A stretch of DNA of 64,000 nucleotides from Eledone cirrhosa (lineage: Eukaryota), in contig OZ024741.1 in NCBI GenBank assembly GCA_964016885.1, positions 66,898,001 to 66,962,000 of the forward strand, given 5' to 3'. The position numbers and the translations under genes were made by a program. Of the stretch, positions 1 through 64,000 are shown in pieces. Below the pieces are notes generated by a model, which was not told the DNA's origin, ran no database searches, and saw only the letters and a program-made list of their open reading frames with translations. How positions within the stretch are numbered: the stretch's first letter is position 1; the number at the start of each line of letters is the position of its first letter.

Positions 1-199
1 ATACTTTCCTTATGAAAATTAACGGCTGAGCAGCCTAATTAGCATATCGAGTGAGTTAAATCAGTCAGGCGCACCGAAAACGATGAGTTGTAATAAAATG
101 AAAACGAAATTTCATTTCTCACTCTTAGTACGGCACTTACTTAAATGTAAGTATGTATGTATACGTACAAACATATATGTATACAGACGTACAGTAGCA

Positions 200-277
<78 letters not shown>

Positions 278-713
278 TACATACAGGTACACACATATAT
301 ATGTACGTATCAGTTTAGCGGACGCTTATTATAGCGCCCGCTTTGTTCGTTTGTAAACAAACTGAACAGCCTGAATTTATGCCGCACGGTGTTAAGGCAA
401 CCACGTCACCTTTTTGTTCAACACTGACACAGGAACGATGTACTAGTTTCAAGCTTGTTAGCTATCATCAGCACCGTATACCCATCTGCCAGATAGTTGA
501 ACGTTTGAAAGTATATACTTTCCTTATGAAAATTAACGGCTCAGCAGCCTAATTTGCATATCGAGTGAGTTAAATCGGTCAGGCGCACCGAAAACGATGA
601 GTTGTAATAAAATGAAAACGAAATTTCATTTCTCACTCTTAGTACGGCACTTACTTAAATGTAAGTATGTATATATACGTACATACATATATGTAGACAG
701 ACGTACAGTAGCA

Positions 714-751
<38 letters not shown>

Positions 752-1011
752 TACATACAGGTACATATATATATATGTACGTATCAGTTTAGCGGACGCT
801 TATTATAGCGCCCGCTTTGTTCGTTTGTAAACAAACTGAACAGCCTTGAAACTAGTACATCGTTCCTGTGTCAGTGTTGAACAAAAAGGTGACGTGGTTG
901 CCTTAACACCGTGCGGCATAAATTCAGGCTGTTCAATTTGTTTACAAACGAACAAAGCGGGCGCTATAATAAGCGTCCGCTAAACTGATACGTACATATA
1001 TATATTTGTAC

Positions 1012-1071
<60 letters not shown>

Positions 1072-1120
1072 GCTACTGTACGTCTGTATACATATATGTA
1101 TGTACGTATACATACATACT

Positions 1121-1124
<4 letters not shown>
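1..1124. repeat. Tandem duplication (period 514 bp) followed by an inverted partial copy; Penelope-like pseudo-LTR geometry
   Basis: 1..~370 recurs at 515..845. From ~846 to ~1124 the sequence is the reverse complement of ~150..452 (e.g. tgaaactagtacatcgttcctgtg vs cacaggaacgatgtactagtttca). Each unit contains a (TA)n run. Confidence 0.9.
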
Positions 1125-1202
<78 letters not shown>

Positions 1203-1371
1203 ACAGTTGTATCAGACGTGTATGTCATCTAATCAACCACAAAGCGACATGTAGTTAATGACTATATATACCGATTCTGAAATGGCCATACTAATTCGCA
1301 TATAACTGGCGCTCATGTTGGTAATCAATTAAGTTATATAATTTTCTTGTGCTTGATTGGATAATATACAA

Positions 1372-1410
1372 ATCTTCTGATGAGGTAAAATGCGAAAATC
1401 GATTAAATAT
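1372..1410 (+). ncRNA. Minimal type-I hammerhead ribozyme-like motif (degenerate)
   Basis: atctt-CTGATGA-ggtaaaatgc-GAAA-atcgat (palindromic stem III)-TA-aatat. Stem I has one mismatch and stem II is weak. Confidence 0.45.
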
Positions 1411-1967
1411 GTTTATCCATTTTTCAATTTACAAGAATATTTGTATTTTCTGGCGTGTTTATATACCTACAAATTAGATAAGTGTATATATTAGATAAAT
1501 GTATTTATTTATACATGTTGGAGCAGTCAAGGTTACATTATTACAGGTATTTATGCAGATATGACTTTATCAGACACTTCGACTGCTAGCGCATATCTCA
1601 CTATATATCTCAATTAATTACCAACGCAAACGCAAATTATATGCAAATTAGTATGCCCGTTTCAGAATAATACTAAGAGTGATGTATATTTAAACCCAAC
1701 AAATTGATCTTGCTTCAAGATATATCTGAGTGCCTAGGAAGGTATATGTCAATTTGCCATGTATTTTATACAATATACTATATGTACGTATGTGTATATA
1801 TATATATATATATATATACACGCATATATATATATGCGTATATATATATATATATACGCATATATATATATGTATATATATATATGCATATATATATACG
1901 CATATATATATGCATGTGTGTCTGTGTGTATGTATGTGGTACACAAGAACAACATGCATTCATACTC

Positions 1968-1999
<32 letters not shown>

Positions 2000-2381
2000 T
2001 TATGCGTGCGCACGCATGACTGTATTTGTGCACATAGGTGTATGTTTGAAATAAAATAAGACAAAAAGAAACAAAAGATAATAAAAATAAAAAACAGAAA
2101 ATAAAACAACGAATAATATAACAAATGACTAAAGAAATAAAATAACGCCAAAAGTCAAACATATAGCGGATATTAACGATAGAAGAAATGTTTGGCACCA
2201 GTCCTATATTAAATATATTTTTATCCCCGGCAACTTTCCCAAAATTACCAAAATTAGTAACCGTCTTAGCAGCAAAGATTTACTAATTTACGCCAAATAT
2301 ATACCTATGAAAAGCTAAACTTTCTAACCAACAATTTTCTCCCATCACCTATCTCATTGGTTCCTTTGTACTATGTGTCCT

Positions 2382-2418
<37 letters not shown>

Positions 2419-2448
2419 ATATAATTTTAACAATATGCGTAAATATAC

Positions 2449-2489
<41 letters not shown>

Positions 2490-2937
2490 TATATATATAT
2501 ATGAATATATATATATATTTATATATATATAGGCATATTTACTCCATTGTTAAAATTTGAGTAGTTGCTCTGTTGTGATCTTTAACAACCTGTAAATATA
2601 GATATTACATATCAACTCACTATCTGCCATCATTTGTATGTGTCGAGTATCAAAAATAAGATGTTATCATTCTTTTGGTTTTGTTATTTTTCACTTCTAT
2701 TATATTTCTTAATGCCAGTATAGTTGTGTATATTTGGATGGGTTTATTGCCACTGCGCATCTTACGTATTATTTCAGTCTATTTTGTATTTGCAATCATT
2801 ATCTATGTGTCTACAACAGATATCCGTGTTTTCAGGCATACATGTAAATACATGCAAACATAGAAGTATATGGTTGCATCACTTCACACAGGCATATATA
2901 TATATGACATTTATATGTATATCACACACACACACAG

Positions 2938-3044
<107 letters not shown>

Positions 3045-3107
3045 TATTATATACCATAGTTGAGAGTATGTATGTATTTCTATATGCAAACAAAACCAAA
3101 GAAGAGA

Positions 3108-3190
<83 letters not shown>

Positions 3191-3802
3191 GGAGAGAGAG
3201 AGAGAGAGAGTATTTGGAGTTTACAAACTGGAAATATAATTATTCGATACATTAAACTTTATGTATTTTCTATTCCAGAGACTGAGATTTCATTGCAAGC
3301 AACTTCAGATTCTAAAGTGGCGATACGGATCTAGAAATAAACTCTACCTGTATATATATATATATATCAACATCGTTTTACGTCCATTTTCCACGCTAGC
3401 ATGGGTAGGACAATATGTATATATATATATATGTATATATATATACACATATTTTCAATAACTATACTTGTTTCTCTGTGTCTGCTCTTCGTTTTTATTT
3501 CCTTTTATTTAATCCATCTTGTCTGTAGCAGAGTGAAGATGATAGTCATATAAAATGATATTCATATAAAAACTCCCATATATACCCTGATATACACTTT
3601 TGCTTTATAGTTATAAAATAATAATTATATTCTACACATTGCCGAAGGATTTTGTCTACCATCTATCAACTATTCTCTCAGATTGTTGTAGTGCATCTCC
3701 TGGAAATTTCTCTCTCAATATATATATAAGTATGTATACGTATATATATATAAGTATGTATAAGTATGTATACGTATGAAATTTCGTTTCATTTTTTCCG
3801 TT

Positions 3803-3833
<31 letters not shown>

Positions 3834-4464
3834 TTATATATAAATAGAAAATTACACACAAACAAGGCGGTTAAGACCTGGTCAAAGGTGAATAACTGGC
3901 ACGCAATAAAAGTATTGGAATAGTGGAAGTTAATACGTCGTAGATGTACTAGAAATCTTTTGGCATTCAACAATATGAATTACTATTACAAAATAAAACA
4001 AAAGGTTTATAAGGTTATATATATTTTTCCAAATTCAGTCTTACGCTTCTACAATAATGTATATACACACGGACGCAGATATACAAGGACGCATACATAC
4101 ACACTTAAAACATTCATTTCCCTCTCTCTCCCTAGCTCTTTTTATATATAAATAGATACACACACACACGCGCGCGCGCACACACACACACACACACACA
4201 TTTATATATATATATGCGTGTGTGTTTGTATATATACACACATACACACATACACACGACTCTTGGGGTCGACTAAAAAAGCTCAACCTTTATTCTAGCC
4301 AACGCCGCCGTGAGCACTACATTATCTGCATGATGTGGAAAATATTCCATCAGCTTTGCACAGATTTCTTGACGTCAGCTTATACCTATCAACTGGTACA
4401 CATAAACCCTACCATAAGCCGAATGAAAAACTAAAATATATTAACAGAGGATCCTACTACATAC

Positions 4465-5411
4465 CTACAGACGGACTGGTCAAGTTGCTCTAGGCTTGGT
4501 TCAGTATGGACCTCCAGTTGGATAGAAAATGGGAACAGATAACGAACAGTGTGATCACTCTTACCCAGAAATGGCTCAGAGGAAGTTATCCGTGAATGGT
4601 CGGGTGGAGGTGGCGAACGCGCACATCACTTCTGTTATCTATTACCGTTAGATTGTTGTACCTGGTCCCAGACCAAGCCTCACTAGATTGGTGTGCCTTC
4701 TCTTTTACTTCCGGAGAAATGAACAGGTTATGCTGGTCTAGTGGTCCATCTGCTGCCAATATCCTTTTGAGCGGAGAGTTGGACATGGCGTTGCTGATGA
4801 TGCACAAACATGCGCTGAGTTTACGACACTTGAAGGTATTCCTAAAGTGTGAACAGGTATGGTTCCCGTTTGTACGACAAGCCTTTCCACATTTCGTCTC
4901 TTTGACTAAACTGTAGTCCTGGGTCAAACAAAGACCGAGACTGGGTGCCAGATATCTGAAATGTTGTCAGTTCTAGATTAACGTTTCTGGCACCGAAGTG
5001 CTGTCAGACAGACTTATCTGAGATGTGTTCTTCGATTGCTGAATTGTAGAATTTAGAATTTTCTCGAACAGTTCTACTTGGAAAGGAAGGCTGGGTGGAG
5101 AAGAAAGTGCTTCCCCCAGTGCATTTATTAAAAGATGGGGGAGTGTAGCGGGGATGACCCAGTGGATGGGCCTACTCTGAGCATGCGCCTATTGGCTGGA
5201 AATTTCAGAGTGAAGGGTGGCACCTTCCTAGAGTGTCCTTGTAGATTAGAGTGGTTTCGGATCTGTGGGATTACTAAACTTCCTCTGGGGAATTTTGTTC
5301 TTTTAACAGATTGCTATTTTTTACCTGTTTACACCATGAATTATGTAAATCCCTACTGTCCTTGTCCATTTGCATTGTACCTTCTTTTAGGTTCTAGTGT
5401 CCAATAAAGAA
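4465..5411 (+). mobile_element. Old, 5'-truncated and internally deleted Tx1-clade LINE related to the 40-62 kb family
   Basis: Translates to KLL*AWFSMDLQ and HALSLRHLKVFL..QVWFPFVRQAFPHFVSLTKL*SWVKQRPR, matching ORF2 at 51009..54446. It has a pyrimidine-rich 3' UTR ending CCAATAAAGAA. Confidence 0.85.
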
Positions 5412-5436
5412 TAATAATATTTATTATTATAATGTT

Positions 5437-5523
5437 TAATAGTAGCTATAGTAGTAGTAGCAGCTGCAGCAATAGTAGTAGTAGTAGTAGTAGTAGTACT
5501 AGTAGTGGCAGCAGCAGCAGTAA

Positions 5524-5565
<42 letters not shown>

Positions 5566-5637
5566 CAGTAGTAGTAGTAGTAGTAGTAATAGTAGTAGTG
5601 GCAATAGCAGCAGCAGTAGCAGCTGTAGCAGCAGTAT

Positions 5638-5682
<45 letters not shown>

Positions 5683-6170
5683 TAATAGTAATAGTAGTAG
5701 TAGTAGTAATAGAAGTAGTAGTAGTAGTAGTGTCAATATTATTATCATTCTACTCTGAACCCACTTATCAGAATGAATCTCTTATGAATCAGCCCCATTT
5801 GATCATTAACAGTGCTTTGTTATTTATTACTATTATTATAGTTTTTGTTGTTGTTGTTGTTGTTGTTGCTGTTGTTGTTGCTGTTGTTGTTGCTGTAGTT
5901 GTTGCTGTAGTTGTTGTTGTTACTACTGACGTTCTTGTTGTTATTGTTGTTGCTGTTGTTGCTGCTGCTGTTGTTCTTGTTGTTACTACTGTTGTTCTTG
6001 TTGTTATAAGTTGTTGCTGTTGTTGTTGTTGTTGTTGTTGTTACTACTGCTGTTCTTGTTGTTGTTACTACTGCTGTTCTTGTTGTTGCAATCATCATCA
6101 CCATCACCATCATCATCATCGCCAATGTTATAATCGCTCTCAACGTCGTCATGATCATTGCTATCATGAT
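5437..6170. repeat. Compound trinucleotide microsatellite (AGT/AGC)n, then (GTT/GCT)n and (CAT)n
   Basis: Directly visible; explains the poly-S/L/V/T ORFs. Confidence 0.95.
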
Positions 6171-6479
6171 CACCTCTATCCAGTGATTTAAGGCCATCAT
6201 TACGTTTGATCTTCTCAAGTCTGTGAAATATGCTTCGTGTGACGCTGATGCCCTAAGGAATCTAAAATTCATTCAGTTCTCTTGTTAGAAAACACGTCAA
6301 TGATGAAAGGATTTAATTTAAAATATACAAATGAAACAAAGAATAAATGGAAAAAAAGACGACGAAAACAGAATTAATCAAATTTTGTTCGTCCTAACAC
6401 GATATTGTAAATATCTTTGTTTTTCGTTATTGTCAAATTTGCAACAACAAAAGCAACATTTGCATTGTTGCATTGTTGC

Positions 6480-6557
<78 letters not shown>

Positions 6558-7489
6558 CGTTGAGGTTACTTCTGAAGATTTTGTAAATCCTTTTTTCTTT
6601 TAAATGTTGTTATGTTTTGTCTTAAGCCTGTTGTAAATTTTGTTTAATGTTAAATGAGCCTTGAATGAGCATATTTATAATCAGAAACATCCCTACCATG
6701 ACCATTCCATCTTTCAGATATAGTAATAGTAGTGTAGTTGATCCAGTAGATCCTTGCTCAAGCAAGACGTATGCAACACGTCTTCCCTGTGTTCTATGTT
6801 AACTTCATAAACAATGCTTAGCCGAGTCTCGTCTTCCAGCCTACTGGAAATGAGTTTTCAAAAACTCTGGCGAACTTTCTGACCTTCGTAGGTACCATCC
6901 AAATCAACTCTATTTATATAATTAGCAAATTTTTTGAGTCTTTCACCAATCTAGTTCTTGCCTTATATTTTGAATCACAGTTTTCCGTACGCCACACTCA
7001 AGAGCTAATCTTCTGACTCTGATTAGTCAATGGTTTTCCCATACTTTAGATTATTGTAGTGCTACAAATATTGTTGCACTTAATACACGGAAAACATCTT
7101 ATATAGCTTGGTATGTTGTTCTCCACAACATGATGTCATATTGAATTTTAGGAAAGATTCTTAATATTCTTCAATCTTATCTGACTGAATGTAGCAGTAA
7201 AGTTGTTATAAATGGCCATCGTTTTTCTACTTGCTCCCTTTCCTCTGGAGTTCCTCAAGGCTATATTCTTGGCCCGATCTTGATCTTAGTTTTTATTAAT
7301 TGCTTTGGTATTTTTGCCGAAGTTATGTTTGTATTCTTGCTTGAATGACAAGTCTGGTCTGTTTGGTTGGGTGAAAACGATTGGTTCTCTTGATCTTGGC
7401 CCACATTCGGTATCCGATTACGCTGTTTTTCCTTATACTATACAACCACTCTATTTCTGTACCCATTACTTCTCTTCCTGGATTCTAGA

Positions 7490-8150
7490 CCTCGTCTTTT
7501 GGATATAGCCCCTTGTCTTCCTTCCTGTCCAAACTGATTTTGTACCTCTTTTTAATTCCCTTCATGTATTCTTCAATGTCATCTCTCGGTCCCCTTTTCG
7601 TTCAGTTCCTCCTATATCATTCTCGTGGTATCTAGTCCATGATTTTCTCGTCCATATATTTCCTCTATTTTGGCTATTTGGACCCTGTTCACATCTATTT
7701 TGTTTTTGCCACTTTTCTGAAGTATATCTCTAACTCCCTACTCCCGTAGTATCTTTACACACACAATTCTATCTCCCAACGTGATCTTTAATATAACAAT
7801 TCCATGGCATATCACATTATTGTAAACCTACTTTTTCAAACACTCTAGCTCACGTTTCATGTTCCACTCCTGTAATCTATTGTTGGCAACACGGAATGGT
7901 TGAACACTTTCATTTTAAATGAAAAAAGGTAATTTTTATCGCAAAATATAATACTGTAACTTCTCAAGAAATTCCATCGCGTAATTGTTTTTGTATCCGA
8001 TATGGTAGCCATCTAATATGCATAATTATCTATGTTTTCTATTACAGTGTCTTCTATTGTTATATCGCCCTAGGTTGCAGTTTCTCATGTACTTTTTTCT
8101 TCTCATCTTCAACCCCAAGTTTTTTTTATTACTTGCCCAATATATTTGGT
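7490..8150 (-). mobile_element. Highly decayed RTE-like LINE, RT C-terminal region
   Basis: Minus strand gives YLGQV (tatttgggcaagta) near 8130-8145 and a downstream W.TR/K.G.R-like tail. Many stops. Confidence 0.45.
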
Positions 8151-8527
8151 TTAATTGTATTTTGCAATCCTGTAACTATATTTATGATTATTGCTATGTC
8201 ATCTACAAATGTTAGACCTGTTAAGAAGAGAGGTTGAGGAGAAGAAGGAGGAGTCGAAGAAGAAAATAGAAGAAGAAGAAGAAGAAGGCGGGGAGAAGAA
8301 GAAGGAGAAGGAGGCGAAGAAGAAAATAGAAGAAGAAGAAGAAGAAAAAGGAAGCGGGGAGGGGAATAAGGAGAAGGAGGCGAAGAAGGCGAAGAAGAAG
8401 GAAAAGGAGAAGAAGAAGAAAATAGAAGATGTGTGTGTGTGTGTGTGTGTGCGTGTGTGTAAAAATAATTTTTTCTGTCTGAAAAAAGAAGAAGCAGTAT
8501 GTTGATGAGGAAACGGAATTATTTTTA

Positions 8528-9151
8528 TTATTGCTGTTGTTGTTGTTGTTGTTCCTGTTGTTTTTGTTGTTGTTACTGCTGTGGTTGTTGTTGTTGCTGT
8601 TATTGATGTTGCTGCTGTCGTTGTTGTTGTTATTGTTATTGTTGTTTTCGTTGCTGTTCCTGTTGTTGTTGTTATTGATGTTGCTGCTGTTGTTATTGTT
8701 GTTATTGTTATTGTTGTTGTTATTGTTGTTGGTGTTGCTGCTGCTGTTATTGTTTTTGTTGCTGTTCCTGTTGTTGTTGTTGTTGTTGTTGTTATTGATG
8801 TTGCTGCTGTTGTTGTTGTTGTTGTTATTGTTATTGTTGTTGTTATTGTTGTTGCTGTTGCTGCTGCTGTTATTGTTTTTGTTGCTGTTCCTGTTGTTGT
8901 TGTTGTTGTTGTTATTGATGTTGCTGCTGTTGTTGTTGTTGTTGTTATTGTTATTGTTGTTGTTATTGTTGTTGTTGCTGCTGCTGTTGTTGTTTTTGTT
9001 GCTGTTCCTGTTGTTGTTGTTATTGTTGTTGTTGTTGTTGTTGTTATTGCTGTTGCTGTTGTTGCTGTTGTTGTTGTTGTTGTTGTTATTGTTGTTGCTG
9101 TTGCTGCTGCTGTGGTTGTTGTTGTTGCTGTTCCTGTTGTTGTTATTGTTA
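8528..9151. repeat. (GTT)n-derived minisatellite with ~120-bp higher-order units
   Basis: Marker variants gttcctg, attgatgttgctgct and gtttttgttgct recur at ~120-bp spacing. Confidence 0.9.
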
Positions 9152-9439
9152 TTTCAAAGTTTAGATTAAAATCATCACCAGAGCGTATTTTGTTCAAAGA
9201 GACGGTTTTTGATTGTTTTCATTCTCAACTTGCTAAATTAACCACTAATTCCAATATCACTGTTGCGCTCATTTGATGTCTGTGTTTGTGTTCTAAAAAT
9301 TCAGTTATCTCCCCTTGATACTTTTTTCCTTGTTTTCTTGCTCCACCCTGACACTATCAACTCATTTCTCTTTTTAATTATATTACTCTCTATCTATTTC
9401 AGATGTTACTGTCTCTTGTTGATTTCTGTTTTCCCCCTC

Positions 9440-10471
<1,032 letters not shown>

Positions 10472-10884
10472 CAGAGCCACACTCTAATGCATACACATCC
10501 TTACACACACACGAAGACCAACTTTTGTCTATCATATTTTCTATCATGGTTTTCGATAACATAAGAGTTTCATATTGTATATATCTTCCTCATACTTATA
10601 CCCCCTCTCTCGTCTCGCTTGTCTGTCTGTGTGACTGTTTGTTTGTCTCTGTTCCTCTCTCGATCTTTCAGTCAATGTTCAGGGACGATGGAAGCATTTC
10701 TGAATTCAGGGAGCAAAATTTAGTCAATTTAGTAGTGATTAGTTTAGCTATTTGCACTCTAAAATGGTAAGAAAACTTCGATATGTGATAAACATAACAT
10801 GTACATAGATTGTAGCGCATGTCCAAATAGAGATGTGTATCTTGGTAGTTTAGGGAGAAACATATAATTATAAATATATATATA

Positions 10885-11722
10885 TATTATAACGAAGCGT
10901 TAGGTAGAGCTGGATGTAGTAATAAAATTAAATACATTGATAGTAATGATAGGACAAATAACTATAATTTTAACAACTATAATAGAAAACATTACAATAA
11001 TTCGAAAAACAAAAAAAGAAATAGAACTAGGAATATATTATGGTTCGCTCCTCCTTTCTCATTAAGTATTAAAACTCCTATTGCTAAATTATTCTTTAAA
11101 GCTCTAGATAAATGCTTCCCTAGAACACATAGATATTATTCAATATTTAATAGACATACTATAAAATTAACGTATTCAACCACCAATAATTTAGCGCAGA
11201 ATATTAATAGAATTAATAATAGAAAGTTAAAACCTAACCAGAATACAATTAATACCCCAGCAATATCTAACTGTATAATACGGCACATAGAAACAGATTT
11301 TGATAAATGTAACTGTAGAAATAAATCTAACTGTCCGTTAAATAACAATTGTTTAGTTAAAAATATAGTATATAATTGTAATGTAAAAACTAATTTAAAT
11401 TCATTTAATTATGTAGGCTCTACCTCCACAGATTTTAAGTCTCGTTTTAATAACCATAAATGCTCTTTTACGAATATAAATAAAAAATCTTCAACTTCTC
11501 TATCTAATTTACTATGGGACCTAAAATCAAAGAACACTGACTATTCTTTACTTTATCTCCAAAGCTCCTCCATTCAATGCTTCTTCTGAAAATTGTGCTC
11601 TTTGTATAGAGGAAATTTTCTTTATATTAAAAAGTAAAAATTCTGTTAATTTAAGAAATACTCTTTTCAGTTCTTGCAAACATAGATTGAACTCAAGGTT
11701 TAAATATATATATAAATTGTAA
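10885..11722 (+). pseudogene. Penelope-like element 3' ORF remnant: RT thumb/linker plus GIY-YIG endonuclease
   Basis: My translation (no ATG, so absent from the ORF track): YYNEALGRAG..RNILWFAPPFS..FNRHTIKLTYS..CNCRNKSNCPLNNNCLVKNIVY..YVGSTSTDFKSRFNNHKCSF. After a frameshift near 11550 it continues ISKAPPFN..CALCIEE..SSCKHR. Confidence 0.88.
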
Positions 11723-11966
11723 TACATAACTCATCTTTATTAAACCTATCGATAATTCATTAGATTCCTTCATATGACTGCTTATAGCTATCTTTAAAAT
11801 ATTTTTTCTTGAAAAACTTTTCTTGATAAACGTACTGAAAGATTTGAAGAAGGAGTTTTTTCTGAAAATTCCTATGATGGGTACAAAGAATTCATAATTC
11901 CTAATTTAAATTATAATTCATATTTTATATTGTATATTTTGTATTTATAAATTTTTCAATCGCTTA

Positions 11967-12058
<92 letters not shown>

Positions 12059-13070
12059 ATGTATATGTATATCAAAATGTTTATATATATATATAAAATT
12101 TATACTTTAAATATATTCTACAGATATACTCCTATGAAAGAGTTTTTTTAATGGTTTATGCTTTGGATATATTCCAATGAATGAATTTTTAAATGTTAAC
12201 ACGTTATAGCAAACAAATTTATGTTTTTAACAGTCATAACTGTATGACAGGTTGGAGTTATACATTTATAACTTGCTATAAAATAACATAAAATTCATAC
12301 TCTATTTACATTATTAAGATGGATAATTACATTTTTTAACATCTTAACTTTATAGCATTTAATCCTTAGAGCTATCTAAATTATTAATAAATCGCTAGCA
12401 ATTTCCTTTACGCTCTACTGCTATTGCAAGTAAGGGATTATTCTTCTGTAAACTCTCGGAAATTCCATGAGCTTAGAAATATTCGGATATTTTAAACTTA
12501 CAAATTTTTTTAAATAATTAATTAATAATTAATAAAATTATATATGGTTTTGTAATAATAACATATTTTTTAATAATAGATATTCTTTAATAATATATAG
12601 GTCTCAACTTTAATAATCTAACAAACACATTTAAACATTTAAACTACGGATTGAATTGATAAATTATTAATTAAGCATTTAATTAAATTTATTAATTAAA
12701 CATTAGATAAATTCTTCAACTTATCTTTATTATTCTTTATCCATCTTTATTATTGTCTATTATTATTGTTTATCCATCTTACGGTATTCATCCACGCTAT
12801 ATTTATTTCTTCGCCTCTTCTCTCAAAATTACGCTATTCTCTCTCACTTAAATATACTCAGGTTTTTTTCTCTTTCTTTCTTTCGTTTTTTCTCTTTCTT
12901 TTCTCTATTTTCCCTATTCCAACGGCTTAATTTAAATATACTGTTTTTAAACCTTTCCAACACTAATTTGCATAATAAACCAACAATAAATCTAATAACT
13001 CCACCAACCAGAATGATTGAATTTTTTAAGGATATGTCAATATTTATTTATAAAACTAACCTATATTATA

Positions 13071-13136
13071 TTTTATCTGATAAAAGCGCACCACAGTTTG
13101 CTCTGGTGGCCCTTGAAATATGTATAATGAAATAAA
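13071..13136 (+). ncRNA. Type-I hammerhead-like motif with one core substitution
   Basis: ttttat-CTGATAA-aagcgcacca...tggtggccctt-GAAA-tatgta-TA-atgaaa, overlapping AATAAA. Core CUGAUGA is changed to CUGAUAA. Confidence 0.6.
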
Positions 13137-13297
13137 TATGGTTTTATAAATATAGTTTCCATTTGTTAATATATTGTATATATATATATATATTTAAGCA
13201 GACTGTATTTTGATTTAGGTGTCACAGAAACACTACATCGGATTTTAACAGCAATTCCGCACCAGAGTACTCAATACTTAGGGTAGTAGAGTGGGTA

Positions 13298-13416
13298 ATA
13301 GGAAAAAGTATGACCCCGACGGCAGAGCTCAAGCCGTTTCGACGGCTATTTCTGGACTCCAGAAATAGCCGTCGAAACGGCTTGAGCTCTGCCGTCGGGG
13401 TCATACTTTTTCCTAT
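13298..13416. repeat. Perfect 119-bp palindrome (59-bp arms, 1-nt centre at 13357)
   Basis: ataggaaaaagtatgaccccgacggcagagctcaagccgtttcgacggctatttctgga-c-tccagaaatagccgtcgaaacggcttgagctctgccgtcggggtcatactttttcctat. Confidence 0.97.
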
Positions 13417-13417
13417 G

Positions 13418-13471
<54 letters not shown>

Positions 13472-13472
<1 letters not shown>

Positions 13473-14247
13473 AAAAAAGAGAAATAGGACGAAGGTAAAC
13501 AGTTACAAAAGGATTTAATACACGTATTAACAATTGTTTCATTAGAATTTCAGTCCATTATTGCTACACTATGTAATAATAGGCAATCAATAATGTGTAA
13601 TAATGAGCTCTTCCATATCCTAAGCTCAGGCCACCAACTACTCAACAACAAAATTGAAAGGTAAATCTTTTGCCAGCATAAACTGAGGGCGAAGTTCTCA
13701 CACTTCAAGCCTTCAACTAAATCTTAACACTACCTCCCTTCCTTTTCTACCCTAAATAACAATTTCTACACTCCTAAAAATAGACTATATATGAAATTTA
13801 ATACTTTCTTCCTTCATCTATTCTCTGGTAAAATTTTCGCCTGTCCACTACCAACTGCCACTTAAAATTGTCTCTCCCTCTACTCATCACAACTTTTAGC
13901 ACACGACCCTCCTCCTCCTTCTTGTAACTTAACTATATTATATACAAATCCTCTCACACCACCCTATCTCTTTCTCTTTCTCTCCCTACCTCCGTCCCTT
14001 TTCTCTCTCTCCCTCTCTTTTGCCCCTCTCTCTCTCTGTTCCTCTATCTTACACTACTACCCCTTATTTCATTTCCTAAGGTCATTCCAACTTTGTATTT
14101 TGAAAATTCTGATGCTACAGTATCTTTCTTGATTGCCTATTATTACATAGTGTAGCAATAATGGACTGAAATTCTGATGAAACAATTGTTAATACGTGGA
14201 TTAGATCCTTTTGTAACTGTTCACCTTCGTCCTATTTCTCTCTTTTG
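13472..14247. repeat. ~119-bp inverted repeats (13472..13590 and 14129..14247) around a ~540-bp spacer
   Basis: aaataggacgaaggtaaacagttacaaaagg...ggcaatcaa pairs with ttgattgcc...ccttttgtaactgttcaccttcgtcctattt. Confidence 0.9.
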
Positions 14248-14370
14248 ATTACACTCCTCGTTTGTTCGTATTTCCACTACAGAATCCCTACCAACCTGTC
14301 GAGTCACCTTAACGTATGTTGATAACTTTCCTCACAATTGTTCTACCAAGCTTTGACTATTCCTAATTAC

Positions 14371-15035
14371 TTTTGTTTATCGTGAACTCGTGCGCCGATT
14401 TTTCGATACTCTATTATTCTACTATATTTAGCTCTAGACCTAGCTATTTACCAGTTAATTTTATTGTTCATTTTTTGTCGATTCTATTAAATGATGAATA
14501 GCTCCTGTTTATTTTAACATGTCTATTGAGCACTCTTATTCGATATGTGTATTTCGACATTTTCCCGAATATTTTTCGCGGATATAGAGGTTATCTCCCT
14601 TGTTGAATTCCATGTGCGTATTTAGCCTGGGTTATGCCTTTTCATTCGTTTGGACAAAGCTCGTTGAGGAAGTAAACTCCCGTCCGCTGACACCTAGAAG
14701 TCTTATATATTTTTATGTGAGCTGATAGAGGACAGTTTAAGGATTTACAGAAACCCAAGAAGCTAGATTTACCATCTTTCTAGCGGGTCCGGGTATGCTT
14801 TTTACATTCATTTGATTTATTGATTTATTGATTTTTTATCTGAGTGTCCCGAATCTTCCAGATCGCAATTTTTCGGTTGTATGGTTGATTATAGACTTGT
14901 TCTATGTGTGACGGTATTTTAACGATAGTTATAGCTCTGATTTATCTAAATTATTGAGCCCTCTGCCGCTCATATCGAATTTTGTTTATCGTGAACTCGT
15001 GCGCCGATTTTTCGATACTCGATTATTCTACTATA
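14371..15035. mobile_element. Non-coding dispersed repeat with ~55-bp terminal direct repeats (pLTR-like); diverged inverted copy at 27345..27853
   Basis: ttttgtttatcgtgaactcgtgcgccgatttttcgatactc occurs at ~14371 and ~14979. Its reverse complement (gagtatcgaaaaatcggcgcacgagttcacg) is at ~27355. Confidence 0.7.
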
Positions 15036-16786
15036 TATATATTTATATAAGTATTAAGGGTACTATTTATGGTTATGTATGCAATAAAACCTTTAATGGT
15101 AATATATTATATATACACAAACCCTAAATAGTGAGATATAGTCATTAATTACTAATAATTACTAATAAAAAATCAGAAGTGTTCGCAAATTGCCAACACT
15201 GCTTCCGACACTCGTTCCAAAACTTTAAACCCTATATATAATAATGTCAGACTGGAACCGGCACCACCCCTAGCAATTAACATAAGTAGCACACCTTACA
15301 CCTCACATCCACACCCATCTCTATACTCTAAAGATAATACCGACAGCATTTTAGTACCACCTACCCTGGGAATACCCCCTTGTACCTCTAATACTGATAT
15401 CTCGACCGTGGACTACTTATTCTGCATTGCACAAATATAAGATTAGTATAATTTGGGGACACGGTACTGGTTGCGATAGCATAGTCCTGTGCATGGATTG
15501 CCACCAAGAGATAGATTGATGATTAGATAGATAATCGTATTGTTATGTGAATATATACTGTAAGCGATCAGTTCAATGAATTATGCACGTAATCATCTTG
15601 ATGTGAACTCCTTTAGTACCTATTAATAGACTCCACTCTAGCTTGTAGATGTGATACATAATTGATTTATATTTGAGACGGGGGTTGTCTATTGCTTGAT
15701 GGCCAGACTAGTGCATTTATATGAGAGATTGGATCTCCGGACCATACCGAAGATTTACTGGAGATGCAGGCATGCAATGACCCGGAGCCTACCGGGTGAC
15801 ATATATAATAGTGGGACCATACCAGGTCCTACTGTTATATTACATTTGCATGGAGCAGTGACTTGAGAGTCTGACTCCTCTTATAGAACGTTCAGATATG
15901 ACACCCCTTAATTAATGGATGGTAATCATCCTAATATATACACCCTTGTACTTCTCAATGGACAACTCTCTAACCTATAAATGGGTAACATACTCTAGAT
16001 ATTAGTTATAACTTCACATGATAGGCACGTATTTGAATCACCATTAATGTAGTTTAGGATAGTAATGTAACTAAGATAACTAGCTAGTTACCTCCCCTTA
16101 CGCATTAATTCCCCTTAGTCATACAGGCACTTCCGGAATCTGGACAGCATGATATATTAATTAAGAACCGACTGGATGCGGTTTATAGCTTGACTATATG
16201 CTGAACCACCGAGAATTATACGATAGACGCGTGTTCTCTATATATATTGCGTCTCATGGATTATGTGAGTGGTGGTGTGAGCAAGGACAGTGGTACGACC
16301 TTGCCTACGATACAATAAGGTTTATAGTATGTTGAAAGTTTTTGATATTTTGGTGTTTCCCCGCATCCGAGACTGTATATCATACAGATGTATGAGAATA
16401 AATGACTTAATAATTCAGCCTACATAATAAGATCGATTGCCAGCTTCAACTGCCTGACCCTGCAAATATCATTCTGACGCACTCTAATCATGTATAAATA
16501 AGACACGCGTGCATGCTACACGGGAGATTGTTTCATACACTGACTACTCTAAGCTTTCCTCTTGCTTTATCTTCATAAACTGCCAACGCTTCATGTTTAT
16601 CTTTATTTTCACTCTTATTTTCACTCTTGTTTTTATTTTATTATTTTTATCCTGTAACCTTTATATGTAAATTGCCATGCTATATCATTTGATGAATGTC
16701 ACCCCACTGTTGATCAATATGCGCATATGTTTTATGTGTCTCTTGGGTTGAAAAGGAGGTCAAGTATGTTATAGATCAGTAAATAG

Positions 16787-16840
16787 TTGTTCCGAAGAAT
16801 CCAAACCTCGGTTTGGAGGAAACAATTGTAAGCAAATAAA
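16787..16840 (+). ncRNA. Type-I hammerhead-like motif at a Penelope-like 3' end
   Basis: ttgtt-CCGAAGA-a-tccaaacc-tc-ggtttgga-g-GAAA-caattg-TA-agcaa, then AATAAA and a (TA)n run ~35 nt later. The core has U4->C. Confidence 0.7.
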
Positions 16841-17849
16841 TGGCTTACACTGAACTTTGATTACTGTAATCTCTATATATTTATATATATATATATATAT
16901 ATAAATATATATATATATATTTATCCTTATCGAGCCCTCTTTGGTTTTTAGTCTTCAAATTTATTATTATTACTATATATATATACAATTAACGTACTAG
17001 ATATAGCAGACAAATATCCTCTAAGAAAAGATGAACACATTCCACAAAATGGTCCTAAGTGTGCTATATCATGGCTTGAACGTGTTAAATCTACTCAATT
17101 AGAGCTAAACAACAACAAAATCAACAATAGTAGTAGTAGAAACAACAACATTAAAAATAGTCAAGTACGAAGACCTAATTCATCTGATATCGCTTCCTTT
17201 TCTCCCAGGTGTCCACTCGAGTGTCCACATAAACGAAGTGTCTAGATAAAGCCATCTAGTGTGACAAACATAAAGAATTCCTAGATACGTTTCAGTATCG
17301 GAGCTTCGTCTATTGCATTGCATTCTTCCGTATCATTCATTCTTCTGTATCATTCAACTGCACCATTATATCTATCGAGCTAATGAGAGGACCCTTCTTC
17401 CGGCCGGCCCTGAACCATTCTTGAATACCTACAAAACGCAAGTGCTCTGCAACTGCTTACATATATATCGATGGTTCTGCTACATAGAAAACATCCGAAG
17501 CACAATTCGAAAGATTCAGTGTCTTCCCTCTCACAAGCTTTGCATATGTGTATCCTGCAAATGATAACTTACGGAGCAATTTATCAGTTTTAACGGAGCA
17601 TTGATGACTGATGCTTCTTAGTAAAAAGGAAAACGACAGAAGAGCTTTATTTTATTACTATTAGTCGTAGCTCTTTTCAGGCATAATTAACCATAACTGT
17701 GATCAATGACTGTGATTATCAACAATTACATTATTCATCGTGTTCTCCTTCATTCTAAGACGATACAGTGTGATTTGACTGAAATTTGATTATTATTTAG
17801 AACTAGTCGAATACTCGCGATCCTGTGTCATCGCTCTTGTGAGGTGCAA

Positions 17850-18480
17850 TTGTGCTAGGTCAGCTTTTATCACATCAACTCAAGTCTTCCTGGGTCTTTC
17901 TACTCCATAGCTTCCGTCAACTTTAAGTGCCTTGCACCTTTTTATACAGCTGTCATCCTTCAGACGCACCACATGGTCATACCATTTTATCTGATCTCTT
18001 TCACACCCAGTTTCTTTCTCAGTGCATTTACGATTTGCCATTCATGCATATTATTACTATTAAGCATCCTTTCCAATTTCCAATTTTCACAGGTCCTCTG
18101 CACACAGCCCCCATGTCTCACTACCACGCAGTATTCGTTGTTCGTAAACAAGCATCATAAAATCTTCCTTTCATTTTGATCTAAAGACCTTTTGTAGTTA
18201 GCAGCGGTAGTAGCTCCCAGAACTTTCTCCATCCCGTTCTCACTCTAGCTACTGCACTTTCGTAACACTCACCTTCACTGCTAATTTGGTCACACAGGTA
18301 ACAGAAACGAGCTACTACTTCTACAGAGCCCTATGAGCTCATGTTACTTAATGGCACCTGTGCATTGGCTACATGTAAAACCTACGCTCTTTGTTAGTCT
18401 GGCTGAGATCTCACCACATATCTTGACAAAAGTGCTACGCAGTAAGACTGAACAAGACAAGATATGGTTACGAAGAGAAC
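17850..18480 (-). mobile_element. Decayed RTE-clade LINE 3' portion
   Basis: Minus strand gives FCYLCDQISSEGECYESAVARVRTGWRKFWELLPLLTTKG and later RPRKT*VDVIKADL. Confidence 0.75.
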
Positions 18481-18603
18481 TCCTGAACCATAAACCACAA
18501 GTGTCTCTGCTATCATACACTCTCTCTATGTCTTTCTCATTGCCTTTTTTTAACTTCTATTTCACACTCGTACACCCCCCCCCACACACATATATATATA
18601 TCT

Positions 18604-19121
<518 letters not shown>

Positions 19122-20184
19122 AACATGCATGTACATACATACGTTTATGTACATATGTATGTATGTAGATACACAAAATCTTTCGTACAGACCCACTCAT
19201 ACTCTGGTACACTAATAAGCATACACACATACATATGTATACCTCCCTCTCTTCCATTCTATCTTCCTCTTCATATCTCTCAGTCTCTTTCCTCGCCTCA
19301 ATCCTTTCGTACTCACTCTCTTTCTACCTTCTCTTAGGTCTCATTCATTGCTTCATTGTAACTATTTCTCTTTCTCTTACACACACATGCGCACGCACAC
19401 ATACACATAAACACACAAATACACGCACATATATATATATACACACACATACACACACACATACACATTTATACACAAACACACTCTATCGCGCACACAC
19501 ACACACTCTCTCTGACACATACACACACATACAGAGATACACACACACACACATATATATATACGCACATACAAACACACAGATACACACACACACACAT
19601 ATATATATATATACGAACACACTGACCAGCATAATCATACCTCTCTCTTACTCGTCCCCTCCCCCACTCTTCCTCCGCCTCTCCCCCACTATTCCTCCTA
19701 TCCCTCCCTTTTGTTTTGTCTGTCTGGCCTTGGTTCACAGATTCTCTCTCATTTTCGTTTTTAACTCCCATCGCAATTTACCGGAAATTCAGCTACCACT
19801 ATCGTTCATTAATTTGAAAATTCAATAAATGTAACACATAAACTGGTCATATTTTAATAAATCTAGCCTAATGAACCATACAGCTTATTATTGTTAACTT
19901 AATGAAAGTAGCTCGTTATGAAATCACTCTAAACTGTTCATTGTCTTCATTATATTCAATGGAGACATATTGCCGATTTTATGAACAACACATAATATTA
20001 ATGTATATAAAGCCTATATATATATTTAGATAAATGTATGTATATATAATAATGAATATATATATATATATATTTATATATACACAGGATAATATTGTTT
20101 TTTAACACTGACTCAATATTAGTGTATATAATGGAAGTATATTTAAATAAATTTATGGATATATATATTAATAAATACATATAT

Positions 20185-20572
20185 AATAATTGTTTCTACT
20201 TTTGGCACAAGGCCAGCAATTAACCAGTACATTACTGGTACTTTATTTTATCGACCCCGTAAGGATGAAAGGCAAATTTGACCTCGGCGGGATTTGAACT
20301 CAGAATAGAAAGGGCCGTAACTCTATGCGTCAAAGCATGACGTCCGACCCTCTACCGATACTGCCAATCCACATAATAATTGTTTCTACTTTAGGCACAA
20401 GGCCAGCAATTAGCCAGTACATTACTGGTACTTTATTTTATCGACCCCGTAAGGATGAAAGGCAAAGTTAACCTCGGCGGGATTTGAACTCAGACTATAA
20501 AGGGACGTAACTATGCTGGAAAGCATGGCGTCCGACCCTCTAACGATACTGCCAATTTACCACCAATCCACA
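20185..20572 (-). mobile_element. Two tandem copies of a ~190-bp tRNA-headed SINE (a third, degenerate copy follows to ~20770)
   Basis: Minus strand has A box TGGCAGTATCG, B box GAGTTCAAATCC and the core gcctttcatccttacggggtcgataaaataaagtaccag. The same family is at 25716, 33950 and 56349. Confidence 0.85.
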
Positions 20573-21019
20573 TAATAATGGTTTCTGATTTAGGCAGAAG
20601 GTCAACGACTTTTAGGGGTTGAGGAGTTGATTAAATCGACCTCAGTACATTGCTGGTACTTTATTTTATCAAACCTAGAAGGATGGAAAACAAGAGTAAC
20701 CACAGAACGCAATAAGCCGGAGCAAATACTGCTGAGCAATTGTACGACGCTAGAACAACTCTGTCAATGCATCACACTGAAATACGCATATAGTAATATT
20801 GCTTTAAATATTGCTCTATGTTTAGTATGAGTGTATGAATGATATATAGATTCCATTACTTCACAGGTATTTAATGTGTCGGCCCTGAATGTATGAAAGG
20901 TGAAATAGATTACCTTAGTGTTGTAACATTCGGAATTGTGTAGCGCTGAATCTATGTTCCTTTCATACATAATAATATTGTCTTCTAACACTAGTACTAG
21001 GTCAACTATTTTGATGGGA

Positions 21020-22021
21020 TGGGTCAATCTCTTTGATTCTGCGCTTGATGATCGTGTTAAAAGAGAGGCTGAGCTCTCAACTGATCACCATCTAGGTATC
21101 TGCAGCTTGACACTATTTAAATTCAAAGAAGCGAACAAAACAGGCAAGTCCAGGTCGATCTACAGGATAAAGTGGGAAGCGCTGGTGGATAAGGACGACA
21201 GGACCAAGTATGCAGATACAATTACATCATCATTCGGAGAACTCCCTGAGCAAACTGAGGACGTTGAAAAGGAGTGGAGATTGTTCAGTTGAGCAGTTTC
21301 TACTTAAGCTGTTAAATGCTGCGGGCGAAAAAGGATTGGTGAAGCACAGGATGACAGGAGTTTCCTTGGTTCAATCAAAAGGTTAAAGATGCCATCCAAG
21401 CAAAGAAGGAAGCCTACACAACTTGGCTTGCACTTGCGGTACAAACAAGCAAGAGGAATCGCAGTAAAGACAGTGAAGGCACCTAAAGTTAGGACATGGG
21501 AGGACTTTGGAGTTAAGCTGGAATCCGACTTCAAATCAGCAAAAAAAAAAAAAATGTTTTGGCAGACGATGCGCCGATTTCGTAATATGAAGTCATCCTC
21601 TACACCGGTCATCAGGAACGCGTTTGGGGTTATCCTCTCTTCAGAGAGTAGCATCCTGGCTAGGTGGAAAGAATACTTGCTGATCTCCGAAACCCTATCA
21701 CAACAGCATCTTCTGATGTACACGAGGTGTATCTGGGCGTGATGACTAATCTCTAGGAGACTGAGTTACCAAGAGTAGTTAAAGAGCTCGAATGTGGTAA
21801 GGCCGCCGGGGATGATGACATTCAACCCAAGATGTTAAAAACATTCAATAGAGATGGTATTCTCTGACTGACTCGTGTGAAACGGGTAGCCTGGATGTCT
21901 GGAAAGGCACCTAAGCAATGGCAATCGGGAGTGATAATCCCAATTTTCAAAAAGGGAGAAGAGAGATTGATCCAATTATAGAGGGATCTCCTTGTTAAGC
22001 ATCTCCGGTAAAGTATATGAC
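21020..22021 (+). mobile_element. Decayed RTE-clade LINE (end of APE endonuclease through start of RT)
   Basis: AELSTDHHL; KAAGDDDIQPKML; WQSGVIIPIFKKGE; NYRGISLLSISGKVY. Multiple stops and frameshifts. Confidence 0.85.
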
Positions 22022-22107
22022 TTTCTAAGATTTTATGTTCATTATATCAATCACGTACCTCCTCCTCCTCCTTCCCCCTTCCCCCTCCTCCTCATCATCA
22101 TCATTCC

Positions 22108-22165
<58 letters not shown>

Positions 22166-23539
22166 GTTTTTACACCGATCTTCTATGCTAGAAATATTGG
22201 AAGGGACGTTTTGAGGCAATGTTTCACAGCCAATCCTTTCAGTCGTTCCTTCGACACGCAGTGATACGATGAATCTATTCTAAAACGAAATACACATGCA
22301 ACTGTTATTAAAATGAGAGCTGGCACTGATATGATTAGAATTTATCACTTAGAAAGACATAACATAATACTACAGTGCCCTACCAATTATTCTAGCCATA
22401 ATAAAAATAAAACTATTTTCAACATAGAAGGGAGACATGTACACCCCAGAAGCTTCATGTCACATGAAATCTTCATAAGCTCTGGTCTGATGAATCTTTA
22501 AGCTGGGGACATACGTTAAATAGTCGATTGATACCAATGACTTTATATAACAGGTAAATATTTCATTGCCCTCAAAGGTGGAAGTATATGTAACATATAA
22601 TGCAATTCTATCATCAATTGTCCTTTGAAAGTGTTATATTAATCTAATAATGGCAAAATGCCACGCATTTAAGGAGAATGAATAGTGATTATAGTAACAT
22701 TACTACCAGGCTGATTCTAAATTTTATCGATTCTGACGAAATGAAATTCAAAGTCGGCTTCAGCGGGTTTGAATTCAGAATGTATGAGAACATAATTAAA
22801 TGCTGTGAGATATTTTACTGATTATCTACTAATTCTAAGATGGAGATTTAACAGAGTTGTTAGGCTGACATATTAAAATTCCACGGCATTTATATTGGCT
22901 CACTAAGCTCTGAGATCACATTCTACCGAGTTCGATAAATAAAATTCCAGTCTAGTACTGGGCAGATTCTTTATCTCTTTCTTTCTCTAAAAAAAATCAA
23001 ATGTGTTCCGCTTGGTGTAAAATGGCCAATAGATGCCATGTGTCAGAACAGCGTCCCTACGATTATGTCATCAGTTAAGTCATCTTCACTTTTACTTACT
23101 AATACTTAAAACTACCGCCGACCTTGGGAAAGCTAGTTGATTAACTTAATCTCAGCAATTGACAGGTTGATATTTTATCGAATACAGAAAAATGAAAGAC
23201 AAACGCGACCTCTTTGAGATATGAATTTACACGGTTAAAAAGTTACAACTTAACACAGAAGTAATACATTTATTCTGCAATTCTATCGATTCTGCTGCTA
23301 CTTATTGACCGTAAATTGTGATATTAAACATGGAATAGAATTACTGATATGGAGAAAAAATAGAGCACCAGAGTAAATGTCAAGCATTATTTAATTACAT
23401 TTTGCTTCAAATTGATTGACCTTATTCATCTTGTGTTATCTGTTGTCTTCTGCAAAATGAGAATAGCAATATTTTAGTAGTTAATTTAAATCGTGAGATA
23501 GCGTCAAAATTACTAAAATTATTTTAGAAAGACGCAGGT

Positions 23540-24546
23540 ATGACGGCCTTGGCCTCCGGTTCCCGATCTCACTAGCTTTGCCGGCGTATCTTTCGTCAGT
23601 AACCTCGTGCCGCGTCCTCGTCAGCAGGGTTCTTCAAAATACAACAGAACCCTCTGTGTTCAGAGAACGTTGAGACGTGGGACTGACTGGGACTTGGCCC
23701 AGTAGACGTCCCTCACCTTCTCCCCTTGTTGACGTCAAGTCCCCCCAACGCACTTGGGATGCCATCCAGTGCAGCCTGGCCTCAGACAGGCTCACGCGCC
23801 AGCTCGACCAGCACCGCCTTGCTTGTTTTCGTGCGGCCTCCAAATCCCACAGTGGTGCCTGGCTCCATGCCCTGCCCTCCTTTTCCACTGGTACGCAGCT
23901 AGACAATCATAGCCTGTGCATCGGCGTTTCCCTGAGGCTCGGCCTCCGGATCTGCCAGCCACACCAATGTCGCTGCGGTTCCACCGTGGACTCTTTCGGC
24001 CTCTACCCGCTTTCCTGTCGCCACAGTGCCGGCCGCATTCCACGTCATGCTGCCCTCAACGAGGTCATTAAGCATGGCTTGGACGCTGCAGACTTCCCTT
24101 CCCAGCTCGAGCTGGTGGGGCTGGATCGAGGGGACGGCAAAAGGCCAGATGGCATGACCATCTTCCCGTTCCGCGGTGGCAAACTCCTCGTCTGGGATGC
24201 CACTTGCACCGACATTTTCTGCAGCCGCAACCTGGTGCAGTCTGCGACTGACCCAGGTTCTGCTGCACGTCGGGCTGAGGGGGCCAAACTCCTCAAATAC
24301 CGGTCGCTCTCCGACAGGTTTGCGGTCGTACCCTTGGCAGTGGAGACTTCTGGTGTCCTCGGCCCCAGGGCTATCTCCTTGCTCACCACCATAGGCGCTG
24401 AGCTGGCCAGCCGCAGGTGTGAGCCCCACGAGTTGGAGTGGCTCTTCCAGCGCGTCTCCCTCGCCGTCCTCCGGGGAAACGCCTTCTCCCTTCTGTCCGC
24501 CGGGGCTGTGGATGAGCCCCATCGCGTACCGTTGTAGTTGTTGTAG
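23540..24546 (+). mobile_element. 5'-truncated CRE-like non-LTR retrotransposon (zinc motif plus restriction-like endonuclease); ORF 23677..24537
   Basis: GAWLHALP, CRCG..LSC..RHAALN, GDGKRPDG, LVWDATC, AEGAKLLKY, VPLAVETSGVLG. GC-rich island in AT-rich DNA. Confidence 0.85.
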
Positions 24547-25715
24547 AGACCCTTCTAATTAAATACCCATTCTGAATACAGAGTACAGAGTACAGAGTAT
24601 AAATAGATACAATGAAGGTTGGAGAAATTGAATGAAATTTGTTAAAAACATATTTTAGTGTTTTAATATTTCGAGTTTAAAACTTTTTATGGTGATTAGT
24701 TGGAACTTTTGCATTGTATTCTTTTTCTTTTAAATAATTCGAACAATTTAAACCGTATTTATAATTGAAGGCAGTTGGGTGACATAAACATTAGAATATT
24801 GAACTAAATTTGATATTTTAAATCCTATTGATTTTAACTTTGAATAGTATTGTATAGTTGCTTTTGTTTAACACGAGTTAAGCCTTTATTAAATTAATCT
24901 ATGATGAAAATCATTTTAAGCCACAACCACACCGTTTGCTTTTTATATGGTTCACAGCCGACGATGGTAGGGTATAATCTGGGGGAGATTTGACTGTTAT
25001 TTGTTTTGCAGTTCAAATTAAATTCTTATCTAATACAAATTCATTTTACTGGTGGTATTAAGAAGTAATCTTAAGAAACCAAAGGCGAATTTTGTAATTA
25101 ACTCTCCCCGAAAACAATTGCACAAATATATTGTTCTATCTGCGAATAATGGATAATTCGATTCGTTTATGCCATATCTTTAACAATGTTATCATAACTT
25201 TTTTAACTCCCTTTTTTCTTTTTGCAATATTAGAATACCGAGAATATATTTCAAGTGAGAAACTACAACTGTATCAATTGAGTAGAAATATGCTTCGCTT
25301 CAAATTTCCATTTCCTGAGAAAGCATTTGCTCATTAAATATTAAGCTTTCTGTATGGATGCGCGTAAACAATTATTAACTCGGCTTCGTTTCCATGTTGT
25401 TATGGCAGTAAAATTAATTATTTTCTATTTGTGGCATGACAGAGCTGTTCTTGCTGATGACGTTGATGATGTATATACAGAGGTATGTGTAGTTTTGAGT
25501 GTGTATCAGTACGTGGGTATGAGTAAGTATGTGGCAGCATGTGTATAGCGTATTTTCATTTTCATGGTCTCTAAACATCTTTTTGCCAGTCTCATGAATT
25601 TAAAACAAACTGTCAGTCTTATTTAGGTTATATAAGCCACACTCATTATATTTACATACATATTTTCCTTCGTAAAAATTATTTCTTCTAGACTCCGAGT
25701 GTCAACATAATAAAT

Positions 25716-25904
25716 AAATAATTGTTTCTACTTTTGGCACAAGGCCAGCAATTACCCAGTACATTACTGGTACTTTATTTTATTGACCCCGTAAGGATGA
25801 AAGGCAAAGTTAACCTCGGCGGGATTTGAACTCAGAATGGCAAGGGCCGTAACTCTATGCGTCAAAGCATGGTGTCCGACGCTCTACCGATACTGTCAAT
25901 CCAC
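25716..25904 (-). mobile_element. tRNA-headed SINE (same family as 20185)
   Basis: Closely matches 20185..20372. Confidence 0.85.
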
Positions 25905-26038
25905 TGATAATAAATAAATAATATTCTCTACTTTAGTATTGATCACCGGTTTGTTAACTCAAATGACGTATAGATATATATATATATATCGGTTTACGCA
26001 CGTGGTTGGTTGAAATATCTAGAATTCTAATTCTAATT

Positions 26039-26233
26039 AGGAGGTAGTGGTAGACACGACGTAATACCACTTTTGGTCGTTTGATTCGACAGTGCATTGA
26101 TAAACAATGTTGGACTCCAGGCATTTATAGAATAAATGCCAGAATAAATGCCTGGAGTCCAACATTGTTTATCAATGCACTGTCGAATCGAACGACCAAA
26201 AATGGTATTACGTCGGGTCTACTACTACCTCCT
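26039..26233. repeat. Near-perfect ~195-bp fold-back palindrome (~90-bp arms)
   Basis: aggaggtagtggtagacacgacgtaatacca...ggactccaggcatttat pairs with ataaatgcctggagtcc...tggtattacgtcgggtctactactacctcct. The centre has a small duplication (agaataaatgcc twice). Confidence 0.93.
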
Positions 26234-26981
26234 TTAAATCACGCCGGTATCGTCATCGATTTTCGATTAAACATCCTGAACACCGTTATGTAACTACACT
26301 CGCTAATAAGACCTGGCACCTCCGTGAATACAACCGGCAGTTCACCCTAAAATGGGATAAATTATCTAGCGCTAGTGCATATCGGAGTGGATTAAAATAC
26401 TGCAGATTATGCATCCTTGAACTTGTTTATATCTTAAAATCTAAATACAATTTACTAAATGACAGAATCGAACGATCGTTATACTGCAACCAGAAACTGA
26501 AGGCTAAATTTTCTCACTATAAAAGTAACTTAACATAATTTGAACCCGAGACTACTACACCACTTTCTCGCTAACTAATTTAACTCAATACTTACTTCCT
26601 AACTATACCCCGGGCCCCACACTACTAACTAGTACCTTGCTTATCGTAATAAATGGATAGTTAAGTACGATCAGCAAACTACAACTATCAACTCGGTGTA
26701 TACCGCCTTTCCTTCCCTTTCTCTTAACTTTTTCTGTCCCCCTCTCTCTCTTTCTTTCTCTCCCTTTCTCTCTCTCTCTCGCCCTCTGTCTATCTCCTTC
26801 CTTCTCCACATCTATTAAACTACTCTCTGTGGCAATAAATAATTCCAAACTTGACAATGCCTAAGTTGTCACTTTGAGAGTAAGCAGTATAATAAAACCA
26901 CTTGTTGGACCCCTATCACAACATTTAGATTAAGCTATCTGTATTATTCAAACCACTCTCCCATTTTTCCTACCCCTACAC

Positions 26982-27061
<80 letters not shown>

Positions 27062-27152
27062 CCCTCTCCCTTTCTTTCTCTCTTCCTTTTCTACTCTATC
27101 TTCCCCAATTACTCATTTTAAGAAATACAAAGAAACCATAATCCAGCCATTC

Positions 27153-27283
27153 GTTCTGAAGAATTGGTGGTATGAACAGCATTTGAAAATTGAGTATCTG
27201 CAAATAAATAACTACCAATTTGCATATATCATGACTAGGGTCTGTAACTACTAAAGAAACATTTGTAAACATTTGGAATAAAT
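27153..27283 (+). ncRNA. Type-I hammerhead-like motif with long stem II insertion
   Basis: gtt-CTGAAGA-attggtggt...(~93 nt)...actactaaa-GAAA-catttg-TA-aac, then AATAAA and a (TA)n run. Confidence 0.55.
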
Positions 27284-27344
27284 TACCTTTTTATGATGTC
27301 TACCTGTTTTATTAATCATTCTTTATATATATATATATATATAT

Positions 27345-27853
27345 TAGAAAGATCGAGTATCGAAAAATCGGCGCACGAGTTCACGAAAAACGAAATTCGA
27401 TATGAGCGGCAGAGGGCTCAATAATTCAGATGAATCAGAGCTATAACTATCGTTAAAATACCGTCACATATAGAACAAGTCTACAATCAACCATACGATT
27501 TAAAATCGATAAAGGAAGATTCGGGCCAAACAGATAAAAAATATCAATAAAACAATACGTCAATAATTTAAATGAATGTAAAATCATACCCGGACCCACT
27601 AGAAAGGTGTTAAATCTAGCTTCATGGGTTTCTGTAAATCCTTAGACTGTACTCTATCAGCTCACATATAAATATAAAAGCCTACTAGAATAAGTGGAAC
27701 GGAGTTTACGTTGTCAACGAGTTTTTTCCTGGCGGCAGAGGAGTCAACTAGCGGTGAAAAACGCACATGGCATTAGACAAGGGAGATGACCCCTATATCC
27801 GCGAAAACAATTCGAGTGAATGTGGAAATACACATATCGAATTAGAGTGCTCA
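27345..27853. mobile_element. Inverted, diverged copy of the 14371..15035 repeat, flanked by (TA)n
   Basis: Reverse-complement similarity across ~500 bp (e.g. cagagctataactatcgttaaaataccgtcac, acacatatcgaattagagtgctcaa). Confidence 0.75.
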
Positions 27854-28664
27854 AATATATATATATATATATATATATGCCGACATACAGAAATAGTTAT
27901 ATTTTTGCATGTATCTTATTATGTCTACATCAAAGTGTCATATCCACCTTGATATACCGGCAGCAAAACGATGATGTAGATTGAAACTAGTATATTAATA
28001 TAATTTACACATAACCGAATTCACATGACAAGCGATAAATTAGGAGATTTCAATATATTGACTGCAGTAAAGATATGTTATGATTTAGGTATGTATGGAT
28101 TATATAATAAAATAAGTATAAAACGCTTTTTTCCTTATAGTACGTTCGTATCCAAATAAATGTATGTTCTACTCAGTAATAATCGTTATACTTAGTCCTT
28201 TGATATTCTTTCAATTACAGAAGCTAAAAGCAAAATATGTACTGAAAAAGAAAAGTATTCTGAGAAAACGAACTGTAAAGCAAAAGAAGAAAAATAGGGA
28301 AAATAATAATATTAATTAATATATATGATTGATCATATAAAATTTAGTTACTCTACATATAATCCAGAAATACAATTAATTCTCATTGTGATTGCTTTTG
28401 GAAAATAGGAATGGTTCAACGATTCGTGTGTCATGACAACGACTGCTATATTATTTTGTTCATTATTCCATTTGGGAAGGACAATGAGCACTTAATTTTC
28501 TTATGTTCCAGCTGGTCCAAGCTAATTTTATTGATATAAATTGGCAGGGAAATCGTTTAACACATCTCCCGTTAGGTATTTTCAATTCCCTTCCATATTT
28601 CTCTATTATTCAAGTTTATTTATATCCATACACTTCGACAGTGACGCGCACTCACATTAATGGA

Positions 28665-29000
28665 CTCAGCGTAGCCGCATGGTTAAGTAGCTCGCTTCAC
28701 AATCCATCGGTCCCTGGTTCAATCCCAATGTCTAACATCTTGGGCAAAGATCATTTATCACAGCCTCGGGGTGAGGCAAGCCGTGCGAGTAAAATTGGGT
28801 AGATGTAAACAATTTCGAAGACAATCTGTTAGATTGTTGTTATAATTCAAAGAGGGCCAGCCTTGTCACACACTGTGTCATGCTAAATCTTCATGAGAAT
28901 TACTTTAAGGGTACAATGTGTTTGTGGAATGCTTAGCCACTTACACGTTAATTTCTTCTGCATGCTATTCCGTTGAGCCAGCAGAACCAAAGTTAACCCC
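28665..29000 (+). mobile_element. Degenerate tRNA-headed SINE
   Basis: A-box-like TAGCCGCATGG, B box GGTTCAATCCC. The 3' part resembles the reverse complement of ~36530-36620. Confidence 0.55.
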
Positions 29001-29214
29001 ACTATAGTAGTAGTAGTAATAGTAGTAGCCCCTGTCTGTGGCAGCATCACGTGACCTTGTAAATAGGAAGGTAGTGTTAGATTCCCTCGCACAATTGGTG
29101 GTTAAAACAATTTGAAAATTGCACCGAATATCTCATCTGAGGTAGTTATATAAACAAGAAAAACAGAAGTAAATATATATATATAATACAACTGCTTAGG
29201 AAGTCTGCTATCAC

Positions 29215-29930
29215 TTATACGAGAAAAGATGCCCTACCAACCTGAGCTGGACTTTCATGAGGATAGCTTCAATGCTTGATATTTTGCATTTAGTCAGAAC
29301 CTGACTCCTATTTGCTTTGCCATGCTGAAGACAGCTTTTGAGAATAACAATGGGAGAGTGAGGTTTGAATATAGAATAAGTGGTGGCTTGTTCAACCAAC
29401 AACGATTCAAAGCAGGAGCTAAGACCATCTTATAAACTGCCCGTGATCTGCTCTTTGCAGACAACTGTTCACTTGTGGCCCACAACCTTGAGGAAATGCA
29501 GTGGATCGCTAATAACATCTCTCGCGCGTCTAAACCTTTTGGTCTCACCATCAGTATTAAAAAAACCGAGCTTGTCCATCAGCCATTGCACGACTATCCT
29601 CCCGCTGTTGTTCCTACTGTTTATGTCGAAAACTGTTTCCTCCTTCATTTATCTTAGCTCCATTTTATCCAAAGATGCAAAGATGGACAAAGAAATATAG
29701 TACAGGGTTGGGAAGGCTAACTCTGCTTTCGGTAGATTTACCACAGGCTTTAGAAAACGAAGGATGTCTCATTAAAGGTGAAAATTGATGTGTACAGGTC
29801 GGTAGTACTGACATCGTTACTCTATGGTGCTGAATCATGGACTCGGTACCGAAAGCACATCAATCAGCCTGCTGTTTTTCACATGTGATGCTTGCGTACC
29901 ATCTGCAACATAAAACTAAGTGATCACATT
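29215..29930. mobile_element. RTE (BovB-like) LINE fragment with an internal inversion
   Basis: Plus 29300..29930: YRISGGLFN..ARDLLFADNC..GKANSAFGRF..LLYGAESW..IKLSDHI. Minus ~29300..29215: QVLTKCKISSIEAILMKVQLRLVGHL, the expected continuation. Confidence 0.8.
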
Positions 29931-30068
29931 AGATATTATATATATAGATATATGCATATACACAAACATATCCATACATACGCGAATACGTTTATCCATT
30001 TATCGATTAAAAGCGATTATATCCTTCTATTCAGTACTATCAATAAGCTTATCTGTGCGTTTGACTAT

Positions 30069-30241
<173 letters not shown>

Positions 30242-31409
30242 CGATAGATATATATAGATATATATATTTATCTATTTACAATTCTTGTATCTAAAAGTTC
30301 GTCTTTGTTCTCGTTATGTCCTTGTCATAAATATCAGTAAGCTTCACGAAGAAACAATCCGCCATCTTTATAATATGGCAGCTGACTTCTCTGTAGCCAA
30401 CGTTCCATAAGACTCACTTAAAACGATTAAGAGATTTTGTGAATTCCAGAAACATTTGGTAAGATCTTTTCGTTGAACAATAGAACGCTGTAAGATATAA
30501 GAATGCCATGTTTTTGAGGGACAGAAAGAGATATTGGAAAGCTGAAGGAAAGATCTGAAGATTGGAATTAAATAGGATGGTTTGAGATGCATTAGGAAAG
30601 AGGAGAAATTGAAATCAGAAATCTTAGTGATTTTCTAGTAGATATTGTGATGCATCTTGGCATCTTGTTTGGGGAATTTTGTGTATTTGACAGATAGAAT
30701 AGTTAAGTATATGGATAGGTAGGTGGGCTAGTAGGTTGCTAGGTAAGTAGATATGTGGTGAGCAGACAGACAGATAGATAGATTGTTCGATAAATAGATA
30801 GATAGATAAATGGATATATAAAGGAATAATTTTGATAGATTGGGTAGTTATTCATCTAAGAGTATTATTATCAATGATAATGAGAATAAGTGACTGTCAT
30901 GTTTTTCTTTAGGATATCAGTGAGTTAAATTTTTCGCAACTGTTAAGCGAAATCATATTGTCCAATTCATCTTGTCTGGAAGCTTATATCATTGTTCTAT
31001 AGATCGAACAAGGTGTCGCTGTGCTAATGTACGTCTTCATATTGCCAGGTCGTTCAAAGTCTTATGAGTGAAAGTGGTTCGAGAAAAACTGTAGAAGATC
31101 ATAAGATGAAGTGTAATGGTTAAGATGTGGTTTCACCTTCCTTTCCTCTCACCAGTGTTAGATGATTCATAAAACATAGACGTGCATCTTCTTCGTCGGA
31201 CTAAGTGATGTTTAATACACTCAAACACATTCACAGACAAGCAGATACATTTGCACTCATACGTATTTTAAACAAAGAGCAACAAAGAAAATTTTATTCA
31301 ATTAGAGTAAAACATACATATATTTATAAGCAATAAAGATTCATTCAATCTTAATAAAAATATTTGCGTATTCCATATTACCATAATTATCTTCAATGAA
31401 TATAAAGTG

Positions 31410-31590
31410 GGGTTATATAGAAGCAGATTAATGAGAAAATATAGCATTACTATGAGGGATATACAAAATTATATAAAATAAATATTGACATAGGGTTATA
31501 TAGAAGCAGATTAATGAGAAAATATAGAATTATTATAGGGGATATACAAAATTATATAAAATGAATATTGACATAGGGTTATATAGAGGA
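31410..31590. repeat. ~83-bp tandem repeat, about 2 copies
   Basis: gggttatatagaagcagattaatgagaaaatatag at ~31410 and ~31493. Confidence 0.85.
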
Positions 31591-32202
31591 AATAAACATT
31601 AGCATGGGTTATATACGGGAAAATTATGATATCTAGAGTTTCACGCTTAATTCGTTGTTGCTTTCTAGTTTTGAGTATTTTGCTATTCTGCTTTCTTTTG
31701 CCTAACATCTCGTAACCCCCTATGCTATCAGCAACACAGTTCCACGAACTGTACATCTAAACCCACACATTTTCTGCAATACCAGGCTTCCATGTTTCTG
31801 TTGACAGTTGCTTTCGGATACAAGTCTCTGTATATTGTCATCATTTTTTTCGTTATTCTAACTTCTGAAGAATCTCTTTGTCCATTTGAATATCCCTGGA
31901 CGAAATCTGATGACAGATAATGCTCTCGAGTTCATGACACTGACGTTAGATATGCTATGGTGTGTGACTCTTACTATCAACTCTCTCCTTCAAACTCTAC
32001 TGAGTTTGTTTTTATACATCCATACAACCAAAAGAGCCAGATATTTATATCCATCATCTGTGTCAATCTATGGCATCTTCTCGTTTAGTAGATTTCTCCC
32101 ACCACTTTTATTATATTTCCTTTTCTTCATAATAACAAACCTTGCACACTTAGAAACACCGTTTTGAAGTCCTACACTGTTGTTAAACACCTACACCGAA
32201 CC

Positions 32203-32257
<55 letters not shown>

Positions 32258-32307
32258 TAATAAAATGATAGGAGGCTGGACTTGTGTAAAGCCTTGAAAG
32301 GTTTATT

Positions 32308-32365
32308 ATACTATGATCATTTCAATGACCGGGTTCAGTATGAATCCGGTGATATCATCAGGTAT
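32308..32365 (-). ncRNA. Type-I hammerhead ribozyme with intact catalytic core
   Basis: Minus strand: atac-CTGATGA-tatcaccgg-attcatactgaac-ccggtcatt-GAAA-tgatca-TA-gtat, immediately followed by AATAAA and then (TA)n. Confidence 0.8.
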
Positions 32366-33386
32366 TCGAAATATAATAAATGAATGTAATAGATAAAATC
32401 CATGGGGCTGAAAATCAAAGATCGGAGGACGACCGACATCTAGCATCTTCCACTTTTGCCGGTCGCATCAAGTGAGGTGGCTAAAGCTTATAGTGTGCTA
32501 CTACCGGTCAAATAGAGGAAAACAGAAAGGGAGAGGAAGATAAGTCAGCGTTAATATCATGCTACAAGAAAAAGGACAGAAAGAAGGGGGAAGAAAATGA
32601 AGAAAAGGAAGAAGAAGAAAAGTCAGGGTTAATGTCGATCTACAAGAAGAAAGACAGAAAGAAAGAGGAAGAAAGGTCGGTACTAATGTCAAACTACAGT
32701 CAGGCCAGGAATGGCGCGAAAAAATTATTATTATAATATTTAACTCCGTAATAGCACCACCTACTCCAAAAACGAAGACGGTTGAACTGCTTTACGTTGA
32801 GTACTCTCCATATTATTACATTAAGATTGACCATACGGAATTGACCAGCTTTATCCAGTGGTGAACCTCAAACCTGAATAAATATATATATATAGAGAGA
32901 ATGTAGAGAAGTGACACACGAGTTGATATATATAATAATAAAAAAGAAAAAAAAAACTGTAGAAAATGCTAAAGGGATTTTCTCATGGAAAAACAGCAAG
33001 ACATTTATTTACAAAAAAGGAATTTCCATATTATTCGTACCGGTTGCAGCCTGTGGGTTTCTTCAAGCGACGGAAGTGTAGAATGAAATTAAAATGTATA
33101 TTGATAAGAATATGGAAAAAATGAACATCGTTTAAATACATATACTATATAGAGAAAAGTTCACATTTTTTGTTTAACGTTTTCTGTCTTTCTCTCCTGG
33201 TGATTGACCAATCTCCTGTGTCATTATTGTGTGATTAGCAGAGAAGAATTAGTTCGTTCTGTTTTTTGGTGTCGACCTCGACTGTAGTAGTAGTAGTGGG
33301 GCGGGGGGGGGGGAAAGAAAGGGAAGGATAAGGGGAAGGAGAAGGAGAGGCAGAAGAAGAAGTAGTAGTTGAAGAAGAAGGGGGAG

Positions 33387-33480
33387 AGAAGAAGAAGAAG
33401 AAGAAGAAGAAGAAGAAGAAGAAGAAGAAGAAGAAGAAGAAGAAGAAGAAGAAGAAGAAGAAGAAGAAGAAGAAGAAGAA
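33387..33480. repeat. (AAG)n microsatellite
   Basis: Directly visible. Confidence 0.95.
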
Positions 33481-33669
33481 TACGAAAGAGAAGATGAAGA
33501 GAGGTAGCGACAGTGATAGGTGTTGTAGTAATACCAGGGCTATGGTTTAGAAAGGAGCTGGGCATAGAAGGGGGAGTAATAGAGGGCGACGGGGGTGTAG
33601 TAGTAATACTATTAATAGTATATATATATATATTTAATTCTCACTCAATCCTATCATATAACTTTAGAC

Positions 33670-33842
33670 CAGTGGTCCTCAACCGGGGTCCACATGGACC
33701 CTGGGGGTCCATGTAATATTCCTGAGGGTCCACAGGCAAAAAATAGAATAAGTTTTTCTTTTGTCGAATAGCAATGAGGGGGTCCACACCCCCCAAAATA
33801 AAGGAAAGGGATCCATGAGTAATAAAAGGTTGAGAACCACTG
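33670..33842. mobile_element. hAT/Charlie-type MITE (173 bp)
   Basis: TIRs CAGTGGTCCTCAACC...GGTTGAGAACCACTG. Perfect 8-bp TSD CTTTAGAC at 33662..33669 and 33843..33850. Confidence 0.92.
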
Positions 33843-33949
33843 CTTTAGACCCCCCAATGGTAACGAATCATTAGCAGTCTTGGTCTATCCTAAGACCATA
33901 TCTTCCTTTACTCCTTTCTTATGAGAGTGGGATGATAGAACTAAGAAAA

Positions 33950-34140
33950 AATAATTGTTTCTACTTTTGGCACAAGGCCAGCAATTTAACCAGTACATTA
34001 CTGGTACTTTATTTTATCGACCCCGTAAGGATGAAAGGCAAAGTTAACCTCGACGGGATTCGAACTCAGACCGTAAAGGGACGTAACTATGCTGGAAAGC
34101 ATGGCGTCCAACCCTCTACCGATACTGCCAATTCACCGCC
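33950..34140 (-). mobile_element. tRNA-headed SINE (same family as 20185)
   Basis: Same A/B boxes and core. Confidence 0.85.
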
Positions 34141-34290
34141 CAAAAATAGTGGATATAATTTATCACTTTGGAAAATGTCCTGGTCTAATTTGACTCGTGC
34201 CAGTCCAGTGATTGTACCAATGTCTTCAAAATCCAGGGCCATGTCATATGCTTTCTTGTAATCGATCTATCATTATTATTGCGGGTTATA

Positions 34291-34302
34291 TACTGCTACT
34301 AT

Positions 34303-34393
<91 letters not shown>

Positions 34394-34409
34394 TCTGCTG
34401 CTACTGCTA

Positions 34410-34444
<35 letters not shown>

Positions 34445-34454
34445 ACTACTACTG

Positions 34455-34495
<41 letters not shown>

Positions 34496-34522
34496 GCTGC
34501 TGCTGCTACCACCACCACCACC

Positions 34523-34598
<76 letters not shown>
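34291..34598. repeat. Compound (CTA/CTG/CCA)n microsatellite
   Basis: Directly visible. Confidence 0.95.
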
Positions 34599-35826
34599 TA
34601 TTCGCATTTTTTAATGAACGAATCTCTCTGAAGTAGCTCCGTGAAAGATTTGGATTTAGCACGTTTATGCTGAATGGAAATGAATTTTTTTCATTGTATA
34701 TTTTGCCTATAGGAAACTTTGGAACAGTTCAGTGACCACCTTATTGTATATTAAACTGCATTAGTATTTTGTCGCATTATCCTAAAATTCGCAGCTGTGG
34801 CAGTATCGATTTTTTACTGTCCATTTTTGACAGTAAAAGACCACGCCTTCTGCAATACATTTTGACCAATCAGCAAATATCTACTTAGTGTCAAAAGGCT
34901 TTTGTTGTCAGGTATATTTATAGGTGCTATCTTGTGTAACAGTAGGCATAATGTGACTCTGTGTAATATATGTATGAAAGTGTTGACTCTCATGTGAGAC
35001 GAAGTTTTATATAAAGGTTGTTATTAAATTGACAAAGTTGTTTAATATGCCATATCTAATGTATATATATAGTGTGATGTTTGGTTTGAATGTTGAGAGC
35101 GTATTGTGTGTTACTCTGGAGTAGGTGGAAGTTTTCTATAGATTAGTATGAATTTGTCTGCATGTACCCAACATTTAAATATATTGCTGTTTAGACGTTA
35201 CCAGAGTTTTTATCTTGCCTAATACACTGCACTGACCGTCTCCATTGTACCTACGTAAGTTGTATATCTTTCTACTATTGGTATGTGATCGGCATCGTTT
35301 TCAGCTTTCAAATATTGCTGGCCTGTTTCAAGAAATTTCGCCTATCAACATACCTCAGTACATTCTATAGTTAAACATCTTGACATGAATTTACTCTTAA
35401 CTAAACATATGTAATGTTTCTTCTCCGGTCGTTACACTTTCTTATAGAATTCTTCCAGCTGTACTTTCCATATCTAAGACTGTTGATTGTGGCTTGTAGG
35501 AGATTCTGCTGCTATTTAAATCAGGTTTAATTGGTAAGTGGCGTATAGTCCATTTGAGATTCGGTAGTCACGATATAGAACCAATGTGACAGAAGATAGG
35601 CAATATGGTAGGATTAGTGATATCTGCATAGACAAAGGTTATTACAAATATCTTTGTTACCAACTGAAAATGAGGTCAAGAGAATTAAGTAAGCGGTTAA
35701 CTACACAGATATTTACGTACACACACATGGATATATATGTATTTGCATATATCTAGTGTATATATTAGTATGCGTGTGGATGTAAGTCTATATATTCATG
35801 TAACTGGTGTGTGTATGTATTATGTA

Positions 35827-35873
<47 letters not shown>

Positions 35874-36489
35874 GTGGGTGTGTGTGTGTGGGTGTGTGTG
35901 TGTGGGTGTGTGTGTGCCACGCGAGTAAAAACGTTAAGATGCACGTCAAATTAATTAAAACATACTGACTCTGTACATAAAACTCTTTTACGCTGACCCG
36001 TTGTATATGAACTAATATAAAATGCCATACAATCTTTAAAACGAACTTATAAATTCGACTATCACCTCAGGAATATACGTAGACCAAATAAAATGAAACC
36101 TTTTAACCTTAGTATGAACGTCTACCTACAGGGATGAATAACCGAAACAAACCGAGCGAAAGTAGAACTCAACTTACTCTATCAATATCTAGAGGACTTT
36201 GGAGATGAAAACCTAATAAAAGTAGACGACATACTTCAAGATTTATCTTTAGCTAAAAGCAATAAATATAGATGTTTATACACATACAGTAATAACAAAG
36301 AACTTACCACTAAGCTCCGGCAAAATTGTATGATGCGAAACATGATAAGAGCTATTTATTTTGTTATTATATGTAAAGATAATCAGAATAAAGAAACTAT
36401 AACGATGACAGCACATTTATAAGGATTTAGAATGATAACAACACTTAAATTAATATGTTAGCTTAACACATCAATTGTTTGGACCTATG

Positions 36490-36790
36490 CTAGTTACGAC
36501 GAAGATTGTGCTAGTTGATTCGATCAATGGAATAACCTGCTCGTCAAATTAACGCGCATTTAACTGATGTTTTCACAGACACGTGTATACTTAATATAGT
36601 TTTCATAGATATTCAGCGTGACACCGTGTATGAAAAGACTGGTCCTATGAACTACAGGTACAACTCATTTTTGCCAGCTGAGCTGACTAGAACAACATGA
36701 AATAAAGTGTCTTGCCCAAGAATACAACGCTTCACTGGGAATCGAACTCAAGAACTTACGATAGTCAGTCGAACACCTTAAAGACTATGT
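36490..36790 (-). mobile_element. Degenerate tRNA-headed SINE
   Basis: B box GAGTTCGATTCC on the minus strand. Shares ctcattt..cagctgag..caa..tgaaat..caagaa.acaac with the 18604 copy. Confidence 0.65.
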
Positions 36791-37384
36791 CATGAATTGT
36801 CCTTAAAACATCAAATTACTGCAGTAAACACACGTATAGTAAGACATATATGTGTGTTTAATGTAATAAACTGCTTAACGTTCATAGAAATGTAAAAGTC
36901 CAAAGCAAGCATAGCTACGTCTCATACTTTTCTGTAAATGTACACAAGTTCGTGTGCAATAATACATTATATTGTTGTTTAATCATGTTTAATCATGTTT
37001 AATCTAACACAGCAAAATTACGATCAACAGGGTTACAGATAGCTTATGGTGTTTAATTTTGCAAACTCCACACCAATCATCTCATGTTGACTATGCCCGT
37101 GCATAAGTTGATAAAATAATGAAGTATGCCGAATTATAGGTCAATTGAATAATATTTAAATGAACCCTTTCACATATTTCTTATTTATGACGATTTTGGG
37201 ATCTGGCCTGTAGTATATTGTCTTTTCTGTTACTGAATCCAATGAGGAAATCATACGACAGAACGAAATGAAATGGAAATAAGTACACAATAATATTGAG
37301 GTTAAAGAGCGGAACATTTTTCTGGATGAAACGACTTTTGCTAGATCTCTCGACCCACCTGGTGTACGCTTAAGTTTTTTACTA

Positions 37385-38790
37385 TCTTGATGCCGTATAT
37401 GGCCTTAGCCATCCAACGAGCCTGGTGGTAAGATCGTTGGACCAATAGAGAGAACTGAAAAGATGGCCAACCACCAAGATAGAGAAGGGAGAGCTTTATC
37501 AGATCGGCATAGTCTTTTCAGGAATGATCTCCAGAAAGCAGCACAGTCAGTAGATATTCAACAATCTTCCTCTTTTGCTTGTAAAAATCTTATATGGGCT
37601 CATCATTGGCCAGGATAATTTGATAATAAGACTTACCGATGGTGTCCCAACTTTTCTGGAACTTTTTGAACATTGGGAGACCGGCACCAGATGATGGAAA
37701 AAAGCTCTCGAAGACTTTCTTCAAAATCAGTTCAAGAATGTGATGACAACAAGCCAGTCACAAGAGGGAATTTTTCAGAGCTGCTTCAAATTTAGTAATG
37801 GCTCCATGGTGGGTGCTGATGTTACTGGTGCTGGTGTCGAAAGTCAATTTTCTTTGAGTCGTTCAATTTTCTTCAAAACGAAGTCAGCAATTTGTTGACC
37901 GGTTCCATCTATTACAAACAGAACACCTAAGAACTCCTTTCCTTTAACTCCAATTAAATTGCTATCCAATCTTTGAATGTGCTAGATCGAGAAGCCGAAG
38001 GTAATAATTCTCCATCCTAATGGAGGACAAAACAGGATCTGTCTTCAGGTGGGAAAGTGGATAACTCATTTTCCCGAGCCATCTTTTCACTATAACTTGT
38101 TCTTGCTCGATAATCAGTTCAGAGGAAAATCGAGAGTTCTGACACATCATGACCCAAATTTCTTCATATTTGCGACGTAAGAAGTACTTGCATGTCGTAC
38201 CGATAGTTTCTCCCATTCCTATATGGCAACAAACGTGGCGTCGAAAGTTAGCTTTACTCGCGATCTGGATGACGAAATTTCAAGAGCTACTTTCTTGGAC
38301 ATCTTCTTGACTTCTTCATCTTCCTTTTTCTTCCATATTATGAATTTTCTTTTCCTTCTTCTCACATGTTCTGCATCGTCACCAGGCAGGAATGTAGTTA
38401 TCCGATCTTCCCGCCGTGTCTCAAGCAAATAATTTTCTTAAGATGAGACATCCTTTCAATCGAGAACGTCCTGGATAGCAATGTCAAAAATTTCCTCGAG
38501 ATCACCTGTTCAAATCCTACGTTTTGCAATTGCTTTGTCAGTCAGCCTTGATTTTTTCCATCCTTGATACTCTTTATATGATTTCTCTATTGAAGTGTGG
38601 ATGTGTTTTTCCGTTTTGGTAGCTATATTTACTTTTCTCCACACATCCTGGATCTTCTGGCCAGTGGTTTTATGGCAACTGAAATTGTTTCCCAGAGTTC
38701 GTCGCGATGGTAGAAAAAACACGAGCACTTGTTTGGATGGAAGTAGAGTTTAATTATCTCCTAAGTACCCAAATGGCCTTTGTGATTTCC
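37385..38790 (-). pseudogene. hATm-like DDE transposase relic
   Basis: Minus strand: LACCHHILELIL (cf. ACRHH), YHQARWMAKAIYGIK, and N-terminal IQDVWRKVNIAT..DLEEIFDIA. Many stops and frameshifts; no TIRs identified. Confidence 0.75.
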
Positions 38791-40234
38791 ATTTTATTAT
38801 TCTCTGTGAAAGATGAAAAGGAAAATCAATTAATCAATTATATTTTAACAAGCCTTTAACTTCTTACATTTCTGGAACTCATTCAGGCTATTAAGAGCAA
38901 AAGAGAAGTAAATTAGTTCATAACTTTATAACAACAGATGGAACTTGACGAAAACCATCGTGTTTACTACTCGCTAACAAAACCAGCAATGAACCTCGGT
39001 AGAGGTATTTACTTTAGCTATCAATTATTTCATTATTAATATAATAATTTTATACATGACCCATTTGTTACAATTATTATATTAACAATGAAATAATTAA
39101 TAACGAAAGTAAATATCTCTATCTTCTTCATTAACACGGCGTATGTCATTAGTAATATGGCCACGAAAGGATTAAGTAAAAATTTAAGTGACTCAAAAAC
39201 TCCATAAACAAGGGTAAGAAAAATACATATAATATTTCTATCAGTAAAAAAAGGAAAAACACTAATAAATACCAATTCATAAATTACTATCGTAAATGTC
39301 TACAAAAGTACGAAACGTTAGCTATAACATTAGTGTTCAGAAGATTGTTTAGAACCTCTTCCACAACAGCGGGGCTATATAAAGAAACCATTAAAATATA
39401 GTACCAGTCAATAATGAATGTAAGAACAACTTAGTAAACCAATTATTAACGAATACAAACAATGCACAATCTATTTTACAAGAACCAAAAGCTAATTATA
39501 TAAACAAAGTCGAACATGTTATATATACATTAATGAGATAGAACATAACACACACTTCATCCAGTCAAACAACAAGCCGTGCTAATCTATTACAAAAATC
39601 GCATCAAAACTAATAACAAACAATAAGCGTGCAAGCTACTGCTTAATCTTTAAATATCCAATGAAATTTATGAATTTACACGTAAGCATTGAAGGGCGTA
39701 CATCGCATTACACTAAATGTTATGACGGACATAAAAGAACCACACTTGATCACCAGATGATCATATATTTACAAACAGCCATCGAAGCATTTACATGACA
39801 ACAACATTAGATAGAAACCATTATTGATGAGGCTGTCACAATATTAGAAATGCAGTTATAGCGAAAATCAAGTCAAGATTTAATACATAAATAACACAAC
39901 GCAGTTAGAAGATAAAACCAGTTCCTGGTTGTTCAAATAAAACTAATACTAATAGCCAATACATCAAATATGTTGAAACGCCATTATCACAAATATAAGA
40001 TCATTTCGATGATTATTCGTTATAAATGAATAATAAGACACACCCCCATCAACGATTTCATTCAAAAGATAAAATCGTAAAGGTCATGAATCATAGATTA
40101 ACCTAAGAACTTTATTCTTCAAAATAAAATATAATGGTTTAATGTAAAAGCACGAAAAATCCTTAATTAAAAGGATAAAACTGGAGTGGAGCACAATTAA
40201 TATTTTCCAATATGTTCAATAGAAAGGTTCGCCA

Positions 40235-40235
<1 letters not shown>

Positions 40236-40292
<57 letters not shown>

Positions 40293-40315
40293 CTATCTCT
40301 CTCTCTCTCACTCCC

Positions 40316-40387
<72 letters not shown>

Positions 40388-40430
40388 CCTATCTATCTAT
40401 CTATCTAACTATCTATCTATCTATCTATCT
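40236..40430. repeat. (TATC)n tract with a (TC)n/CACTCCC interruption at the 5' edge of the Tx1 array
   Basis: Directly visible; the same interruption recurs in 41692..41800. Confidence 0.95.
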
Positions 40431-40435
40431 CCAGA

Positions 40436-41691
40436 CCGTCGTGCCTTGTCCAGCCAAAACGCTCGCCAAAATGGAGCGCGCGCTCTTCCGATTCCTTTGG
40501 AAGAGGCGGGCTCCTTTGGTGAGAAGATCCATCTGCTGCCAACACCCTTCTAACGGAGGGCTGGGGATGCCGTGGTTGACGATGCGCAAACACGCGCTCA
40601 GGCTGCGGCATCTCTACGTATTCCTCACCGGACAACCGGTGTGGGCCCCGTTCGTGAGGCGAGCCTTCCCACGACTCGTCTCGCTGACCGAGCTGCAGTC
40701 CTGGGTCAAGCAGAGACCGAGGAAAATGGGCGACTGGCACATCGAATGTGCTCAGGCGCTCACAGCCCTCTGGCAGGCGGACCCGGAGATCAGTGGAGAC
40801 TCCACTTCGTCATTCTATAGAGGGTTGGTCCGCAGCAAGTGCGACGACGCGCTCGGTGAAACTCTAGGCGTAGAGGAAGATGAACTGGCCAGTCTGTTCG
40901 GTAGGACCTTCCGCCCGGGACCGATGGACAACTTCCAAAAGTCCCTGGCCTGGCAGTGCTACCGAGGAGCTCTACCAGTTCGAGACAAGCTCTACAGACA
41001 TGGGCGCCTGGGCAGGGACCCTGCAAAAAAGATCTGTCCGAGGTGCGTGCGAGACGAAGAAACCGTCGCGCACGCATTCATACACTGCCCGGGCGTCACT
41101 GACCTGTGGGGCTATGTAGAACGACTATTGTCGCGAGTGGGACCAATCCAGTTGACCACCGAGTCCATTGTCATGATCAAACCGCCACCCTCCTTCAAAA
41201 ACGAAGGAGAGGCGGTTTTCCTTTGTGTGATAGCTATGGCGAAAGAGGTTGTATGGTGGACAAGATTGAAAGGGCTGAGGTCAGACACCTTTCTCTCCGG
41301 CCAACAACTGATTCTTTTTTTCAAATACCACTTTGGAAGAAGAATCAGGATGGAGAGAGTGGTGCTGTACCCCAGCAAGTTTTATGAAAGGTGGGTGAAA
41401 GTGGCGAGAATGGCCCGAGTGAATGGGCCTTCTCTCTATATCAGCCTGTAGGTTGAGGAAAAGGAGGAGGAGAGGAAAGGAGTACAAGCTCTTCGTACTC
41501 CTGGAGATGAGGGTTGCACATTTTTTTTCGGGGGTATGTGTTACCCATATAAACTGTCTCCCTCTATTGGGGAAAATCGACTAACTTTTAAATTCCATCT
41601 GTGATAACATTTTACACGTTTTTATTGTATGTAAACTTCCCCCTTTGTATTTGTCCCCTTCTTTTGTGCCCCTGTGGCTAATAAAGAAATA
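40436..41691 (+). mobile_element. Tx1-clade LINE copy A, 5'-truncated (ORF2 C-terminus 40441..41451 plus 3' UTR)
   Basis: GGLGMP, CPRC..ETVAHAFIHC zinc motif. Ends AATAAAGAAATA followed by (TATC)n. Confidence 0.93.
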
Positions 41692-41736
<45 letters not shown>

Positions 41737-41761
41737 CTATCTCTCTCTCTCTCTCACTCCC

Positions 41762-41800
<39 letters not shown>

Positions 41801-41805
41801 CCAGA

Positions 41806-43060
41806 CCGTCGTGCCTTGTCCAACCAAAACGCACGCCAAAATGGAGCGCGCGCTCTTCCGATTCCTTTGGAAGAGGCGGGCTCCTTTGGTGAGAAGATCC
41901 ATCTGCTGCCAACACCCTTCTAACGGAGGGCTGGGGTTGCCGTGGTTGACGATGCGCAAACACGCGCTCAGGCTCCGGCATCTCTACGTATTCCTCACCG
42001 GACAACCGGCGTGGGCCCCGTTCGTGAGGCGAGCCTTCCCACGACTCGTCTCGCTGACCGAGCTGCAGTCCTGGGTCATCAAAGACCGAGGAAAATGGGC
42101 GACTGGCACATCGAATGTGCTCAGGCACTCACAGCCCTCTGGCAGGCGGACCCCGCGATCAGTGGAGCCTCCACTTCGTCATTCTATAGAGGGTTGGTCC
42201 GCAGCAAGTGCGACGACGCGCTCGGTGAAACTCTAGGCGTAGAGGAAGATGAACTGGCCAGTCTGTTCGGTAGGACCTTCCGCCCGGGACCGATGGACAA
42301 CTTCCAAAAGTCCCTGGCCTGGCAGTGCTACCGAGGAGCTCTACCAGTTCGAGACAAGCTCTACAAACATGGGCGCCCGGGCAGGGACACTGCAAAAAAG
42401 ATCTGTCCGAGGTGCGTGCGAGACGAAGAAACCGTCGCGCACGCATTCATACACTTCCCGGGCGTCACTGACCTGTGGGGCTATGTAGACCGACTATTGT
42501 CGCGGGTGGAACCAATCCAGTTGACCACCGAGTCCATTGTCATGATCAAACCGCCACCCTCCTTCAAAAACGAAGGAGAGACGGTTTTCCTTTGTGTGAT
42601 AGCTATGGCGAAAGAGGTTGTATGGTGGACAAGGTTGAAAGGGCTGAGGTCAGACACCTTTCTCTCCGGCCAACAACTGATTCTTTTTTTCAAATACCAC
42701 TTTGGAAGAAGAATCAGGATGGAGAGAGAGGTGCTGTACCCCAGCAAGTTTTATGAAAGGTGGGTGAAAGTGGCGAGAATGGCCCGAGTGAATGGGCCTT
42801 CTCTCTATATCAGCCTGTAGGTTGAGGAAAAGGAGGAGGAGAGGAAAGGAGTACAAGCTCTTCGTACTCCTGGAGATGAGGGTTGCACATTTTTTTTCGG
42901 GGGTATGTGTTACCCATATAAACTGTCTCCCTCTATTGGGGAAAATCGACTAACTTTTAAATTCCATCTGTGATAACATTTTACACGTTTTTATTGTATG
43001 TAAACTTCCCCCTTTGTATTTGTCCCCTTCTTTTGTGCCCCTGTGGCTAATAAAGAAATA
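41806..43060 (+). mobile_element. Tx1-clade LINE copy B, 5'-truncated at the same base as A, one frameshift; 18-bp TSD
   Basis: Near-identical to A. TATCTATCTATCTCCAGA occurs at 41788..41805 and 43061..43078. Confidence 0.93.
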
Positions 43061-43280
43061 TATCTATCTATCTCCAGATGGCATAGACGTTCTTCACATC
43101 GGCTCCGCGAATATTGGAGATATTACGTGTTAACAGTAAGTGTTGGTCTGTATTCTTGCGTTATTGTGTTAATTAACCCCCTTGCCTGGGTCTTCGGACA
43201 CTAGGGTTAATTTATTTCACCCCTTTTGGGGTGAAATTTTTCATCCTAAAAATCTTGCAATTGTCTCTACGCTAGTGGTA

Positions 43281-45161
43281 ATGGAAGCCATTACCACAGG
43301 TAACGATGATACGCCCACTAAACAAACTGAAGGAGAGCGGGTAGCTGAGGCAACAAGCCACCCTACTGAAAGAATAATGATTATTAGAAACATTGAAAAA
43401 GTGGAACCTAACCCTAATGAAAAAAATGTGAAAAAAATTAACTCGGAGAAATTGCCAAAATTAATGGATGCCGTTTCGACTTTTCACGGCGCCACGCCCA
43501 CCAGCAAAGGTGAAAGAGAAGTAGTAGCTGTGACTACAAGTCTCTCGGATAATGAAAATATAAGTGAAGATTTTGAAAAAATGGAGTCTAACCCCAAAGG
43601 GGAAAAAAATGTGAAGGAATACACCAACATAAATAACACAAACTCAACAAAAACAACTTTCGCCCAGACAACAAAAAAATCAATCACATATACACCTATT
43701 GACTTAACTGCCGCCAGAGAGAAACTGGCAGAAGCAAAAAAGCACATAGTCTTGTGGGAGAACGGAATGTTTTCCATTAATCCCCCCCCCCGGAATTCAA
43801 GAAAATGAGACAAGAAAACACTGTTTTGTTTAGAACAGTCCTAAACAACACAAGGAAGCCAGCACAGCCCACCCAAATGGAGATAGAGTTGGTCCTAAAA
43901 GACCATATGAAGAATATTCTCTTCATACGAAAGGACCGACTCTATGGCAGCATTTCTGTTTTAACAAAAGACATAGAAACAGCACAGAGGCTGGGAATGG
44001 GCCTCGACCTACTAGTACAAATGAGGCCCGAAAGAATAGCGCAAATCCCGGATCGCATCTGGCTGGATGACCTCACCCCAATATATATAATTGTAGAGGG
44101 GAGAAGACCAGCATGCTATTCATGCATGGAAAGGGGACACGTTAAGGCTAACTGCCCGAATCGTATCCTCCAAAAAGGACTATTGCTCACACCCACCACA
44201 AACAGTACACCAACACCACCCACCTCCAAACATACACTAACACCACCAACACACACAGCAAACAAAATACAGCCACCACCAACCACAAGCACAACACAAA
44301 TATCACCACCACCAGCACCAAACACAAGCACGACACAAAAATCACCACCACCATCACCAACCACAAGCACAACACAAACATCACCACCACCATCACCAAC
44401 CACAAGCACGACACAAACATCACCACCACCACCACCACAAAACACATTCCAAACAAAAATAAAAGAAACAGCAACAATTCTACCCCTCCCGCAAAAAAAA
44501 ACAACCAGACACCACGTCCCTCCCACCTAGCGCTGAAGAGTTTCCCCCAACTTCTGAAGAAGAAGGAGGAGAAGCCTTCAGACAAGTTAAAAGGAAAAAA
44601 CGAAAGCACACACCCAGCTCACCACAACAACAAATAACCCACACACAAACACCAACTCCAATCAAAAACACCCCACCCTCGACAAACAAAAATAAATCTG
44701 CGCCTCCCCGCTTCGAAACATTGACAGCATCACAAAAAAAGACTTTACAATACACATATATAAATAAAGAAAACAAAAAACTATTTAAATTAATAAACAA
44801 TAGCCCTTTGGTGCAGACCGAAGGGCCAAACTTTATCTCAACAGAGAACTTCACTCATTTAAAAATGATAAAGGTCCCTCTGGACCTTTATCGTTCCTTA
44901 AAAGAACAATTTAAACAGGACGTGAGCCCCCCCCCCCCCCCCTGTTTAAAACCGTTAAATCGCGTCCTCTTGAAAGATTTCCCCATAACCTCCCCTCTCC
45001 CTGACACAACTCCAAATACCCTAACTCCACCACACTCGGATACCCCCACACCACCACAAAACATCCCTCCACCCAACACACCCGACCCCATGGAAATTAC
45101 ACAAAACGGAGAGGTAGGTGCTTTTCTTTCTTCACTTTCAACACCAAAACAGATCAATTGA
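43281..45161 (+). pseudogene. Copy C ORF1 (gag-like, CCHC knuckle), frameshifted and with an internal deletion
   Basis: FIRKDRLYGS and VEGRRPACYSCMERGHVKANC (CX2CX4HX4C). Lacks about 55 aa that copy D has upstream of G.G.EL.VQM. Confidence 0.85.
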
Positions 45162-48100
45162 GAGTTGGTTGTTTGAATGCGCATGGCCTGGGCTCAGCTT
45201 GGAAGCAAGCAAAGCTTCTAAGTGACCTCAGGTCACGAAGTATAGATGTGATGGTTGTTTGCGAGAGTCTGATCAGCAGCGTGCGACAGCTGGCTCCCGC
45301 CTTCGATGACTTTGAGATGCACGCATCTCTCTGTCAACCCGGTGGTGGGGGTGGGGTTGCCGTACTGCTGGATAAACGTCTGGCTCTCGACGTACAGATT
45401 GTTCACTCGGACCCGGGGTGGGGGGTCGATTACTGGTGCTGGACGTCGGAGGCGGTGAAGGCGGGGCTTTCAGACTGGTCGGTCTTTATGCCCCCTACGG
45501 GGCTGAAAGAGCCGACTTCTTCCAGCGTCTGGAGACTTTTCAATAACGTCGCGTTCCCTGCTTTTAGTGGGGGACTGGAATGGAATCCTAGATGCGCGTT
45601 GGGACTATGCAGGGGCATGTCCCGATAGAGGGGGGTGTAGCAGCCTCCAGGGGTTACTCGATCGATTCGACCTGGTCGATAGATTTCGACTAGATTTTCC
45701 AACTGTGCCAACCTGGACCTGGGCAAACCGCAGTGGACAATCTAGATCGTACCTAGATAGGTTTTTGGTTAGGAGTAAGGATAGGGACGTATTTAGTTGT
45801 CCAGAATTGCTCATGGTTGGCTATACAGATCACAAATTAGTGACCTGCGTGGTCAACCTTGATAGAACGCATAGACAGGGTCCCGATTACTGGAAGATGA
45901 ACTTGTCCTTGCCGGCAAAGGAAGCTTACAGAACCGGATTAGTAGCTTAGTTAAGATGCGGTTGACGGGAGCGATCGTCAACAGCAGGTGGTGGGTATCT
46001 CTAAAGAGAGAGATTAGAGTAAGTTCGATAGGTTACAGTAAGGAACTAGCGGCGAATAGGAGGGAAAGGGAGTTGACAGATAAATTAGAAGAGGCGATTA
46101 GGAGCGGAGACGTGGCCAGAGTGTTAGCGTCGAGAACGGCGTTGAGCCAGTTCTTTGACGTGAAGCACGAAGGCTGCGTTGTCCGAAGTAAAATACGTGC
46201 TTTAGGAAACGAGGGGACCAAAGCTGTTAGCTGGGACCGCGCGACAGAAGCCAAGAGTGGGATTAAATCCACCATTCGGTCTTTGCGAGACCAGGATGGA
46301 CGGGTGATCCTTGAACCTGAGCGGATGTGCGAGGCCTTTCAAAGGCACTTTGCTCGACTGTTCGGAGGGGGCTGAGGGCCGGACGGGGATGTGGACTTCG
46401 GTCCATACCTTGACGGTCTACCGCGTCTTTCGAGCGGCGAAGCGGAGTGCTGCGAAAGGCCAATCATAGCCACTGAAATCGGGGAAGCGCTCAGCCAATG
46501 CAGCAGACGCAAATCTCCGGGTTTCGATGGTCTACCATGCGAACTTTATTTAGCTATGCCGGTCTTGTTCTCCGAACTCCTCGAGGCTGTCTATTGCAAC
46601 TGGCAACAGAACGGGAGAATTCCTGTTCTGTGACCAAGGGCGTAGTCACGCTAGTGAGGAAGGACGAGAGCAAGGGGGACGACTTAAGTAACTTTAGGCC
46701 CATAACTCTGCTGAATGCAGAGTTAAAGATTTTGGCCAAGGTGTTAGCGAAGAGGTTGGCGCTTGTGATGGGTGGCTTGGTGGGAGACGCGCAGACATGC
46801 GCTATCCCGTCCAGGTCCATTCACGACAACCTCCACCTCATGCGATACATCGTAGAGAGGGTTGGGAACGAACCCGGCTTTGGTGGGGCCCTGATTAACT
46901 TGGATCAATCTAAGGCGTTCGATAGGGTCGACCATGGTTACCTGGATGCGGTGCTAGCGGCGGCTGGCTTCGGACCCGTTTTCAGGGGCTGGATTTCTGC
47001 CATGCACAGTGGCAACGTCTTCTCTATCTTCTCTAGGGTTAAAGTAAACGGCTACCTCTCGGAGCCGTTTCAAATCACCCGGTCCATCAGGCAGGGGTGC
47101 CCCCTCTCCTCCCTTCTGTACGTATTGGCTCTCGAGCCAGTGCTGCGGAAGTTGGAGTTGCTGCGGGGCATACCCTTGGAACCGGGATTGCACAAAGCGG
47201 TCTCGGCCTATGCCGACGACGTAACAGTAATGGTGGCGGACGCGTCGGAAATCGGGGCGATCGCCACCCTACTGGAGGAATACGAAAGGCTGACGGGGGC
47301 TAGGCTGAACCGGGACAAGTCAGTCGGTTTGCAACTCGGAACGTGGAGGGGCAAACCGATGCCGTTAGACGGTGTCGTCGGACGGTGGACGGAGGGCCCG
47401 GTGAAGCTGCTCGGGGTCTGGTTCGGACCGGACCTCCAGGTGGAGAAGGATTGGGGCGAGGTGACGAGCAGGGTATTTGCGCTGACCCAGAAGTGGGCCA
47501 AGTGCAAACTATCACTGAAAGGTCGGGCGGAGGTGGCGAACGCTTACATAGCGTCCGTCATCTACTACCGCCTGACTGTCGTGCCTTGCCCTAAGGAAAC
47601 GCTCACCATCATGGAGTGCATGCTCTTCCAGTTCCTCTGGAAGAAGCGGCCTCCCATGGTGAGGAGATCCATCTGCTGCCAGCACCCTTCGAAAGGAGGG
47701 CTGGGTATGCCGTGGCTGTTGATGCGTAGGCACGCATTGAGGCTACGGCATCTACAGGTATTCCTCACCGGTCAGCCGGTGTGGGCCCCGTTTGTGAGGC
47801 GAGCCTTCCCACAGCTCGTCTCGCTCACCGAGCTGCAATCCTGGGTGAAGCAAAGACCGAGAAAACTGGGCAACTGGCACACCGAGTGTGCCCAGGCACT
47901 CACGGCTCTCTGGCAAGCGGACCCGACTATCAGTGGAGAATCCACCTCGTCATTCTATAGAGGGCTGGTGGCTAGCAGGGGCGACGACACCCTTGGAGAG
48001 TCGCTAGGCATGGAGGAGGACGAACTGGCCAGCCTGTTCGGTAGAACTTTCGGCCCGGGACCCATGGACAACTTCGATAGGGCCCTAGCCTGGCAGTGCT

Positions 48101-48591
48101 ACCGGGGGGCACTGCCCGTTCGAGAAAAGCTCTACAGACACGGGCGCCCGGGAAGGGATCCCGCGAAAAAGATCTGTCCCAGATGCGTGCGCGACGAGGA
48201 AACCGTTGCGCACGCACTGGTACACTGCCCGGGCGTTGCCGATCTGTGGGGCTACGTCGAACGACTTCTGTCGCGTGTGGCGCCGATTCGATTGGCCGCC
48301 GAGTCTGTGGTGAACATCAAGCCGCCTCCTCCCTTCAGAGATGAAGCAGAGGCGGTCTTTCTGTGCGTAATAGCCATGATGAAAGAGGTTGTGTGGTAGA
48401 CGCGCCTGAAAGGTGTGAGGTCGGGTGACTTTCTCTCCGGCCAACACCTGGTTTACTTCTTCCGATACCACTTCGGAAGAAGGATCAGGATAGAGAGAGA
48501 AGTGCTTGGCCCCAGACAGTTTTATGAAAGGTGGGTGAAAATGGCGAGAATGGCTCGTGTAAATGGGCCTTCTCTCTACATTGTTCTGTAG
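45158..48591 (+). pseudogene. Copy C ORF2 (APE-RT-CCHC), several frameshifts and stops
   Basis: GCLNAHGL, GDWN, YTDH, NFRPITLLN, LDQSKAFDRVDH, RQGCPLS, YADD and CPRC..HALVHC spread across split ORFs. Confidence 0.92.
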
Positions 48592-49098
48592 GTGAAGAAG
48601 TGAAGAGGAAAGGGGGAGCGCCTCCTCTCTGGGCTTCCCCCGGGAAAAGGGTTGCACACTTTTCGGGGGTATGTGCAATCCCCAACACGCCCCCTCCCTT
48701 TTGAGGACTTTTTATTATTATATTATTCTTATTGTTATTCCTTTTTTCTTTACTCGCATTTATGTAAACTCCCCCTGTGTATTTGTCCCTTCCTTTGTGC
48801 CCTAGTGGCAAATAAAGAAATCTATCTATCTATCTATCAATCTATCTATATATTTATCTACCTATCAATCTAGCTGTCGTCTGTTCTACAGTGTGGATGT
48901 CATTCACTTCGCACAGAAGTTTTGTTCAAATTTATTGAGGAAATTTTGTGAGTTCAAACTTAATTTTGATACAATTGTGTAGCTTGACCCTCCGTCTGAA
49001 CTGTCAGGCGGTGGGTCAGCTCATCTTTACCCCTCCTAGAGGTGAAAAACCTGTTTTAAAAAAAATTTTGTGTAAAAAATTTCAATCGTCTAACAGAA

Positions 49099-50975
49099 AT
49101 GTTAAACGCAGCGAACGAAAATAGTGGTGGGGGGACAGCGGTAAGAGTTGTAAGCTCGCACGCTTTAGTCCTCCCTTCCTTCCCAACTAACGTCATAGAG
49201 AAGGAAGGAAAAATGAAAATAAAAACGGACGAATCTGCGGAGAAAAAATTAAATGACGAAAACAACGAAAAAAAAAATTTGAAAAATTGCATGACAATAC
49301 TAATAACACAAACAAAGACACAACAAACAAAAAAATAACAGTTGAAAATAACATCATATCAGAAAACAAAGCAGACGACAGGATTTCATTTGCACAGAAA
49401 ACAAAGAAATCTTTGACTTATATAGCGGAAAACATTTCAGATGTGGTACGAAGGATCACGGACGCAAAACAATACATAAGTGAAGGTGAGAATGGTATTT
49501 TATTGGTAAAAATGCCTCAAGAATTCACGAAAGACATTGAAAGCCGAACGGTCAAGTTTCGGACCATCAACAACAGTACAAAAAAACCTGAACAGCCTTC
49601 TCAAGCAGATATCAAAACAGTACTCGCAGAAGTACTGAATGAAACAACTTTCATAAGAAAAGACAGACTGTATGGAAGCCTAGCAATTATCATGAAGAAC
49701 GAATCGGCGGCAAAAAAATGTGCTTTGTCACCGATTCGTTCGAAAAATTTCACCTTTTATCCATCTTATATGGGAAAAAAAACTCAACGCATATGGCTGG
49801 ATGCAATGATGCCAGATGTGGACTACTGCTGGCTCATAGCTGGCTTCATCGATCCAGTGAATGACAACGTGATTTCCATTGGGAAAACCACAGGCAATGC
49901 GTTCAGTGGAACAGGTATAGAGCTGGTAGTACAAATGAAGCCTGAACGCATCGCCCAAATACCCGACAGAATCCTATTAGAGGACCACGGGTATATAAAC
50001 ATTAGCGTGGAGGGGAGAAGGCCGTCCTGCCATATCTGTGCAGGCAGAGGGCACCTGAAGGCCGCTTGTCCCCAACTCAACAAAAAGAAAACCCTGCTAC
50101 CAACACCAGCTCCACCACCACCACCACAACAGATAAACAAACAACAAAACTCAGTCCCACCCAACCCGTCCCTCAGTAACACCACAACACCACCACAACA
50201 CAAACAGTCACAACACATTACCCCAAAACAAAATACAGGCCCACCCAACCTCTCACTCAATAAAACAACACAACCACCGCAGACACAACACACAACACAG
50301 TCTAACATAGTGACATCCATCTCCCCCACAAAGAAAACCAACACGGAAACATTACCAGCAAACATACCTCTTCCCTCCAACACTGAAGATAACCCAACGA
50401 ATTCGGAGGAAGAAACGGAGTCCTTCAGACAGATTAAAAGGAAAAAAAGAAAACATGTGCAAAACACACAAGGACAAACAACCCCCACCCAAATCGCAAC
50501 ACAATCTAACAAAACAGAAAACACCCCTCCAGCAACAAACAAAACCAAACCTGCCCCTCCCCTCTTCGAAACACTCACACCATCGGAAAAAAAGACATTA
50601 CACTATACTTACATCAACAGAAACAATAATAAATTAAATGAACTCATATACAATAATCCTTCGGTACAAACCGAAGGTGTAAACTTTGTTTCATCAGAAA
50701 ACCACCCACATTTAAAACTAATAAAAATCCCAATGAACCTCTACCAAAAACTAAAAAAGGATTTTAAGGAGGACGTAGGACCACCCTCTGTCAAACCCAT
50801 AAACCGCGTCCTACTAAAAAGCTTTCCCCCTCCCCTTCCCCTCCCCAACACAACTCCAAACACCCCAACCCCACCACACACCGACGACCCCACACCACCA
50901 CAAGACACCCCTTCACCCAACACCCCCGACCCCATGGAAGTCGTGCAACCCGAACCCCGGGAAGCGGAAAGGTAG
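49099..50975 (+). CDS. Copy D ORF1p (nucleic-acid-binding, CCHC knuckle, Pro/Thr-rich linker); one 1-nt frameshift near 49285
   Basis: The ATG 49099 frame matches the copy E N-terminus. D has ttgaaaaattg where E has ttgaaagaattg. Main frame 49287..50975 has CHICAGRGHLKAAC. Confidence 0.8.
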
Positions 50976-51008
50976 GTCTCTACACTCTCCTTTGGCTCTG
51001 CCGCCCAC

Positions 51009-54000
51009 ATGGATGTGTTAAGAGTAGGATGTTTGAATGCACGTGGCCTGGGCTCAACTTGGAAGCAAGCAAAGCTTCTAAATGACCTCAGGTCATGTAG
51101 TATAAATGTAATGGTTATCTGTGAGACTCGAATCAGCGTCATGCGGCAGCTGGCCCCCACCTTCGATGACTTTGAGGTGCATGCATCTCTCTGTCAACCT
51201 GGAGGTGGGGGTGGGGTTGTCGTGCTGCTGCAAAAACACCTGGGTCTTGCCGTACAGGTTGTGCACTCGGACCCGGAGGGTCGTTTGTTGGTGCTAGACG
51301 TTGGCAGTAGTGAAAGTGCGGCCTTGAGACTGGTCGCCGTCTACTCCCCTTTCGGAGCTGAACGGCCCGACTTCTTCCAGCGTTTGGAGACTTTTCTGGG
51401 AACGTCGCGTTCCCTGCTTCTAGCGGGGGATTGGAATGACATCCTAGATGCACGTTGGGACTATGCAGGAGCATGTCCTAATAGAGGGGGGTGTAACAGC
51501 CTCAAGGGGTTACTCGACCGTTTTAACTTGGTCGATAGATATCGACTAGATTTTCCAACTGTGCCTACCTGGACTTGGAGAAACCACAGTGGTCAATCTA
51601 GATCGTACTTAGATAGATTCTTAGTTAGAAGTAAGGATAGGGACATATTAAGCTGTCCAGAAATGCGCACGGTTGGCTACACGGATCACAAATTAGTGAC
51701 CTGCGTGGTCAATCTCGAGAAAACACATAGACAGGGTCCCGGTTACTGGAAACTTAATTTGTCTTTACCGGCAAAAGAGACTTACAGAAACCGGATTAGC
51801 AGATTAGTTAAGGAGAGGTTGACGGGTGCAATCGTCAACAACCGATGGTGGGCATCTCTCAAAAGAGAGATTAGAACAGAATCAATAAGTTATAGCAAGA
51901 TGTTAGCTGCCAATAGGAATAGAAACGAGAAAGAATTAACAGGTAAATTAGAAGAGGCAATCAAGAGCGAAGATGTGGCCAGAGTGCTGGCATCGAGGAC
52001 GGCCTTGAACCAGTTTTTCGATGCAAAGCATGAAGGCTGCGTCATTCGAAGTAAAATACGTGCTCTAGGTAATGAGGGGGCCAAAGCCGTTGGATGGGCC
52101 CGCGTGACAGAAGCTAAAAGTGGAAATCGATCCACCATCCGGTCGTTGCAAGACGAAGATGGACGAGTGATCCGGGAGCCTAAGCAGATGTGCGAGGCCT
52201 TTCAAAAGCACTTTGCCCGATTGTTCGGGGGAGGCGAGGGTCCGGGCCGGGGCGTGGATTTCGGTCCATACCTCGACGGCCTGCCGCGTCTCTCGAGCAA
52301 AGAGGCAGAGTCCTGCGAGGGACCAATCTCGGCTGATGAGATCGGAGATGCGCTGAGCCAATGCAGCAGACGCAAATCTCCAGGTCTCGATGGTATACCT
52401 TACGAACTTTATTTAGCAATGCCGGTCTTCTTCTCCGAACTCCTCGAAGCGGTCTACTGCAATTGGCAGCAGAACGGGAGAATTCCTTGTTCTGTAGCCA
52501 AGGGCGTAGTCACGCTGGTGAGGAAGGACGAGAAAAAGGGGGATAGTATAAATAATTTTCGGCCCATAACCCTGCTAAACACAGAGTTAAAGATTTTGGC
52601 CAAGGTGTTAGCAAAGAGGTTGGCGCTTGTCGTGGGTGGCCTGGTGGGAGATGCGCAGACATGTGCTATCCCATCCAGGTCCATTCACGATAACCTCCAC
52701 CTCATGCGATACATCATAGAGAGGGTTGGCAACAAACCCGGCTTCGGTGGGGCCCTGATCAACTTGGATCAGTCTAAGGCCTTCGATAGGGTCGACCATG
52801 GTTACCTGGATGCGGTGCTAGCGGCGGCTGGGTTCGGTCCTGTTTTCAGAGGCTGGATCACTGCCCTACATAGCAACCACATCTGTTCTAGGATCAAGGT
52901 GAACGGCTACCTTTCAAAGCCGTTCGAAATCACACGATCCATTCGACAGGGGTGCCCTCTCTCCTCCCTTCTGTACGTATTGACTCTCGAGCCTTTACTG
53001 AGGAAGTTGGAGTTGTTGCAGGGTATCCCCCTGGAACCAGGATTGAGCAAAGCGGTGTCGGCCTACGCCGATGACGTAACAGTAATGGTATCAACCGACT
53101 CGGAGATCGAGGCGATCGGTACCTTACTGGAGGAGTACGAAAGGTTGTCAGGAGCGAAACTGAACCGGGAAAAATCCATCGGGCTGCAACTCGGAACGTG
53201 GAGAGGCAAACCGATGCCTCCTGACGGTGTCGTCGGACACTGGACGGAGGGCCCGGTAAAGTTGCTTGGGGTCTGGTTTGGACCGGACCTCCAGGTGGAA
53301 AAGAACTGGAACGAGGTTACGAACAAGGTGTTTGCACTAACCCAGAAATGGGCCAAGTGTAAGCTGTCCCTAAAAGGCCGGGCGGAGGTGGCGAACATTT
53401 ACATAGCGTCCGTCACTTACTACCGCCTGACTGTCGTGCCTTGCCCTAAGGAAACACTCACCACCATGGAACGCATGCTCTTCCAATTTCTTTGGAAGAA
53501 GCGTCCTCCTATGGTGAGAAGATCCATCTGCTGCCAACGACCTTCGAAAGGAGGGCTGGGGATGCCGTGGTTGATGATGCGTAGGCACGCATTAAGGCTA
53601 CGGCACCTACAGGTATTCCTCACTGGTCAACCGGTGTGGGCTCCGTTCGTGAAACGAGCCTTTCCGAGACTCGTCTCACTCACCGGGCTACAGTCCTGGG
53701 TCAAGCAAAGATCCGGAAAACTGGGAGACTGGCACACTGAGTGTGCTCAGGCGCTCAGGGCTCTCTGGCAAGCGGGCCGGACCATCGGTGGAGAATCCAC
53801 CTCATCATTCTATAGAGGGCTGGTGACTAGCAGGGGCGATGACACCCTTGGAGAGTCGCTGGACATGGAAGAAGACGAACTGGCCAGCCTGTTCGGTAGG
53901 ACTTTCGGCCCAGGACCAATGGACAACTTCCAGAAGTCACTGGCCTGGCAGTGCTACCGAGGGGCTCTACCCGTTCGAGAGAGGCTCTACAGACACGGGC

Positions 54001-54446
54001 GCCCGGGCAGGGATCCCTCAAAAAAGATTTGCCCTAGATGCGTGCGTCACGAAGAAACCGTAGCGCACGCATTGGTGCAATGTCCGGGCGTGGCTGATCT
54101 GTGGGGCTACGCCGAACAACTGCTGTCGCGGGTGGCGCCGATTAAATTGACCGCCGAGTCCGTGATGACAATCAAACCGCCTCCCCTCTTCACAAAGGAA
54201 GCAAAGGCGGTTTTTCTGTGCGTAATAGCCATGTTGAAAGAGGTTGTTTGGTGGACACGATTGAAAGGTCTGAGGTCAGGCAACTTCCTCTCTGGCCATA
54301 GTCTGGTCTACTTCTTCCGATATCACTTCGGAAGAAGGATAAGAATGGAGAGAGAGGTGCTTGGCCACAGGCAGTTTTATGAAAGGTGGGTGATAGTGGC
54401 GAGAATGGCTCGTGTAAATGGGCCTTCTCTGTATACCATCCTGTAG
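51009..54446 (+). CDS. Copy D ORF2p: APE endonuclease, reverse transcriptase and C-terminal CCHC (1145 aa, uninterrupted)
   Basis: EN: GCLNARGL, ICETR, VYSP, GDWN, SYLDRFL, YTDH. RT: KSPGLDG, NFRPITLLN, LDQSKAFDRVDH, RQGCPLS, YADD. C-terminus: GGLGMP, CPRC..EETVAHALVQC. Confidence 0.97.
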   Translation: MDVLRVGCLNARGLGSTWKQAKLLNDLRSCSINVMVICETRISVMRQLAPTFDDFEVHASLCQPGGGGGVVVLLQKHLGLAVQVVHSDPEGRLLVLDVGSSESAALRLVAVYSPFGAERPDFFQRLETFLGTSRSLLLAGDWNDILDARWDYAGACPNRGGCNSLKGLLDRFNLVDRYRLDFPTVPTWTWRNHSGQSRSYLDRFLVRSKDRDILSCPEMRTVGYTDHKLVTCVVNLEKTHRQGPGYWKLNLSLPAKETYRNRISRLVKERLTGAIVNNRWWASLKREIRTESISYSKMLAANRNRNEKELTGKLEEAIKSEDVARVLASRTALNQFFDAKHEGCVIRSKIRALGNEGAKAVGWARVTEAKSGNRSTIRSLQDEDGRVIREPKQMCEAFQKHFARLFGGGEGPGRGVDFGPYLDGLPRLSSKEAESCEGPISADEIGDALSQCSRRKSPGLDGIPYELYLAMPVFFSELLEAVYCNWQQNGRIPCSVAKGVVTLVRKDEKKGDSINNFRPITLLNTELKILAKVLAKRLALVVGGLVGDAQTCAIPSRSIHDNLHLMRYIIERVGNKPGFGGALINLDQSKAFDRVDHGYLDAVLAAAGFGPVFRGWITALHSNHICSRIKVNGYLSKPFEITRSIRQGCPLSSLLYVLTLEPLLRKLELLQGIPLEPGLSKAVSAYADDVTVMVSTDSEIEAIGTLLEEYERLSGAKLNREKSIGLQLGTWRGKPMPPDGVVGHWTEGPVKLLGVWFGPDLQVEKNWNEVTNKVFALTQKWAKCKLSLKGRAEVANIYIASVTYYRLTVVPCPKETLTTMERMLFQFLWKKRPPMVRRSICCQRPSKGGLGMPWLMMRRHALRLRHLQVFLTGQPVWAPFVKRAFPRLVSLTGLQSWVKQRSGKLGDWHTECAQALRALWQAGRTIGGESTSSFYRGLVTSRGDDTLGESLDMEEDELASLFGRTFGPGPMDNFQKSLAWQCYRGALPVRERLYRHGRPGRDPSKKICPRCVRHEETVAHALVQCPGVADLWGYAEQLLSRVAPIKLTAESVMTIKPPPLFTKEAKAVFLCVIAMLKEVVWWTRLKGLRSGNFLSGHSLVYFFRYHFGRRIRMEREVLGHRQFYERWVIVARMARVNGPSLYTIL

Positions 54447-55654
54447 GTAAAGAAGTAAAGGAGAGGGGAGCACCTTCTCCATGTGCTCCCCGGGCAAAGG
54501 ATTGCACACTTTTTCGGGGGTGTGTGCAACCCCCATCACGTCCCCTCCCTTTTGAGGTTATTTTCGATTATTTTCATGTTACACCCTTTTTACTCGATTA
54601 TATGTAAACTCCCCCTTTGTATTTGTCCCTTCTTTTTATGCCTTTATGGTAAATAAAGAAATCTATCTATTTATCTACCTATCAATATATATAATTATAT
54701 ATCTATCTATCTATCCTCTAGCTAGCTATCTATGTATTATATTTCAAATACAAATAAAACGTATATAAACATATAAACACACACACACAAGCACACATAA
54801 ACACATACACATATATACACACACATTACAAATCGATTTTCCAACACTCCTACCTCTTACTACAATCTAAACCTATAAACCTAAATAAAGAAGTCTAGTT
54901 CCACCAAAACAAACGGAATGAAAAATTATACATTACTATGGTAAAAAAACACGTGGGCTATTTTAATGAGAGGGTTAATTAATGAACTGGTGATATCAGA
55001 TGGAGCAAAAATATATTAGACTGACGGATACTAAAACACGAAATAAAATGATCTTGAACCAAGAAAGAATTTCAAGTGTCATAGTTTATGTCAAATTTAT
55101 ATTTCAAATTAATTTCAGTAAATCTGTAGCTACAAGGAGCTGAGCCAAGTATCATTAAAACGAAGACTGTTACGTGTACTTTTACTCCTCCAAAGCATAT
55201 TTTATTTAAATTAAACTTGCGAAGTATAGAATTTTATAAGTTTCTGCCTCAGTAAGACAAGATAGTCCTATAATTTTATGACGCTCAGGCCATTTGGCTG
55301 ATATCTAGAAATAATTTGAAATTATTCTAGTGTAAAACTTATGTAGAAATGAAGCTTAAATCTAACAACGGACTCCCTAAATTAACTAATCTTTATCCTG
55401 GATTATATGTCGTTGTGAAGACGTCATTAACTGTGTTCACAACATATTTAGTTGAACGTATATTTAGTACTGTTTCCGACATTTTAATGAGAGATAAGAA
55501 AACCCAAAACCAAAAACAAAGAAACCGACTGTAAATATTTGAACGATGTGACTTAAGGATCGTTTTGTTTTGTTTTGTTTCAGATGCGGTGCAATTAGTC
55601 GCATCATCTTCATATCAGTAAATCAAATAATGTTATCATCATCATCATCATCAC

Positions 55655-55950
55655 TTTTTCCAGCCGCAACCTGGTGCAGTCAGCGACTAACCCAGGTTCT
55701 GCTGCACGTCAGGCTGAGGAGGCCAAACTCTCCAAATACCGGTCGCTCTCCGATAGGTTTGCGGTCGTACCCTTCGCAGTGGAGACTTCTGGTGTCCTCG
55801 GCCCTAGGGCTACCGCCCTACTGACCACCATAGGCGCTGAGCTGGCCAGCCGCAGGTGTGAGCCTCTCGAGTTGGAATGGCTCTTCCAGCGCGTCTCCCT
55901 TGCCGTCTTCGGGGAAACGCCTTCTCCATTCTGTCCGCCAGGGCTGTGGG
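55655..55950 (+). mobile_element. Short 3' fragment of the same CRE-like element as 23540..24546
   Basis: Close match to ~24215..24510 (cagccgcaacctggtgcagtc...gggctgtgg). Confidence 0.88.
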
Positions 55951-56269
55951 GCGGCTATCAATAATATTGACTGACTTGTCATTTTATCAGTCAACCTACT
56001 GCAACACTTACATATAGTGCACTGATCTGATTCACTCTGAATACATCTTTTGAATCTATAACAGGTGGTAGAGAAAAGCTTTAATAAGATTAACATACTA
56101 ATCGAAACCAGTAATATTTGATAAAATTTAAATTAATTTAATTTGACAATTATAAAAATATTTATTCTATCGGATTAAAGAAAATAGAATCTTTAAATGT
56201 GTTTTTCCATTTTTACTTTTTCGCACACACAAACAAACGCATACTGATACACAAACACACACACACACA

Positions 56270-56341
<72 letters not shown>

Positions 56342-56348
56342 CTGTATA

Positions 56349-56539
56349 TAATTGTTTCTACTTTTGGCAAAAGGCCAGCAATTACCCCAGTATATTACTA
56401 GTACTTTATTTTATCTACCCCGCAAGGATGAAAGGCAAAGTTAACATCGGCGGGATTTGAACTCAGAACGTAAAGGGACATAACTCTATGCTACAAAGCA
56501 TGGTGTCCAACGCTCTACCTATTCTGCCAATCCACCGCC
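56349..56539 (-). mobile_element. tRNA-headed SINE (same family as 20185); its head abuts the (TATC)n tract preceding copy E
   Basis: Same core and B box. Confidence 0.85.
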
Positions 56540-56542
56540 TTG

Positions 56543-56612
<70 letters not shown>

Positions 56613-56849
56613 AACGATCTTGCTGTCGTCTGTTCTACAGCGTAGACGTAATTCACTTCGCGCAGAAGTTTTGTTCCAATTTATTGCGGAAATTTTGTAA
56701 GTTTAATTTTAATTTTGATACTATTGTGTAGCTTGACCCCCCCCCCTCTGAACTGTCAGGCGGTGGGTCAGCTCATCTTCGCCCCTCCCAGCGGTGAAAA
56801 ACCTGTTTTTAAAAATTTTGTGGCATAAAATTTCAATCGTCTGGCAGAA

Positions 56850-58754
56850 ATGTTAAACGAAGCTAACGAAAATAGTGGTGGGGGGACAGCGGTAAGAGTT
56901 GTAAGCTCGCACGCTTTAGTCCCCCCTTCCTTCCCAACTAACGTCATAGAGAAGGAAAGAAAAAATAAAATAAAAACAGACGAATGTGCGGAGAAAAATG
57001 ACGAAAACACAAATCTGGAGATTATGTCCAACAACAAAAAAAATTTGAAAGAATTGCATGACAATATTAATACCACAAACAAAGAAACAACAAACACAAA
57101 AATAACATTTGAAAACAACATCATAACACAAAGCATAGCAGACGACAAAGTCAACACCAATAATATTTCATTGCACAAACAACAAAGAAATCTTTAACAT
57201 ATATACCTGAAAATATTTCAGATGTGACACAAAGAATAAAAAACGCCAAACAATACATAACTCAGGGGGAAAATGGAATCTTATCGGTAAAAATGCCCCA
57301 AGAACTCACCAAAGATATTGAAAGTCGGACGGTCGTTTTCCGCACCATCAACAACATCTCAAAAAAAACCTCAACAACCAACACAAGCAGAAATTAAAGC
57401 AGTACTTACAGAAGTACTTAATGAAGCCACTTTCATAAGAAGAGACAGGCTGTATGGAAGCCTAGCGATTATTATGAAGAACGAATCAGCGGCAAAAAAA
57501 TATGCTTTGTCGCCAATTCGTTCGACAAATTTTACCTTTTATCCATCTTATATGGGTAAAAGAACTCAGCGCATATGGCTGGATGCGATGATGCCAGATG
57601 TGGACTACTGCTGGCTCATAGCTGGCTTCATCGATCCAGCGAATGACAACGTGATTTCCATTGGGAAAACCACAGGCAATGTGTTCAGTGGAACAGGTAT
57701 AGAACTTGTAGTGCAAATGAAGCCTGAACGCATTGCCCAGATACCCGACAGAATCCTATTAGAGGGCCACGGGTATATAAACATTAGCGTGGAGGGGAGA
57801 AGGCCGTCCTGTCATATCTGTGCAGGCAGAGGGCACCTGAAGGCGGCTTGTCCCCAAATCAACAAGAAGAAAACCCTGCTACCAACACCAGCTCCACCAC
57901 CACCACAACAGATAAACAAACAACAAAACTCAGTCCCACCCAACCCGTCCCTCAGTAAAACTACACCACCACCACAACACAAACAGACACAACACATTAC
58001 CCAAAAACAAAACACAGTCCCACCCAACCCCTCACTCAATAAAACAACACAACCACCGCAGCCACAACACACAACACAGTCTAACATAGTGACATCCATC
58101 TCCCCCACAAAGAAAACCAACACGGAAACATTACCAGCAAACATACCTCTTCCCTCCAACACTGAAGATAACCCAACGAATTAGGAGGAAGAAACGGAGT
58201 CCTTCAGACAGATCAAAAGGAAAAAAAGAAAACATGTGCAAAACACACAAGGCCAAACAACCCCTACCCAAATGTCAACACAATCCAACAAAACACAAAA
58301 CACCCCTCCAGCAACAAACAAAACCAAACCTGCCCCTCCCCTCTTGGAAACACTCACACCATCCGAAAAAAAGACATTACACTATACTTACATCAACAGA
58401 AAAAACAATAAATTAAATGAACTCATAAACAATAACCCTTCGGTACAAACCGAAGGGGTAAACTTTGTTTCTTCAGAAAACTACCCACATTTAAAATTAA
58501 TAAAGATCCCAATGAACCTCTACCAAAAACTAAAAAAGGATTTTAAGGAGGACGTAGGACCACCCTCTGTCAAACCCATAAACCGCGTCCTCCTAAAAAG
58601 CTTTCCCCCTCCCCCTCCCCTCCCCAACACAACTCCAAACACCCCAACCCCACCACACACTGACGACCCTACACCACCACAAGACACCCCTTCACCCAAC
58701 ACCCCCGACCCCATGGAAGTCGTGCGACCCGAACCTCGAGAAGCAGAAAGGTAA
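56850..58754 (+). pseudogene. Copy E ORF1 (frameshifts and a premature stop)
   Basis: Three ORF pieces homologous to D ORF1, including CHICAGRGHLKAAC. TAG at 58182..58184. Confidence 0.9.
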
Positions 58755-58787
58755 GTCTCTACACTGTCCTTTGGCTTTGCCGCCCAC

Positions 58788-61700
58788 ATGGATGTGTTAA
58801 GAGTAGGATGTTTGAATGCACGTGGCCTGGGCTCAACTTGGAAGCAAGCAAAGCTTCTAAATGACCTCAGGTCACGTGGTATAAATGTAATGGTTATCTG
58901 TGAGACTCGGATCAGCGTCGTGCGGCAGCTGAACCCTACCTTCGATGACTTTGAGGTGCACGCATCTCTCTGTCAACCTGGAGGTGGGGGTGGGGTTGTC
59001 GTACTGCTGGAAAAACACCTGGGTCTCGCCGTACAGGTTGTTCACTCGGACCCGGAAGGTCGTTTATTGGTGCTAGGCGTTGGCAGTAGTGGAGGTGCGG
59101 CCTTGAGACTGGTCGCCGTCTACTCCCCTTCCGGAGCTGAACGACCCGACTTCTTCCAGTGTCTGGAGACTTTTCTGGGAACGTCGCGTTCCCTGCTTCT
59201 AGCGGGGACTGGAATGACATCCTAGATGCACGTTGGGACTATGCAGGAGCAGGTCCTAATAGAGGGGGTGTAACAGCCTCAAGGGGTTACTCGACCGTTT
59301 TAACTTGGTCGATAGATATCGACTAGATTTTCCAACTGTGCCAACCTGGACTTGGACGAACCATAGTGGTCAATCTAGATCGTACTTAGATAGATTCTTA
59401 GTTAGAAGTAAGGATAGGGACATATTAAGCTGTCCAGAAATGCTCACGGTTGGCTATACAGATCACAAATTAGTGACCTGCGTAGTCAACCTTGAGAGAA
59501 CACATAGACAGGGTCCCGGTTACTGGAAACTTAATTTGTCTTTACCGGCAAAAGAGGCTTACAGAGACCGAATTAGCAGATTAGTTAAGGAGAGGTTGAC
59601 GGGTGCAATCGTCAACAACCGATGGTGGGCAGCTCTCAAAAGAGAGATTAGAACAGAATCAATAAGTTATAGCAAGATGTTAGCTGCCGATAGGAATAGG
59701 AACGAGAAAGAATTAACAGGTAAATTAGAAGAGGCAATCAAGAGCGAAGATGTGGCCAGAGTGCTGGCATCGAGGACGGCCTTGAGCCAGTTTTTCGATG
59801 TAAAGCACGAAGGCTGCATCATTCGAAGTAAAATACGTGCTCTAGGTAATGAGGGGGCCAAAGCCGTTGGCTGGGCCCGCGTGACAGAAGCTAAGAGTGG
59901 AAATCGATCCACCATCCGGTCTTTGCAAGACGAGGATGGGCGGGTGATCCGGGAGCCTAAGCAGATGTGCGAGGCCTTTCAAAGGCACTTTGCCCGATTG
60001 TTCGGGGGAGGCGGGGGTTCGGGCGTGGACGTGGATTTCTGTCCATACCTCAACGGCCTGCCGCGTCTCTCGAACGAAGAGGCAGAATCCTGCGAGGGAC
60101 CAATCTCGGCTGATGAGATCGGGGATGCGCTGAGCCAATGCAGCAAACGCAAATCTCCAGGTCTCGATGGTATACCTTACGAACTTTATTTGGAAATGCC
60201 GATCTTCTCCGAACTCCTCGAAGCAGTCTACTGCAATTGGCAGAAGAACGGGAGAATTCCTTGTTCTGTAGCCAAGGGCGTATTCTCGCTGGTGAGGAAG
60301 GACGAGAACAAGGGGGATAGTATAAATAATTTTCGGCCCATAACCCTGCTAAACACAGAGTTAAAGATTTTGGCCAAGGTGTTAGCAAAGAGGTTGGCGC
60401 TTGAAGTGGGTAGCCTGGTGGGAGATGCGTAGACATGTGCTATCCCATCCAGGTCCATTCACTACAACCTCCACCTCATGCGCTACATCATAGAGAGGGT
60501 TGGCAACAAACCCGGCTTCGGTGGGGCTCTGATCAACTTGGATCAGTCTAAGGCGTTCGATAGGGTCGACCATGGTTACCTGGATGCGGTGCTAGCGGCG
60601 GCTGGGTTCGGCCCTGTTTTCAGAGGCTGGATCCCTGCCTTACATAGCAACCACATCTGTTCTAGGATCAAGGTGAACGGCTACCTTTCGAAGCCGTTCG
60701 AAATCACACAATCCATTCGACAGGGGCACCCTCTCTCCTCCCTTCTGTACGTATTGACTCTCGAGCCTTTACTGAGGAAGTTGGAGTTGTTGCAGGGTAT
60801 CCCTCTGGAACCAGGATTGAGCAAATCGGTGTCGACCTACGCCGATGACGTAACAGTAATGGTATCGACCGACTCGGAGATCGAGGCGATCGGCACCTTA
60901 CTGGAGGAATACGAAAGGTTGTCAGGAGCGAAACTGAACCGGGAAAAATCCATCGGGCTGCAACTCGGAACGTGGAGAGGTAGACCGATGCCTCCCGACG
61001 GTGTCGTCGGACACTGGACGGAGGGCCCGGTGAAGTTGCTTGGGGTCTGGTTTGGACCGGACCTCCAGGTGGAAAAGAACTGGGGCGAGGTTACGAGCAA
61101 GGTGTTTGCACTGACCCAGAAATGGGCCAAGTGTAAGCTGTCCCTGAAAGGTCAGGCGGAGGTGGCGAACATTTACATAGCGTCCGTCACCTACTACCGC
61201 CTGACTGTCGTGCCTTGCCCTAAGGAAACACTCACCACCATGGAACGCATGCTCTTTCAATTTCTTTGGAAAAAGCGCCCTCCTATGGTGAGAAGATCCA
61301 TCTGCTGCCAACGACCTTCGAAAGGAGGGCTGGGCATGCCGTGGTTGATGATGCGTAGGCACGCATTAAGGCTACGGCACCTACAGGTATTCCTCACTGG
61401 TCAACCGGTGTGAGCTCCGTTCGTGAGACGAGCTTTTCCGACCTCGTCTCGCTCACCGAGCTGCAGTCCTGGGTCAAGCAAAGATCCGGAAAACTGGGCG
61501 ACTGGTACACTGAGTGTGCCCAGGTGCTCAGGGCTCTCTGGCAAGAGGACCCGGCCATCGGTGGAGAATCCACCTCGTCATTCTATAGAGGGCTGGTGGT
61601 TAGCAGGGGCGATGACACCCTTGGAGAATCCTTGGACATGGAAGAGGACGAACTAGCCAGCCTGTTCGGCAGGACTTTCGGCCCGGGACCAATGGACAAC

Positions 61701-62219
61701 TTCCAGAAGTCACTGGCCTGGCAGTGCTACCGGGAGGCTCTACCCGTTCGAGAAAAGCTCTACAGACACGGGCGCCCGGGCAGGGATCCCTCGAAAAAGA
61801 TTTGCCCTAGATGCGTGCGTCACGAAGTAACCGTTGCGCACGCATTGGTGCAATGTCCGGGCGTGGCTGATCTGTTGTGCTACGCCGAACGACTGCTGTC
61901 GCGGGTGGCGCCGATTCGATTGACCGCCGAGTCCGTGATGACAATCAAGCCGCCTCCCCTTTTCACAAAGGAAGCAAAGGCGGTTTTTCTGCGCGTAATA
62001 GCCATGTTGAAAGAGGTTATTTGGTGGACAAGATTGAAAGGTCTGAGGTCAGGCAACTTCCTCTCTGGCCATAGTCTGGTCTACTTCTTCCGATATCACT
62101 TCGGAAGATGGATAAGCATGGAGAGAGAGGTGCTTGGCCACAGGCAGTTTTATGAAAGGTGGGTGATAGTGGCGAGAATGGCTCGTGTAAATGGGCCTTC
62201 TCTGTATACCATCCTGTAA
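58788..62219 (+). pseudogene. Copy E ORF2 (frameshifts and stops)
   Basis: Four ORF pieces colinear with D ORF2. Stops at 60430..60432 and 61411..61413. Confidence 0.93.
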
Positions 62220-62423
62220 GTAAAGAAGTGAATGAGAGGGGAGCACCTTCTCCATGTGCTCCCCGGGCAAAGGATTGCACACTTTTTCGGGGCCCCCATC
62301 ACGTCCCCTCCCTTTTGAGGTTGTTTTCGATTATTTTCATTTTATACCCTTTTTACTCGGTTTTATGTAAACCCCCTCTTTGTATTTGTCCCTTCTTTTT
62401 ATGCCTTTATGGTAAATATAGAA

Positions 62424-62477
<54 letters not shown>

Positions 62478-63040
62478 ATATAATTACATTCAAAATATTT
62501 TGTTCACAGCTGGGCTATTTTCAAAAATATATAATTGACATGTCCAAAATGCTGCGCAGTAGCAATGAACTCGTAACCACAATTACATAATATTTTACGG
62601 GAAAAAAAAGATGGAACTATTTGTGCTTATCTTACCTTCCACCAATAGTCCAAAATAAGCGATACATAAATAACCCAGCATTACAACATAAACATGATTT
62701 ATCTCAATACCATTACTGCACTTGAGCTGATGAACACAACCACAAAGATATGGTCCGAACGAGGAAGAACCGAACTCCCACTGTCATCGCCCCCCTCCCA
62801 TCTCTGCGTATGGTGAGCAAATAAGGTTCCACGTGCTGGCCTCCCCACAGCCCCGGCGGACAGAATGGAGAAGGCGTGTCCCCGGAGGATGGTAAAGGAG
62901 ATGCGTGGTAGAAAACAGATTTAATGTCGGGAGGGATTTAGTTAAAAAGAAACACTTGGTATGGAGGAACTGGAACTGGAAAATATGGTGAATTTTGGTA
63001 ATTATGTACATAATGACTACGGTGGGGATATTGGTGGACT

Positions 63041-63552
63041 ATGATGGTGATGATGGTGATGGTGATGATGATGGTGATGGTGATGATGGTGATGATGGTG
63101 ATGGTGATGATGGTGATGATGGTGATGGTGATGATGGTGATGATGGTGATGGTGGTGATGATGGTGATGGTGATGATGATGGTGATGATGGTGATGATGG
63201 TGATGATGGTGAGGGTGATGGTGATGGTGATGATGGTGATGATGGTGATGGTGGTGATGATGGTGATGGTGATGATGATGGTGATGATGGTGATGATGGT
63301 GATGATGGTGATAATGATGATGATGGTGATGATAGTGATGGTGATGGTGATGATGGTGATGGTGATGATGATGGTGGTGGTGATGGTGATGATGGTGATG
63401 TTGATGGTGATGATGGTGATGATGGTGATGATGGTGATAATGATGATGATGGTGATGATAGTGATGGTGATGGTGATGATGGTGATGGTGATGATGATGG
63501 TGGTGGTGATGGTGATGATGGTGATGTTGATGGTGATGTTGATGTTGATGCT

Positions 63553-63583
<31 letters not shown>

Positions 63584-64000
63584 TTGATGATGGATATGAT
63601 GATGGCGATTATGTTGATAATGATGATGATGATGAAAGAGATTACGTTGAGGATGATAAATATGATGATGGTGATGATTATGATGAAAGTGATTATGTTA
63701 ATAATGATGAATATGATGAAGATGATGATGATGATGATGATGATGATGAGTAGGGGGAGGAGGTTGGCGGTGGGGAAGCTAACGATGAGAGTGAGCATTT
63801 TAATATTAGTGAGGATTATGGTGACAGTAACTATGGTGATGATGATGATGTGCCTGTGTGTTATCAGGGAGTGATGAGACTGACGATGATGGTGGTGGTG
63901 GTGGTGGTGATGGTGGTGGCGGTGGTGGTGATGGTGGAGTGGTGGTGTTGGTGGTGGTGGTTGTGGTGTTGGCGGGGGTGGTGGTAGTGGTGGTGGTGTT
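63041..64000. repeat. (GAT/GGT)n compound microsatellite with an internal ~126-bp duplication
   Basis: The block gataatgatgatgatggtgatgatagtgat recurs at ~63309 and ~63435. Confidence 0.92.

Follow-up and report, generated by a model that had tools for sequence, protein, structure and literature searches.

Five L1/Tx1-type elements (A to E) lie on the same strand between positions 40436 and 62423 of the 64,000-nt stretch of DNA analysed here (the window), each with TATC repeats at its ends, which raises the question of whether this family selects GATA/TATC microsatellites as its target or came to lie beside them by another route. The copies, their flanks and an outlying relative, F, are located as follows.

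~4467-5411, + strand: copy F, an old 5'-truncated relative from another family (66% nucleotide identity), outside TATC
40235-40430, + strand: compound microsatellite (TATC)n(TC)n-ACTCCCTC-(TATC)n upstream of the stack, the putative original target tract (TRF)
40436-41688, + strand: copy A, 5'-truncated, with the last ~335 codons of ORF2 including zf-RVT and the 3' UTR; likely a tandem duplicate of B
41689-41805, + strand: second copy of the compound microsatellite (TRF tract 41692-41800), ending in the left arm (41788-41805) of the 18-nt duplication of B
41806-43057, + strand: copy B, with a truncation point identical to that of A and one frameshift
43058-43078, + strand: right arm of the duplication of B, exact over 43061-43078, or 21 nt with one mismatch adjoining the element
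~43073-48819, + strand: copy C, full-length but decayed by frameshifts, stops and an ORF1 deletion; likely the first into the tract
48820-48869, + strand: degenerate TATC tract 3' of C (TRF 48820-48872), holding the left arm of the duplication of D (exact 48851-48869)
48870-54660, + strand: copy D, full-length and the best preserved of the five
49099-50975, + strand: ORF1 of D, with a CX2CX4HX4C knuckle and one frameshift in an A-run near 49267
51009-54446, + strand: ORF2 of D, intact, 1145 aa, with APE endonuclease, reverse transcriptase and zf-RVT
54661-54737, + strand: right arm of the duplication of D (exact 54668-54686; 26 nt with one mismatch) and the remainder of the old degenerate TATC tract (TRF)
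56543-56612, + strand: pure (TATC)17, the upstream flank of E, directly 3' of a short interspersed repeat at 56345-56542 (TRF)
~56613-62423, + strand: copy E, full-length with several stops and frameshifts, at a separate locus
62424-62481, + strand: pure (ATCT)n, the downstream flank of E (TRF)

The original observation of five same-orientation copies from about three subfamilies, each with same-strand TATC on both sides, was confirmed by this arrangement, in which a 12-nt TATC run at 43061-43072 separates B from C, and by the identities over the last ~1.25 kb (98.3% for A/B, 95.2% for D/E, 87% for C against D/E, and 81-82% for A/B against the others). Differences fell most often at third codon positions (118/96/314 at positions 1/2/3 for D-C, 40/39/116 for D-A and 42/36/76 for D-E), an excess that argues that the subfamilies evolved as separate coding lineages.

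The ORF2 product of D was matched by Pfam Exo_endo_phos and RVT_1 above the cut-off and by zf-RVT just under it, the APE catalytic residues N10, E39, D141, N143, D202, D226 and H227 were conserved, and the best structural and profile match was human L1 ORF2p, ahead of R2. A CCHC zinc knuckle in ORF1 is a feature of the Tx1 clade; the CX2CX4HX4C motif was visible in the ORF1 translations of C, D and E, and Pfam zf-CCHC matched C only, under the cut-off (E-value 0.0035). Other contigs carried an extra A at the A-run where ORF1 of D is frameshifted. The combination of APE, reverse transcriptase and C-terminal zinc motif with target duplications, 5' truncation and no terminal repeats identifies the copies, as judged from their sequence, as L1-group non-LTR retrotransposons. 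The AlphaFold model had a mean pLDDT of 71.6 and fell under 50 at the endonuclease hairpin (residues 183-201), so target specificity was not inferred from it.

The five copies are unlikely to represent five insertions. A and B share their first ORF2 nucleotide, are each preceded by a copy of the compound (TATC)n(TC)nACTCCCTC(TATC)n tract and have an ATAT variant in common at their 3' junctions, which together with their high identity suggests one insertion, likely copied at the DNA level or assembled in tandem from two haplotypes; when the differences between them are polarised, 6 fall on A, 14 fall on B and 2 stay unassigned, a split compatible with both. Five independent insertions were accordingly rejected, and there were likely at most four independent events, in two tracts. 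E was also considered as a DNA copy of D and rejected, since their flanks do not align (score 24) and the 5' end of E is ~9 nt longer.

The junctions of D show where the TATC came from. The exact 19-nt duplication that flanks D contains the private interruptions TATT, TACC and CAAT, and its sequence occurs in the window only at 48851 and 54668, which argues that the TATC at D is target DNA and not an added tail. The degenerate tract must have existed before D because it continues beyond the right arm, and no long tail was added, as no more than 7 nt separate the element from the start of the duplication. An exact duplication of 18 nt brackets B and closes with the non-repeat letters TCCAGA. 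In each extended duplication the sole mismatch lies in the right arm, within 7 nt of the 3' end of the element, a position at which RNA-templated letters would lie. These duplications with non-repeat letters and no added tail support the earlier claim that the insertions duplicate their own TATC target. The last ~6 nt of the right arm of B appear to be the 5' end of C. The left TCCAGA of B resembles both CCTGA, the letters of the element where the truncation falls, and the 5' end of C; owing to this likeness, B might derive from a full-length copy by internal deletion, in which case the 18-nt match would be no true target duplication. The duplications of C and E are indistinguishable inside pure repeat, which was counted against GATA targeting.

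All five copies end in AATA(A/T)AGAA followed by ATCT or ATAT, with TATC within the next 60 nt. AATAAA lies only 3 nt from the 3' junction; the 3' poly(A) tail typical of the L1 group is absent from all five. TATC also lies upstream of C and E, with no element before it, and followed none of the five other matches of the short repeat neighbouring E. D lies 24 nt behind the 3' end of C, and B just in front of its 5' end. TATC lies at four of four events in the window, and it, not the (TC)n that forms part of the same compound tract, holds the junctions.

Perfect runs of at least 12 nt amounted to 1292 nt for TA, 576 nt for CA and 500 nt for TATC/GATA, so TA but not CA is far more abundant than TATC, as both had been described. 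Of the 44,147 background positions, 330 (0.75%) were TATC-class sites, which also accounted for 15.7% of the microsatellite sites in nine classes. Counting only the two independent tracts, the enrichment had p = 5.6e-5, or 0.025 if insertion into a microsatellite of any kind is taken as given; counting all four events, p = 3e-9, or 6e-4 on the same condition. These p-values are post hoc because the window was chosen for its TATC-flanked copies.

We consider it probable that the family targets TATC by target-primed reverse transcription, with a nick in the (TAGA)n strand and a duplication of ~18-19 nt of target. The first cut would be made at a T/A step of that strand. As the closeness of the AATAAA signal to the junction suggests, the RNA probably extends by a few AUCU units, through which it would base-pair with the cut strand; target choice would then likely combine endonuclease preference with RNA-DNA pairing. 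C may have entered the compound microsatellite before the others, followed by D in the tract behind it and B in the tract before it; the B unit would later have been copied at the DNA level to give A, and E would have entered another TATC tract separately. Since target is left on both sides of each insertion, later copies can stack head to tail. Other observations were counted against targeting: only two independent tracts are involved, and these in a window selected because it shows the pattern; copy F lies outside TATC; the sister clade described below forms arrays without TATC; none of the 80 distant loci of the metagenome scan has a TATC run; and two TATC/GATA tracts are empty (26982-27061, and 30764-30820 on the other strand).

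Relatives of the family differ in where they land. Copy F ends with AATAAAGAA ahead of TAA-rich sequence, with no TATC, ~30 nt before a (TAG)n tract at 5440-5731, so that the earlier statement that trinucleotide tracts carry no copies does not hold strictly. The closest named relatives of the window copies were from cephalopods (Argonauta, 63%), and both U2-flanked (Keno-like) and TC-flanked (Kibi-like) elements were found. In a quick-search tree with a weakly defined base, whose rows contain neither named Repbase nor canonical L1 elements, the window copies grouped with cephalopod proteins (SH-aLRT 99) and the TC-flanked rows formed their own group (SH-aLRT 100); a deeper sister relation between the two would still be compatible with this tree. 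A metagenome scan gave 80 distant loci (best segment 26-37% identity), none with a TATC run, no match was found among viral contigs, and the ESM Atlas matches were RT/EN clusters without names or taxa. When D was compared with reads and contigs from 4 of the 20 runs listed, they pointed to a large, diverged family under two organism labels (451, 17,990 and 2,571 contigs; 91,866 reads); the mapping on D left out repeat-adjacent ends, so that the 24 loose ends listed of 2,388, none of them TATC, are uninformative on flanks.

The sister clade, with 88 profile matches in G001, is arranged head to tail on one strand in arrays whose near-identical units recur every 6.4-6.9 kb with no microsatellite, and neither TATC nor A6 was present at any of 38 distinct junctions. 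A telomeric nature of these arrays was rejected, as ordinary AT-rich DNA lies at both their 5' and 3' ends (on different contigs); Rfam gave no match in eight loci flanking them. TATC duplication is thus not required for arrays in this clade, and the original model of nested seeding is supported for the seeding itself (D behind C, B before C) but not for the need of TATC duplication in array building. These junctions, together with copy F beside TAA/TAG repeats, indicate that TATC targeting is likely lineage-specific. The predicted GATA-specific Tx1 lineage is favoured by the target-derived TATC and weakened by the reduction of five copies to likely four events in two tracts.

It is unlikely that the ends of pre-existing same-clade copies serve as the insertion sites, with TATC an incidental passenger of read-through at the RNA end. 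B and D do lie within 25 nt of the ends of C, and the sister clade stacks without a microsatellite, but the 5' TATC of C and E has no element upstream, C is preceded by a compound microsatellite of 195 nt, E occupies a pure tract of its own that follows a short repeat 1.9 kb away from D, and three subfamilies, each insertion with a duplication of its own, occur together in the stack, in contrast to the near-identical arrays of the sister clade. We hold it quite unlikely that there is no specificity at all and that a loose T/A-cutting endonuclease, an element-borne TATC tail, clustering with DNA duplication and chance in a repeat-rich window produced the pattern. (TA)n offers twice as many sites with a T/A step in every unit yet holds none of the four events, no long tail precedes the duplication of D, and the 5' TATC at C and E is beyond the reach of a 3' tail; such an origin would fit A/B as a duplication, the strict count of two tracts with p only 0.025 given any microsatellite, the end of copy F at TAA/TAG repeats and the post hoc choice of the window.

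A cluster that is largely an assembly artefact around microsatellites is extremely improbable: C, D and E differ by 5-15% with third-position bias, and the private letters on both sides in the duplication of D are unlike mis-joining at a pure repeat, even though A and B, which differ by 1.7%, could represent two haplotypes assembled one after the other and no record among the reads and contigs examined spans the region.

Targeting of GATA/TATC remains our preferred reading, and it has known counterparts; microsatellite targeting by Tx1-type elements is not a new principle. Waldo, Mino and Dong belong to the R1 and R4 clades. Together with the NeSL-related Togen (PMC4640811, in part), they are described in parts of PMC3812793 and PMC4640811 as microsatellite-targeting non-LTR elements, of ACAY (Waldo), AC (Mino), TAA (Dong) and TG (Togen). 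Like the window copies they land in an abundant simple repeat, with Waldo a tetranucleotide case, but they belong to other clades and use other repeats. Closer to the window copies, sections of PMC4494074 list (TC)n, (TTC)n, (TTCC)n and (TTTC)n as targets of Tx1-clade elements and, with sections of PMC3812793, assign (TC)n and (TTC)n to the teleost Tx1 elements Kibi and Koshi and a preference for (TTCC)n/(TTTC)n to crocodilian Tx1 families. All of these have in common with the window copies the APE-type L1-group machinery, a microsatellite site, fixed orientation and the repeat on both sides; the window copies differ in their (TATC)n target, which is not a pure-pyrimidine strand, and in a host that is likely an octopod. 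They do not use the (TC)n/(TTC)n target of Kibi and Koshi and fall outside the group of (TC)n-flanked metagenome elements, which suggests a likely independent origin from Kibi-like elements, in a tree without named Kibi or Koshi sequences. SINEU-3, whose tandem insertions sandwich a target duplication (PMC4494074, in part), likewise forms head-to-tail stacks by sequential insertion, split by duplicated target, but is non-autonomous and targets a Mariner transposon. PMC4494074 also takes, in the part covered, a target in >20% of the flanks of all genomic copies as its criterion for a target-specific family.

The window copies probably fall in the annotated cephalopod L1-Tx1 repeat class (PMC13282606, PMC8967140), which in O. 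vulgaris comprises 13 recently active families, 421 insertions and 80 consensus sequences (PMC13282606). The word 'target' is absent from the main text of PMC13282606 and TATC/GATA from its one supplement, and the portion of PMC8967140 covered gives no target preference. No GATA-targeting Tx1 element was found in the literature, a search that did not cover Repbase, and Fig. 3 and the supplements of PMC4494074 may name a GATA-type target. The family is likely a new target variant among microsatellite-targeting Tx1 elements; if confirmed genome-wide, GATA/TATC would be a new target in a lineage apparently separate from Kibi/Koshi.

A wider joint reading, which we regard as doubtful, is a cephalopod-wide Tx1-like clade without poly(A) that primes from RNA ending 15-20 nt past AATAAA. 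In octopods an (AUCU)n end would steer it to GATA microsatellites by base pairing, and in the sister lineage a family-specific spacer would give homogeneous arrays that run head to tail for tens of kb and may be structural (centromere-like) DNA, the target being switchable via the short RNA end instead of the endonuclease. The near-intact copy D offers an assayable endonuclease, and copy F and the array-building sister clade, with their differing landing habits, make a compact system for the question of endonuclease versus RNA 3' end. TATC targeting, if confirmed genome-wide, would also explain why GATA markers in these genomes have flanks in common.

Self-comparison and translation identified one non-LTR retrotransposon family with five L1/Tx1-type copies in the window:

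40436-41688, same strand as B-E: copy A
41806-43057, same strand as A and C-E: copy B
~43073-48819, same strand as A, B, D and E: copy C
48870-54660, same strand as A-C and E: copy D
~56613-62423, same strand as A-D: copy E

ORF2 of copy D is intact (1145 aa, 51009-54446), matched Exo_endo_phos, RVT_1 and zf-RVT with conserved APE catalytic positions, and had human L1 ORF2p as its best match both by profile and by predicted fold. ORF1 contains a CCHC knuckle, and in D it carries a single frameshift within an A-run that is one A longer in other contigs; decay was seen in copies C and E. Among named proteins, those of Argonauta hians (63%) are closest, followed at a greater distance by the cuttlefish Acanthosepion pharaonis (51% over RT), which makes an octopod host likely.

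On either side of copy D lies the same 19-nt sequence (48851-48869 and 54668-54686), a perfect direct repeat. It has three departures from TATC, is unique to its two sites within the window and is followed by further degenerate TATC tract, and so is a target duplication that formed in an old tract; the added repeat comes to no more than 7 nt. TATC is also located upstream of C and E without a preceding element, and it follows none of the five other matches of the short repeat adjoining E, a putative octopus SINE. The private letters of D's duplication and the upstream TATC of C and E support the original prediction that the TATC on both sides is target DNA. An exact 18-nt repeat bounds B and ends in TCCAGA, which appears to be the 5' end of C, so B would have inserted after C. 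TCCAGA also resembles the element's own sequence at B's truncation point, so B may alternatively have arisen by internal deletion.

Copies A and B, 98.3% identical, both begin at one and the same ORF2 nucleotide, follow the same compound microsatellite (116/116 aligned letters equal) and have in common a private ATAT at their 3' junctions. The best reading is a single insertion that was copied as DNA, or else a pair of haplotypes; the polarised differences (6 on A, 14 on B, 2 unresolved) fit either. Differences among C, D, E and A/B lie mostly at third codon positions, which indicates separate source elements. E was rejected as a copy of D, since their flanks do not align and the 5' end of E is longer. 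With A/B counted once, these observations give four events in two tracts; the cluster is a real feature with five real copies, but the count of five insertions was overstated.

Of 44,147 background positions, 330 are TATC-class sites, and this class accounts for 15.7% of sites in microsatellites. For two tracts, the post hoc probability is 5.6e-5 under random insertion and 0.025 if insertion into some microsatellite is taken as given; for four events it is 3e-9 and 6e-4, respectively. Against TATC targeting, two TATC/GATA tracts in the window hold no element. The window copies are likely to represent a TATC-targeting lineage of Tx1-like elements, which would add a new target to microsatellite targeting by such elements, already known in principle. 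Targets reported in the accessible parts of the literature are TC, TTC, TTCC, TTTC, ACAY, AC, TAA and TG (PMC4494074, PMC3812793, PMC4640811, PMC1950540, PMC8967140, PMC5035012, PMC13282606). A GATA/TATC-targeting element appeared neither there nor in literature searches, one of them weakened by bracketed repeat names that are hard to match; a description elsewhere, in Repbase, Dfam or the literature, seems rather unlikely.

Insertion would most likely proceed by target-primed reverse transcription. The (TAGA)n strand would be nicked first, probably at a T/A step, given that GAA is followed by AT at all 3' junctions, and a second cut would fall at a distance of 18-19 nt. In the window copies, only 3 nt separate AATAAA from the junction, and poly(A) is not retained. 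Since cleavage normally occurs 10-30 nt past AATAAA, the RNA end would carry AUCU units. Both mismatches of the extended duplications lie where RNA-templated AUCU letters would. PMC1950540 reports that the endonuclease hairpin shapes target choice in L1 and Tx1L; as a further factor, it raises pairing of the target with the 3' end of the RNA.

An older relative, F (~4467-5411, 66% nucleotide identity), ends in AATAAAGAA, as the window copies do; next to it come TAA-rich sequence and a (TAG)97 tract. No TATC lies 3' of F, which counts against TATC targeting; F may represent a sister family that targets a different repeat.

Trees were built with FastTree (139 rows; 5 excluded, as their match was short) and a quick IQ-TREE run (53 chosen rows), with rows that exclude named Tx1 and canonical L1 and a base that is unresolved. 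The window copies grouped with Argonauta (99), then with the cuttlefish protein and arrays from G001 (99), and TC-flanked rows formed their own group (100). G001, titled a bacterial MAG, has animal-like flanks and gave 88 profile matches on its contigs in the genome scan; full-length matches are 40-41% identical to D, and one (L081) is 74% identical to the cuttlefish protein. Its elements form same-strand head-to-tail arrays with a period of 6.4-6.9 kb, near-identical within a contig. The arrays, up to ~65 kb and mostly of intact Tx1-like elements, were seen on contigs C3-C19 (loci L081-L119, L122, L123, L126-L139, L144, L145). A TATC or A6 run was found at 0/38 distinct array junctions (60 matches in 41 loci, overlapping loci included). 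Units are separated by neither microsatellite nor poly(A), and ordinary AT-rich DNA lies at array ends. AATAAA is followed by a family-specific 16-18-nt stretch, also at array ends; this spacer also occurs at the 5' end of two arrays (L138, L139) and not in two others (L128, L135). The arrays may have arisen by concatemer insertion, DNA amplification or self-targeting.

A splice-donor-like AG/GT(A/G)GT lies at the end of ORF1, just 5' of ORF2, in C (45113-45120), D (50970-50977) and E (58750-58757), and was also seen in reads of another subfamily. It precedes ORF2 in 7/8 sister-clade loci printed (L082, L087, L093, L096, L100, L104, L110; absent from L081), despite only 40% protein identity. 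Donor-like GT(A/G)AGT occurs in the 5' UTR of 3/3 full-length copies (43136, 48948, 56697), with an acceptor-like pyrimidine-AG ~90 nt further in D and E (49039, 56791), a pair that looks like a small retained intron.

A large family was present in reads and contigs of 4 of 20 listed runs, under two organism labels. Of 479 loci in the metagenome scan, 80 were kept; these are distant relatives throughout, and none has a TATC run. Several are flanked by U2, like Keno, or near U1 snRNA, and some sit in (TC)n, like Kibi. Tx1-like elements adjoin U1 genes at L022, L033, L062 and L063 and one lies near U4 at L069, with the ends of L023, L029, L034 and L037 also in this set. The reviewed passages on Tx1 targets do not list U1.

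Elsewhere in the window, retroelement-like fragments (10849-11589, 23674-24537, 26300-26500, 29300-29900, 55660-55940) resemble Penelope, RTE and restriction-endonuclease-type elements; the two searched had no Pfam match. A ~190-nt interspersed repeat, present as five nearly complete copies (86-90%) of which two are arranged in tandem (20186-20564, 25715-25904, 33951-34140, 56345-56542), is likely a SINE.
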